A stretch of DNA of 64,000 bases from Trichoplax adhaerens (taxonomy: Eukaryota > Animalia > Placozoa), in contig NW_002060945.1 of the NCBI RefSeq assembly GCF_000150275.1, positions 9,440,011 through 9,504,010 of the forward strand. The letters are read 5' to 3'. Shown piece by piece: positions 1 through 64,000 of this stretch; the stretch's first letter is position 1, and each line of letters opens with the position of its first letter. The translations under genes and the position numbers were made by a program. The notes under the pieces are model-generated. The model was not told the origin of the DNA and did not search any database. It was given only the letters and a program-made list of their open reading frames with translations.

Positions 1-400
1 ACTGTACAGTACTGTACGTTCTCTTATCTCCACTGTGACCATGGAGATACGGTACACTGTAGCACTGGACTGTACACTGTACAGTACACTGTAGGGGCAG
101 AACCTGGAAGCGTAACACTGTACTGTACAGTATGTACAGTACTGTACAGTACTGTACGTTCTCTTATCTCCACTGTGACCATGGAGATACGGTACACTGT
201 AGCACTGGACTGTACACTGTACACTGTACAGTGTAGGTGTACACTGTAGGGGCAGAACCTGGAAGCGTAACACTGTACAGTACTGTACAGTACTGTACTG
301 TACGTTCTCTTATCTCCACTGTGACCATGGAGATACGGTACACTGTAGCACTGGACTGTACACTGTACACTGTAGGGCAGAACCTGGAAGCTTAACACTG
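1..400. repeat. Tandem satellite, ~140-146 bp unit, about 3 copies visible (array probably continues left of the window)
   Basis: Positions 1-40 recur exactly at 141-180; the core tacgttctcttatctccactgtgaccatggagatacggtacactgtagcactggactgtacactgt recurs at 15, 155 and 301. Units differ mainly in the number of ACTGT/ACAGT pentamers. Confidence 0.95.
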
Positions 401-429
401 TAATGTAGCTACTGTACAGTGCGCACTAC

Positions 430-1520
430 TGTAAATAGAAATCGTATGACCCTGCTTGGACGATACTAGACAGAAGACACTATTCCGTGATTGGCTTAGC
501 TGGTAGATCACGATAGCTAGTCATATGATCACTCACTCTTTCACACTCGCAGCTAGTTTCATTGATCACATTTGATGGTCGAGCTTACTGTACAGCACAT
601 TGCTCGGTCCTCTACCAGTGTTATTAGCCAGGTCAATTCTTCAAAATGGATGCTGTCGATTTTCTGTCGCGGATCAACATGGATAGACGAGTGCTACAGT
701 CCCTCTTTTTCTTTTCCTGAAAGTTGTCCTGCTGTACGGTACTGCAATGGATCCCTTCGTGAATCTACAGTACTCCAATGGCCGCACAGCCAAAGATTGT
801 TCTTTTACCTCTATTCACTGCATTGTACTGTACTGTACTGTATAATGGACTGTACACGGTACAGTGGACACTCATAACTAGGCTTTAAAGTCATAATACA
901 GTTATGGACTACTATCGGCATCTTAACGGTGCATCTACTAGACTGGTCGTTGATGACACAGTCAACTTATACCACAACTACAAAGTAGTTTTGATATTCT
1001 CCAATGGTCTACTAGACGCGTATAAAACGAGGATAGGACAATACTGCTAGTACGCGTATGCAAAATACGAAGACATTCCCAGTAATAACAGTAAAGCCTC
1101 AGATTACCGGTTCATCAACCAAAATGCTAGAAAAGCCTGTCAAAAAGGTCAAAAAAAGCGCGACCGGTGCAGTCAACGCACAGTACAGTCCAGTACTGGA
1201 AAGAAGAGAAAGGGACGAAATACGGCCGAAAGCTGCCCAAAAAGGAGCAGGCTGACTTTATTAGTGGTCATTTTACAATACGCTACAGCTGTAACCTTGC
1301 ACCGTACTGTGCAATAGCAACCTGGCAGCTAATTTGGTCGTGTAAGAAGTCAACAGTACAGCACAGTAAAAAAGATTGCCGATGATCACTCAGTAATTGA
1401 ATTCAATCAGGGACTTGTCGATTTGGGGGGTAAAAAAAATGGAAAAGTTCCTGATTATTAAATACGGGTCAGTGTCCTTTAAAAACAGTCAACCCGACTC
1501 GAGCGAGGGATAGGGGTTAA
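430..1520 (+). mobile_element. Heavily decayed piggyBac-family DNA transposon fossil (transposase relic plus right terminus)
   Basis: Transposase-like motifs occur in the expected order across frameshifts and stops: GRY*TEDTIP (YW motif, TGG>TAG, ~460); VISQVNSSKWMLSIFCRGSTWIDECYSP..CPAVRY (first catalytic D, cf. IDE..PF.GRCP...Y, ~620-740); LGFKVII..DYYRHLNG..LVVDD (~880-960); ASTRMQNTKTFP (cf. GTVR.NRK.FP, ~1046-1081); C-terminal SGHFTIR..YCA...WSCKKSTVQHSKKDC (Cys-rich domain, ~1260-1380). It ends in GGGG (1513-1516) followed by TTAA (1517-1520). No left end found. Confidence 0.6.
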
Positions 1521-2167
1521 GTAATTTCGCGCTAATACAGTCTTTGTATAGCAATTGTACTCATTTCGGGCTTGAAAATCAACCGCTTTATCGGGTTGCG
1601 TTTTTACTCCATTTCATGGGTACCCTGACTGAGTGTCCGTCTTTGCTGATGTCTGTAGCACGACTAAAAGAAGTACAGTAAGCTACGATCGTACAGTACT
1701 GCACACTGTCACTGTACTGTACACTGTACAGTATGCCAAATTGCCAACACTACAGTAGTCCGCTACCGTAATGTACTGTATAGTACAGAAAACCCAGCCG
1801 GACGGACATACTTCTCCTCTATCCAAATAACCGTGAGGTACTTACAGTACTGTACTGTACTGAGTACGGTCAAGAAGAAGTCGACCATGTTCGGTTCATG
1901 CGCAGTTTGACTCGCAATCGACTTGGAGTCCAGCCGTGCCTTCTGACTATACTGTACTAACTGTAGTACGAGCGTTTGATACTGTAGTACTGTACTGTAC
2001 TGTAGGGGTACGGTACACTTTCAACAGCGCTGATCTGCACTCTGCAAGCGACGTTTCTTTGCTGTATCTACACATCACCGTCGCCAACTGAAGGCCTACG
2101 CAAGCGGCAGAAATTTGGGCGTACAACGCAGTTATTATTTTTGATTCAGCCTGGTATCTGATCCAGT

Positions 2168-5100
2168 ATGATTTTACTGGAAATTGAAAATAAAATTGTA
2201 GAAACTACTCTTAAGAGTAGGCTAAACAGGTTAGCAAAGTAGCTTCAAATTGAAATTCCTTTCAGTGATGTAAAAGAAGGCAATCACTATTTTCGATTCT
2301 ATTAAACGACTCTATTTCACAGTGTGTACAATATTATAGCGCAAGACATACTACGATACCATACTGTAGCTAGTGGGATATGTGAGAAAATAGGACGATT
2401 GCTGCCCTTGCACTCTTCATGCAATCTTGACTTGCCTCTCTTCTTTCTCCATGCTACACTAATACTTCTAGTTATTATTGACTCTCCACATTTCCCACCA
2501 AGTGGGTAAGGTTACAATCTCTTTAACTTACTGAAGCTACTACAGCATTTGTTGCAGTGCTTTACCGATCATGTAACTGTCGAAAAAGAGCATGCTTCAT
2601 AGTCAGCAATTCTTGATCGAGCCATTTTCTACATTGCAAGGCTATCGAGTACGGGCGCCTACTCTCTTCTCTTTTTTTTTCCAAGTGCGTACAAGTATGT
2701 TGACAACATACTGTACAGTCCCTATGTACACTCATTGAAAGTAATGGAACGTGCTAGTTTATTAAATTATAAAATAACTTCAAGCGATTGTCTCTTTTAT
2801 TCTTGCTTGAAGTATACCTCCCATTCTACCACGGAATGGACGATACGAATTCAGTTGCTGTATATTTGTATAATATAATAAGTGCCCGGAATTTTTGAAA
2901 GAGTACATAAACAAAGTGGCACTGCGTAAACTTGATTTCACGGCAATACGCGTAGGAAACACGCTGCTGTACAGTATGCTGTATTGGACATACATATAGA
3001 CAGTAGATCAGTGCCACTAGACTACGATGTGTCCTCAATCTTTAAATAACTCTTACTAATAATATTTTACCTTGGCATCAACAGTCAAAAGCCTGACGCC
3101 GTCGATCAAACGGTTGCTGGTAAGTTGGTAATACACTAAATTTAGCAATATAGACTACACTTTACTACAGCAAATTTTCTACAACTACCTAGCTATACTA
3201 CACGGTATCATCCATATAGGCATATACCAGTTATCACTTCATGCTATATACTGAGTAATTAATAAATCGCTACCTTCAATGTCATAAAGTGTAACCACAT
3301 AATGCATCTATGATTATGGACTGTTCCATAATTGATTTAGCCATTGCTACAAATTCCTTGTTAACAATTAATTAAATGAACAATTAAATTTTATTTTAGA
3401 ATCTCTTCATACTAATATTGTAGTTAGCAACCTCTAGTCCATTAGTTATGCTCATGAAATAGACTTTTGAGATCAATCAAGTAGAAGTAAACCAACTTGC
3501 AAGCGATTTCTAACCATATTCATCCTACTTCTATCAATAGACTACGATGGCGTGGTATTTCATATTTCAAATCCAGGCCGGGATAAAAGTAAAATAATGG
3601 TTAGCATTTCTATAAGATCCTATGCTCAACTTCAACAACATGGCGTCGATGAGGTAATTCTAAGATTAGTACTAACGGTAACGAACTTGCTTTCACAATG
3701 TACTGACTAGTGTGCTAATGGCACTAGATCATGATAGAATGGATATAGCGATCAACTATTACAGTAACATCATTAAACACAAAACCGAATGGTAAATGTT
3801 TTCCTTATTTCCATAGCATCTGGCTACAATATACGGCAACTACCTAACCACCCCGGAGGAAGGTATGCAAAATATTTCTATTAGCCCTATAGCGCAATGC
3901 CAGTTGCTTACAAATCTTCATTCTGAACCTGTTCAGGCTATGATGTATCTCTGTTGTTCGATTTGGAAAATCTTTCATCCGATAAAGGTATAACGAATAT
4001 GTATTTCAAATTACTACATCTTGTTTATAATAGTTAAATTCTTACCTTCGTCTCGACTCAAATTTTTCTAGATATCCTCATAAGAAATGCTAGCCTCTTG
4101 AAGCGAAACTGTGTAGCTTGCGTGTTTGAGAAATACTTTGATTTACAAAAGCAATACGAAGATCAAGGAGTACAGAGTAAAGATTTTGCAATTATAAACT
4201 ATCGCGAAGATGAGACACTGTAAGTTTCCCCGTATGATACCTGTGTACATTATTAATGGTTACAGTATATCTCTGAATCTAAATCCGGTAAAACCCTTCT
4301 TAGTTATATCCAGGCGCAGAAAGATCGAGTTGTTGTGATTTTTAGCACTCTTTTCAAGGATGAGAATGATATCATTATTGGTAAAGTTTTCATGCAGGTA
4401 TTCCGATATTGAATGAATTACGCAATAATCAGATCACTAACTAGCATTTGATGGCTTGGTAGTACTCGTATCGCAGTTTCAATGATAGCTTGTCAATTTT
4501 CTATATCATAATACATTGATGTACCTCACTTCGAACGACAGGAATTTAAAGAAGGAAGGCGTGGTCGCCAAGAAGCTCCACAGGTGCTGTTTAGCCATAG
4601 AGACCCTCCACTTGAGCTACGTGGCACTAGTGCTCGTATTGGAGACAACGTTGCTTACATCTCATTTGGTAGGTACATTGATCTAGGCTTCCGTAAATTT
4701 TGATCAAAACTGACTTATATGCCGTTTATTTGTAGTTCTTTTTCCTAGACATACAAATCCCAAAAATCGCCAAAATACAATCAATGTAATTCATACTTTC
4801 CGAAATTATTTACATTATCATATCAAATGCTCAAAGGTAAGCGAGCTCTTAATTATACACATTACTAAGCATAAATCTATCAATTAACGATCATTGTTAC
4901 TGAGGTTGACGAGTCACACACATCATGGTTACATTCTCCGATAGTTGTATCACAACAAATTTTTAATAACGGTATATTCACATTCCACCACTACCATTCT
5001 ATTAGGCGTACCTACATTCTCGGATGAGAGCTCGCACCGAGGATTTCTTGAAAGTTCTTAACCGAGCCAAACCTGAGAAAGTCTCCGAAAAGAAAACTAT

Positions 5101-5221
5101 AAGGTATTGTAAATTATTGCCATTTATTATTCCATAAATGCACATATTCATAAATCGCGAATAAGTAATGACTGAAAATTTAATAATTCTTCTCAGTGGC
5201 AAGACTTTCGTTAGGAGATAA
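2168..5221 (+). CDS. ARPC2: Actin-related protein 2/3 complex subunit 2 (p34-Arc), 11 exons, 299 aa
   Basis: Exons 2168-2229, 3085-3119, 3541-3653, 3817-3862, 3937-3987, 4072-4219, 4304-4397, 4542-4668, 4736-4836, 5006-5103, 5197-5221 are all GT-AG and total 900 nt in frame. Translation [111 protein letters not shown] matches ARPC2 throughout. Confidence 0.97.
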
Positions 5222-6257
5222 ATTGCAAAGATGACTGACAAGTGACAACAAAGTAATGTTCCAAGCACTGTAGCTTTTGCAGATGTTGGTTAAGTCACTG
5301 GTTACATCGTAAGCCAATGTGAAACGCACGCGTCTTCAACCTTTAAAGAATTTTTGCTATGTTCATTAGATAAAGTCAGAAACTATCAGATATGTTTAAA
5401 ATAAATCGGTTGGCCTTCATCAGTTATTGATTTTGTGATAAGTTTGTATAAGATTTGTGATATATTTCATAATACATCTATAAAATACATTTGTTATTTT
5501 TCAAGATTATTGTAATAAAATAAAATAAAATGTAATACTCTATGGTAAAGATTTCATTGCTCATCCTTATAGTTATACTACTATTTTAGATGCTTTTGCT
5601 GATGACATCAGAGAGAAGTGAACCATTTTATACGATAATATACAAGTATGCGAGTGTTAAAAATAGCAAGGAAAGCTGCAAAATCCTAGCACAATGATAT
5701 TTCGTATTAGGCCCGATACCTTCCTTCAGTTATTGTATATATTTCACTACTTACGGGCATACACCTATGAATGGAATCTAGAATTGCAGGCCATCTGAAC
5801 CGCTTTGGTGCCTGTAAATGTTAATGAACTTAATAACAGAGTCTCTCTTAAATTTGATCATACACACGATGTATAGCTCCTGCATGGCAAGATTATGTTC
5901 TGATACGCATGGAGATACAATGAAAGTGAATTGTGTAGCGCAGATACTGTGCATACCCAATTACCCATATACGCTAGACCCCCCTCTGAAATATACGTAT
6001 AATTATCACAAACTCGATTACAGTGCGAATAATCTCTTTTATACACCTGTCAAGAAATTTTGTGCAATTCCATTCAACTCATAGAGATAAGATAAGAATT
6101 AATCAAGTCTGTAGCTTACTTGAGTCGGCCCTGGAGAAAAAGCGAAGAATAGGTTGTACTACCGTGGGCCTAGTACAGTACATAAAGATTTAGATTCGTT
6201 CCCATTTAGTATCGAAATTACTAATATGCGCTACATTAGAACGGAGTGCTGACGTAG

Positions 6258-6559
6258 TACGATACAATTCCTTGGAGCCGTGAAATAGTATAAAGTCATC
6301 AATAAAGCAAAATAATATAATATACGCGTACGAGCAGACTACCCGCGGCTGTATTTCACATTAGCGGTTACACATATTAAAGTAATTTTTTTGTTGGTAA
6401 TTCCTTTTGTATGATACGATTCCTTGATAACGTGAAATGGTATAAAGTCATCCATAAAGCAAAATAATATAATATACGCGTACGACCAGACTACCCGCTG
6501 TATTTCACATTAGCGGTTACAAATATTAACGTAATGTTTTCGTTGGCAATTCCTTTTTG
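6258..6559. repeat. Local tandem duplication, 2 x ~150 bp
   Basis: gtgaaatrgtataaagtcatc..aaagcaaaataatataatatacgcgtacga..gactaccc..gctgtatttcacattagcggttac occurs at ~6280 and again at ~6432. Confidence 0.9.
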
Positions 6560-7771
6560 CTTTGATTCTATAGCTGTCGTGTAAGAAACCTTCTTTTCTT
6601 TTATAGTAAAAAGGATATATGCTTCCTTACATATTATTCGATCGAATGTTTATTTCGAACGGGTGTCGCAGTTAGTAACATACGCTCGTATATATAGATA
6701 TTTATATTTTCGAGGCGCTGAGACCTTATTTTCAGCACTGTATCTGATGCCAGTATCGTTTTGATTACGTACACTATATAAGTCGGGCCTAATGATGGTA
6801 TAACGCAACACGATTTTGTAAAATCACTTTCATAGCTTATGACGATAGTAACTTTAAGACCGCAAAAATTGCATCGACCACGCTGCTAAATGGCCCAACG
6901 ACTATTAATACGAGTATATACACGTCGCCGTACTAACTTTTACGCTCTTAAGGTCATTAACTTGAATAACTAATAGTAAACTATAATTAGCTGCTTCATT
7001 TCTCTGAATGCATAACACTGACTATTACAATTACAGGGCGAGACAACAATCTCTGCGGTGAAATACCCGCATGAGCCCATTTCTTGTACTGTACGTAGAC
7101 TATAAATCACTATAGAAAATGGCTTTATTTCGACCGAATGCGAGAATTATTTTCACTGTTAACGTTCCATTCATAAACAAGTATTGCTAATTTTAAAGTA
7201 GATGAAATGTGAGTTGTTAATTTAATTTCAAATCGGATTATAGCGGTAAAGCACTAAAAGGCACTTTGCATATTTTCTTTAAAAAATGAATAATGGTTAG
7301 CAGCGTCGAACGGTATTTTTATCCATTTTAGTCACACGGCTGTTTTTCGTCCGGTACCATGCTACTGTCAATGCTTAGCCCGCTGCTGGATTAAAGTTCA
7401 AGAACATGGCCAGGTACCGTTATGAGCTTTAGCATTTTACGTACATATACAGTACGCTTATAGCGTTAAGGTACTCATTACTTTGATTTACACTGCTGTA
7501 GATTCTCGATTCAAAATAAGCATTCGGGCCTGATACAACTCTGTTTACTGTTAGTTTGTTACCGGGAGCAGGTTCCACGCACACTTTTAGAAATACGTAT
7601 GCAAACTACAGTATACATACAGGCTGATTGTACTAGTCATTTTAATTAATTAATTGTGTGGTAAAGTCGTTAAATGGAGTGAAAACCCGAACCCGATCCA
7701 ATTATTGTATTGATTTTCAAAGCCGAGATGAATGCAATCGCTATACAAACACCCTATTACCACAGGAATTC

Positions 7772-7827
7772 TTAACCCGAATCCCCCTCCCCTTGATTGG
7801 GATCCAAATCAAGGTTTCGGGTTGACT
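7772..7827. repeat. GC-rich hairpin, possible piggyBac-type terminus or MITE relic
   Basis: Near-perfect 24-bp palindrome CCTTGATTGGGATCCAAATCAAGG (7791-7814) nested in AACCCGAA..TTCGGGTT (7774-7781 / 7816-7823). It starts TTAA-CCC, and TCGGGTTGACT (7817-7827) is the reverse complement of 1487-1497 in the piggyBac fossil end. Confidence 0.45.
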
Positions 7828-9299
7828 TTTGTTGGTTATGTGAATCCCGGAGTTGGCATTCAGAAAGTGTGGCGGCTCTGGGCCACCGTACAGAAGACTA
7901 GTGCGGTACAACAGCGTCCGCGTCGTTGCACAACAATCAGAGACTACTGTACTATCCAAAATTTTGCCCCTTCGCTTGGAAGGGTTTTAAAAGGGGCATA
8001 TTTTAATTATAATTATCCCCTAACTACTACATTGTACTTTTTAGTACCACAAAGAGACGGTGGCACATTTCTCCAATCGAACTCACGAGGAAACAGTAGC
8101 AATACGGTAGATTCATTAATTACGACTGAGAGTCCTTTCTTAATTAAGGGAATGATTACATGCCCACTTGAAAGATCTACGTATAACATGAAGCCATACA
8201 ATGAGATTGAAAGATTTCGATTGTTCCAATCATGCATCATCGATGGCTTTAGCACAGTTTAATACTACTAATAATGATTCATTACTTCTTCTTCTAATAT
8301 AGTAATGTAAACTGGTTGACTATATGACTCAAATAAACGCTGTATGCATAACTATTGTTGGAGGAATGTTCTAGTGGAGTAATGCGTATTGTCTTCAAAT
8401 ATTGGACAATGTCAACTATTGTCCAAGCAACATCTTTCAAGTCTGTAATTTTGTAAGAGTCATAAAAGAGTAAGTTTTAGTCTACTACAATAGATGAAGT
8501 CATCGATTTAGAGAAATGAAGAATCGCCAGAAGGACAACTGCTGCTAAGTAGAATAGTACGAAAGCATGCATTCTCAGCGCTGCTTCCCTAGAGTACTTC
8601 TTCATCAATAGAGAAAATATCATGAAGGCGGAAAAAAGCCAAAATGGCAATTGAATTCTAATGTGGGTAATTTGTAAATCAACTTGCAGACTCCGATTTA
8701 TCATCGACAAGTACCACTATCGGATTTAATTTGAACCTTTGCTGATAGCACTATCAGTGTCGAGTCAGAATAGAGTATACAGCAAATGATATATAAATTA
8801 CTGTATTTCGTGTGTCTAAGATGAATACAATAGAAGAAAGGAACTGCAAGTTAGGCTTTCTGGCCGTCAACACTTGAAATGATGAAATTAAACTATTCTA
8901 TTAATTCTAATAATTCAATAAGCGATATGAGTAACGATGTTAATTTGCTGTACAATCAATAGCCTATGGTTTTAATCACTGCATACTATTCATCATACTG
9001 TAATAGTTCAGTAAGAATAGCATGATATAATGCCTCTATTCTCTACCATTCCTCGAACGAGATCATCGCGCATAGAAAAATGTTATGTATCATTGTCTTA
9101 CGATTTGTAAAGTGACAATAAAAAATGTCATAAAACGGTCTACAAAACCAGTTGATGAAGTTAGTACCTTATGATAAAACGACAAACATTCCCTAATAAT
9201 ACATCGCCTACTCGAAACGATGACTAGAATAACCATAATGGATCTATTTAAAATTAAAAAAAAAAAAAATGAGAAACGATCGGCATTGAAATCGTATAT

Positions 9300-10017
9300 T
9301 GCCAAGTGATGGCCATGTTTTCAGGTGGTCTACTTCGAATCTAAATAGAAATTGATTGAATATACTTTAGTAATTAGCGCTAAATAGAAATAACTCATCA
9401 TCTTTGATTAATCGCTATAAATCCAATGTTTTTTCTATCTCTTATTTGCATAACTGATTTACATGGGAAAAATATTTTCAGTCTGGCGACAGTCGGTAAT
9501 ACAAAGAGTCATCACGTCATCGATGGCTAGGCTTGGCATTGAAGAGGTGCTTTATTTATTGTATATAATCTAATTGAAATTGAAGTACCGCCTCGTTAAA
9601 GAAACCCAACCGTCTATCCAGGACTGCAATGGTCTATCACTAATTGTCTACTATTGTTTCATTATTATAATAATTATTCTTATTTTTACTGACTTATCAA
9701 TTTGAATCTACCCCTAACTGATTGTTGCACTGTATACTAAAGCTATTTTTTCAAGCTGCCTCGGCGTATGTATATCAATTCTTATTCTTTTCTCGACATT
9801 CTATCTCTCTTACTCAGTAGTTGTGCTTCCTTATCTTTATTTTAGTCGATCATAGAAGATTATTCTGTAACGACTGGCTATAGTACTTGTAACTAGTATC
9901 TGTTTGCTATTTTGTAAGCAGCGTGCGTCCTTGGAATATTAGATCAAAGCATTTCACTTGTACCGTAGAAAGCAAAATCGATTCAGTATTCCGTTAATTA
10001 TTCATCTATCAAATACG
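9300..10017 (+). promoter_or_regulatory. Putative promoter and non-coding first exon of L1-like gene A
   Basis: Non-coding block well conserved with 27240-27957. Contains an octamer ATTTGCAT (9444) and a CRE-like TCACGTCA (9512), both kept in copy B. Ends at a conserved donor G|GTAAGA (10018; 27958 in B). The ATG exon begins at an acceptor (ctatag, 14457), so an upstream exon is required. Confidence 0.45.
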
Positions 10018-13000
10018 GTAAGACATTATTCTATAATTTCAATTTAATTTGTGAATTGTTTATGGAGGCGATATCATTAAAATAAAATTGATTCCATTAA
10101 CGTAATCGACTTTTATAGTGGAAAAAAATTTGAATTAATGCGCAACGTGGATATTACTCTTCCGTTTATTATTCCCATATTATTTTTTCATCAACTTTGG
10201 ATTAATTCTGTTTGCATTAGTGCGTTACTACCATAATTTAACAACTTTTGTTTCTATAAAGAATGTCTCATTTCACCTTTACAAGCGTCTACATTCTAGT
10301 CGTTAATCGTTACTTCAAATCGTCCTCAAATGGGACATAAAACAACAAACGCCTTCAAAATTGCAAAGTGTTGTCACCCAATAACATCAAAATGTCCCCC
10401 TACTTTTACACTAGATAACGTCAACAGCGATCACTTGCCCATTCATTTTCGCTAATTTTATTATAGTTAACATCCTGAAATGCTTAATCAAGTTTTAAAG
10501 ACGATGTCATTTTCATTGATGCTATGTGAAATTTAAGTGATCTAGCTAACTCACTAGTCATTCTTCAACATCTTACCAATGCGATATTAAACGAGAATCA
10601 TTCTTTTGGTTAGAGTGTAGTATTTTTCAAAGTAGCACCTTAACAGTTAACGCTTATTGTATTACTCTACTATGGAGCCTACAGTAGTAGAGTAAATGAA
10701 CTATAAAGTTGACAGTTGACATTTAACCTATTTGTACACAAACATTACATTAACAAGCGATAAAATATAGAATATTACATGTTGTACAGTATATCGAGCA
10801 CAAGCCGTCGATGATCAAAACGTTGAAAATGATTAAACTATCTGACGCTCTGTACCATATTGGTATGGGCTAACGCCTATGAACAAATTGAAAATTGTGC
10901 ATATCGGTACTTTTATACGCTTTACTATCGGTAGACACTGATTTTACCATCAAAGACTACCCGTATATTGACTATAGAGTTCAAGTATACTGTAAGCCAC
11001 AAGAAATTGTTACACATTGACGAGACTGCTTGTAATAGACGATGCTCGATATTGTAGAACTCCTAAAACGCTTTGTTCTCGACTTATTCTGTATATTATA
11101 GCGGAATAGTGAAAGGAGAAAAGCATTGTGTTCTTTAGTATTTAAATAAATTATATGCGTAGTATACTAGAATTTTTCAACTAATAGAAAGTCGTATCAT
11201 ATTTTTATTTTTTTGGCATTAGAATATCGACATCTATCCAATAGTTTACAATGATTTTTATTACCACCTTCACCCTTGAATTTACGTAGTGTAGGCAATA
11301 CTGTAAACTTTAGTGTAGAGTATAACCAGAGCGGGCAAGTTAGTTATCATGCCTTGAGAATACGCCATACGATATCGCGATAAAACGATGATTGCTAAAG
11401 CATATCACTAAGCCTTCATTTTACATTACTCAATTTAATGCTACCAATCCGTCTTTAACGTTGGTGTTAAGAAAGATACTGGTAATTACATCATATCCGG
11501 TATGATACGTAGTAAATCTCTTAATAAAATGAACCTATTTACGAGTTTGCAGAACTACATCGATTGATAATCCAGAGTTTTACTAACTTCATATCTTACG
11601 CGTATACTCTAATTTTTTTGCATATTGATCAACTTTGAAGGCAAATTTTTATTGACATAACTTTTCGATAAAGAATACTTGAGTGGACGCATCAGTAAAT
11701 AATGACATATTTTATTGTCAAATAAATACAAATGATCAAATAGTTCGATTTACACTTCCTACAAGAATAGCTATAAATTGCGGTAGGATATAATTAGAGG
11801 GTATTAGCTTGATGAATAGGAAAAGGTCGATATCTTGTCGACTAAAAAGGCAATATAGTTAAAATCATCAAATAGTATTTGTAAATATTTTACTGCAAAA
11901 GGAAAGCAAACAGATTCACCCAAATATAAGACAATCACCTAGATTAAACACTATCAAGATTCATAGCCAGAAGCCGGTAGTTACTATATAGGAAAGTAGT
12001 TCCTTTTTCGTTATACCGTACGGGAATATTGCATAATATAATGATTGCATTAAGCAATCCAGCGATTTCGTTACCAATAGTAAAAACATGAGCTAGGAAT
12101 TTTAGTGCCATAAGCAATTGTCATTCATACACTCGTCATCGAATGGATAGCTTTTTGAATGATACCTACCTTAAGGTCAAATAGAAACGATTGTTTCAGG
12201 AGCCTCTTTTAATATACAGTACTGTAGGACATACAGTATCGACCTTTTAATACATTTACTAAAAAAAATTTGATTTTAACGCTGCCATATGTTTAATATT
12301 TTACGTGTAAACATATCATTGTAGTGGGTTAAAGGTATCCTAAATATTAATCCATCAACAATGATAACATTATGATCGGAAATTAAAAGTATGAAAAATG
12401 TATCATGTTGTAGTCGGCATAAATAAATTAAATTTTAAAGAATCAGACCCGACTTTCAAAGATCGCAATGTAATTAGTATGATCAAAATGATATGTAAAT
12501 AAATTATACATAAAATAAGGAATGATATTTGCAATAGTTTAGACATTTTTTTGTTTGTCTTTGATTATACAGCACATTTCATTACAACTGTAGATGTAAA
12601 ATAAAATTATTAGATAGATAAACAGTTCTTACGCTCAGATGATAATTACAATACATTAGTGTAAACTACTATATTTGCCTTATATGTTATACATAAAAAT
12701 CTAAACGTTAATGTGTCGTGAGTAATAACATAATTACAGCGAGAGTAAAGCATTCAAAAGTAGGAGATCATATTTTATTTAAGGCATGCTGTTGATCACT
12801 ATCTAGTAATACGGAACACTAAATACTGATAAAATGGCGATTTACAAAGACAATGCGATACGACTATAATATATTTTCGCAAAATATATTACCCAATTTT
12901 AATCTTTAGATCAACGGAAGCGTGATACGCACTAGTATCATAATATAATGTTTAGTTTATGGTATCCTGTACATTACTATCCACAATAAATCTGTTACGC

Positions 13001-14509
13001 GTGATTTAATGAACTAGTTCACGACAACAACAACAATTAAAAGCAAAACAAATAAAAAATACGTAGAGATGATTACTACATTCACAATTCTTCTTTTACT
13101 TTATAATCAGATGAATTTAATGGCATAATCTGAATGAAATAAGCAATTTACTAATCACTAACAATATCCCAGTCTTACATCAAAGTTTATCGGCTAACGT
13201 GTACGTATACAGTAGAGTGAAACTTCAGACATAGAACAAATATCGTAAAATACATGACTGATAGTGTACTATTCAGTATTATACACTTTCTGGTGCGATT
13301 ATAGTATCAAATTCTAATCAATATGTACACTAAAGGGTCAAAATTTTTCATTTTTCTTCATCTTCTTGCGATTAAACTTACTAACATTAGCTTCCCAAGA
13401 CGACTACGTAAACCTCTATAAGCATACTTTACAATCAATACACGTACTTTTATATTTAAAATTGATACAGTAAATTAAAGCTTCAAATCATTCATAATTG
13501 ATTATTATATAATGATTTGATTGAATGTATTTAATTTCTGGGCTCAACAATAGACTACTTCTTATTGCATCGCTAATTTAAAGAAGTCAATAGTCAAGAT
13601 AGCGCTGATTGAGAGATTAGACAAAATATAGACAAAAACTGTAAATTGGAGTATTGGGATATCTATAGTCATGGGCGGCGTACTACATTATCGCCGTCTT
13701 GAAATAATAATAATGGCCTAAGAAAAATTTACACGTGCATTAAAATGTAATGAATTAATTGTCCCTATTTCATTTAACTGTGGACAGCATAATTGATGCT
13801 ATCTAGTACTCCAATATGCGCGTATTTCTAACTACTGTATTCGCATATAAATTCGCTTAAAAGTTTAATTGCACGACACTCTAATGCCGGAAATGAAGAA
13901 GGAAAATTACCGATACTATGTAGTCATTGTAGTCAAGATAGCTGTATGCGTAGTGAGTCAGTTAATTTTTCTTTGAATAAGAAAGATTACAAAAAGAACT
14001 GCAATTATATCACAAAGCATTCAGTATGTTATAATGCGGTAAATACATAAAAATTTAACGGTATTCCACTAATGCAAAATCTACAGCTTAAAAGAATAAT
14101 TTTAGTAATCGCACAGTAGGACTAGTTTCGATTTCTGCCATTATAATATACGGATAGTAAGACTGTCACAAAGTTTTTGCATATTCTACCACTGTTAAAC
14201 CTTAAAGTATCATGATCGGTATAGTTTGTTTTCCAGTATTTATCATCATTACTAGTACACGCATATTTCGATAGAAATCTCTCTCTTTACTTACTCTTAA
14301 AAACTTACAATATCTGAATCGTTGACTAACTCTACCATCTTGAGCAATACTATTTATATATAATTAAAGTTAAAGTATCATAAGTTATAGATATTGTTCC
14401 GTTTAAGTAATTTTTTGCATTCATTAATAACGTATGCATCTTTTCTATCACCTATAGCCCAACAAAACACATCGACTTTGGCGTTGGACTCTAAACTCAT
14501 CGCTCCATC

Positions 14510-17500
14510 ATGATTTGGCGTGGATCACTTATGACTGTAGTGTTTTGCCTTCTCTTACCTGGCTACTACGCACAAGGTATACATAGCGATGTTTCATATG
14601 CTACTATACAGTATACGCGTATATCTAATTAGGTTCAGTATTCTTATACACTATACACTATTATATATTTGGCAATATCTATTATATTATTATTATAGTT
14701 TTAAAATTGTTACGGTAAGAAAAGGGTATTACTTTTAAACAAATTACATGATGTGAATACAAAGTATCGTAAGAACTGATCTATATCACAATCAATGATT
14801 ACAATAATAATTTTAGAACACTGTGGAAAAAAATTTATATATCTATAAACCATATTAATCAAAATAGATATTATGAATACGTTCCAAAAATATTTACTAC
14901 GATAATGTTAATATCGTTCTCAATTTCGATGTTTTACAGAGTACTACGAATTTACCACACATCCAAGCAATGTCTACCTTGCAGGAGGCGTACCTCAAGT
15001 TGTGATGTCTTGCAGAGCCGCACCTGTAACAGGCTTAACTTGGACTTATCAATGGCGACTAAATAATGATTATCTTTCTGCCCAACAAAGAGGCAATGCT
15101 AGATTCACCGGATTTAACAGTAATGAGCTTACAATAGGATCCGCTACTAGCGATATTTACGATACCACTCTTTTCGGTAAAGGTAATAATTTCACATGTG
15201 TGGCAACCAATAATAATGGACCTATAACGTCAAGAATCGCAAATATCTTCCGTGTTGGTAAGTTACACCCATAGAAATAACGTTTAACTCTTATATAACT
15301 TATATGCCATACGGTACTCGTATTTAAAACGCTATCATAAGGAATTAACATAATAATATTTCCGAATTTATTATATACCGTACTAAAATATCAGATATTT
15401 TCAGGTAAACCATTCTTTCAAGGAAACAGTAAATTAAACAAAGAAGCTACCTTTTTAGCGGGTCAAGCTACAAGTATCCAATGTGGTGACACAAAATTTC
15501 CGGAAATTCCTATCACCTTATTGTGGCATTACACGAGAAATGAATTACGCTTTAATCCATCATCCGATGGAAGAATTGCGATCGCCTTAGATGGCACTCT
15601 ATATTTCGCTAACTTACTTGTTTCTGATGCAACGCGTTATCGTTGTGGTGTAAGGCCTACTCAACCAATCACAAGTACAAATATATTTTTTTCAGGAAAC
15701 ACAACATTAGCTATACAGCCAAGAGGTTAGTCTAAAATAAATCAAGTTACACCTCGAACAGCGACTACATCTTTTAAAATTTCTTTAGTACTTCGATGCT
15801 CTAATTACTATTAACGTAGTAGCAGCAGTTGTCAAATATTACAATTTATACATAAATTATTCCAGACATACTAATATAATGTAGAATTTTAATTTCTAAT
15901 AGTCATCAAACGTTGTACTTTTTTCAAATAATACATTTTTATTATTGTACTTGCAATTAATATTTACTAATCTATAACTTGTAAATTTTAATCTATCCTT
16001 TTCGTAAATTTTTCATCACAGTTTGCACCGGTCAATTATGTGGTAAGTACACAAATAGTTCGATATGATATTGTGTATTACTTGTCTTTTATTATGAGCT
16101 TTTACTTTTTAAGCTAAGTAATATTAACTTACATACTGTATAATATCGTAACAGATTTTGGTCCAGAATTGCATAAAAGGTCCGGTAATGTGCAAGCAGT
16201 GATCGGTTCATCGATTACCTTAGAATGTATCCCCAAAGGAAGGTATCTATTGATAATACGGAAATCAAAGATGTATAGCTGGGTTACTCGCTCAATCATG
16301 AGGCCTATTATGAAATGTAGTAGTTTTCCTTTACATAACATTTAACAGTTATTAAATTACAGTGTAAACTTATTCATTACGTCGTATCTAAACTCAAGAA
16401 TTTCAATTTACTATTTCAGACCAACTCCTATTATCAGCTGGTGCTTGTATAACTCTAACACTCAATTATGCAACAACATCCAAGCATCATCTAAGTACGC
16501 TTATAGTCAAGCCAGTAATAGGCTAACTATTAATAATCTCATTCCTCAAGATGCTGGAACGTATAGATGTATAGCAAAAAGTATAAAATCTATACAATGG
16601 GATAATGTCTTACAAGTCGATCGTAAGTTAGATTTTGACAAGATTATAATTATCTAGCAAAGCTGTCCAAAATAATATATTGTGTTAATTGACAATGAGG
16701 ATTGCTTCGATTTTTAATTTAATAGCAAAATTGACATGGATAACAAGGTTTAGATCAATGTCTGCTTCAATCGAAGATACTGTAACTTTTCCTTGTACTG
16801 CATATGGCACGCCGCCATTAAAATATACGTGGTATAAACAAGCCATTAAATTTCCCCTGACTAATAGTCGATTCATTATGTCGAGTACAAGTGGAAATTT
16901 AACAATAAGAAATCTATTAAGTAATGATACCGGCGTTTACCAATGCGTTGTTGAAGACAGATATAACAGAATTGCAAGTGGAGGATACTTCGAAGTCAAA
17001 GGTTAAATATTAGCTTATAGCTATCTTTACAATGATTAGCTGTAAATCTACTTAGTTAAAAAGTTGAAGGTTATACTGTATTTTGATATAATAAATTCTC
17101 AAAAGTAAATAAGTATGCTAAACTGTTATTTAGTCGATCCGTATATTACTTATTGAGATAAAATTATATCGGTAACAATTCAGTACAGTACTATTAACTT
17201 TCTTATTCACTTATATAGTAGTCTTTAAATCGTTATCTTGCTTAGTCTATGTTCTCTAAATTTATTCTACTTTGTTAAATTGATATAGTATTTGCAGCCA
17301 GATTTACTGAGACGATGCAACAACAGCAGATTATTCAAGTTGGTCCATCAGCACAAGTAGTATGCCCAATTGACGGAGGTCCAAAACCGACCATTGATTA
17401 CTTCTTTAACGGAAACCAGATATCATTGTTGGGCTCTAATAAATATGAAAGATTACGAAATGGTAATTTATTGGTTAAGAATGTCGTCTTAGCAGATGGA

Positions 17501-20500
17501 GGAAACTATACTTGTAGAGGAAGAAATCGATATAATCCAGTGAATACCTACGTTACTGGTTGGGCAAGGGCTCATGTTTACCGTAAGTTAACCCTTATGC
17601 TATGACGTTTTCTGATATAGATTACAAAAGCTATCAATAATTTAGATAGTATTATTTTAAAACTTCCGTTTAAGCTAATACAATACAATCCTATATAATT
17701 CAGTAGATATTCATCTTGATCGTAATCTCATAAGATCTATTAAAATTGTTATTTTTCATTTTCGATAGTTCTAAAATCAGATCTAATCAATTCTATATAT
17801 ATCTTACCGACAAATATCCTTTCATCTCATTAGTCTTATCCTTCTTAGTATCCGTAAAAATATTACATCATATTTCTTGCCTATTGTTTTTAGTGTTTAA
17901 CAATTAATTGACGTAGTCAGAGAGATTGTAAGACTTGATACGTATTTAACCCTATTTTTTAACAAATATTCTTAAAGCTACAACTTCTTATCCATGCAGT
18001 GATAGTTTATTAAGACTTCTCTACAGTACTTTCATTCTCATCTATATCCGATAACAAAGTATAAGTTCGTATGAGAAAGATACCTTGAAGACATTACTTG
18101 AGTAGATTGTACTTTAAAGAGCTCTTAATTGAATTGCTCTAACGTTTACAGAAGCGACTAAAATTCTGGAAGGTCCAACTACCCGAAGCTATCGTATTGG
18201 CTCTACAGTAACTATCCCATGCAATGTTACAGCTGATTCTAGAATTAGGAATGCGGTTACAGTAGTATGGCAAAGGAATGGTCAATCTATACAAGCTTCA
18301 TCCAAATATGTACTACGAAATTTATATCCTAATTACGCCTTGACTATTAACAACGCTCAAATCGCAGAAAGTGGAAATTACTCATGTAGAATGACTGTTG
18401 ATGTCGCTCAATTACCAGGAAAAACAATTACTGATACTAAAATTGGAAACATAGCATTCAATGGTAAGATTAATAGAGAAAATTCACTGAATCAGCCTAG
18501 ATATTCTCAGTCATTATATTGAATAGTACCGTATACGTTAAGTAGCGATATAAGACGATAGCAAAACATTAAGATAATTACTATTCGTAGCAGTTGACTT
18601 TTATTTCTGTTCTTAGCTGTTCCACTACCTCCTACTCTTGCTTCTGGAAGATTAGTAAATAGCAGTATGCTATTTCTTAACTGGACTTTCGCAACCGATA
18701 ACGAAAACAATAGTCCTTTGAAAAAGTTTGTCGTCCAATTCAGATCAAACTATATCTCAACTATTCGAACACTTTTGGAAATACCCAACATCAACCAACG
18801 AAGTACCTTCATAACTCCATCCCCATATATAACATACACTTTATACGTAGCTGCAGAAAACGGCGTTGGCCTTAGCCAAAGGAGTAATCAATTACAAATT
18901 AGAAATCCTAATACAGCTGGTACGATTAATATAATAGTTACTCCTCTTATGACTATCATCAATTTTTTAATTATATCATTTACGCGTATAAAACGACATC
19001 TAACAAATAGTATAACAATGTGCTAAAGTTACTGTTGTTAATTCTTAAAAGCCATTTTATCGATAACTTTTTTCAATAATGAGCTCACTAACACAAAGTA
19101 ATTTCATTTTTAGTTCCTACCGACGCACCTACTAATCTTTATACGCTAGTCAATTCAGCAGATTTAACAACATTAACCGTTTACTGGACAGTAAGTTATT
19201 TTTAATATTTCTAGGTTTCTCACTACGTTTATATCTGTTTCAACTATATTTACATTAATCTTTGATATAGTTACTTATCATAGTTTCATATAAGATAGGT
19301 GCACGTTTTCGTTAAAACTAGTCAAAAATTTAAATAATAATATCTAATTTATTTTCAGCCACTAACAGGTGAACAAGCTAATGGCCCAAACTTAAGGTAT
19401 CTGTTAAGATACAGGAAGAGTAATACTGCCAACTCTTATAAGACCATCGACGTAACCGGCTCTAGTTACACAATTTCCGGATTAGAAGCTCGAGTTAATT
19501 ATGATTTCGATCTTCGAGCGCGTAACGATATTGGCCCAAGTGCAGTATTTGCTTACTATCTCGGATGTACATGCGAACAAAGTAAGAAAACTGTACACCT
19601 TGCTTCTTCTAATTTATGATTAATTAGATAGTACCAAGTTATTCTCTACTAGTCTTTTATAATAAAATTTAATTTCGTCTTGATTAGAAACAAGCATAGT
19701 TATTCAAGTAACTAAGTTATTGTTAACCATTAATACAATTATTATCGAAAACTAATGTTAATTAATGTATCTATATACTTTATACTGATGATATCAAGGG
19801 CCTGTCGGAATACCATTCAATGTAACCGTAGTAGTAACAAATGCAAACATCGTTATTAATTGGTTACAAGTACCTGTGCATTTGCAGGGCGGAAAAATCA
19901 CGGCTAATCGGGTAAAATACTAAACAGAGTCCTATTGTGTTATCACTATAGATATAAATTAATCAAATGTACTAGATCTTACAAATCGCGGGTATACCTA
20001 TACATCAATTATTTAGTAAGCTAAACTGTATTCTGTCAGTCAATAACGTTAATAATTTCTTATATTCGGAATGAATGTATGTATGTATACATACGCGTAC
20101 TTACACAAATCGTTTATACGTACATGCTAAACATCGTAGTAGATAGTAGAAATAAACTTACTACAAATTTAAAAATAAATTTCGAATACTAAGAATATTT
20201 ACGATTTAACTTTTTTATATTACAGGTTAGATTAACACAAGTTACTTCTGGAACACAAAATACCATCTTAATCAATTCTACAACTAGTATTACTCTTTAC
20301 GGTTTAGCACCTAATACTAATTATACCGTTGCTATTAGCGGCAGAAATGCTGCTGGAGAAGGTCCCTTTTCTGTTCCTAAAACCTTTAGAACTGGCAGCA
20401 TAGGTAATAAGGATAATATATGTATTAGTCTTTACCGGTAATATACGTACAATAGAGAACTTTAACAAATTAAGCTACAAGACGGTATTTTTCTTCTTTT

Positions 20501-21929
20501 CTCGTACGCTAATTGTAGATACAGCATATAAACCAGTTTTAGGCTTTCCTATTAGCAGTGATATAACTAATGATACTGTTACTTTACGATGGACTATCGT
20601 TGGTCAACCGTTTTATTTCCAGCCTCAATACAGACTTTCAAGTAAGTAATGTACCGCAATGTTAAAGTTTTCTATCATTTTAGCTGCTACTTCAGCGATA
20701 GCAAAGAAGAACAAATTATTGCTAAACCGAGCTAATTACTACATAAGAAGCGCTTTAAAAGAATTCTCTCTTGTTTGTGACTTTATTTTTATTAGATCAA
20801 ATATGGATATCTAGTAATAATCTTACAAGGCAAACAGCAAATGTAGTAATAAGAGGACTTCTACCGAATACAGCTTACGAATTCAGAGTTAATGCGATCT
20901 ATTTTAGCGGACGAAATATATCAAGCGATATCCGAGCTGTACAAACTAAAAGTAAATATAAGATCACTTGTAGTAGCAAGAATGAACTAACTTTTCTATT
21001 AGTTAGACGATACAACTATAACCCATACAAGTAGTAATGAAAAATCTATGTATATCTGATATACTTAGCTAGATTGATTCCTTTTTCGCTTTATAGATAC
21101 TATCGGACAACAAGTTCGACCTTTTTATCAAGAAGCATGGTTTATCATTATTATTGTTATAGCTTGTCTAGCCCTTATTATAGCTATAGCTGTCCTACTT
21201 TGCAAAGGCCGTAAGAAAGCAGGTAAATTTCCAGGTTAGTGTGAATGTTGATGATCTTATTATAGTAGCCTACTAGCTTATATGTCTTCTATTACTTTTA
21301 AAATTAATCGGCTATTTTTTTCAATTTCTTTGTTTATATCGTATTCATATTAGCAGTTCCAAAAGGCAAACAGTAAGTCAACCTTTTCAAAGTTTTCTTA
21401 ATTATAGAGTAATTTCGATAGTCTACATTGATTTATTAGCTATTATTTTTCTTAATATTTTCATATGCGCAGACTTTATTCTTTATTAATGTAACAAGAA
21501 TATTAGAGCTATTATATATTGACGGATTACTACTATTAATGATTTACTGTTAGGAATCCACCCATTCCACCGCCTCCTGAAACAACGAACGAGGAATATG
21601 ATACCATTAAGAGACCACCTTTGCCTCACCCTCAGACTGAAACAATCCATCATGGAGATGAGTCGTTGCTTGACAATAATAGTATCGATAGCCTTGAACA
21701 ATATGCTGACTTGCCTGGATTAAGTAAATTTAATGAGGACGGCTCATTTATTGGTGAATATGGCGACAAGGAAATGGACAGATACAGCCAATATAATCAT
21801 GAAGGTGTTATCGAGCCAACTGGTAGTCAATATGGCGCAGTCCGGGATGATGCAAGCTATCATACTAATCATACTAATCATAAGACCCTTGATGTTGATA
21901 ATAGCACTACTTTTTCAACTTTTGTCTAA
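14510..21929 (+). CDS. L1-family (neuroglian/NrCAM/SAX-7-like) cell adhesion molecule, paralog A: signal peptide, 6 Ig, 4 FN3, TM, ankyrin-binding tail; 19 coding exons, ~1200 aa
   Basis: Exons 14510-14576 (MIWRGSLMTVVFCLLLPGYYAQ), 14940-15257, 15405-15725, 16022-16042, 16155-16242, 16420-16622, 16726-17001, 17289-17582, 18152-18463, 18617-18919, 19114-19190, 19359-19581, 19799-19911, 20226-20403, 20519-20641, 20796-20951, 21097-21234 (TM WFIIIIVIACLALIIAIAVLLC), 21357-21372, 21554-21929 sum to 3603 nt in frame. Ig signatures (DAGTYRC, DTGVYQC, DGGNYTC, ESGNYSC), the L1-type Ig2 motif DGTLYFAN, FN3 motifs (GLAPNTNY, GLLPNTAYEFRV) and tail DSLEQY..FNEDGSFIGEY..STFV are present. Confidence 0.93.
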
Positions 21930-23159
21930 TTTCTGGCATAGCTCAGCATCTTCTCAACTAGAATATTTAAATCGTTCAAATTCAGTATTTTATGTGACAG
22001 CAAGATTCCTTTTCTTGATCTGCATATTATGCCTATGCAGTATTATTAACTAGTTAAAAGTGATGATAAAATCCATTTAATAATTTTAACATTGTTTACT
22101 TGGAAAAGATCAGATCATAGTAATAAGAAAAGAAACAATCGTGGCAAGTTACAATTAATTTAATATTGGATCTAGGTATTCATTTTTTAATCTCTCCAAT
22201 AATAATCGAATCATAATTCAATAATGTTACTACAGCAATACCGCAAGGTCCTAAGGGCTACAATTAATTCTTGTCACATCAAGTAATCGGTCTCACTCTT
22301 ATATTCTGAAGTAATCTATGCATATAACAATGTTCATTCATGATTGTGTAAGAACAACACCTACTCGTTGGATTATATTGTAATTTGATCACGTATGGAA
22401 GCTTAATACTAGAAAATTATAGAGAATCTATAATTGAAAATCATTGGAATTACGATATAAAGAAATAGATTCTGGAAGATCTTGTTAGAGTAGATTAACT
22501 CTTCATTTTTTAGGGATAGAGCGATAACTGAACGGTGATTTTGGACACATTTATAGCTATGTTACTAGCATCTATCGCATATAAATTGAATATATTTCTA
22601 CTACTAAAAGATTCATTTATACTATTTATTCACTTTTAATATCCTGAATACTCTAAGTCCATAAAAGATCGAATACGAAACCCGCAATAATGTCAGGAAG
22701 TAATAATTCATTTTGTTTAATCTGTTAGTTTTGATATTTACTAGCGTGGTGTAATCGCCTGGCATGTATTCACTGGACCATTAACTTTGACTTTATATAA
22801 TTATAATTGTACTTGTGAAAGGATACATTTGTACAAATATCCTATCTTATTCCTATTGCGGCAATATCATAGCGGGTCTTATTTAATCCAAGTTTATCTA
22901 TTACCGTATTCATCATTCATTGATTTATCCAACTTAGTAATTTTAAGAAGTTTTCCCTGTATATTGATATTAAAGATAATGATGATATTCAGCTTGCACT
23001 TCGGTTGCAAATTGTATGTATGTCCAAAATCTTACGATTTCAACCATCATTACTTATACTAGTATACTTTCATTTTAGAAAGATACTGTGGCATTTTTAC
23101 TTTAATAGCATTGATAATTTTCAAGATTTGTGTCCGATTTGTTAAATAGAGTAATAAAA

Positions 23160-24450
23160 GAGACAGAAGTTATGCATTCAATTGTGTGATGACTTTTATC
23201 CATTTAGCTAAATAGAAAATTAACATCAGCAGCACAATATTGAATGCTACTTGCAAAGTATAAGTAAGACAGCATAAGTAATCCCTAAATTTATTATTCT
23301 CTACTACGGGACTTTAATCTACGTAAGAAGCTTTGCTTAGTGCATACTTTCATAACTCTAGTTATAATGTAGAAAGATTAGATCGCATTATTTCTTAATA
23401 AAGGCGATAAAAGTTATCCAATCGATCGTTACGGTAGCTTTCATTAATATACCGAAATAAAAACTAACGTCAAGACAGCATCAGGTACTACTTTCATTTG
23501 TATATAAGACAGTAGTAGCTTTACCCATACTTAAATTGATTATATAATATTCTCTACTAAAAGATTTCTTACTTGTACATTATAACTTCTGTCTAGTGGA
23601 TGCAGTTAATAAAGGCGGTAGAAATTATACTGTACAATCGATTTTTATGATAGCTTTCATTAATTTAGTGAAGTAGAAAACTAACATCAAGACAATATCA
23701 TGTACTACTTTCACTCGTAACCAAACCTTTCTCAGGTCTAGGTTGTAGCTTTATCTATATTTATATTAAGTATTCTCTACTAAGAAATTTCTTGTTTATA
23801 CCGTAGTTCCTGACATATAAAGAAACTAGATTACATTTTTCATCGTAAAAGAAATCAAAGTGATACAATCGACTATAAGCATAATTTTATCAATTTAACA
23901 AAACAGAAACTCACCATTATCAAGACAATATTGAAAGCTACTTGAATTCTATATAAGACATTACTAACTACCCCTAAATAGATTATTCACTATTACAGAA
24001 TTTCTTGCTACAAATAAGAAGCTCCACCTGGTGCATGACTTTTATGGTTCTAGTGACAATGTAGAAAATTATATTACGTCTCTTTACGATAAAGATGATA
24101 GAAATTATGCAATAGATCATGATAATTTTTATCAACTTAGCAATATATAATACATAGAAAGTTATCATATCACTAAACATCGAACGCAATTGGTGGTATA
24201 TGGAAACAACGTTAACTACACCTAATTAAATATTCTCTATTAAAGAATTTCTTACTTGCATAAAAAGTTCTACCTAATACGTCATATGACTCTCATAGTT
24301 CTAGTAATAGAAAAATTATATCAGGTAATTTCGTCATAAAAGAGATAGAATAGTAAAATCGATAGTTACGATGACTTCATCAATTTAGCAGAAATATCCT
24401 ATATAAGGTAACGCTAACTGTATCTAAAGTAATTATTTTACAGCAGTTAT
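23160..24450. repeat. Degenerate tandem array, ~235-bp unit, ~6 copies (3' of gene A)
   Basis: Motif tt(c/t)atyaatttag..aaatagaaaactaacatcaagaca..atca..tactacttt recurs near 23195, 23440, 23656, 23887, 24129 and 24375. Confidence 0.75.
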
Positions 24451-27400
24451 ATAAAAAGCTAAGCGTCGTGAATGAATTCAATAGCTCTATCTGCATTACA
24501 GAAAGACTACTCCACTATTATTTCAGCGTAATATTGTGGAATAAAAAAAACACTGTCTTACTAGCCAAATATCTTTCTGTTGTGTGTGAATTGGCTTAAA
24601 AATTACTCGCATACCATAAAATGCTACTTTACACTATAATAAATAAGAGCAATATATTTATCTTACTATTCATGTGCTAACTATCACTTTTGTAGACATT
24701 AGCTTAATACAGCCCCTATTTGTCGACAATACTACAATGAGTTCTGGAAATATAATAGAGTAATAGAAAGACAACTGTATTCAGAAAACCTAGTACTTTA
24801 TTATGACTTATGCGAGGCTAGTGTAATCTGTTTTCATTTCGATGCAACAGTTGTTCATTATTTAATCTTATAGTACTCGTCTATCGCTATACTTTATTAT
24901 ACTGCCACTCTGCTAATACTTTCGGTTTTATATTAATCTATCATTATATATCGTGACTATATAAATAAAATATCGTCATCAGTTCTATACCTAATAATTA
25001 TGTTTCAGATTGATATTGATACTGATAATATAATCTGAATGATAATATCAGTATCAGCATCAGTGCATCACGAATAGTAACCCAGCTACTGCAGTATTAT
25101 CTTTCAATCGGTATAGTTTAGGATCTAATATAGTTGTATGAAGTTAATATTTTCATTCCTTAACTATTTGTAAAAGAATTAAAGGATAAAGAAATTAGAG
25201 GTTATTCATGCGATCTACTTCTATGAAATTTTAAACGAAATCATAGATAAAAATATCATTCTTTACGAGTAACATAATGCAATGTTATAACAGTGTTTTG
25301 AGCAATTTTGTACAGCAGTATTTGAAGCATCTGAACTGGTAAATATCAGTTTGCCCAAAAGAAAAATTATTGATATGTACTAAAGACAACATTTCTCAAA
25401 TCGATGGCCATTATCATCTTTAGTGATAGACGTGTTGAAAGTAATCGCAGTCATCGACAAGTCAAAGTACTGCACTTTTGAGTCTTGTAGTGATGCTCCC
25501 CATAGCTGATTATAAAATAGCTATATTCGATATAGTTAGGTTTCTAAGAATAGACGTTATCGTAGTGCTAATATTATTTTAGATGATTGTTAACTACTAT
25601 ATTAAAAATTGTTAATCACTAATATTAGCCAGTTGGCTAATTATGGTACAAGATTTATTTGACTTGATGTACTGTAATTATGAAGATATCCAACACCGAA
25701 AGGTGCTAAATATTAATAGAAGAGTAGTGATATTTTAGGCAGAATGACTCAGATTGTAGAAGATAATGATGACCTATTTAAGGAAAAGTACTCTATTTGA
25801 TGACTCAAGTCTGATTGTAGCTAATTATATTATCATAAGTAGATTTATCAACATGTATTTTAGAGCTGTAGAGATGAGCATAGACATAGACGAGACTTCA
25901 CTTTGAGCTCGAAATACTTTAGACTAGATTCTTGCTAGTAATTCATTCTTGCTCTACTATTCTTCAACTATGTAATAAAAGCCTTTTCTTAAATTCCCTC
26001 TTGACGAAAGTTACAGTACCACAAGGAGACAGTAACGGATTGCTTCAACGGAACCCATAACTACTTAACCCGTGAAAATAAATTAATTATTACTATTTTA
26101 AGACAATGACTACTTGCACCACTTGAAAGATCTACGTATTACCTGTAGCTATACAATGAGATTGAAAAATTGCGATTGTTCCAATCATGCATCATCGATG
26201 GCTTTAGCACAGTTTAATACTACTAACAATGATTCATTACTTCTTCTTCTAATATAGTAATGTAAACTGGCTGACTATATGACTCAAATAAACACTGTAT
26301 GCATAACTATTGTTGGAGGAATGCTCTAGTGGGGTAATGTGTATTCTCTGCAAATATTGGACAATGCCAACTATTGTCCGGGCAACATCTTTCAAGTCTG
26401 TAATTTTGTAAGAGTCATAAAAGAGTAAGTTTTAATCTACTACAATAGATGAAGTCATCGATTTAGAGAAATGAAGAATCGCCAGAAGGACAACTGCTGT
26501 TAAGTAGAATAATACGAAACCATGACTTCTCAGCGTTGTTTGGCTAGAGCATATCATTAATTAAGAAAATATCATGAAGGTGGAAAAAAAGCCAAAATGG
26601 CAATTGAATTCTAATGTGAGTAATTTTTAAATCAACTTGTAGACTCCGACTTGTCAGCTACAAGTGCCTCTATCGGATTCAATTTCAATTTAGATCTTTA
26701 CTGATAGCACTATCAGTGTCAAATGAGAAGAAAGTGTAGAGTAAAGGATATATTATAAATGATTGTAATCCGTGTCTGTTGTGTTGGATACATTAGAAGA
26801 AAGGAACTGTAAGTTAGACTTTCTAACCGTTAACATTTGAAATGATGAAATTAAACTGACTTATTAATTCTAATCATTCAATAAGCGGATCAAGTAGCGA
26901 TGTTAGTTTTCTATATACAATCATTAGTCTATGGTTTTAATCTCCGTCTGCTATTCATCATAGTAGCACAGTTAAAATAGCATTATACAATACCTCTATT
27001 CTCTATCATTACCCAAACGAGATCATGATACATAGCAAATGCTTCGTATCATTGTCTTATGCTTTATAAAGTGACAATAAAAATGTCATAAAACGGCCAG
27101 TAAAAACGAGTTGAAGAGGTTCATATCGCATGACAAAACGACAAACATTGGCTAATAATCCATCATCGATTCGAAACGATGACTAGAATAGCCATGATAG
27201 ATCTATTTAACAATAAAAAATGAAACGATCGGTATTGAAATCGTATACTGCTAAGTGATGGCCATGTTTTCAGATGGTCTACTTCGAGCCTAAATAGAAA
27301 TTGATTGAATATACTTCAGTAATTAGCGCTAAATAGCCATAACTCATCATCTTTGACTAATTACTATAAATCCAATATTTTTTCTATCTCTTATTTGCAT

Positions 27401-30400
27401 AACTGATCTATATAGGAAAATTATTCAGTCTAGAGACAGTCGGCAATACAAAGAGTTGTCACGTCATCGTTGGCTAGGCTTGGCGTTGAAGAGGTGCTTT
27501 ATTTATTGTATAATCTAATTGAAATTAAAGTACCGCCTCGGTAAAGAAACCCAACCGTCTATCTAGGACTGCAATGGTCTATCACTATTGTCTACTATTG
27601 TTTCATTATTCTTATTTTTACTGACTTATCAATTTGAATCTACCCCTAACTGATTGCTGCACTGTATACTAAAGCTATTTTTTCAAGTCGCATCGGTGCA
27701 TGCATATTAATTCTTATTCTTTTCTGAATATTCTGTCCCTCTTATTCACTGTCAGTAGTTTTTGCTTCCTTGTCTTTATGTTAAGCGATCATAGAAGGAT
27801 TATTCTGTAACGACTGACTACAGTACTTATAACTAGTATTTGTTTGCTATTTGTAAGCAACGTGCGTCCTTGGAATTAGATCAACCCATTCCACTTGCAC
27901 CGTAGAAAGCAAAAATCGATTTGGTATTTCGTTGATTATTCATTTATCAAATAGACGGTAAGACACTATTCTATAAATTTCAATTTAATTTTTGAATTGT
28001 TTTTGGAGACGATATCCTTAAAATAAAATTGATTCCATTAACGTAGTCGACTTTTATATTGGAAAAAATTAAAATTTTAATAATACGCAACGTGGGTGCT
28101 ACTTTTCCGTTTATTATTCCCATATTATTTTTTTTCCAACTTGGATTAATTCTGTTTGTATTGGTGTGGTACTACCGTAGTTTAATAACTTTAGTTTCTA
28201 TAAAGCATGTCTCATAGCACCTTTGCAAGTGTCTAATTGCTACTTCAAATCGTCTTAAAATGGGACATAAAATAACAAACGCCTTCAAAATTGCAAACTG
28301 TTGTCACCAATAATATCAAAAATGCCCCTACTTTTATACTAAGACAACGTCAATATTGATCACTTATCCATCCATTTTTTCCTTTTATTTTATCATAGCT
28401 AACACATGAAATACGTATCGTACTTAATCAAATTTAATAGACAATATCATTTGCATTGGTACCACGCACAATTTAAATAATCTAGCTAACTCGCTAGTCA
28501 TTCTATTACATCTTATCAATGCGATATTAGCCGATAACGAATCATAGCGTAATATTTTTCAAAGTAACATCTTAACAGTGAAAGCTTATTGTGTTGCTCT
28601 ACAATATAGTCTACAGTCGTAGAGTGAACAAACTATAAAGTTGACATTTAACCTATTTGTTCACAAATATTACATTAACAAGCGATAAAATATAGAATAT
28701 TACATGTAATATATCGAGCACAAACCGTCGATTATGAAAACGTTAAAAATTATATGAAAACTATCTGACGCTCGGCACGGTATCATATTGGTATATGCTA
28801 GCGTCTACGAGCAAATTGAAAATATTTTGTATACTTTACGATTTACTAGGCATTAATTCAATTTTCAAAGACTACCTGTATACTGGCTATAGAGTTCAAG
28901 TACAAGCTACAATAAATTGCTGCACATTGACGAGACTGCTTGTAATAATTGATACTCGATATTGTAGAACTCCTAAAACGCTTTGTTCTCTACTTATTTT
29001 GTATATTTTAGCGGAATAGAGAAAAGAGAAAGCACTGTCTTCTTTAGTATTTAAGCTATTCTTACAAGTGACCAAGTATACTAGAATTTTTCGACTAATA
29101 GAAGTTCACACTATACTTTTATATTCTTGGATTAAAATATCGACGTCTATCTAGCACTTTAAAATGATTTTATTATTCGTCTTTACCCTTGAAATTATAG
29201 TATGTAGGCAGTAAAGTATAAGTGTAGCGGGCAAGATAGCTACTATGCCTTGAGAATACGGCATACGATATCATGATAAAAAGGGGACTTATTAAAGCAT
29301 ACCAATACACGTTCATTTTTACATTACTGTGTGCAGCTAATTCTTAGGATCCACGTTAAACTAGACTACCCAGATTATAAAACCGAATTAAGCTTTATTA
29401 CATTATCAAACTGTAACTGCATCTATAGCGAAAGATTGAAGAACTCCCGATATACTCGATGCATACGCTTAATAAACTCTAGTGCATAACATATTAAGTA
29501 GCGATAGTAACATTATCATAACGTTTAATAGGAATTGGATTACCATATCCTCCTGGAGCACAAGCATTACATCTTACTGTAGCGCATACATTAATAATTT
29601 TGGTACTAATTAAGAATTCAACTTGGAGTTTACTAACTCGACATCTTAAACTCTAATTTTTTGTATCTTGGCCAACTTTGAAAGCATATTCTTATTGACA
29701 CAACTTTTCGATAAAGAATTCCTGAGTTGATCAATACGAGTAAGGCTGTTATCTCTTCTACTAAAAGGCAATATAGTTAAAATTATCAAGTAGCCTTTAT
29801 AAATGCTTTACTGTAATAGGAAAACAAACAGATTCCCTCGAACATAAAGCAATCGTCTAGATTATCAAACATTATCGAGATTCATAATCCGTAACCAAGG
29901 AAATTTATTACAATACTAGTAGAACCTTGTATTTTTTGTCGATCATTAACCTAAATATGCTCTGCCAGGAAAATTAACATCCGAACTATTTACCATCAGC
30001 AACAAAAAGGATCTATTACGCAATCAATCAACTAAGTCAAATCGGTAGTTTATTATATGGCATACCGGTAGTAGTTCCTTTTCCTTATACCGTGCGCGAA
30101 TATTACATAAATATAATAATAGCATTATTTCGTTACTAATAGTAAAAACATGAGCTATAAACTTTAGTACTTTAAGCAATTATCATCCATATATTAGTCT
30201 TCAAAAGGATAGCTTTTTGCATGCTACCTACCTTGAATAGAAACGATTGTTTCAGGAGCCTCTTTCGATGTAAGACATACGGTATCAACCTTTTAATACA
30301 TTTACTAAAAAATCTGATTTTCACCCCGCTATATATTTGATATTTTACGTGTAAACATACGCGTATCATTATAGTGGGTAAAAGGTATCCTAAATATTAA

Positions 30401-31549
30401 TCTATCAACAATGATAAAATGATGATTGGAAATTAAAAGTACGGAAAATGCGTCTTGTTATAGTCGGCATAAATTTTAAAGAATTAGACCAGACTTCTAG
30501 AGACTGCAATGTAATTAATTCAAAATGTTATGTTGACTTATTATATGAATAAATTATACAAAAAATAAGGAATAATGTTTGCAATACTTTAGACATTTTA
30601 GCTTGCCTTGGATTATAGATTTCATTATAACTGTAGATGTGGTATAAAATTATTAGATAAACAGTTCTTACTCTCATGTATTATAATAATTATAAGAATC
30701 CAAACTTTAATGAGTCGTGAGTATTAAAATAATTACAGCGAGAGTACTGCGTTCAAAAGTAGGAGATCGTATTTTATTTACGGAATACTATTGATGACTA
30801 TCTGGTAATAGGGAACATGACATATTGATAAAAAGAAGCGATTTACAAAGACAATGCGATGCAACTGTAATATATTTCACGAAAAATATTACTAAATTGC
30901 AATCTTTGCATCTGCGGAAACGAATTATGCACTAGTTTTATAATATAATATTTAGTTTATAGCATCCTGTATACTACTGTCGAAAATGAATCTGTCGTAC
31001 GTGATTTAATGCGCTAGTCCATGAACATAATAATTAAAAACAAAATTAATAAAAATACACAGAGACAATTATTACTCACAATTATTCATCTACTTTATAA
31101 TCAGGTGGGTGTCATAGCGTAATATGAATGAAATAAGCAATTTACTATTGCTAACAGTGTCCCAGTTTTACATCAAAGTTTATCGTCTAACGTGTATACG
31201 AGCATTTAGTGAAATTTCAGACATTGAACAAATATAGTAAAATATATGACCGATGGTGTACCATGCTATACACTTCCTGATGAGATTACAGTATCAAATT
31301 GTAATCACTAGCATACGGTTTACGTTATACTATTCACTATAGGAATACATTTTACCATTGTGCCTATTTTTATTTATGTGCACCTAAGGATCAAAAATTT
31401 TTCTGTTTTTCTTCATCTTCTTGTAATCAAACTTACTTATATTAGACCTTAAAGCTTAAAATCATTCTTAATTGATTATTAAATATAACTTAATTTAATG
31501 TATTTAATCTATTAGCTCAAGAATAGACTACTGCTTATTGCATTACTAA

Positions 31550-31914
31550 TCTAAGCACAAAATGATCCTTATTTTTTAAAGGGTTATATTGTCAGAGGAA
31601 ATAGCTCTTGCATTAACTTAATACAATATAAATAGTACCATAGCATGGTCTTACAAGATCCAGACCCAAAATGAAATAAATATTTATGGCAATTTTAACA
31701 GCAAGATGCTATCCAAGACTGTTTTGGTACTTCCAAAGTGAATTTAATCTGTCCGTCAGTATATTCATACTTTCTTATCCACTTAGTTACAGCTATAGAG
31801 AACAGCTTCCTCGACTGTACTGTTAATTAACATAGCTAATAGCTACCAGTACTATATAAAGTGTCAGCTTTAAACACCGCTACTACATTCGGTAGTCGCT
31901 AGCGGTAGTTAGAG
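31550..31914 (+). mobile_element. ~365-bp segment present only in copy B intron 1; possible degenerate Helitron-like insertion
   Basis: Copy A reads cgctaa|tttaaagaagtc (13571-13588). Copy B has ~365 extra bases here, starting TC after an A, with a subterminal hairpin ACCGCTA..TAGCGGT (31876-31906), but no clean terminal CTAG. Confidence 0.35.
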
Positions 31915-32849
31915 TATTAAAGAAGTCAATAGTCAAGATAGCGCTGATTGAGAGATTAGACAAAACATAGACAAAAACTGTACATTGGAGTGTTGGGATA
32001 TCTATAGTTAAGGGCGCGGTACTACATTATAACCGACTTGAAATAATAATAATGGCCTAAGAAAAATTTACACGTACATTAAAATGTAATGAATTAATTG
32101 TCCCTATTTCATTCAACTGTTGACAGCATAATTGATGCTATCTAGTACTCCAATATGCGCGTATTTCTACATACTGTATTCGCATATAAATTCGCCTAAA
32201 AGCATAATTGCATGACTCTCTAGTGCCAGAGAAGAAGAAGGAAAATTACCGATACTGTGAAGTCATTGTAGTCCAGATAGATGTATGCATAGTGAGTCAG
32301 TTAATTTTTCTTTGAATAAGAAAGATTACGAAAAGAACTGCAATTATATCACGAAGCATTCAGTATGTTATAATGTGATAAATACATAAAAATTTAACAA
32401 TATCCCCACATAATATATGATCTACAGCTTAAAAGAATAATTTTAGTAATCGTACAGTAGGACTAGTTTCGATTTCTGTCATTATAATATACGGATAGTA
32501 AGGCTGTCACAAAGTCTTTATATATTCTACCACTCTTAAACCTTACAAAATAGCATAATCAGTATAATTTTTCTAATATTTATCGTCATTACTAGTACAT
32601 GCATATTTCGATAGAAGAGATCTCTTTCTAATTACTTTTAAAACTCAGATCGTCAGAGTCGTTGACTAACTCTACCATCTTGAGCAATACTATTTATATA
32701 TAATTAAAGCTAAGGTATCATAAGTTATAGATGTCGTTCCCTTGCAGTAGTTTTTTGCATCAATTAACAACGTATGCATCTTTTCTGTCACCTATAGCCC
32801 AATAAAACACATCGACTTTGGCGTTGGACTCTAAACTCATCGCTCCATC

Positions 32850-35800
32850 ATGATTTGGCGTGGATCGCTTATAACTGTAGTGTTTTGCCTTCTCTTACCT
32901 GGCTACTACGCACAAGGTATACATAGCGATGTTTCATATACTATTATACACTAATATACAGTATACGCGTATATCTAATTGCTTTAAGTTTTCTGTATAT
33001 CAATGCATATTTAGTAATAATATTAATCATTGTTATTTCAAAATTGTTACGGTAAGAGAAAGATATTACTTTTAAACAAATTACATGATGTGAAGATAAA
33101 GTATCGTAAGAACTGATCTATATCACAATCAATGATTACAATAATAGTTTTAGAACACTGTGGAAAAAAATTTATATATCTATAAACCATATTAATCAAA
33201 ATAGATATTATGAATACGTTCCAAAAATATTTACTACGATAATGTTAATTTCGTCTTCAAATTCGATGTTTTACAGACTATTACGAATTTACCACACATC
33301 CAAGCAATGTCTACCTTGCAGGAAGCGTATCTCAAGTCGTGATGTCTTGCAGAGCCGCACCTGTAACAGGCTTAACTTGGATTTATCAATGGCGACTAAA
33401 TAATGATAATCTTTCTGCCCAACGAGGCAATGCTAGATTCACCGGATTTAACAGTAATGAGCTTACAATAGGATCCGCTACTAGCGATATTTACGATACC
33501 ACTCTTTTCGGTAATAGTAATAATTTCACATGTGTGGCAAACAATAGTAAAGGAGCTATGACGTCAAGAATCGCAAATATTTTACGTGTTGGTAAGTTAC
33601 ACCCATAGAAATAACGTTTAACTCTTATATAACTTATATACCATACGGTACTCGTATTTAAAACGCTATCATAAGGAATTAACATAATAATATTTCCGAA
33701 TTTATTATATACCGTACTAAAATATCAGATATTTTTAGGTAAACCATTCTTTCAAGGAAACAGTAAATTAAACAAAGATGCTACCTTTATAGCGGGTCAA
33801 GCTACAAGTATCAAATGCGGTGACACAAAATTTCCGGAAATTCCTACTACCATGTTGTGGCATTACACGAAAAATGAATTACGTCTTAATCCATCATCCG
33901 ATGGAAGAATTGCGATCGCCTTAGATGGCACTCTATATTTCGCTAACTTACTTGTTTCTGATGCAACGCGTTATCGTTGTGGTGTAAGGCCTACTCAGCC
34001 AGACACAAGTACAAATATATTTTTTTCAGGAAACACAACATTAACTATACAGCCAAGAGGTTAGTCTAAACTAAATCAAGTTACACCTCGAACAGCGACT
34101 ACATCTTTTAAAATTTCTTTAGTACTTCGATGTTCTAATCACTATCAATGTAGTAGCAATAATTGTCAAATATTACAATTTATACATAAATTATTCCAGA
34201 CATACTAATATAATGTAGAACTTCAATTTCTGATAGTCATCAAACGTTGTACTTTTTTCAAATAATACATTTTTATTATTGTACTTGCAATTAATATTTA
34301 CTAATCTATAACTTGTAAATTTTAATCTATCCTTTTCGTAAATTTTTTATCACAGTTTGCACCGGTCAATTATGTGGTAAGTACACAAATAGTTCGATAT
34401 GATATTGTGTATTACTTGTCTTTTATTATGAGCTTTTACTTTTTAAGCTAAGTAATATTAACTTACATACTGTATAATATCGTAACAGATTTTGGTCCAG
34501 AATTGCATAAAAGGTCCGGTAATATGCAAGCAGTGATCGGTTCATCGATTACCTTAGAATGTATCCCCAAAGGAAGGTATCTATTGATAATACGGAAATC
34601 AAAGATGTATAGCTGGGTTACTCGCTCAATCATGAGGCCTATTATGAAATGTAGTAGTTTTCCTTTACATAACATTTAACAGTTATTAAATTACAGTGTA
34701 AACTTATTCATTACGTATCTAAACTCAAGAATTTCAATTTACTATTTCAGACCAACTCCTATTATCAGCTGGTGCTTGTATAACTCTAACACTCAATTAT
34801 GCAACAACATCCAAGCATCATCTAAGTACGCTTATAGTCAAGCCAGTAATAGGCTAACTATTAATAATCTCATTCCTCAAGATGCTGGAACGTATAGATG
34901 TATAGCAAGAAGTATAAGAACTATACAATGGGATAATGTCTTACAAGTCGATCGTAAGTTAGATTTTGACAAGATTATAATTATCTAGCAAGTCAATCAG
35001 AAATAATATATTGTGTTAATTGATAATGAGGATTGCTTCGATTTTTAATTTAATAGCAAAATTGACATGGATAACAAGGTTTAGATCAATGTCTGCTTCA
35101 ATCGAAGATACTGTAACTTTTCCTTGTACTGCATACGGCACGCCGCCATTAAAATATACGTGGTATAAACAAGCCATTAAATTTCCCCTGACTAATAGTC
35201 GATTCATTATGTCGAGTACAAGTGGAAATTTAACAATAAGAAATCTATTAAGTAATGATACTGGCGTTTACCAATGCGTTGTTGAAGACAGATATAACAG
35301 AATTGCAAGTGGAGGATACTTCGAAGTCAAAGGTTAAATATTAGCTTATAGCTATCTTTACAATGATTAGCTGTAAATCTACTTAGTTAAAAAGTTGAAG
35401 GTTATACTGTATTTTGATATAATAAATTCTCAAAAGTAAATAAGTATGCTAAACTGTTATTTAGTCGATCTGTATATTACTTATTGAGATAAAATTATAT
35501 CGGTAACAATTCAGTACAGTACTATTAACTTTCTTATTCACTTATATAGTAGTCTTTAAATCGTTATCTTGCTTAGTCTATGTTCTCTAAATTTATTCTA
35601 CTTTGTTAAATTGATATAGTATTTGCAGCCAGATTTACTGAGACGATGCAACAACAGCAGATTATTCAAGTTGGTCCATCAGCACAAGTGGTATGCCCAA
35701 TTGACGGAGGTCCAAAACCGACCATTGATTACTTCTTTAACGGAAACCAGATATCATTGTTGGGCTCTAATAAATATGAAAGATTACGAAATGGTAATTT

Positions 35801-38800
35801 ATTGGTTAAGAATGTCGTCTTAGCAGATGGAGGAAACTATACTTGTAGAGGAAGAAATCGATATAATCCAGTGAATACCTACGTTACTGGTTGGGCAAGG
35901 GCTCATGTTTACCGTAAGTTAACCCTTATGCTATGACGTTTTCTGATATAGATTACAAAAGCTATCAATAATTTAGATAGTATTATTTTAAAACTTCCGT
36001 TTAAGCTAATACAATACAATCCTATATAATTCAGTAGATATTCATCTTGATCGTAATCTCATAAGATCTATTAAAATTGTTATTTTTCATTTTCGATAGT
36101 TCTAAAATCAGATCTAATCAATTCTATATATATCTTACCGACAAATATCCTTTCATCTCATTAGTCTTATCCTTCTTAGTATCCGTAAAAATATTACATC
36201 ATATTTCTTGCCTATTATTTTTAGTGTTTAACAATTAATTGACGTAGTCAGAGAGATTGTAAGACTTGATACGTATTTAACCCTATTTTTTAACAAATAT
36301 TCTTAAAGCTACAACTTCTTATCCATGCAGTGATAGTTTATTAAGACTTCTCTACAGTACTTTCATTCTCATCTATATCCGATAACAAAGTATAAGTTCG
36401 CATGAGAAAGATATTTTGAAGACATTGCTTGAGTAGATTGTACTTTAAAGAGCTCTTAATTGAATTGCTCTAACGTTTACAGAAGCGACTAAAATTCTGG
36501 AAGGTCCAACTACCCGAAGCTATCGTATTGGCTCTACAGTAACTATCCCATGCAATGTTACAGCTGATTCTAGAATTAGGAATGCGGTTACAGTAGTATG
36601 GCAAAGGAATGGTCAATCTATACAAGCTTCATCCAAATATGTACTACGAAATTTATATCCTAATTACGCCTTGACTATTAACAACGCTCAAATCGCAGAA
36701 AGTGGAAATTACTCATGTAGAATGACTGTTGATGTCGCTCAATTACCAGGAAAAACAATTACTGATACTAAAATTGGAAACATAGCATTCAATGGTAAGA
36801 TTAATAGAGAAAATTCACTGAATCAGCTTAGATATTCTCAGTCATTATATTGAATAGTACCGTATACGTTAAGTAGCGATATAAGACGATAGCAAAACAT
36901 TAAGATAATTACTATTCGTAGCAGTTAACTTTTATTTCTGTTCTTAGCTGTTCCACTACCTCCTACTCTTGCTTCTGGAAGATTAATAAATAGCAGTATG
37001 CTATTTCTTAACTGGACTTTCGCAACCGGTAACGAAAACAATAGTCCTTTGAAAAAGTTTGTCGTCCAATTCAGATCAAACTATATCTCAACTATTCGAA
37101 CACTTTTGGAAATACCCAACATCAACCAACGAAGTACCTTCATAACTCCATCCCCATATATAACATACACTTTATACGTAGCTGCAGAAAACGGCGTTGG
37201 CCTTAGCCAAAGGAGTAATCAATTACAAATTAGAAATCCTAATACAGCTGGTACGATTAATATAATAGTTACTCCTCTTATGACTATCATCAATTTTTTA
37301 ATTATATCATTTACGCGTATAAAACGACATCTAACAAATAGTATAACAATGTACTAAAGTTACTGTTGTTAATTCTTAAAAGCCATTTTATCGATAACTT
37401 TTTTCAATAATGAGCTCACTAACACAAAGTAATTTCATTTTTAGTTCCTACCGACGCACCCACTAATCTTTATACGCTAGTCAATTCAGCAGATTTAACA
37501 ACATTAACCGTTTACTGGACAGTAAGTTATTTTTAATATTTCTAGGTTTCTCACTACATTTATATCTGTTTCAACTATATTTACATTAATCTTTGATATA
37601 GTTACTTATCATAGTTTCATATAAGATAGGTGCACGTTTTCGTTAAAACTAGTCAAAAATTTAAATAATAATATCTAATTTATTTTCAGCCACTAACAGG
37701 TGAACAAGCTAATGGCCCAAACTTAAGGTATCTGTTAAGATACAGGAAGAGTAATACTGCCAACTCTTATAAGACCATCGACGTAACCGGCTCTAGTTAC
37801 ACAATTTCCGGATTAGAAGCTCGAGTTAATTATGATTTCGATCTTCGAGCGCGTAACGATATTGGCCTAAGTACAGTATTTGCTTACTATCTCGGATGTA
37901 CATGCGAACAAAGTAAGAAAACTGTACACCTTGCTTCTTCTAATTTATGATTAATTAGATAGTACCAAGTTATTCTCTACTAGTCTTTTATAATAAAATT
38001 CAATTTTTGTCTTGATTAGAAACAAGCATAGTTATTCAAGTAACTAAGTTATTGTTAACCATTAATACAATTATTATCGAAAACTAATGTTAATTAATGT
38101 ATCTATATACTTTATACTGATGATATTAAGGGCCTGTCGGAATACCATTCAATGTAACCGTAGTAGTAACAAATGCAAACATCGTTATTAATTGGTTACA
38201 AGTACCTGTGCATTTGCAGGGCGGAAAAATCACGGCTAATCGGGTAAAATACTAAACAGAGTCCTATTGTGTTATCACTATAGATATAAATTAATCAAAT
38301 ATACTAGATCTTACAAATCGCGGGTATACCTATACATCAATTATTTAGTAAGCTAAAACTATTTTGTCAGCGGACTAAATGTATGTATACATACGCGTAC
38401 TTACACAAATCGTTTATACGTACATGCTAAACATCGTAGTAGATAGTAGAAATAAACTTACTACAAATTTAAAAATAAATTTCGAATACTAAGAATATTT
38501 ACGATTTAACTTTTTTATATTACAGGTTAGATTAACACAAGTTACTTCTGGAACACAAAATACCATCTTAATCAATTCTACAACTAGTATTACTCTTTAC
38601 GGTTTAGCACCTAATACTAATTATACCGTTGCTATTAGCGGCAGAAATGCTGCTGGAGAAGGTCCCTTTTCTGTTCCTAAAACCTTTAGAACTGGCAGCA
38701 TAGGTAATAAGGATAATATATGTATTAGTCTTTACCGGTAATATACGTACAATAGAGAACTTTAACAAATTAAGCTACAAGACGGTATTTTTCTTCTTTT

Positions 38801-40360
38801 CTCGTACGCTAATTGTAGATACAGCATATAAACCAGTTTTAGGCTTTCCCGTTAGCAATGATATAACTAATGATACTGTTACTTTACGATGGACTATCGT
38901 TGGTCAACCGTTTTATTTCCAGCCTCAATATAGACTTTCAAGTAAGTAATGTACCGCAATGTTAAAGTTTTCTATCATTTTAGCTGCTACTTCAGCGATA
39001 GCAAAGAAGAACAAATTATTGCTAAACCGAGCTAATTACTACATAAGAAGCGCTTTAAAAGAATTCTCTCTTGTTTGTGACTTTATTTTTATTAGATCAA
39101 ATATGGATATCTAGTAATAATCTTACAAGGCAAACAGCAAATGTAGTAATAAGAGGACTTCTACCGAATACAGCTTACGAATTCAGAGTTAATGCGATCT
39201 ATTTTAGCGGACGAAATATATCAAGCGATATCCGAGCTGTACAAACTAAAAGTAAATATAAGATCACTTGTAGTAGCAAGAATGAACTAACTTTTCTATT
39301 AGCTAGACGATACAACTATAACCCATACAAGTAGTAATGAAAAATCTATGTATATCTGATATACTGAGCTAGATTGATTCCTTTTTCGCTTTATAGATAC
39401 TATCGGACAACAAGTTCGACCTTTTTATCAAGAAGCATGGTTTATCATTATTATTGTTATAGCTTGTCTAGCCCTTATTATAGCTATAGCTGTCCTACTT
39501 TGCAAAGGCCGTAAGAAAGCAGGTAAATTTCCAGGTTAGTGTGAATGTTAATGATCTTATTATAGTAGCCTACTTGCTTAGATGTTTTCTATTACTGTTA
39601 AAATCAATCGGCTGATTTTTCAATTTCTTTGTTTATATCGCATTCATATTAGCAGTCCCAAAAGGCAAACAGTAAGTCAATCTTTTCAAAGTTTTCTTAA
39701 TTATAGAGTAATTTCGATAGTCTGCATAGATTTACTAGCTACTAGCCAGTATAAACCCGGCTAGGCCGGGAATTTCTCCACAAAACGTATGAATCTATTA
39801 CTTCACACAAAAATATCTACATGGCATTTATATACGAAACCCGCGTAAAAATCGGCTTCTACTTTATGTTTATAGATTATTTTTATTTAGTATTTTTATA
39901 TCCGTAGATTGTATTCTTTATGAATGTAACTAGAATATTAGAGCTATAATGTATTGACGGATTACTACTATTATTTACTGTTAGGAATCCACCTATTCCA
40001 CCGCCTCCTGAGCCAGCAAACGAGGAATATGATAGCCTAAAGAGGCCACCTTTGCCTCCTATGCAGACTGAAACAATCCAACATGGAGACGAGTCGTTAC
40101 TTGACAATGATAGCGTCGATAGCCTTGAACAATATGCTGACTTGCCTGGATTAAGTAAATTTAATGAGGACGGCTCATTTATTGGTGAATATGGCGACAA
40201 GGAAATGGACAGATACAGCCAATATAATCGTGACAGCGTTGTTGAGCCAGCTGGTAGTCACTATGGCACAGTCCGTGATGATGCAAGCTATCATACTAAT
40301 CATACTAATCATAATACCCTCGATGTCGATAATAGCACTACTTTTTCAACTTTTGTCTAA
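32850..40360 (+). CDS. L1-family cell adhesion molecule, paralog B; same 19-coding-exon structure, ~1199 aa
   Basis: ATG 32850; exons include 32850-32916, 33277-33591, 33739-34059, 34356-34376, TM exon 39397-39534, 39656-39671 and 39985-40360. Splice sites are conserved and no stops or frameshifts were seen; there is one in-frame codon deletion in Ig1. Tail retains FNEDGSFIGEY and STFV*. Confidence 0.93.
39742..39876 (-). mobile_element. 135-bp non-autonomous Helitron in the last intron of paralog B
   Basis: Absent from the same intron of copy A (agcta|ttattttt, ~21438). On the minus strand it begins 5'-TC(TATAAAC) and ends CTAG-3', with a perfect GC hairpin CCCGGC-CTA-GCCGGG (39756-39770) 10 nt before the CTAG. 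It sits between A and T with no target-site duplication. Confidence 0.85.
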
Positions 40361-41589
40361 TTTCTGGCATAGCTCAGCATCTTCTTAAGTAACAACATTT
40401 AAATCGTTTAAATTCAGTGTTTTATGTGACAGCAAGATACATTTTCCTAATTCGCATATCATTATGCCTATGCAGTATTATTAACTAGTTAAAAGTGATG
40501 ATAAAATCCATTTAAAAATTCTAACATTGTTTACTTGGAAAAGATCAGATCATAGTAATAAGAAAAGAAAAATACATGGCAAGGTACAATTAATCTAATA
40601 TTGGATCTAGGTATTCAATTTAATCTCTCCAATAATAATCAAATATCGTAATTCAGTAATATTATTGCTGCAATACTACAAGATCCTGAAGGCTACAATT
40701 AATTCTTGACATATCAAATAATCGGTCTCACTCTTATATTCTGAAGTAATCTATGCATATAACAATATTCATTCATGATTGTTTAAGAACAACATCTACT
40801 CGTTGGATTATATTGTAATTTGATCATGTATGGAAGCATAATACTAATAATTATAGAGAATCTAATTGAATATCATTAGAATCGCAATTTAAAGAAATAG
40901 ATTCTGTACGATCTTGCAATAGTAGGTTGGTTCCACATTTTTCTATAGATAAAGTGATAACTGAATGGTGATTTCGGACACATTTATGGCTATGTTACTT
41001 GCATCTGTCAAACATAAATTGGATATATTTTTTATTTTTGCAGGATTTTCATTTATACTACTGTATTTATCCACTTATGATGTGCTAAATATTCTAAGTT
41101 CGTAAAAGTGAATATGAAACCCGCAATAATGTCAGGAAGTGATAATTCTGTTTGTTTAATCTGTTAGTTTTGATGTTTAGTGGTAACCGTGATTTAATCT
41201 CCTGACATGTATTACACTGGACTATTAAATTTGACTTTATATTATTCTAATCGTACTGGTGAAAATATCTATTTGTACAATCTTTTGTGTTATTCCTATT
41301 GCAGCAATATCATAGTGGGTCTTATTTAATCCAAGTTTATCTATTACCGTATTCATTATTCATCAATTTATCCAACTTGGTAATTTCAAAAAATTTGCCC
41401 TGTATGTTGATACTAAAGATAATGATGATGTTCAGCTTGCAGTTTAATCGCAAATAGTGGGCAAGTCTAAAATCGTATGATTTTAGCCATCATTGCTTAT
41501 TGTTACTTTCAATGTAGAAAGATACTGCAGCATTTTTACTTTAACAGCATTGATAATTTTCAAGATTTGTGTCCGATTTGCTATATAGA

Positions 41590-42700
41590 GTAATAAAGAG
41601 ACAGAAGTTATGTATTCAATTACTGTGAATTGAATTTTATCAATTTAGCTAAATAGAAAATTAGCATTTTCAGCACATATATAGAACGCTACCTGCATAG
41701 TTGTTGTAAGTAAGACATCATAAATAGTGATATAATGCCTAAATTTATTATTCGCGATTACAGGACTTTAATCTGCGTAAGAAGCTTTACATAGTGCACA
41801 ACTTTGATAATTCTAGTTACAATGTAGAAAGATTAAACCGCGCTATTTCTCAATAAAGGCGATAGTGGTTGTATAATCGACTGTTATGATAGCTTCGATT
41901 CATTTAGCGGAATTAAAAACTAACATCAAGACAATATCAGGCACTACTTTCACTTTTATGTATGACAGTCATAGCTTTAATTAAACTTAAATCGAGTATT
42001 CTCTACTTGTATAATTTCCGTTTAGTGCATGGGTGTCACAATTTTAGCTATAATGCAGAGAAATCTAGATCACGTTTTTTCATCGTAAAAGGAATCAACC
42101 ATTATCATGATTTTTATCAATTTAGCAAAATAGAAAATCACCATTATTAGGACAATATATAAGCTACTTGTACTCTATTTAAGGCGTTACTAACTACACT
42201 AAATGGTTTATTCACTATAGCTAATACAGACTTTCGTACTTACATCCGAAGTTTCAGGTTCATAGCTTTTATAGTTCTAGTGACAATGCAGAAATTGTAC
42301 TACGTCACTTTGCAATAAAAGTGATGGAAATAATGTACATGGATCAGGATAATTTTTATCAACTTAGCAATATAGAAAGCTATTATTACCAAACATCGAA
42401 CGCAATTGGTAGCATGTAGAAATGACGTAAACAATACCTTATTTAATATTCTCTATTAAAGAATTTCTTACTTGTGTAAAAAGTTCTACCGAATACATGA
42501 CTCCCATAGTTCTAGTAGTGGTATAGAAAGATTATATCACGTAATTTCGTCATAGAAGAGATAGAGTAGTAAAATTGATTGTTAAGATGACTTCATCTAT
42601 TTAGTATAAATATCCTATATAAGATAGCGCTAACTATATAGTACATGAAGTAATTATTTTATAATACAGTCCAGTTAGGAGTTTCTTACTTATACAAAAA
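41590..42700. repeat. Copy-B counterpart of the degenerate ~235-bp array
   Basis: The same motif recurs near 41637, 41895, 42115, 42356 and 42592. Confidence 0.7.
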
Positions 42701-44131
42701 GCTGTGCATCGTGGATGAATTTAATAGCTCTAATTTAATTTGCAGAAAGACTACACTTTATTCCGCGGTGGCATTTTGGAATAAAACAGAAGACTGTGAT
42801 ACTTTCAAAGTGGCTAATTCTCCTTGATGCATGATTTGGTCCCTCAAACTCACTTGTATACCCATAAAATATTTCACACTAATAAACGAAAATGATACAG
42901 CTATCTTACTATTCATGTGCTAACTATCACTTATGTAGATGTTAAAAGTATACAGTTCCAATTTGTCGACAATATGGCAATAAGTTCTAGAAATAATAAA
43001 GCAAAAGAAGAGATAAACGTATTAAGAAAGCATAATGCTGCACTTTTTTAAGACCTATACTGACACGAATAGCCAAAATATACAATCCACATGCATAAGC
43101 TAAAAGAGTATCTTATCAACGCATAGAAATAGAGTATATGGTAGAATATTCCGGAACTTACTAGTAGTTATTACAGTATATGTGTATATGAAATCAATTT
43201 TGTAGAAGATGCTACATGCTTACGAATGCGAGCACGTACGCATTCTAGACTAACGCTTGAGAAGTCGCTCTAATTGTATTATGAGAATTAGCTGCTGATA
43301 TATTGGCCGCCGATATTAATTATAATTATTAGATTATTCGTTTTTTAAAATAAACAAATATGATTGTAGTCGTCGGAGAAAAAATAATATTCTTATTCAA
43401 CAGTCAGAAATTTTAAAATTGATGTAAATGATCTCATATTTATCGCCATTGGCTTGTATACTTGAAGAAAGTATTCTAGTAGCCTATGAGATTATGAAAC
43501 ACAGTTGTATAGTTATGCTGCATAAAATTTTTTATAAATATTAGTTAGATATAAATGATAAAAGATAGTACAAGTAGTTAATTTAATAGAATGTAGGTCT
43601 ATGTCATAGAAATTTCCTTTCTGACGCTTTTTATTATCAAAATAATATTTACTGGAATACAAATGCAATCCATTCAAATTTGGTATGACAGATGGATTAT
43701 GCTCATTATTTTACATCATTCCATATTGTTTCTCCACTAAGGCATTTCTATGATATTAATATTAATGTTAGAATCAAATTGATCAAGAAATAATTATACA
43801 GTATCTACGAAGACTGCATAGCTTAAATTAGTCAATAAGATATATTTATCAGATAATCGATAATAATATTGTAATAAAATAATAGGATCAAGACAGATGT
43901 ATTTCTGAGAATATTTCGTTAATACTTTAGTGATAAGATGCTATAGGTAATCATTTTCGCATGATTTTATTATATATAAAACATTATTTCTTTTCCTTCT
44001 AATTAATAGAATATACAAAAACCCTCAGTTAATCACACAATACCAGTAGTTAGTTTTGCATGCCTAACAACTTCGGTTACAGAAAGAGTAATATTATTAT
44101 GATACAATATTCGACATGTGGTTAGAATATA

Positions 44132-46747
44132 TTATCGGATAGTTTTTTGGCTAAAGGAATAACGACTGACCGTTCGCCTTGTAGAGTGTCTAGTATTTAA
44201 CTCAGGGCGAACAATAATTAAATAGATTTTATAGGAATAAAGGCATAAAACGACAACAATTGCAAATATAGTTACACCAAATGATATCACTGCGATAGAC
44301 GCTAATCCACTGGTAGCAAAATAAAATGGTACCAAGTATAAAAGTGTCATACACATTACAACACAAGTAACCAAGATACATTTCGCTTCGTTGAAGTTAC
44401 TTGGCAATTTACGCGCTCGATAGGCAAGTGAAATGCATATAACATTACCTATAAAAAGCCCAACTACTAATATAATAAATGGTGCTTTTGTTGTCGCTTG
44501 GCAGTTGGCATAAACTAGATTATTGGTTGAGATATATCTGCCAACTTCTATAGGATAGACTAATAAGGTAATCCCTACTATAGCTACAATAACAATAATT
44601 AAAACTGATACAATAATAAATTGACCACATGTTCGGTAGAGTAAACTTTGGCGTATAGCTGAAGGATTGCGAACATTAAATAATCCTAACATTAATTGTG
44701 TTTTAACCATGATAGAAGCAAGTATACAAGTGCACGAAAAGCTAAGTATTAGCAAAACTAATGAACAAATAGTTGTAGTTAATGGTAATACGAGTAAAAT
44801 TGGTACAATATATAAAATTATAACACCAAATAAGAGGATATGAGTTAGAAGACGATGGGTAGCTCGAACAATTGGTGTTCTTCGATAGATAATCATACAA
44901 ATCCAAACGAGGAGAGTAATGATAGCGCAAAAGCTCACTACAGTTAATAACGCGATAACAAGTGGATCACTTATTTGCAAATGAGTAACTTGAACATCTT
45001 GACATTGAGATTGATTGGCGAATGTACCCCATGAACATGAATAACAAACTGGAGCATTCGTAACATTGGATATTGTATTAGGAGGGCATGGTAAGCAATC
45101 CCAGCAGCAACTACTCTTATTTTTTCGATATCTTCGATAACTCCCCGGCTGACAATCACCATGACATGTCGATATTGGAATTTGACTGGAATTGTTACTA
45201 TTCCATACAATCGGTTGATAAAGAAATAGAGTTAATTCTTGATCTATTGGCTTAGAACCATTCCACATCCCGATTGTAATAAAATTTAATGTATCTTGTT
45301 GTGGCTGTAGATTAATAATAGTATAGACACCTTGACTATTTCCTTCTTGATCAAATTGAAACGATGGATCTGTTATACCATCAAAAGTAATATTATCTAA
45401 CGATGGAGTTATTTTTAAGCGTAACTGACTTAAAGGTAAATCTAATCGGCAATCATGATCATCGCATTCTAACGCATGATGTAATGCATGAGCTGTTGCA
45501 AAAACTGAATCGATAACGTAACCAGATTTACCATCAGCAATTAATGAGTCTAATGTTTTACCATTGTTTTTTAGCCAAGTTTGCCTAGTTTGACAGCTAT
45601 GAAAGCTCATATTGTGATCCATTCCTAATTGTTGTCGCCAATAAGAAGTTAACCAAGATTGGTCTTGGTCTTTGCTATGGTTATGATGATTGCATAAATC
45701 TAAATCTTGTAGATAGTATTGAAAATCAGTTGATAAACCTTGATCTAAGACAACACCTAAAGCTCCTCCAATAACATCATGGCGGATAGTCTTTAACTGT
45801 GGTGAATCGCCCCAGCCATCAGATGCAATAAATGTCCTGCCCGTTAAATTATACTTTTCAGCTTGCTTAAAAAATTGAATAGCTTGATATTCAGAGCATA
45901 TTAATATAATGACTTGTATAGCAGTGTCATCCAATAAGGAATGGATAATTTCTTTTACATCGGTTGTTAACTTTGTTGTTGAAAAACGTCGTTGTAAAGG
46001 AATACAAATTCCTCTTTGAGAAGCTAAAGCTGTTACTGAATTCACTAAGAACTGGCCGTAAATATCGTCAGCTGCTACTGTAGCAATATAATTCCAACCA
46101 AAATAAGTTAATAGATCAAGAAATACTTTAGCTTGATGAATATCGGATGGCACAGTCCTAAAAAATGTTCTAAAATGAACTCGATTGCTTAAAATTCGAC
46201 TCGTAGATGCATAACTAACTTGAGCTAAATTATATTGATTGAATAATGTTGCAATAGCAATAGATTGTTCACTTGTTCTTGCTCCGATGACTACGATAGG
46301 TTTTGTTAAAGTTTTATTACTATTTTCTTTCCTTCCATGAGCTGATGAAGTAGAGCATAGTTGATTGTTCTTATTGGATGGCTGAGCGTATTGAATAGCA
46401 TAAGAAAGGGCGAGTTGGGAGCTACTACATGTATCAAGTAAATGATAGCCAAGTTTTATTTTAGGTAAAAGATTTGGGTTATCATTGATTGATTGAATAG
46501 CATAAATCATGGCTTCTGCATATTGTAGTCCCCTTATATTAATCGATGAGCAAAGATTAGAATCTGGATCATATAAATCGTGAATATCGAATAATCCACC
46601 TAATATAACATCACCAGGTTGATAAGTTTTATTGGGAAATAGCATAGAATTACTTAAATCATCTTTGCTACTCATTCCTGGCCATATTTGCACTAGTAGA
46701 AATATTAGTTGACCATAGATTGGATATTGCACTAAATTGAATTTCAT
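44132..46747 (-). CDS. Class C GPCR (metabotropic glutamate / calcium-sensing receptor-like), intronless CDS, 871 aa
   Basis: Signal peptide; Venus-flytrap motifs PGDVILGGLFDIH, EAMIYAIQSINDNPNLLPKIKLGYHLLDTC, QVSYASTSRILS, FFRTVPSD, FGWNYI, FIASDGWG; Cys-rich domain (CHGDCQPG..CCWDCLPC); seven hydrophobic helices with RKLPSNFNEAK and KIYLIIVRPELN. Confidence 0.96.
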   Translation of the reverse strand: MKFNLVQYPIYGQLIFLLVQIWPGMSSKDDLSNSMLFPNKTYQPGDVILGGLFDIHDLYDPDSNLCSSINIRGLQYAEAMIYAIQSINDNPNLLPKIKLGYHLLDTCSSSQLALSYAIQYAQPSNKNNQLCSTSSAHGRKENSNKTLTKPIVVIGARTSEQSIAIATLFNQYNLAQVSYASTSRILSNRVHFRTFFRTVPSDIHQAKVFLDLLTYFGWNYIATVAADDIYGQFLVNSVTALASQRGICIPLQRRFSTTKLTTDVKEIIHSLLDDTAIQVIILICSEYQAIQFFKQAEKYNLTGRTFIASDGWGDSPQLKTIRHDVIGGALGVVLDQGLSTDFQYYLQDLDLCNHHNHSKDQDQSWLTSYWRQQLGMDHNMSFHSCQTRQTWLKNNGKTLDSLIADGKSGYVIDSVFATAHALHHALECDDHDCRLDLPLSQLRLKITPSLDNITFDGITDPSFQFDQEGNSQGVYTIINLQPQQDTLNFITIGMWNGSKPIDQELTLFLYQPIVWNSNNSSQIPISTCHGDCQPGSYRRYRKNKSSCCWDCLPCPPNTISNVTNAPVCYSCSWGTFANQSQCQDVQVTHLQISDPLVIALLTVVSFCAIITLLVWICMIIYRRTPIVRATHRLLTHILLFGVIILYIVPILLVLPLTTTICSLVLLILSFSCTCILASIMVKTQLMLGLFNVRNPSAIRQSLLYRTCGQFIIVSVLIIVIVAIVGITLLVYPIEVGRYISTNNLVYANCQATTKAPFIILVVGLFIGNVICISLAYRARKLPSNFNEAKCILVTCVVMCMTLLYLVPFYFATSGLASIAVISFGVTIFAIVVVLCLYSYKIYLIIVRPELNTRHSTRRTVSRYSFSQKTIR

Positions 46748-47949
46748 ACTTGATGATATTTTCCTAATTCCTTTTTTGGAAGAGTAATTTCAAAATTCTT
46801 TCTTGAATATAGTTCTAAGATTATTATGATAATAAGTAAGAAATTGACTTCAAAAATAGCTTGAGTTAGAAGAACTGGTGGATAATAAATTCAACATGAA
46901 ATGAATTAGCAAAAATATGAAATGGAGCTGGTAAGAAGAATCGATATTTTTTTTTAATAAAGTTCTAAACTCATGAACTTATAAGTACAGTACTCGTATA
47001 TACAATATGATCAGATGATACAAACAGATATTGGATAAAGTATAATAATGGTGAGGATAACTGAGCAATCCGTTTAATAAATTTCTTTTAATCCGTACAA
47101 AAAAGTGAATAAGCAAAGATCGAGGGAAATATGTAATAAAAAACTTCCTGCTTGCATTAGAAGACTACATCTAGGCTTTGCAATTAGCGATATTCAAGTT
47201 CAAAGAATAAATGGATCAAATAATTAATAAATTGTATGAAATTGTATCTTTGATGTAGTGTACAGGTTGAATAAAAACAGTAAAGTTTCGCTTAGTAAAG
47301 TAGAAATCAATCCTTGATGATGATAAAAAAAACAAAATTTTCTTTCATTCGTTTACGATGAACAGTTTTATAGCCTTAAATTTACCTGTCAGTAGCTTGT
47401 AATAGATTTATCGCTTTTCTCAAATAGTTTCTATATCAGGAGAACATATAAGCTATCTGGATCGATATGATGACTAAAGATCAAAAAGCATTTAAAAAAG
47501 AGATTCCTTTAATAATTGAAATATTAAAGCGGTCATGATGATAACAATATTTAATAGAAATACGACTTCACCATTAAAAGTAATGCAACAGTAAAAGATT
47601 GCTTAAAGTAATAATTCTAAACTGTTATTCCAGTAAAAATAAAGTAAGAAGGGGCAACATCAGGTACTGCATTATCATGAAATATCTTACCGATATTTAG
47701 TGAAGGCGTAAGTTAATTTCAGATAAAATAGGAATTTTACGGCGCTAGTGCCATGGCTGGATGACTGTGATTAAGATTACCGCAAAAAGTAACTGAAAAG
47801 GGAATACTCAATCTTGTATTCTTTTAGAGTCAATACGAACGAAATAAAATACGATAAAACAGTAAGGAAGAAGAAATGTCAATTTCTTCTTTACAATTAA
47901 GGCAAATGTGAAATTTCCTTCCCACAATAAATTAGTAAAAGTAATCGGA

Positions 47950-48550
47950 ACTTTTGGGTGATATCCAAGTCAATATCATTCGATCCTACTAAAGAATCAC
48001 AAGGATCCAATTTCTTACTTTGACTATAAGGCAATAAAGTAACCTTGACTACTGTTCATATCCAAGTTAATATCTTTTAGTAAGGTGATGGAATTAATAA
48101 GGATCTAATTCCTTGTTTTTGCTAATTTCCGAGTTCAATATCTTTCAGTCAGATTGTAGAATCAGTGAGGATGTAATTTCTATTTCCACTTGTAAATTCG
48201 TATAATAGGCTTGACCTATCGCTGATATCCAAGTCAATATCTTTAAAATTAGCGAGGATCTAGTTTCTTGTGCTATTTATTAATTTGTAAAGCTTGACAT
48301 TTTGCCGATATCCAAGTCAATATCTTAAAGTCAGGCTATAGAAACAGTGAGGATCTAATTTCTTGTTCTACTTATCAATTCGTAAACTAAGCTTTAATAT
48401 TTTTGCTGGTATTCAAGCCAATATCTTTTAATCGGAGGATAGAATTCAAGAAGATTTAATATCTATTTGCATTTATTAGTTGGTAAAGTAAGCTTCGATT
48501 TTTTGCTGGTATCCAAGTCAATCTTTTGCAGTCAAATTGTCAATTTGTTC
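47950..48550. repeat. Degenerate tandem array, ~75-100 bp unit, ~7 copies
   Basis: gatatccaagtcaatatc or close variants at ~47960, 48058, 48130, 48224, 48307, 48409 and 48509, mostly followed by gaggatctaatttcttg-like sequence. Confidence 0.85.
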
Positions 48551-48750
48551 CTTTTTTTTCTCTACTAGTAAGCTATCAGTGGCTACTTGGCTATTCAATT
48601 TTGTTGATCATTGTCCGATGACAGTATTGATGGCAATAAAAAATTACCCAATAACAACGACTATTGATGATTCAATTCCTTCTGCAAGGGATTGATCAGG
48701 TTACCTATCATTTCTTGGATCTTGCTTCGCGTTGATCAGGTATTGAAATT

Positions 48751-49139
48751 TGGATAATTCATTTATTGACATTCGATGACGACATCAAAGACAAAGTGGT
48801 TGACGAAAGAATAAACAAAATCATTTTCTCTCTATCCCATTTGAGCACAAAAGTGTGCCAAACTTTGGCTTATGAATAAGAGTGGACGATACAAATTGTA
48901 TTAAACCCCTGTTGATAACCTTGATTGGGATTAAGAATGCTTTGATTGATAAATATGGAAATATTGACATCAAGTTATTCAATGGAGTTAATTAAGACGT
49001 GGCTACTGTTTTAACTGGTCTTTTATCAAATAGTCAGTAGATTTTTCTGATTGTTCATGATGGCAATTCTATTCTTTCTACTACTATATTCAACAATGTG
49101 GATGGATTAATGCTAACATCAGTACAATTAAGATCATGA
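48751..49139 (+). pseudogene. Possible decayed NACHT/STAND NTPase relic
   Basis: Reading through stops and one frameshift gives RINKIIFSLSHLSTKVCQTLAYE*EW (cf. GKTTLCQKLAYDW), LLSNSQ*IFLIVHDG (Walker B-like) and LMLTS (cf. hhhTSR), in the expected order. Confidence 0.25.
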
Positions 49140-50329
49140 GACTTTTGTGTCTTCTTTTAGTCTAAATTAAAACTATTTATCCCTGGAATCATTTCTGCAG
49201 GAATAGATACATTCATTTATGATTAGGATTTGGCATGAGTGTAATTCTATTGCTATGAGGATTATCTGCATTACGGTAGAATTGAATTGATAGTTTTAGC
49301 TAAACTGGGTATATTTCACCTATAGAAGAATTTGTTATTTTTCGTAGTGGCTCCTTAGGTGTGTATCGTCGTTGATTCGAAGATGATTAATTTTAAGGGT
49401 GATATTAAAATCGTTACTTCAATCTTGGCTACTTTTTCTGCCTTATGGAAGCTCCATTTTAGAATTGAATGTATCAATGAAACTAAATCTAAATCAATAT
49501 TCAAAGACCTCTAGCTTTTTTATGACCCCATTGCTCTTTCTCGCTCTCTTAAACTATTTCATTAATTTGGATTAACATGCAACCGTTGTAAATAGAAACC
49601 ATGATGATGGCAACATCAATAATGATATAATTTACTTCGGCTATTTTATGTTCGTGACTTGCAAATTCTTATGTTACTGCAATATAGAAGCTTTTTGGAA
49701 ATTGAATATAAAAACAAAATTATTGACTATAGCTCTTTCCTTTTGCTAAATACCTGATTAAGTCACCATTGCATACCTCTACTATAGCATTAAAATATCC
49801 AAAAATAGAATAAAAACAACTTTTCATCTTGTCACGATATAATCCATGTTAAGGAACGATTGCATTGAGAACAAACGTATTTTATTTTCTCTAATAGGAT
49901 TCCAAAGTAAGGGAGCCCAACATCTGGTGTGCAATAAATTATACAAGGGATAAAACAAATTAGAACCACCATATTGACATAAATAACATCATTGAAAAAA
50001 TGACCATTGTCCTCATTTGAATTCCTTATTAATGGAATCGACTGTAGTTCTAGTTTTAAGGAATTAAAGGAAATATTTATTTATAAAAATATAATTATTT
50101 CCGTTAACATACAGCAGTGCTGCTAATACTTACGTAATGTGATTGCGTAGCAGGAGTTCATGCTGACTCACCTAATTGAATATTAATAAGTAAAATAAAA
50201 TCGAAAGAGAGAATTGTCAACTTTTAGATTCGTCAAACTACGGTATGACATCATTCATGAAGAATGGATAAATTTCATAATCAATCTGTTGGAATAGTGA
50301 GAAAGAACATTTTCTATGTGATCGATGGT

Positions 50330-51230
50330 CGTTTTGCTGTAAAAGCTGGATCGGAGATTCATAAATCCATCAACATCCTTGTAGAACTTGGTAAAGTACA
50401 GCGAATGAGAATATTCTCTAATTTACTCTATACATAGTCATCTTCTATCTGGAATCAATTTCCAATAGAAAATGGTTTGGCCTAATCGAACTGTGGTCGA
50501 TTGCAGTTTAACGATCTCGGCAATCAATTTATAGTAAGAGTGCATATGGGAATACTTCCAATGCATACATAAACTCTTCAGTAAGCTTGTAGCAGTAAAG
50601 TTAATGTGAATATTCTCTACTTTACTCTATAAATTATCATCTTCTTTACCTGAAATCAATTTATAAATCTCGGTGATCAATCCGTAGAAGTACTATGAAA
50701 GTGTAAATTCCCATCTAATGGATCAACTCTTTAATAAAGTTGTAGTAGTAAAGTTAATGAGAATATTCTCTACTTTACTTTATGAAACGGTTATCATTTT
50801 TGATCATAGCCAACTTATAGATTACCAAGCTTAATCTAACTATAATCGATCGGAATTGAACGATCTCCGTAATCCATTTGTAGGACTAGCGTGAAAGAGA
50901 TTATTTACAATGTATCTATAAACTCTTTATTAAGCTTATTGCAGTACAGTTCAAGAGAATATCCTTTACCTTATAAGTTGCTATCTTCTCTTAATGGAAA
51001 TCACTTTATAAATCACTAAGCCTAATCTCACTATAACCCATTGAATCGAACAACCTCAGTAATCTATTTGTAGTAATAACACGAAAGAGAAAATTTCCAA
51101 TACATGGATAAACTTATCGATAGATAGTAACAGTAAGCTAAAGGGAATACTTACTACCTTGCTTTATAAATTATCATCTACTTTTAGCTGATATCGATTT
51201 ACAAATCACTAAGCCTAATAGAAAGCAAGA
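50330..51230. repeat. Degenerate tandem array, ~150-200 bp unit, ~5 copies
   Basis: gyagtaaagttaatgagaatattctctactttactctata variants at ~50391, 50592, 50745, 50941 and 51131. Confidence 0.8.
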
Positions 51231-51900
51231 AAAATGTGGAGGAGAGCAATATTTATTTTACTCAGCCATTCTTTCTTCACTCTAATCCTAAATCGATTGA
51301 CTAATAGCTAACCCTTACGTAAAGCAAGAAAATTAAAGAAGATAATTGTTTATCATCGTCTATCAGACGAATTTTGTTTCAAACCTCCCTAAATAAGCTA
51401 AAATGGAACACTGAATAAGGAAATAATCTGATTTACTCTGTTGATAATTATCTCGTTTATTACCTAATATAACTTAAAATCGACTTGGTAATCGATAATC
51501 CTAAAGTATCGCAAGAAAAAAATTATAGAAGAAAAATTGTTTATTACAATCTATCGGATATTACTCCACTTCTGTAGGAAAACTCATTTTGTATCTTTAT
51601 ATCCAAAAATAAGCTGAAAGCAATAACCAACGAGAAACTGATGTTATTAACTTTAGTAAAAATGATAGTGTTGATCGCATGTTCTAACTCAAAATTGGTC
51701 TATTAATCACTAACTCTAATAAAAAATAAGAAAAATTGAAGGAGGAAATTATTTATCATGGTCCATCAAATATTACTTCCCTATTACTGGAAAATCCGTT
51801 TTATTATTTTAACCTAAAATAAACTAAAATGAATATCAAATAAAAAATCAGATTTACTTTACTGACAATGATCCCGTTTTCTTAAAATCAATTAACTAAT
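51230..51900. repeat. Degenerate tandem array, ~200-bp unit, ~3-4 copies
   Basis: gcaagaaaa..agaagr.aattgtttatya...ctatc variants at ~51225, 51324, 51511 and 51727. Confidence 0.65.
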
Positions 51901-52479
51901 TGGATCAAGTCAGCCTTAACTTAATTGTACGTGTCTATATTTGCATTCTAATTTGTTTACGAATTGCAATAATGCAATACGATAGCTTAGCCAAGGCAAT
52001 GCCTATTTATGATTCTATTGAATACCAAGTATTCAATTTGACCTATCATTTCTAAAGCTTATCATTATTTTTAATTACTTTATACTCATTGAGCCACTTT
52101 CATTAGTCCCATAATCCAAATCATTTGCTATTTGAGCTAGAATTACCTAGAACTACTGTTGGTTTCTGATAAAACCACTATGGCTCATGTAGTGAATAAC
52201 CTTATCAAAATCTATATCTATGTAATTAGTTTGCAGTTGCGTAGTCATGGTATAACTAATTGAACATATATCCGTATATACGCGTATACTTATACGTAAT
52301 TAATACGTAGTGCTACCGTCATATGAAGATACCGTACTGTTGATTAACATGGTACTATATAGATTAATATATATTTAGAGATAGCCAATACAAAATATGC
52401 CCACGCATTCTTTATACAGTAATGAGTTGGACACTACTCTCGATTTCTTTATTATTGTATAGTATAATTTTCTACTTTC

Positions 52480-53080
52480 ATTCTGATGAAAGACCTTTTT
52501 AAAGTAAACAATTTGCTATTTGTATATCTTCAAACTAATATTGAGCTTATTTGGTTGGATATTTTTTCTAATAATCAATTTATTTGTGATAGTGGTATAG
52601 GCCATGAATACTGTACATTTGTATTCTTTCTTTAATATCTAAACCTTTTGTGAATGAGCAGTTTACTGATGGAATTCTTTCTATTCATCTAATACTAAGC
52701 TTGTTTACAAAAATAAAATGATCCATAGGTGCTATACACAGGTATTTCTGCTTGCCATTCTAATTAAAATCGTTTATATGTAAGTAAATTACAATAAGGA
52801 TATTTTTCTAGTGGTAAGGTACTATGATTTATTTCGATGTATTTCCTTCTATGGTAAGCTTATTTATAAAAATGAGACAGTCCGTAGATATTATGTATTG
52901 GCACTTCTTTTTTTATTCCAACTGAGCCTTTTTTGAATGAGCAATTTGTTACTGAGATGCTTTCTTTCTAATAGTAAGCCATTAAGCCTATTTAACTCGG
53001 TATGCGTATATTTAAAATGGTCCTAATATACTATACGTATTTCTTTTCTATTTTAATAAAAATCCAAATGAGCAATTCAG
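52480..53080. repeat. Degenerate tandem array, ~140-160 bp unit
   Basis: ccttt..tgaatgagca..tt at ~52644 and 52927; taagctt.ttta.aaaaat at ~52697 and 52855. Confidence 0.55.
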
Positions 53081-55417
53081 TGTTGCTTGTAAAGGTGAAA
53101 TGAAAGTACTGTGTTGCAACAGTGTACTAAATTAGAGACAACTTTACTAGATGAACTTTGCTATATTCAATATCTATTCCTTATTTTACAATATATAGAT
53201 TTAGAACATAATTTTTAAGCCATCTCTCACGTAAGGCTTATACGTAGGGATCTTAAAGTCTGCTTTGCTACAATAAATGCAAGATTTGAGTCTCAACTTG
53301 CAGAATTAAGCTTACTAATACGACTTTCTGTGCTGAGATATGCATTAAACATGAAAAATCTTTCGCAAAGTTACAATTTGTTTTGATAACCGCCATTACA
53401 GACTCTAGAAGAGTTTTTAGTATCATTACTCTCCTTCGACTTAATAGTATGTTTCAATTTTTATTTTTACAGCATTCCTAAGCTATGCTTATAATCTAAC
53501 TATCTATTGCTATGCTTTAAGACTGTAGTAGTAGCCTTTAAGTTTATTTATTTTACTTTTATATCGATATAATCAGGCGGGGCATTTCAGTTCCGGTCTT
53601 TATCTATTTCATTTTATTGTTATTGTTTAATTTTACGTAATTTGGCTATTAAAATGATCGTTACTTTAGACAATTTATACGCTATTATTGTAAAGATATC
53701 TTTTAAGGATTATGAATTCTCTTACTGATATACACGTATAATTCAAATCTGTTACGGTTAATAGCATAATTTTAAGGTATATAGCAGTCATTATATAGAT
53801 ATAGAGAGATAACTCACTTCTCCTTTGATTTTGATACGTGATTAAGAACTGAATTTGTCTAGCTAATCATATTATTATCCAATTTAATATATCTTAATAC
53901 AGTACTAGCACGCTATCACTACTGAAAGTATACAGGATGCGAATAATTAAATATATAATTCGAGGTGACTATTTATTGTAGATGTTCTAATCACAACATA
54001 CCAGTAGATATACACTGTATACAATTTTTACCGACGATGTACATTTTAAACAACCTTTTCACACTTATTTATTACGTAATGACAATTTTGGGGGCAGTTG
54101 TAAACAATTTATAATGACTGTTTGCTATATATTCACATCTTACATTACAAAAACGTGATTTACCTTTCTGATCAAAAAGTAAATAATGAAATCCGCATAT
54201 TACTATAGCAAAGCTAGAAATATTGTATAATGCTTCATACTATACGATATGATAGCATTCTTACTTAAATGCATTGAAATAAAATGTTTATATAATATGC
54301 GGGCGAAATGTGCGTTTATATTAATTATATAATTTTACCATATGGTGCCACGCGGAAATGGTATTATTAACATTACTACCACTCCATGTATAAAGATGTC
54401 TATGTAAATTTATGCACCTGATCTTACTTATATTATTGATTTATGCCGAACTACCGCATATATTAAGGGTGCGGTATGTTCATTTTGAATGAATAAATAT
54501 ATCAAATTCACAATATAATCCCATAAAGTTACAACAGTATTTGATTTGTTAAAAATCATTTTCCGACACTATTTGCATATATTGCATATACAAAGCTATA
54601 TGATGTACGGTATATTACTATATATCTATCAACATACTCGTATATGCATACAGAGATATTTTTAAGGAAAACTCTAACTTTAGAGAATAACTGACAGTTA
54701 TTTTCTGCTGCTATATGTATACTCGTATGTAATTAGCAAAAGCATGCAACTCTTGCTTGCTGTTCCTTTCAATTCTTAATCTGTTTTAAGTAATTATCGA
54801 TTCAAGACACTATTGATGTCATCATTAGAGTTTAGCACTTAAAATTAGGAACAACGATACCATTATTGATTCATTCATATATCTAACAAAGACTTGCACA
54901 TATGTTGTATTACAATATTTTATTATATACACTTATGCCTATCCTATACAACATAGTACTGATCACTAGATTAGTCTATAATGATTATCTATTCGGTCTT
55001 TGGCAGTAAGATAAATCATTATAAAAATCTTTTCCTATACTGCACTAAGGATATACAATAGATGTACTGTTGCATTCTAACAATAAGACCTTAAAATAAT
55101 TTTAATATTGCTAATAGATTTAATTGTTTCTACTGTATCATCAAATCAACCCAGCAGAAATTTTTTCTTGTTACACATAATTTCTCATTGAAACTTTTAC
55201 TTGGTCCTATACGATAGTATAAATTACGGGCAACGAATAATATTATAGTGATAGAACATTTCTTAGGTTCAGTTATAATATTACATATCATAGTGTAGTA
55301 GTATCACCTAAACTTTGAGGCAATCCTTAATTAAAAATGCTACTCAGGGCAAGTAATCGACCTTGTTAACAATAATTAATGTCCGCATCATTGAATTAAA
55401 TAGAATATGATTATTAC

Positions 55418-55502
55418 GGTCAATCCCGGGAATCGGCCATTCCTGGGAAAGACCGGGCACTCCTGGGAATGACCAGCAATTTCGGTCAATCTCAGGAATG
55501 AC
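55418..55502. repeat. Cluster of four degenerate copies of the 20-bp palindrome GGTCATTCCCGGGAATGACC
   Basis: ggtcaatcccgggaatcggcc, ggccattcctgggaaagacc, gggcactcctgggaatgacc and ggtcaatctcaggaatgac form a GC-rich island in AT-rich DNA. Confidence 0.8.
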
Positions 55503-57359
55503 ATTAGCAAGCAAATAAGGCATTGCTATCATAGGTAGTATTGGCCCTATAGTATGCTTATTTCAGTTGAAGGAATTCTATAAGAAAAGCTATTGCACAG
55601 AAAATATTGCAATCTATAGCTATAGTCGTACCTCTGTGCGCGCTAAACTCTAGAGACGATGGATTTCACATGATATTCGGCATGCTAGCTTGATTGCATC
55701 GTCATTGATAATTCAACGTTAGCCTGGTCTGAGCCAAGATCTGGTAGCCGTGCGACGGGCTATGCTATACAGTAATGATTAATTGCCTTAGGCTAATTTG
55801 CACCCGTCCGTCTGTTGTGATTTTCACTTGTTTACGATCTCTAGACTATTCTATAGAGATTGAATCCTTTGGAGTCATGCAACTTAAAGGAAATTGTTCT
55901 TTTTCTTATTTATTGCATAGAATTATTAAGGATTAAAACGAAAAATGTTTACCCTTAAATTATTGATATGATGGCTGTAGAACAAAACTCAGCTTTGCGA
56001 GATAAAGTTTATTTTATTTTCGAGCCATATATGCTCTTATTACAAAGAGTAAAATCACAACAATATTCTATATCCTAATAGAAAATATGAGAAAGAACTA
56101 AATTGCATTTACATTTTTAAACTACGCATATATTCACGTCACCATGTTTAGAATCTAAAAATTGTAAGATAGCTTTATAGTCAACAAGATCATAAAACAT
56201 GTTGGAGAGAATTCTTTGAAACCTCTACAATTCTACCTGCAATATAAGCTATGCCGTAATTGGTTACTATTGTTAATATAAACGCTGACAGAATATATAT
56301 TATTTATTAAGATTTAGCTTCGAATATGCCGCAAACAGTGTCCAATATATTCTCATCCTACTATACGATATTCAGTTTCATCACATGTAAGAAAATTTAT
56401 CAGGAAACGATTTTTAACTAAGGTCTTGTGTTATATTTGATAGATAATTGGTAGTCACACCAAGAATTAATATTACATGCAGTTATCTAATTTCATGCAT
56501 GTTTTTGTAGATAGCAGCTTGTTTTTATAATGTTGTTTACATAGGAAAGTGAAAATAAATTTATACTTCAATAAAAGTTACATATGATAGTATTACGTAT
56601 ATAGTATATCAGAGATATTAATGGACACCAAAAGTATACAAATTACTTTTCGATGAAAGGGAATCTTTACGACCTTTTATTAGCACAGTGCTGTGTAAGG
56701 TAATAATCAGACTTCTCTCCATAATCAACATGCATCTACGTACATAGCATGACTATATCGGTACCGATTACAGATGTACAGCACTTTACAGTACAACTTA
56801 TACCAATTTTAATCCACTGGTATAACCTTATATTTTAATCATTTTACATCAACATACTCATGACTCGTATAGCATGTATGCAGATAGTGCACTGTATTAC
56901 ATTCTATTATGATACGACATCTCCTTATCTATAATTAAGATTTATTAAGGAGCATATTTATATTAACTCAAGCTTTTGAAATTGTATGATGACATGAAAA
57001 TACTTCAAATTATCGGTGAAAAATATGGTTTGATTGTACTAAGTAATTTATAGGATGAAGAATTTACTGTAATGCTTAAATTAAAAGCGATGATTAATAA
57101 TAGATCGTGTGATAGTAAATTTACCTTGATTTTATGACTTTATAGGCAAGATGTGATTGTGTTCCTAAAAATAATCCTGTAACTAATTGTATAAGTATAT
57201 CAATCGTCGATAGACAATAATTATAATCCTTGGTAATGTTAGAAGAATCAAATTTGCATAATAAAGTGATATTTTATAAGTAATGATAGTGCTTATGGTC
57301 ATAATTTGAAGATACTTTATCGTCATTGTTAATGGGTTATGAACATTCATTCTAGTTAT

Positions 57360-57690
57360 ATGAAACGATTTAAGATATTGACAAGACTTGGTCAGTTAGC
57401 GATTTGATATCGTCAAAAGGGCAAGGATGAAAGCCTCTGGATTACTCTCCTTAAAATAAGAGAGTATTAGCTTAAAAGAAAGTTTACGTTTTACAACACA
57501 GAATGCCTTTATGCACAGTCGTGTACAAAATGTTCAGCTAGTCGAACTGAGAATGGCGAAGGATGTAAGTCCGGATTGTAATTCTTCATGAGCATCAAGT
57601 CATTGAAAATTGAAAAAGGGAACGTATGACTCAGTAACAATGTTGAATCTAATTAGGATATATTATTTTGAGATATGAGGTATTAACTGG
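57360..57690 (+). pseudogene. Possible decayed TPR-repeat relic
   Basis: ILTRLGQLAI*YRQKGKDE..LKIREY*L and KSLKIEK resemble kinesin-light-chain-type TPR repeats (LA.LY..QGKYDEAL..Y.KSLKI); many stops and frameshifts. Confidence 0.25.
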
Positions 57691-59149
57691 TTCGTAATAA
57701 CGAAAATAATCGGTAAGCCTCAATCTACATTAAACTAAATCAAGAAGGATAACATCTCTTATGTTTCTATTAATATTTTTGCTCTAGTTCTAGTATGATT
57801 AGCCGTTAAAGACATTCAAGTGGATACCTTCTCCTATAGAATTCATTTAAAGCTGTAAGAAAAAATGGGAAGATAAGAGGAAGAAGGAAAGTCTTTCAAA
57901 TGGATTCAATAATAGGAAAGGAATTTATGACTCACTGTTTGTCGTAAACAGTTGGGAGTATTATGGGTAGTTAAGGCGTACAAATTGACACAATGTGTAT
58001 ATTAAGTTGATTTACAGTAGAGTAGTACCAGTAGAAAATAATGAAAGAAACGATAATGATTAAACGAGATTGAAAAGGATCAAATAACTAACATCAGCTC
58101 TTTAAGAAACAGATCATTGGATATTTTTGGCTACAGCTATAACACCATTTTAATGATTATAATTAAGATCTTATTCAGCGTATCGAATTGAATCTGATAC
58201 GCAATCTGTATAGAGCGAATTTGCCGTGGTTTAATTTTAGGATATGATGTCATGGCATAGACTTCAAGCCGTCGATTAATTTAATTTAGTCTATAGGTGT
58301 AACCGTCACTAGCAGTATTCCACAAGAGATAGCAACTTAATCATACCATGGAGTAGCAATTACAAGCATAGCGTAATTATTTATATTTGTTCAATCAGAG
58401 AAAATGAGTTAACGCGGCCGATCCCTGAGATACCAAAGCAATAACGTAATGTGTTAAAATAACAATCCAAGTCATGTAGGCTTATTTCAAGGTATAACGA
58501 TGAATGCGAATAGACGGTACATTAATTTCGCTTTGAATAAAATAATAAAATTTTGTATTTTATTTTAATAAAAGAAACCAGCGATCAATAAAAACTAACT
58601 ATTGATGGCCTGTTCTTTCTGAACTACAATGACTATTGTTGATAGAGTAGACAAAACGTAATAAGGAGGATGCATTTCTATCTGCATGTCGACTCGAGTT
58701 TTGTATTTATCCTACTTTTGGCAGATAGATAGCGTTTTTTATTGCTAGAATCATGACACCTATCTATGATGATGATAAGATGGATAGGATAGTTCCAACT
58801 ACAATCAATGATAAGAAAAGAGATCTTATTATGCAAGGCTGGATATGTTTTCTCCTATCGTCATGCTACCGTTCTCAACATCTATATTTATTTTCTTTTT
58901 TCTTATTGAACGAGCGAAAATAAAGTATCACTTACATAGTAGGAATATTATCAACAATTATTTCCACTACAGTACTGCTCAAACTATTTCCGTAGAATCC
59001 AGATAAAAGCAGTGATTACCCCCTCTATAGCAAGCACTTATAATAGCAAAAAGGGGCTAAATAGAAATTGGAACGGCGTTTGTATTTTTCCCCTTATATG
59101 GAGGTTTACGCTAGCACTATTATTCTCCTTCAATACAAGTAGTTTGTCA

Positions 59150-59450
59150 TGAAAGAAAAGGCTACCGTGCCATAAATGATATTGAAATCTTTCCCTTTGA
59201 ATTATGCTTAAGGAAAGGTTATGTTATGGCTGTCAATATGCCCCCCTCCCATGCAAAAGGTTAAGCCATAAGAAAGAAGAAAAGAGCACAATGCATAAAC
59301 TGAAATTTTTTCTTTAAATGATATTGAAGGAAAAGCGATGTTGCAGGTATCAATATGCCCACATTCAAAGAATAAACTATTCAAGAAAGAAGAAAAGGGT
59401 ACAATGCCTATACATTGAAGGAAAAGTGATATTCTAGGTATCAATAAATC
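59150..59450. repeat. Short degenerate tandem array, ~115-bp unit, ~3 copies
   Basis: gaaaagrgyacaatgc.ta, attgaaggaaaag.gat and tcaatatgccc recur at ~59156-59240, 59280-59360 and 59392-59445. Confidence 0.65.
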
Positions 59451-59679
59451 CACCTTCAACGAGTTTACTAGCAAGAAATTGACGTCTGTTAAATTGAATT
59501 TTGTTAGCGACAACTTGATTGTGGATTACGCAATTCTTCTCTCATTTTTATGTTGAAAAAAGGTTAAGAATGAGAAATTGGCGACGATAGTGATTAGGAT
59601 AAATATCATTCTATCGACTGTTATGCAATCGCTATTGACACTAGGCATCAGTATACTGTGATTTAAGAATGAGCGCTAA

Positions 59680-60830
59680 CTAAAAATGAGTTTGCCGGTT
59701 ACTATCCATGTTATTATCGTCATTAGCTAAGTGGGTACCTAGATGCAACTCATGATCAAGGACTACCGCGACTAGAATCTATCATTTTTAATTTCTAGAC
59801 GAGTTCTTGCGAAGTGATTATGAGTATAGGGTGGAATAAGGGTTTGCAATCGAGGAATAGCTATGCATACACAGATTAAATAATAACCGATTATTATTTC
59901 AGCATAATTCCTAATGATAACAATTGAGGGGGAATAGTTTAATTAAGGATTTTTGTGAATCTATTTAGGAGTAGTTTTACTACATGCACAACATGCCATT
60001 CTCAAGGTAACAGAGCTTAGACGATGATGATTGTCATAGAACTGACGGAATGACTAAAATTAGCCGGTAGCTTTCGCTTTACTCCACAACAGTTTACCTC
60101 TTGCAGGCGATAGAGAATTTTACAATCTAGAAATAACCATCATTTTGTTATTGAGTTTAAGGAATAGTTTAAATAAAGATTCAATTCATGTGTGAGCAGT
60201 CTTAGAGTATACACAACATGCCATTCTCATGCTAAAAGAGTTTAGATGATGATGACTATCACAGAACTGACGGAATGACCAAAATTAGCTGGCAGCTTTC
60301 GATTATTCTCTAGCAGTTTACCTCTAGCATAAAGTAGAGATTGTATACTCAAGCAATGGCTATTATTTTGCTATTCAATCTAAGGAATAGTTTATATAAA
60401 GATTTACATCATGCATGAGTAGTTCTAGAACATGCACAACATGCCATTCTCGGGCTCAAAAAAGTTAGACGATGATGACTGTCACGAAGCTGACGGTATA
60501 ACTAACATTAGCCGGCAACTTTCGATTTACTCCATAGCAGTTTACCTCTAGCATGAGACAAAAGATTTTAAAATCGAGAAATATTGACCCCATATACTGA
60601 TAAAATAAGATGACTACCTTTTTGTTATGCACTAATTTCAGAAATAGCTTCAGTAAAAATTCGTCAATATACGAGAAGCAATTTTTGCAATATACGTCTC
60701 CGACTGAAAAGAATGTAGATGATGGTTACTATTACTAAACTCCCGGAATGACCTAAATTAGCCAGTTACTTTCGATTTACTCAAAAGTAGCCCGTCTCAA
60801 TCGTGACTATAGGAGTCATTAATGTTAAAC
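59680..60830. repeat. Degenerate tandem array, ~225-bp unit, 4-5 copies
   Basis: cacaacatgccattctc at ~59987, 60212 and 60435; ctgacggaatgac.aaaattagccgg.agctttcg variants at ~60042, 60267, 60490 and 60740. Confidence 0.88.
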
Positions 60831-63199
60831 TAGGAAGGGGCTCACTTTTGATTACTTTAGTTTAAGGATTATAAAATTATTAAATATTCATTTAAGGTTG
60901 AAACGATTAGCCCAATTTTCATCAAATTACATGTAATTGATAGATTAGCAAATGATACTTTCCTGTAGAAAAGAAATACCTTGCAACATGACTAGGGGTA
61001 AAATCAATTCAGTTGTAAATCAATGGATCTCATCAAGGTTTTAATGTTATTCTCATTGCCATTCGATATCCCCTTCTTCATAAATACACTAGTGTATCGC
61101 TATTGTGTCATCAAGGACCCGTTAGGCTTTCTCCTTGGCATAATCATTTTGACTTTTTGACAGGTTGATTTTGAATAAGTCAATAGCTGGTGTTATAGAA
61201 AAATCTATTGTTCTTATTGGTTAGTTATATTGTCATTTATTAGGAATGTCTTTTGATAGGAATAGCAAAAGAGGACTCCTACTCTAGCAGTAGCTTAATT
61301 TGATGGTATAAGATAGAAAAGGAAGAAGAAAGAGAAATAAAAATAACCCTGTTAATTGATTAGGCGTTGTTTGTCTGAGTCATTTCCTTTCTAATCACCG
61401 GCGTTACTGAAAGGTAATAAAGTTACCTACAAGCGTTCAACTGACTAATGGAGGCTTATACTTCAAGATTTTATTCATAATCCAATTATCTAAATTTCAA
61501 TAAAAAGAGAAAAAACACCATCTGCTAGTTTACTTTTCATTGATTTTCAACCATTGAAATAACAAGTGAATAGCATTATTCAATCATTGGTTAAAATCAA
61601 TACGCTTTAAATTGAACCCAACTTAAATTAATTTCATATTTTATTAACCATTCGATTATTCTTCAATCAATTCAAAGTCTTCCAATCGTCATACTGTCTA
61701 ACTTAGTTAGTCATGACCATTAAATTCCACTAATCTAACTGATTTTATTGCATAATAATTTTTCATCTTCGACCGTTACAACTTCAATAAATTGACCTCT
61801 ATCTTCTTCAAATCTAGTATAACCTCTCATCAAATTAGCCTTGACGGTAAGTTTATAAAACCAATTCAATTCTTGGTACAACGCTTAGCTAGAGAAGAAT
61901 TTTATAGAATTTCCTTTACTATCCAAAATATCGAACTACATCGAGTTATCCCTGTTGATTGATATCATTTTCTCTGGCAATCTTTTTCTTACTGTCCTTA
62001 CAATCTTCAAACAATCTCACGATTGCATTCCAGAAATGTTTAATTTGTGCTGTAGCTTACTAAAACACATTTCGCGTATGGGCTATCGATCACCTATCTA
62101 ATCCATCCAATAGCTTCAAGATCATCATGTTATTAAAAATATGATTAATCTAATATAATCTTTGATTACATTTGAACTTAGTTTCAGTTAACACTAATTT
62201 ACCGCTATTGAGTTACGCATCGCTTTTGAATGAAAAGAAAATATTTTTTTAAGCTTTGAATTCATTCATTACTCAAATACTACTTTTCTATCTCCAAGAC
62301 TCAACAACACTCCATCATGGCATTTTCTATTAAGAGTACAAACAACATGGTCCATATAGATTCGTTGGATAATTTCAACATTAAAATAATCTACTTAGTG
62401 GTACAAGTGAAACTCAAATATTTTTCAAAAATGAGTTATGATTTTACCTTAGTAGTAACCAAATTTCATTATTTCAATCTTCTACTACAGTCAGCTCCTA
62501 TCCAAAATAGAGTTCTTAGTAAGAAGAAGTATGGCAAAGATTCACGATGAATTATGATTGCAATACAATTCTAAATTGTAATCTTACCTGCTAATTGGGA
62601 TAGATATTATAAAATTGTCACCATCTGTAAAATGGATTACCTGTCATCATTTCAAAACTGGCATGCATTCATTTCTAGCTAGTACCGTACGAGTATACCA
62701 TAGCTGTGTTATGACTTCCTTTGCCATCATAGACTTTTCCACCTCAAATTTTTTAACAATTTACTTTCTATACCCTTCCATGATCTTATAGAATAAAATG
62801 CGATTTATTAACATTGATTTGAAGATGCAGAAAAATGATTCTTCTCGCTTCTATTCATAAATAATTAAATTCGAGTTATTTAACGATTAGAAGTCACACA
62901 GCCATTAAGAATACTTCATATTGTAAAGTAATCATATTTTAGAAGTATTAGCACTTGCTGTTTTATACTAATCGGTAGTTATTATCCTCATCTTAGCATA
63001 CTATGTTGTAGATATACTCCATTTTTATTTTTTAAAGAAGGAAGTAAATTGAAATTGTCATTAACACATCGCCTGAAGTACTTTATTCGAACTAATAATT
63101 AGAAAAAATGAAATCGCCTTTCAATTTTTAATATTCTTATTTTATTTCTAATGTTTAAGAGGATCACTTTCTAAACGTGAGTGGCTTTTATCATCAGTA

Positions 63200-64000
63200 G
63201 CCTGTCTATATTATAATTGATAGAAGGATATTAAGCCGGCTAAGATGAAGAAAATTGAAATCCTATTAAAGCACTCGGGACTATATTTCGCTTCCAGTAT
63301 AGCGCACACTACCTTTCCATGTATGAGTAATTTTCAAGCGTCAATAACCATGTAAACTACTTCATAAACAGGGCGATAGAGGCAAGATATAGTTAAACTA
63401 CCTATTCAGTCTAATTTTAATAATGGAAGGATGACCAATGTTAAAAGATAGACATGCACCCGTAATTATCGATAAATTGCATATACAACTCATATCTAAA
63501 GTCCTTCCTCTATTTGACTATTACGATATACCCGGCACATAAATATAGAGCTAAATTATCCATATTTTCCATCTAACTGTTTTAATTATGAAAAGATGAC
63601 TAACATTAAAAGATAGAAGTAACACCCATGATCATCAATAAATTGCGTATATCTAGGATTCTTCCTCTAAATGACTGTTACGCTGAATCCAGTAGGCAAA
63701 ATATAGCTAAATTATCTATATATTCCATGTAATTCCATTAGGAAAGGATAACTAATGTTAATAGATGCAATACCCATGATTTCCGGTAAATTGCATATAC
63801 CTATGATCTTTCCTCTTCAGAGGTATGAATATTATAGTATACCCGGTATACTAGATATAGCTAAATTATTGACATTCTCAACCCAAATTGCTTATGTAAA
63901 GATGACGAATATCACTAGATAAAAATAACACCCATGATTATCAATCAATTGCATATATCTAGGGGTTCTTCCTCTATATAATTATAGTATTGCGTCAAAT
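63200..64000. repeat. Degenerate tandem array, ~155-bp unit, at least 4 copies, running off the window
   Basis: gatgac.aa..ttaaaagatag..cacccatgattatc.ataaattgcatata..ttcctct variants at ~63426, 63591, 63742 and 63898. Confidence 0.85.

What the first reader, a model, noticed from the sequence alone, without database searches (positions are those of the whole stretch)
14940..34059. Twin L1-type adhesion receptors with a diversified Ig1-Ig2 tip: candidate cell-recognition system
Seen (hand count). Ig1 exon (14940-15257 vs 33277-33591): 13 amino-acid changes and a codon deletion vs 3 synonymous, clustered at the C-terminal strands (GKGNNFTCVATNNNGPIT vs GNSNNFTCVANNSKGAMT). Ig2 exon (15405-15725 vs 33739-34059): 9 amino-acid changes vs 3 synonymous codons. 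The 147-nt intron between them differs at only 2 sites. Ig3 has 4 changes, Ig4-Ig6 none and the four FN3 domains 6. Exons more diverged than the adjacent intron is the reverse of neutral expectation. Established: Ig1-Ig4 form the L1 horseshoe and Ig2 is central to homophilic binding. Inference: selection maintains two binding specificities on a common scaffold, as in isoform-specific or allorecognition IgSF systems (Dscam1, Hydractinia Alr), or reflects escape from a pathogen ligand.
Basis: partly seen in the sequence, partly recalled or inferred. Interest (0 to 1): 0.85.

Follow-up and report, generated by a model that had tools for sequence, protein, structure and literature searches.

The report
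Twin Trichoplax L1 genes, partly homogenised
Two neighbouring copies of an L1/neuroglian-type adhesion gene in the placozoan Trichoplax are kept almost identical over most of their length by gene conversion. Their first two Ig domains lie in an older, less recently converted block and drift apart at about the neutral rate, so a two-specificity recognition system is possible but not shown.

Summary

The inference from them does not hold.
- Both genes are real and intact (6 Ig, 4 FN3, TM, FIGEY tail). Each has its own 5'UTR exon and each appears in spliced RNA contigs.
- Identity along the 17-kb tandem duplication falls in tiers: about 80% outside, 90% at 13578-14726, 95.6% at 14727-15898, and 99.1% at 15899-21234.
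- Both inner change points lie in introns.
- Inside the Ig1-Ig2 block, exons (4.9%) and non-coding DNA (3.75%) do not differ (p=0.39). Only intron 2 is low; introns 1 and 3 are as diverged as the exons or more.
- dN/dS for Ig1+Ig2 is about 1 (CI 0.4-2.8). That is higher than in the tail (0.29) and the core (about 0.5), but not above neutrality.
- Differences cluster in introns and in the cytoplasmic tail as well as in the tip.

What remains suggestive: copy B changed five residues at the tip of the Ig1 F-G hairpin, gained two glycosylation sequons, and has I217D in the Ig2 F-G loop.

The scan noted a similar conversion-with-variable-patches pattern at another locus of this genome (s1-784841).

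The parts
8144..24787 (+). Duplication unit A (whole gene A with promoter region and 3' flank)
   Evidence: Self-BLAST pairs it with 26098-43029. Flanks are 76-85% identical, 13578-20039 is 96.5% and 20079-21442 is 98.5%.
26098..43029 (+). Duplication unit B (whole gene B)
   Evidence: There are no N in the window, so the tandem arrangement is contiguous sequence.
9987..10017 (+). 3' end of gene A's non-coding first exon (its start is not mapped)
   Evidence: The loose end of the A-type RNA contig of run X5 matches here exactly. A GT donor follows.
27927..27957 (+). 3' end of gene B's non-coding first exon
   Evidence: The loose ends of the B-type RNA contigs of runs X11 and X18 match here exactly. 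A GT donor follows.
14458..14576 (+). Gene A exon with ATG (14510) and signal peptide; B equivalent 32798-32916
   Evidence: RNA joint 14577-14939 GT..AG. One silent and one M/I difference between the copies.
14940..15257 (+). Gene A Ig1 exon; B equivalent 33277-33591
   Evidence: RNA joints. Weak Pfam Ig_3 hit. AF2 model with pLDDT 90.5 has an I-set fold. 13 amino-acid changes plus a codon indel against 3 silent; omega 1.28.
15258..15404 (+). Intron 2 (147 nt), 2 differences
15405..15725 (+). Gene A Ig2 exon; B equivalent 33739-34059
   Evidence: RNA joints. Best PDB sequence matches are the Ig2 domains of contactin-1/-2, axonin-1 and neurofascin. 9 amino-acid changes; omega 0.68.
14727..15898 (+). 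Intermediate-identity block (4.4% diverged) holding Ig1, intron 2, Ig2 and parts of introns 1 and 3; B equivalent 33064-34232
   Evidence: Maximum chi-square change points at 14726 and 15898, permutation p<0.001. No significant heterogeneity inside the block (p=0.088).
15899..21442 (+). Recently homogenised core (about 0.9% diverged over 15901-21234), Ig3 to the TM exon; B equivalent 34233-39741
   Evidence: Exons 0.64% against introns 1.20%.
16022..16042 (+). 21-nt micro-exon between Ig2 and Ig3, identical in B (34356-34376)
   Evidence: RNA joints in runs X5 and X11.
16155..18463 (+). Ig3 (16155-16242 + 16420-16622), Ig4 (16726-17001), Ig5 (17289-17582), Ig6 (18152-18463)
   Evidence: RNA joints. 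Pfam I-set/Ig_3 hits.
18617..20951 (+). Four FN3 domains: 18617-18919; 19114-19190 + 19359-19581; 19799-19911 + 20226-20403; 20519-20641 + 20796-20951
   Evidence: RNA joints up to 20226. Later borders come from AG/GT sites and phase, conserved in B. Pfam fn3 hits.
21097..21234 (+). Transmembrane exon; B equivalent 39397-39534
   Evidence: Hydrophobic stretch in the translation. Same sequence as the start of Trichoplax sp. H2 protein P0013.
21354..21372 (+). 19-nt cytoplasmic micro-exon (AVPKGKQ); B equivalent 39653-39671
   Evidence: Predicted from the phase requirement and AG/GT sites. The peptide is present in annotated H2 protein P0013.
21554..21929 (+). Last coding exon of A with FNEDGSFIGEY and stop; B equivalent 39985-40360
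   Evidence: Pfam Bravo_FIGEY E 5.6e-15 (A) and 8.7e-16 (B). dS 0.22, dN 0.065, omega 0.29.

Best explanation
An old tandem duplication produced two L1/neuroglian-type adhesion receptor genes, about 1201 codons each. Each has a signal peptide, six Ig domains, four FN3 domains, a transmembrane segment and an ankyrin-binding-type FIGEY tail.

The two ends of the unit keep the old divergence: promoter and 5'UTR exon at one end, cytoplasmic tail and 3' flank at the other. The tail has dS of about 0.22. The interior has been overwritten repeatedly by gene conversion between the copies. The tracts share roughly the same 3' limit but have different 5' limits, which leaves nested tiers of identity.

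Ig1-Ig2 lies in the next-to-youngest tier, so it has had longer than Ig3-TM to collect differences. In that time it collected replacements at about the neutral rate, filtered towards conservative changes. This means weak constraint on the surface of the two tip domains, possibly with a few adaptive changes in copy B.

Shown: the tiers, their intronic borders, dN/dS, transcription of both copies, and separate first exons. Inferred: conversion as the mechanism, and weak constraint as the reason for omega of about 1.
For: - Flanks are 76-85% identical, while 13578-21442 is 96.5-98.5% identical.
- Change points at 14726 (10.2% to 4.4%) and 15898 (4.36% to 0.92%) both lie in introns; p<0.001.
- The outer edges of the homogenised region coincide with large indels: extra B sequence at 31555-31916 and at about 39741-39876.
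- Inside the block, exons are 4.87% diverged and non-coding DNA 3.75%, p=0.39.
- Ig1+Ig2 has Nd 23.5 and Sd 7.5, omega about 0.9-1.0, CI 0.42-2.76. This matches omega=1 (p=1.0) and rejects omega=0.29 (p=0.0015).
- Differences are clustered (17 neighbour pairs within 5 nt against 8.5 expected, p=0.0002). Clusters also lie in intron 3 (7 in 30 nt), intron 6 and intron 13.
- The tail shows a comparable burst in copy A: 7 derived residues within 14 positions.
- Replacements are more conservative than random ones: mean BLOSUM62 +0.18 against -0.47, p=0.03.
- Ig1 identity is 88% for A-B but 61% and 57% to the outgroup fragment P0001. Tail identity is 86% for A-B against 81-85% to the outgroup fragment P0014. 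This fits homogenisation of Ig1 after the duplication.
- Independent RNA contigs reproduce both haplotypes, so the mosaic is not an assembly artefact.
Against: - Relative to their own introns, Ig1-Ig2 exons are more diverged than the other exons: odds ratio 1.31 against 0.53, z=2.14, p=0.033. Something does distinguish the tip.
- The block brackets exactly the two tip exons. That is also what selection against conversion of the tip would produce.
- Copy B changed 5 of 7 residues at the tip of the Ig1 F-G hairpin (scan p=0.014). That motif is otherwise conserved in A, in outgroup P0001 and in paralogue C.
- Copy B gained two N-glycosylation sequons.
- I217D lies in the Ig2 F-G loop and A231T in its G strand. 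Ig2's F-G loop and G strand mediate homophilic contact in axonin-1, TAG-1 and neurofascin (PMC3406286).
- Among the rows shown in the read-laying table, the between-strain differences that are not A/B sites were replacements in Ig2 (3) and silent elsewhere (3). These numbers are very small.
Confidence: 0.6

Rival explanations
1. Selection keeps the Ig1-Ig2 tips of A and B different, either as two homophilic or ligand specificities or as escape from a pathogen ligand. Conversion tracts that overwrite the tip are removed by selection, so only Ig3-TM is homogenised.
For: - Omega of about 1 in the tip against 0.29 in the tail and about 0.5 in the core.
- The exon/intron divergence ratio differs from the core, p=0.033.
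- The block borders fall just outside the two tip exons.
- Copy B has derived changes at the Ig1 F-G hairpin tip, two new glycosylation sequons, and I217D in the Ig2 F-G loop.
- Ig2 is also the least conserved domain against paralogue C.
- Both copies are transcribed, from separate first exons.
Against: - Omega is not above 1 (CI 0.42-2.76).
- Silent and intronic divergence inside the block (dS 0.05; non-coding 3.75%) is no higher than in neighbouring non-coding DNA. There is therefore no sign of an older, balanced core.
- Replacements are biased towards conservative changes.
- Similar clusters occur in introns and in the cytoplasmic tail.
- The N:S contrasts with other domains are not significant (p=0.07-0.09).
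- The chance that both borders fall in introns is roughly one in four (my estimate from exon density).
Confidence: 0.22
2. Copy B's tip is losing function. After duplication, constraint on it is relaxed, and B is moving towards a non-adhesive or glycan-shielded variant or a decaying duplicate.
For: - More derived Ig1 changes fall on B (6, plus the codon deletion) than on A (3).
- Two of B's changes hit positions that are identical in A, P0001 and paralogue C: T89N and I95M.
- B has two new sequons.
Against: - The relative-rate difference is not significant (p=0.3-0.5).
- B keeps every exon, splice site and reading frame.
- B keeps the structural invariants of the Ig fold.
- B-type spliced contigs occur in three runs.
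- B's tail is identical in Trichoplax sp. H2 (P0013).
- In the tail, it is copy A that carries more derived changes.
Confidence: 0.12
3. The twin genes, or their patchy differences, are an assembly artefact: allelic haplotypes placed in tandem, or reads of two copies mixed in the consensus.
For: The core is near-identical, and such repeats are hard to assemble from shotgun reads (general knowledge).
Against: - The flanks differ by 15-24% with many indels, and the window has no gaps.
- Independent RNA contigs reproduce A-type intron 1 (421 nt, 0 differences).
- They reproduce the A-type Ig1 exon.
- They reproduce B-type Ig1, including the 3-nt deletion.
- They reproduce B-type Ig2 (14 of 14 expected letters).
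- They reproduce B-type intron 3.
- Each type is linked to its own 5'UTR exon.
- A separate H2 annotation carries the B tail.
Confidence: 0.03

Closest known systems
L1CAM family (L1, neurofascin, NrCAM, CHL1; Drosophila neuroglian; C. elegans SAX-7/LAD-1)
   Same: - Six Ig domains, then FN3 repeats, one transmembrane segment and a tail with the FIGQY-type ankyrin-binding motif (here FIGEY), matching Pfam Bravo_FIGEY.
- Ig1 and Ig2 best match Ig1 and Ig2 of axonin-1, contactins and neurofascin.
- L1-type genes are already reported in Placozoa (PMC10084454; bioRxiv 10.1101/2020.04.29.068387).
   Different: - Four FN3 domains rather than five.
- Motif FIGEY rather than FIGQY.
- Present as a tandem pair that exchanges sequence, with a third paralogue nearby and four more FIGEY tails on another contig.
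- Horseshoe folding and ankyrin binding were not tested here.
Concerted evolution of tandem duplicates by gene conversion (textbook cases recalled from memory: human gamma-globin pair, red/green opsins, RHD/RHCE)
   Same: - A high-identity interior between old, diverged flanks.
- Sharp borders unrelated to exon structure.
- Introns and silent sites homogenised together with coding sites.
- Patchy residual differences.
   Different: No population or cross-species data here show individual conversion events. Only hints exist: the A-type contig of run X5 carries B letters at 15001 and 15181-15182.
Sidekick-1 / Sidekick-2 (paralogous IgSF adhesion proteins with homophilic specificity set by the N-terminal Ig domains; PMC5045292, abstract seen)
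   Same: Two paralogues on a common Ig/FN3 scaffold whose N-terminal Ig domains differ.
   Different: - Sidekick specificity is shown by structures and cell assays; none exists here.
- The Sidekick paralogues are old and diverged along their whole length and are not being homogenised.
Dscam1 isoform-specific recognition and Hydractinia Alr allorecognition
   Same: IgSF receptors in which variation in N-terminal Ig domains sets self-binding specificity (established knowledge, recalled).
   Different: - There are no arrays of alternative exons; self-BLAST finds no repeated exons inside either gene.
- There are only two variants.
- There is no evidence of high allelic polymorphism; the few strain differences seen are listed.

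Membership tests
L1CAM family | Six N-terminal Ig domains | tested here: met
   Exons confirmed by RNA joints. Pfam I-set/Ig_3 hits for Ig3b, Ig4, Ig5 and Ig6, and a weak hit for Ig1. The Ig1 AF2 model has an I-set fold. Ig2 matches contactin/neurofascin Ig2 in PDB sequences at E 3.7e-5 to 3e-3.
L1CAM family | Three to five FN3 repeats after the Ig domains | tested here: met
   Pfam fn3 hits in four successive exon groups. Four repeats.
L1CAM family | Single-pass transmembrane segment | tested here: met
   One hydrophobic stretch of about 23 residues in exon 21097-21234, read directly from the translation. No TM predictor was run.
L1CAM family | Conserved cytoplasmic tail with FIGQY-type ankyrin-binding motif | tested here: met
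   Pfam Bravo_FIGEY E 5.6e-15 (A) and 8.7e-16 (B), above the curated cut-off. The motif reads FNEDGSFIGEY.
L1CAM family | Ig1-Ig4 horseshoe and homophilic binding through Ig2 | not tested
This needs the joined Ig1-Ig4 protein. The single-exon Ig2 model failed (pLDDT 40).
Gene conversion / concerted evolution between tandem paralogues | Interior much more alike than both flanks | tested here: met
   76-85% in the flanks against 96.5-98.5% in the interior. Tail dS is 0.22, against about 0.01 in the core and 0.05 in Ig1-Ig2.
Gene conversion / concerted evolution between tandem paralogues | Homogenisation affects introns and silent sites as much as coding sites, with borders independent of exons | tested here: met
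   Change points at 14726 and 15898 lie in introns. Introns 4, 5, 14 and 15 have 0 differences.
Gene conversion / concerted evolution between tandem paralogues | Paralogues within a species closer than orthologues between species in the converted part only | tested here: inconclusive
   Ig1: A-B 88% against 61%/57% to P0001. Tail: A-B 86% against 81-85% to P0014. The two outgroup fragments are unnamed metagenome ORFs and may not come from one organism.
Dscam1-type isoform diversity | Tandem arrays of mutually exclusive alternative exons for variable Ig domains | tested here: not met
   No repeated exons within either gene in self-BLAST. One splice form appears in the RNA contigs.
Allorecognition loci (Hydractinia Alr type) | High allelic polymorphism of the N-terminal domain among individuals | tested here: inconclusive
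   Contigs from four runs show only a few extra differences: F145L/L146S in X11, Y195C in X5, and K103N/G104S in the X5 A-type contig. Contigs hide rare variants, and 38 rows were not shown.
Positive (diversifying) selection on Ig1-Ig2 | dN/dS significantly above 1, or exons more diverged than linked neutral DNA | tested here: not met
   Omega is about 1.0, CI 0.42-2.76. Exons 4.87% against linked non-coding DNA 3.75%, p=0.39.

The most novel reading that the evidence does not exclude
In an animal without neurons, two L1-type receptors share one conversion-homogenised stalk, while selection keeps their Ig1-Ig2 tips, promoters and tails distinct. Copy B would have remodelled and glycan-capped its Ig1 F-G hairpin and put an acidic residue in the Ig2 F-G loop. 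That would give two non-cross-binding adhesion specificities that sort cell types, or self from non-self.
Probability: 0.2. Interest if true: 0.65.

Novelty: new member of a known kind. Interest (0 to 1): 0.3.

Why it matters
L1-type adhesion molecules in placozoans are of interest because they predate nervous systems. If the two copies bound differently, that would be an early and simple example of a paralogue-based adhesion code.

On present evidence the locus is mainly a clean example of tiered gene conversion between tandem genes. It is also a caution: 'exons more diverged than one short intron' is not evidence of selection when conversion tracts set the local divergence level. The gene models given here would help annotation. 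They include two micro-exons, separate first exons, and copy-specific sequence in the 5'UTR, the tip and the tail. They would also allow copy-specific expression to be read from existing single-cell data.

Tried and rejected
Searches for orthologues and outgroups
- The representative search with the Ig1 exon found only one related fragment, P0001 (112 aa, unnamed ENA metagenome ORF, 61% identity). It found no full-length placozoan protein.
- The search for homologous proteins with the Ig1 exon found nothing, and with P0001 found only itself.
- The tail exon found P0013 (Trichoplax sp. H2) and P0014.
That rules out a codon model with an outgroup.
- The JGI metagenome scan with the Ig1 alignment found no relative.

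Specific ideas tested
- A third genomic donor for copy B's F-G hairpin cluster (ectopic micro-conversion): only A and B match that stretch in the genome. Rejected.
- Ig2 outgroup: paralogue C aligns over only 46 residues, which is too distant to polarise changes.

Structure
- The AF2 model of the Ig2 exon failed (pLDDT 40), so it was not used.
- The Ig1 model gives strands only. Coordinates are not exposed, so burial of the changed residues could not be computed.
dN/dS was counted codon by codon from coordinates inside a script. The joined Ig1-Ig4 fold and dimer model were therefore left out.

Other
I repeated the step by reference.
- Read laying covered only 14400-20399 of copy A, so splice sites after 20403 rest on AG/GT sites, phase and P0013.
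- All runs were contigs, so expression levels and the absence of a copy cannot be read from them.

Full report
WHAT IS THERE

The window is AT-rich animal DNA (32% G+C, no N). I could check this in part: the tail of copy B is 100% identical to 'hypothetical protein TrispH2_008574, partial [Trichoplax sp. H2]' (P0013).

Self-comparison shows one tandem duplication, 8144-24787 against 26098-43029. Its outer parts are 76-85% identical with many indels. Its interior (13578-21442) is 96.5-98.5% identical.

GENE MODELS

Spliced contigs from public runs laid on 14400-20399 give GT..AG joints for every intron in that range. The remaining borders follow from AG/GT sites and reading phase, all conserved in copy B. 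Gene A consists of:
- a non-coding first exon ending at about 10017;
- 14458-14576 (ATG at 14510, signal peptide);
- Ig1 14940-15257;
- Ig2 15405-15725;
- a 21-nt micro-exon 16022-16042;
- Ig3 16155-16242 + 16420-16622;
- Ig4 16726-17001;
- Ig5 17289-17582;
- Ig6 18152-18463;
- four FN3 domains, from 18617-18919 to 20796-20951;
- the TM exon 21097-21234;
- a 19-nt micro-exon 21354-21372, predicted from phase and present as AVPKGKQ in the annotated H2 protein P0013;
- the last exon 21554-21929.

That is 1201 codons. Pfam finds I-set/Ig_3, fn3 and, in the tail of both copies, Bravo_FIGEY (E 5.6e-15 and 8.7e-16). The motif reads FNEDGSFIGEY. PDB sequence searches pair Ig1 with axonin-1 Ig1 (weakly), and Ig2 with the Ig2 of contactin-1/-2, axonin-1 and neurofascin. 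These are therefore L1/neuroglian-type genes. L1-type genes in Placozoa are already in the literature (PMC10084454; bioRxiv 10.1101/2020.04.29.068387).

The genome holds a third, distant paralogue just beyond the window end, with the same exon layout (Ig1 34-38% identical). Four more FIGEY-type tails lie on another contig.

All searches were made exon by exon, by reference.

CHECK OF THE OBSERVATION

- Ig1: 16 substitutions plus a 3-nt indel, giving 13 replacements, a codon indel and 3 silent codons.
- Ig2: 15 substitutions, giving 9 replacements and 3 silent codons.
- Intron 2: 2 differences in 147 nt.
- Ig3: 4 replacements. Ig4-Ig6: none. FN3 domains: 6.

IS IT MORE THAN CONVERSION PLUS CHANCE?

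Divergence along the alignment is stepwise. Maximum chi-square change points fall at 14726 (10.2% to 4.4%) and at 15898 (4.36% to 0.92%), each with permutation p<0.001. Inside 14727-15898 there is no significant heterogeneity (p=0.088). Both change points lie in introns. The outer limits of the homogenised region coincide with large indels.

The Ig1-Ig2 divergence is thus a property of a 1.17-kb block that also contains 213 nt of intron 1, intron 2 and 173 nt of intron 3. Within the block the figures are:

| Segment | Divergence |
|---|---|
| 3' part of intron 1 | 3.3% |
| Ig1 | 5.1% |
| Intron 2 | 1.4% |
| Ig2 | 4.7% |
| 5' part of intron 3 | 6.4% |
| Exons together | 4.87% |
| Non-coding together | 3.75% (p=0.39) |

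Intron 2 alone is low. Fisher p=0.066 against the exons, and Poisson P=0.029 for one segment of five. Identical runs of 91 and 112 nt also occur inside the two exons. The longest identical run is not unusual (p=0.24). 'Exons more diverged than the intron' is therefore not a reversal of the neutral expectation. The exons are about as diverged as linked non-coding DNA.

SELECTION TESTS

Nei-Gojobori counts give omega 1.28 for Ig1 and 0.68 for Ig2. Pooled, Nd is 23.5 over 489.5 sites and Sd is 7.5 over 143.5 sites, which is about 0.9-1.0, with a binomial CI of 0.42-2.76. This equals neutrality (p=1.0) and rejects tail-like constraint (omega 0.29; p=0.0015).

Direct N:S contrasts with the other domains are not significant (p=0.07-0.09). 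For comparison:
- The tail, which lies outside the converted region, has dS 0.22, dN 0.065 and omega 0.29.
- The core has 10 N against 6 S, omega about 0.5.
- In the core, exons are less diverged than introns (0.64% against 1.20%, p=0.042).
- The exon/intron odds ratios of block and core differ (1.31 against 0.53; z=2.14, p=0.033).

So Ig1-Ig2 really is under weaker constraint than the rest of the protein, but nothing exceeds neutrality. The 22 replacements are more conservative than random single-base replacements (mean BLOSUM62 +0.18 against -0.47; p=0.03). That argues against decay. It is also not what a strongly diversifying interface typically shows.

CLUSTERING

Differences in the block are clustered: 17 neighbour pairs within 5 nt against 8.5 expected (p=0.0002). 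The clusters are not confined to exons:
- 7 differences in 30 nt of intron 3 (15799-15828);
- 6 in 9 nt of intron 6;
- a patch that straddles the Ig3 exon/intron 6 border;
- one in intron 13.

No third copy in the genome could have donated copy B's Ig1 cluster.

In the cytoplasmic tail, polarised with the outgroup fragment P0014, copy A carries 9 derived residues. Seven of them lie within 14 positions. Tight bursts of replacements are thus not special to the supposed binding tip.

WHAT REMAINS SUGGESTIVE

The Ig1 exon folds confidently as an I-set domain (pLDDT 90.5). With outgroup P0001 and paralogue C, copy B is derived at T89N, N91S, P94A and I95M. N92K is called by paralogue C only. These five positions form the tip of the F-G hairpin. 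Its motif is otherwise conserved in A, P0001 and C, and resembles that of axonin-1 and contactin-4. Five of 13 changes in a 7-residue window has scan p=0.014.

Together with Y44N, these changes create two new N-glycosylation sequons in copy B.

In Ig2, I217D lies in the F-G loop and A231T in the G strand. The F-G loop and G strand of Ig2 are what the axonin-1, TAG-1 and neurofascin structures use for homophilic contact (PMC3406286). This positional correspondence is my inference from a weak alignment, not a test.

Relative-rate tests are not significant (p=0.3-0.5 for Ig1, 0.17-0.27 for the tail).

EXPRESSION AND REALITY OF THE COPIES

- Run X5 (RNA by record) has an A-type Ig1 contig joined to A's own 5'UTR exon (exact match at 9987-10016). 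It also has a minority of B-type Ig2 contigs.
- Runs X11 and X18 have spliced B-type contigs, including the 3-nt deletion. These are joined to B's own 5'UTR exon (exact match at 27927-27956).
- X18's Ig2 contig differs from A by 14 letters, the number of A/B differences expected in that stretch. X5's unspliced contigs reproduce A-type intron 1 without a difference, and B-type intron 3.

Both genes are therefore transcribed from separate first exons, and the mosaic is not an assembly artefact. Because these are contigs, expression levels and absence cannot be read from them.

The X5 A-type contig carries the B letters at 15001 and 15181-15182. X11's B-type contig has F145L/L146S, and X5 has Y195C. 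Among the rows shown, the three non-paralogue differences outside the tip are silent. This is compatible with continuing exchange and with weak constraint on the tip, but the sample is tiny and 38 rows were not shown.

VERDICT

The object is a pair of L1-type genes under concerted evolution. The level of divergence of Ig1-Ig2 is explained by the tier structure of conversion. The near-neutral omega shows weak constraint on the tip, not demonstrated diversifying selection.

A two-specificity system remains a minority possibility (about 0.2). Cross-species loci, population data and binding assays would settle it.

The scan has noted the same kind of pattern at another locus of this genome, with conversion keeping most of the sequence alike and leaving variable patches (s1-784841). 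I did not test that note.

Noticed in passing
window 44135-46789 (-): A single uninterrupted 885-aa open frame encodes a class C GPCR (ANF_receptor E 6e-66, NCD3G, 7tm_3). It lies between gene B and the third L1-like gene, on the opposite strand, and appears intronless.
   Followed up: partly
L014 1689-9698 (G000:C1412:9505699-9513708, just past the window end); tail at C1412:9516923-9517171: A third L1-like gene on the same strand, with the same exon layout. Identity to A: Ig1 34-38%, Ig6 46%, FIGEY tail 44%. Ig2 is the least conserved domain.
   Followed up: partly
L006-L009 (G000:C1384, four places between 93964 and 256754): Four more Bravo/FIGEY-like tails (48-52% identical) lie inside long open frames of 377-391 aa. 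This suggests a larger family of FIGEY-tailed receptors in this genome.
   Followed up: no
window 16022-16042 and 34356-34376: A 21-nt micro-exon between Ig2 and Ig3 is identical in both copies and included in the RNA contigs of two runs. From memory, vertebrate neurofascin and NrCAM also have a small exon between Ig2 and Ig3.
   Followed up: partly
window 21354-21372 and 39653-39671: A 19-nt cytoplasmic micro-exon (AVPKGKQ) is needed to keep the reading frame between the TM exon and the last exon. It is present in Trichoplax sp. H2 protein P0013.
   Followed up: yes
window 21798-21839 (tail residues 82-95 of gene A): Copy A has 7 derived replacements within 14 residues downstream of the FIGEY motif. 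Copy B and outgroup fragment P0014 agree with each other there. This is a burst of change in a cytoplasmic segment.
   Followed up: partly
window 33408-33416 and 33540-33548 (B Ig1): Copy B's Ig1 has three N-x-S/T sequons against one in copy A. The new ones are NLS at residue 44 and NNS at residue 88, the latter on the F-G hairpin.
   Followed up: partly
window 15454-15456, 15603, 17904: Strain differences appear in the RNA/DNA contigs. X11's B-type contig has F145L/L146S, so codon 146 has three states (L, I, S). X5 has Y195C. X8 and X11 carry a 19-nt insertion in intron 8 behind 17904.
   Followed up: partly
window 1-420: Tandem repeat of about 140-146 nt units (about 90% identical) at the window start. 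Further short tandem repeats lie at 6257-6557 and 59969-60583.
   Followed up: no
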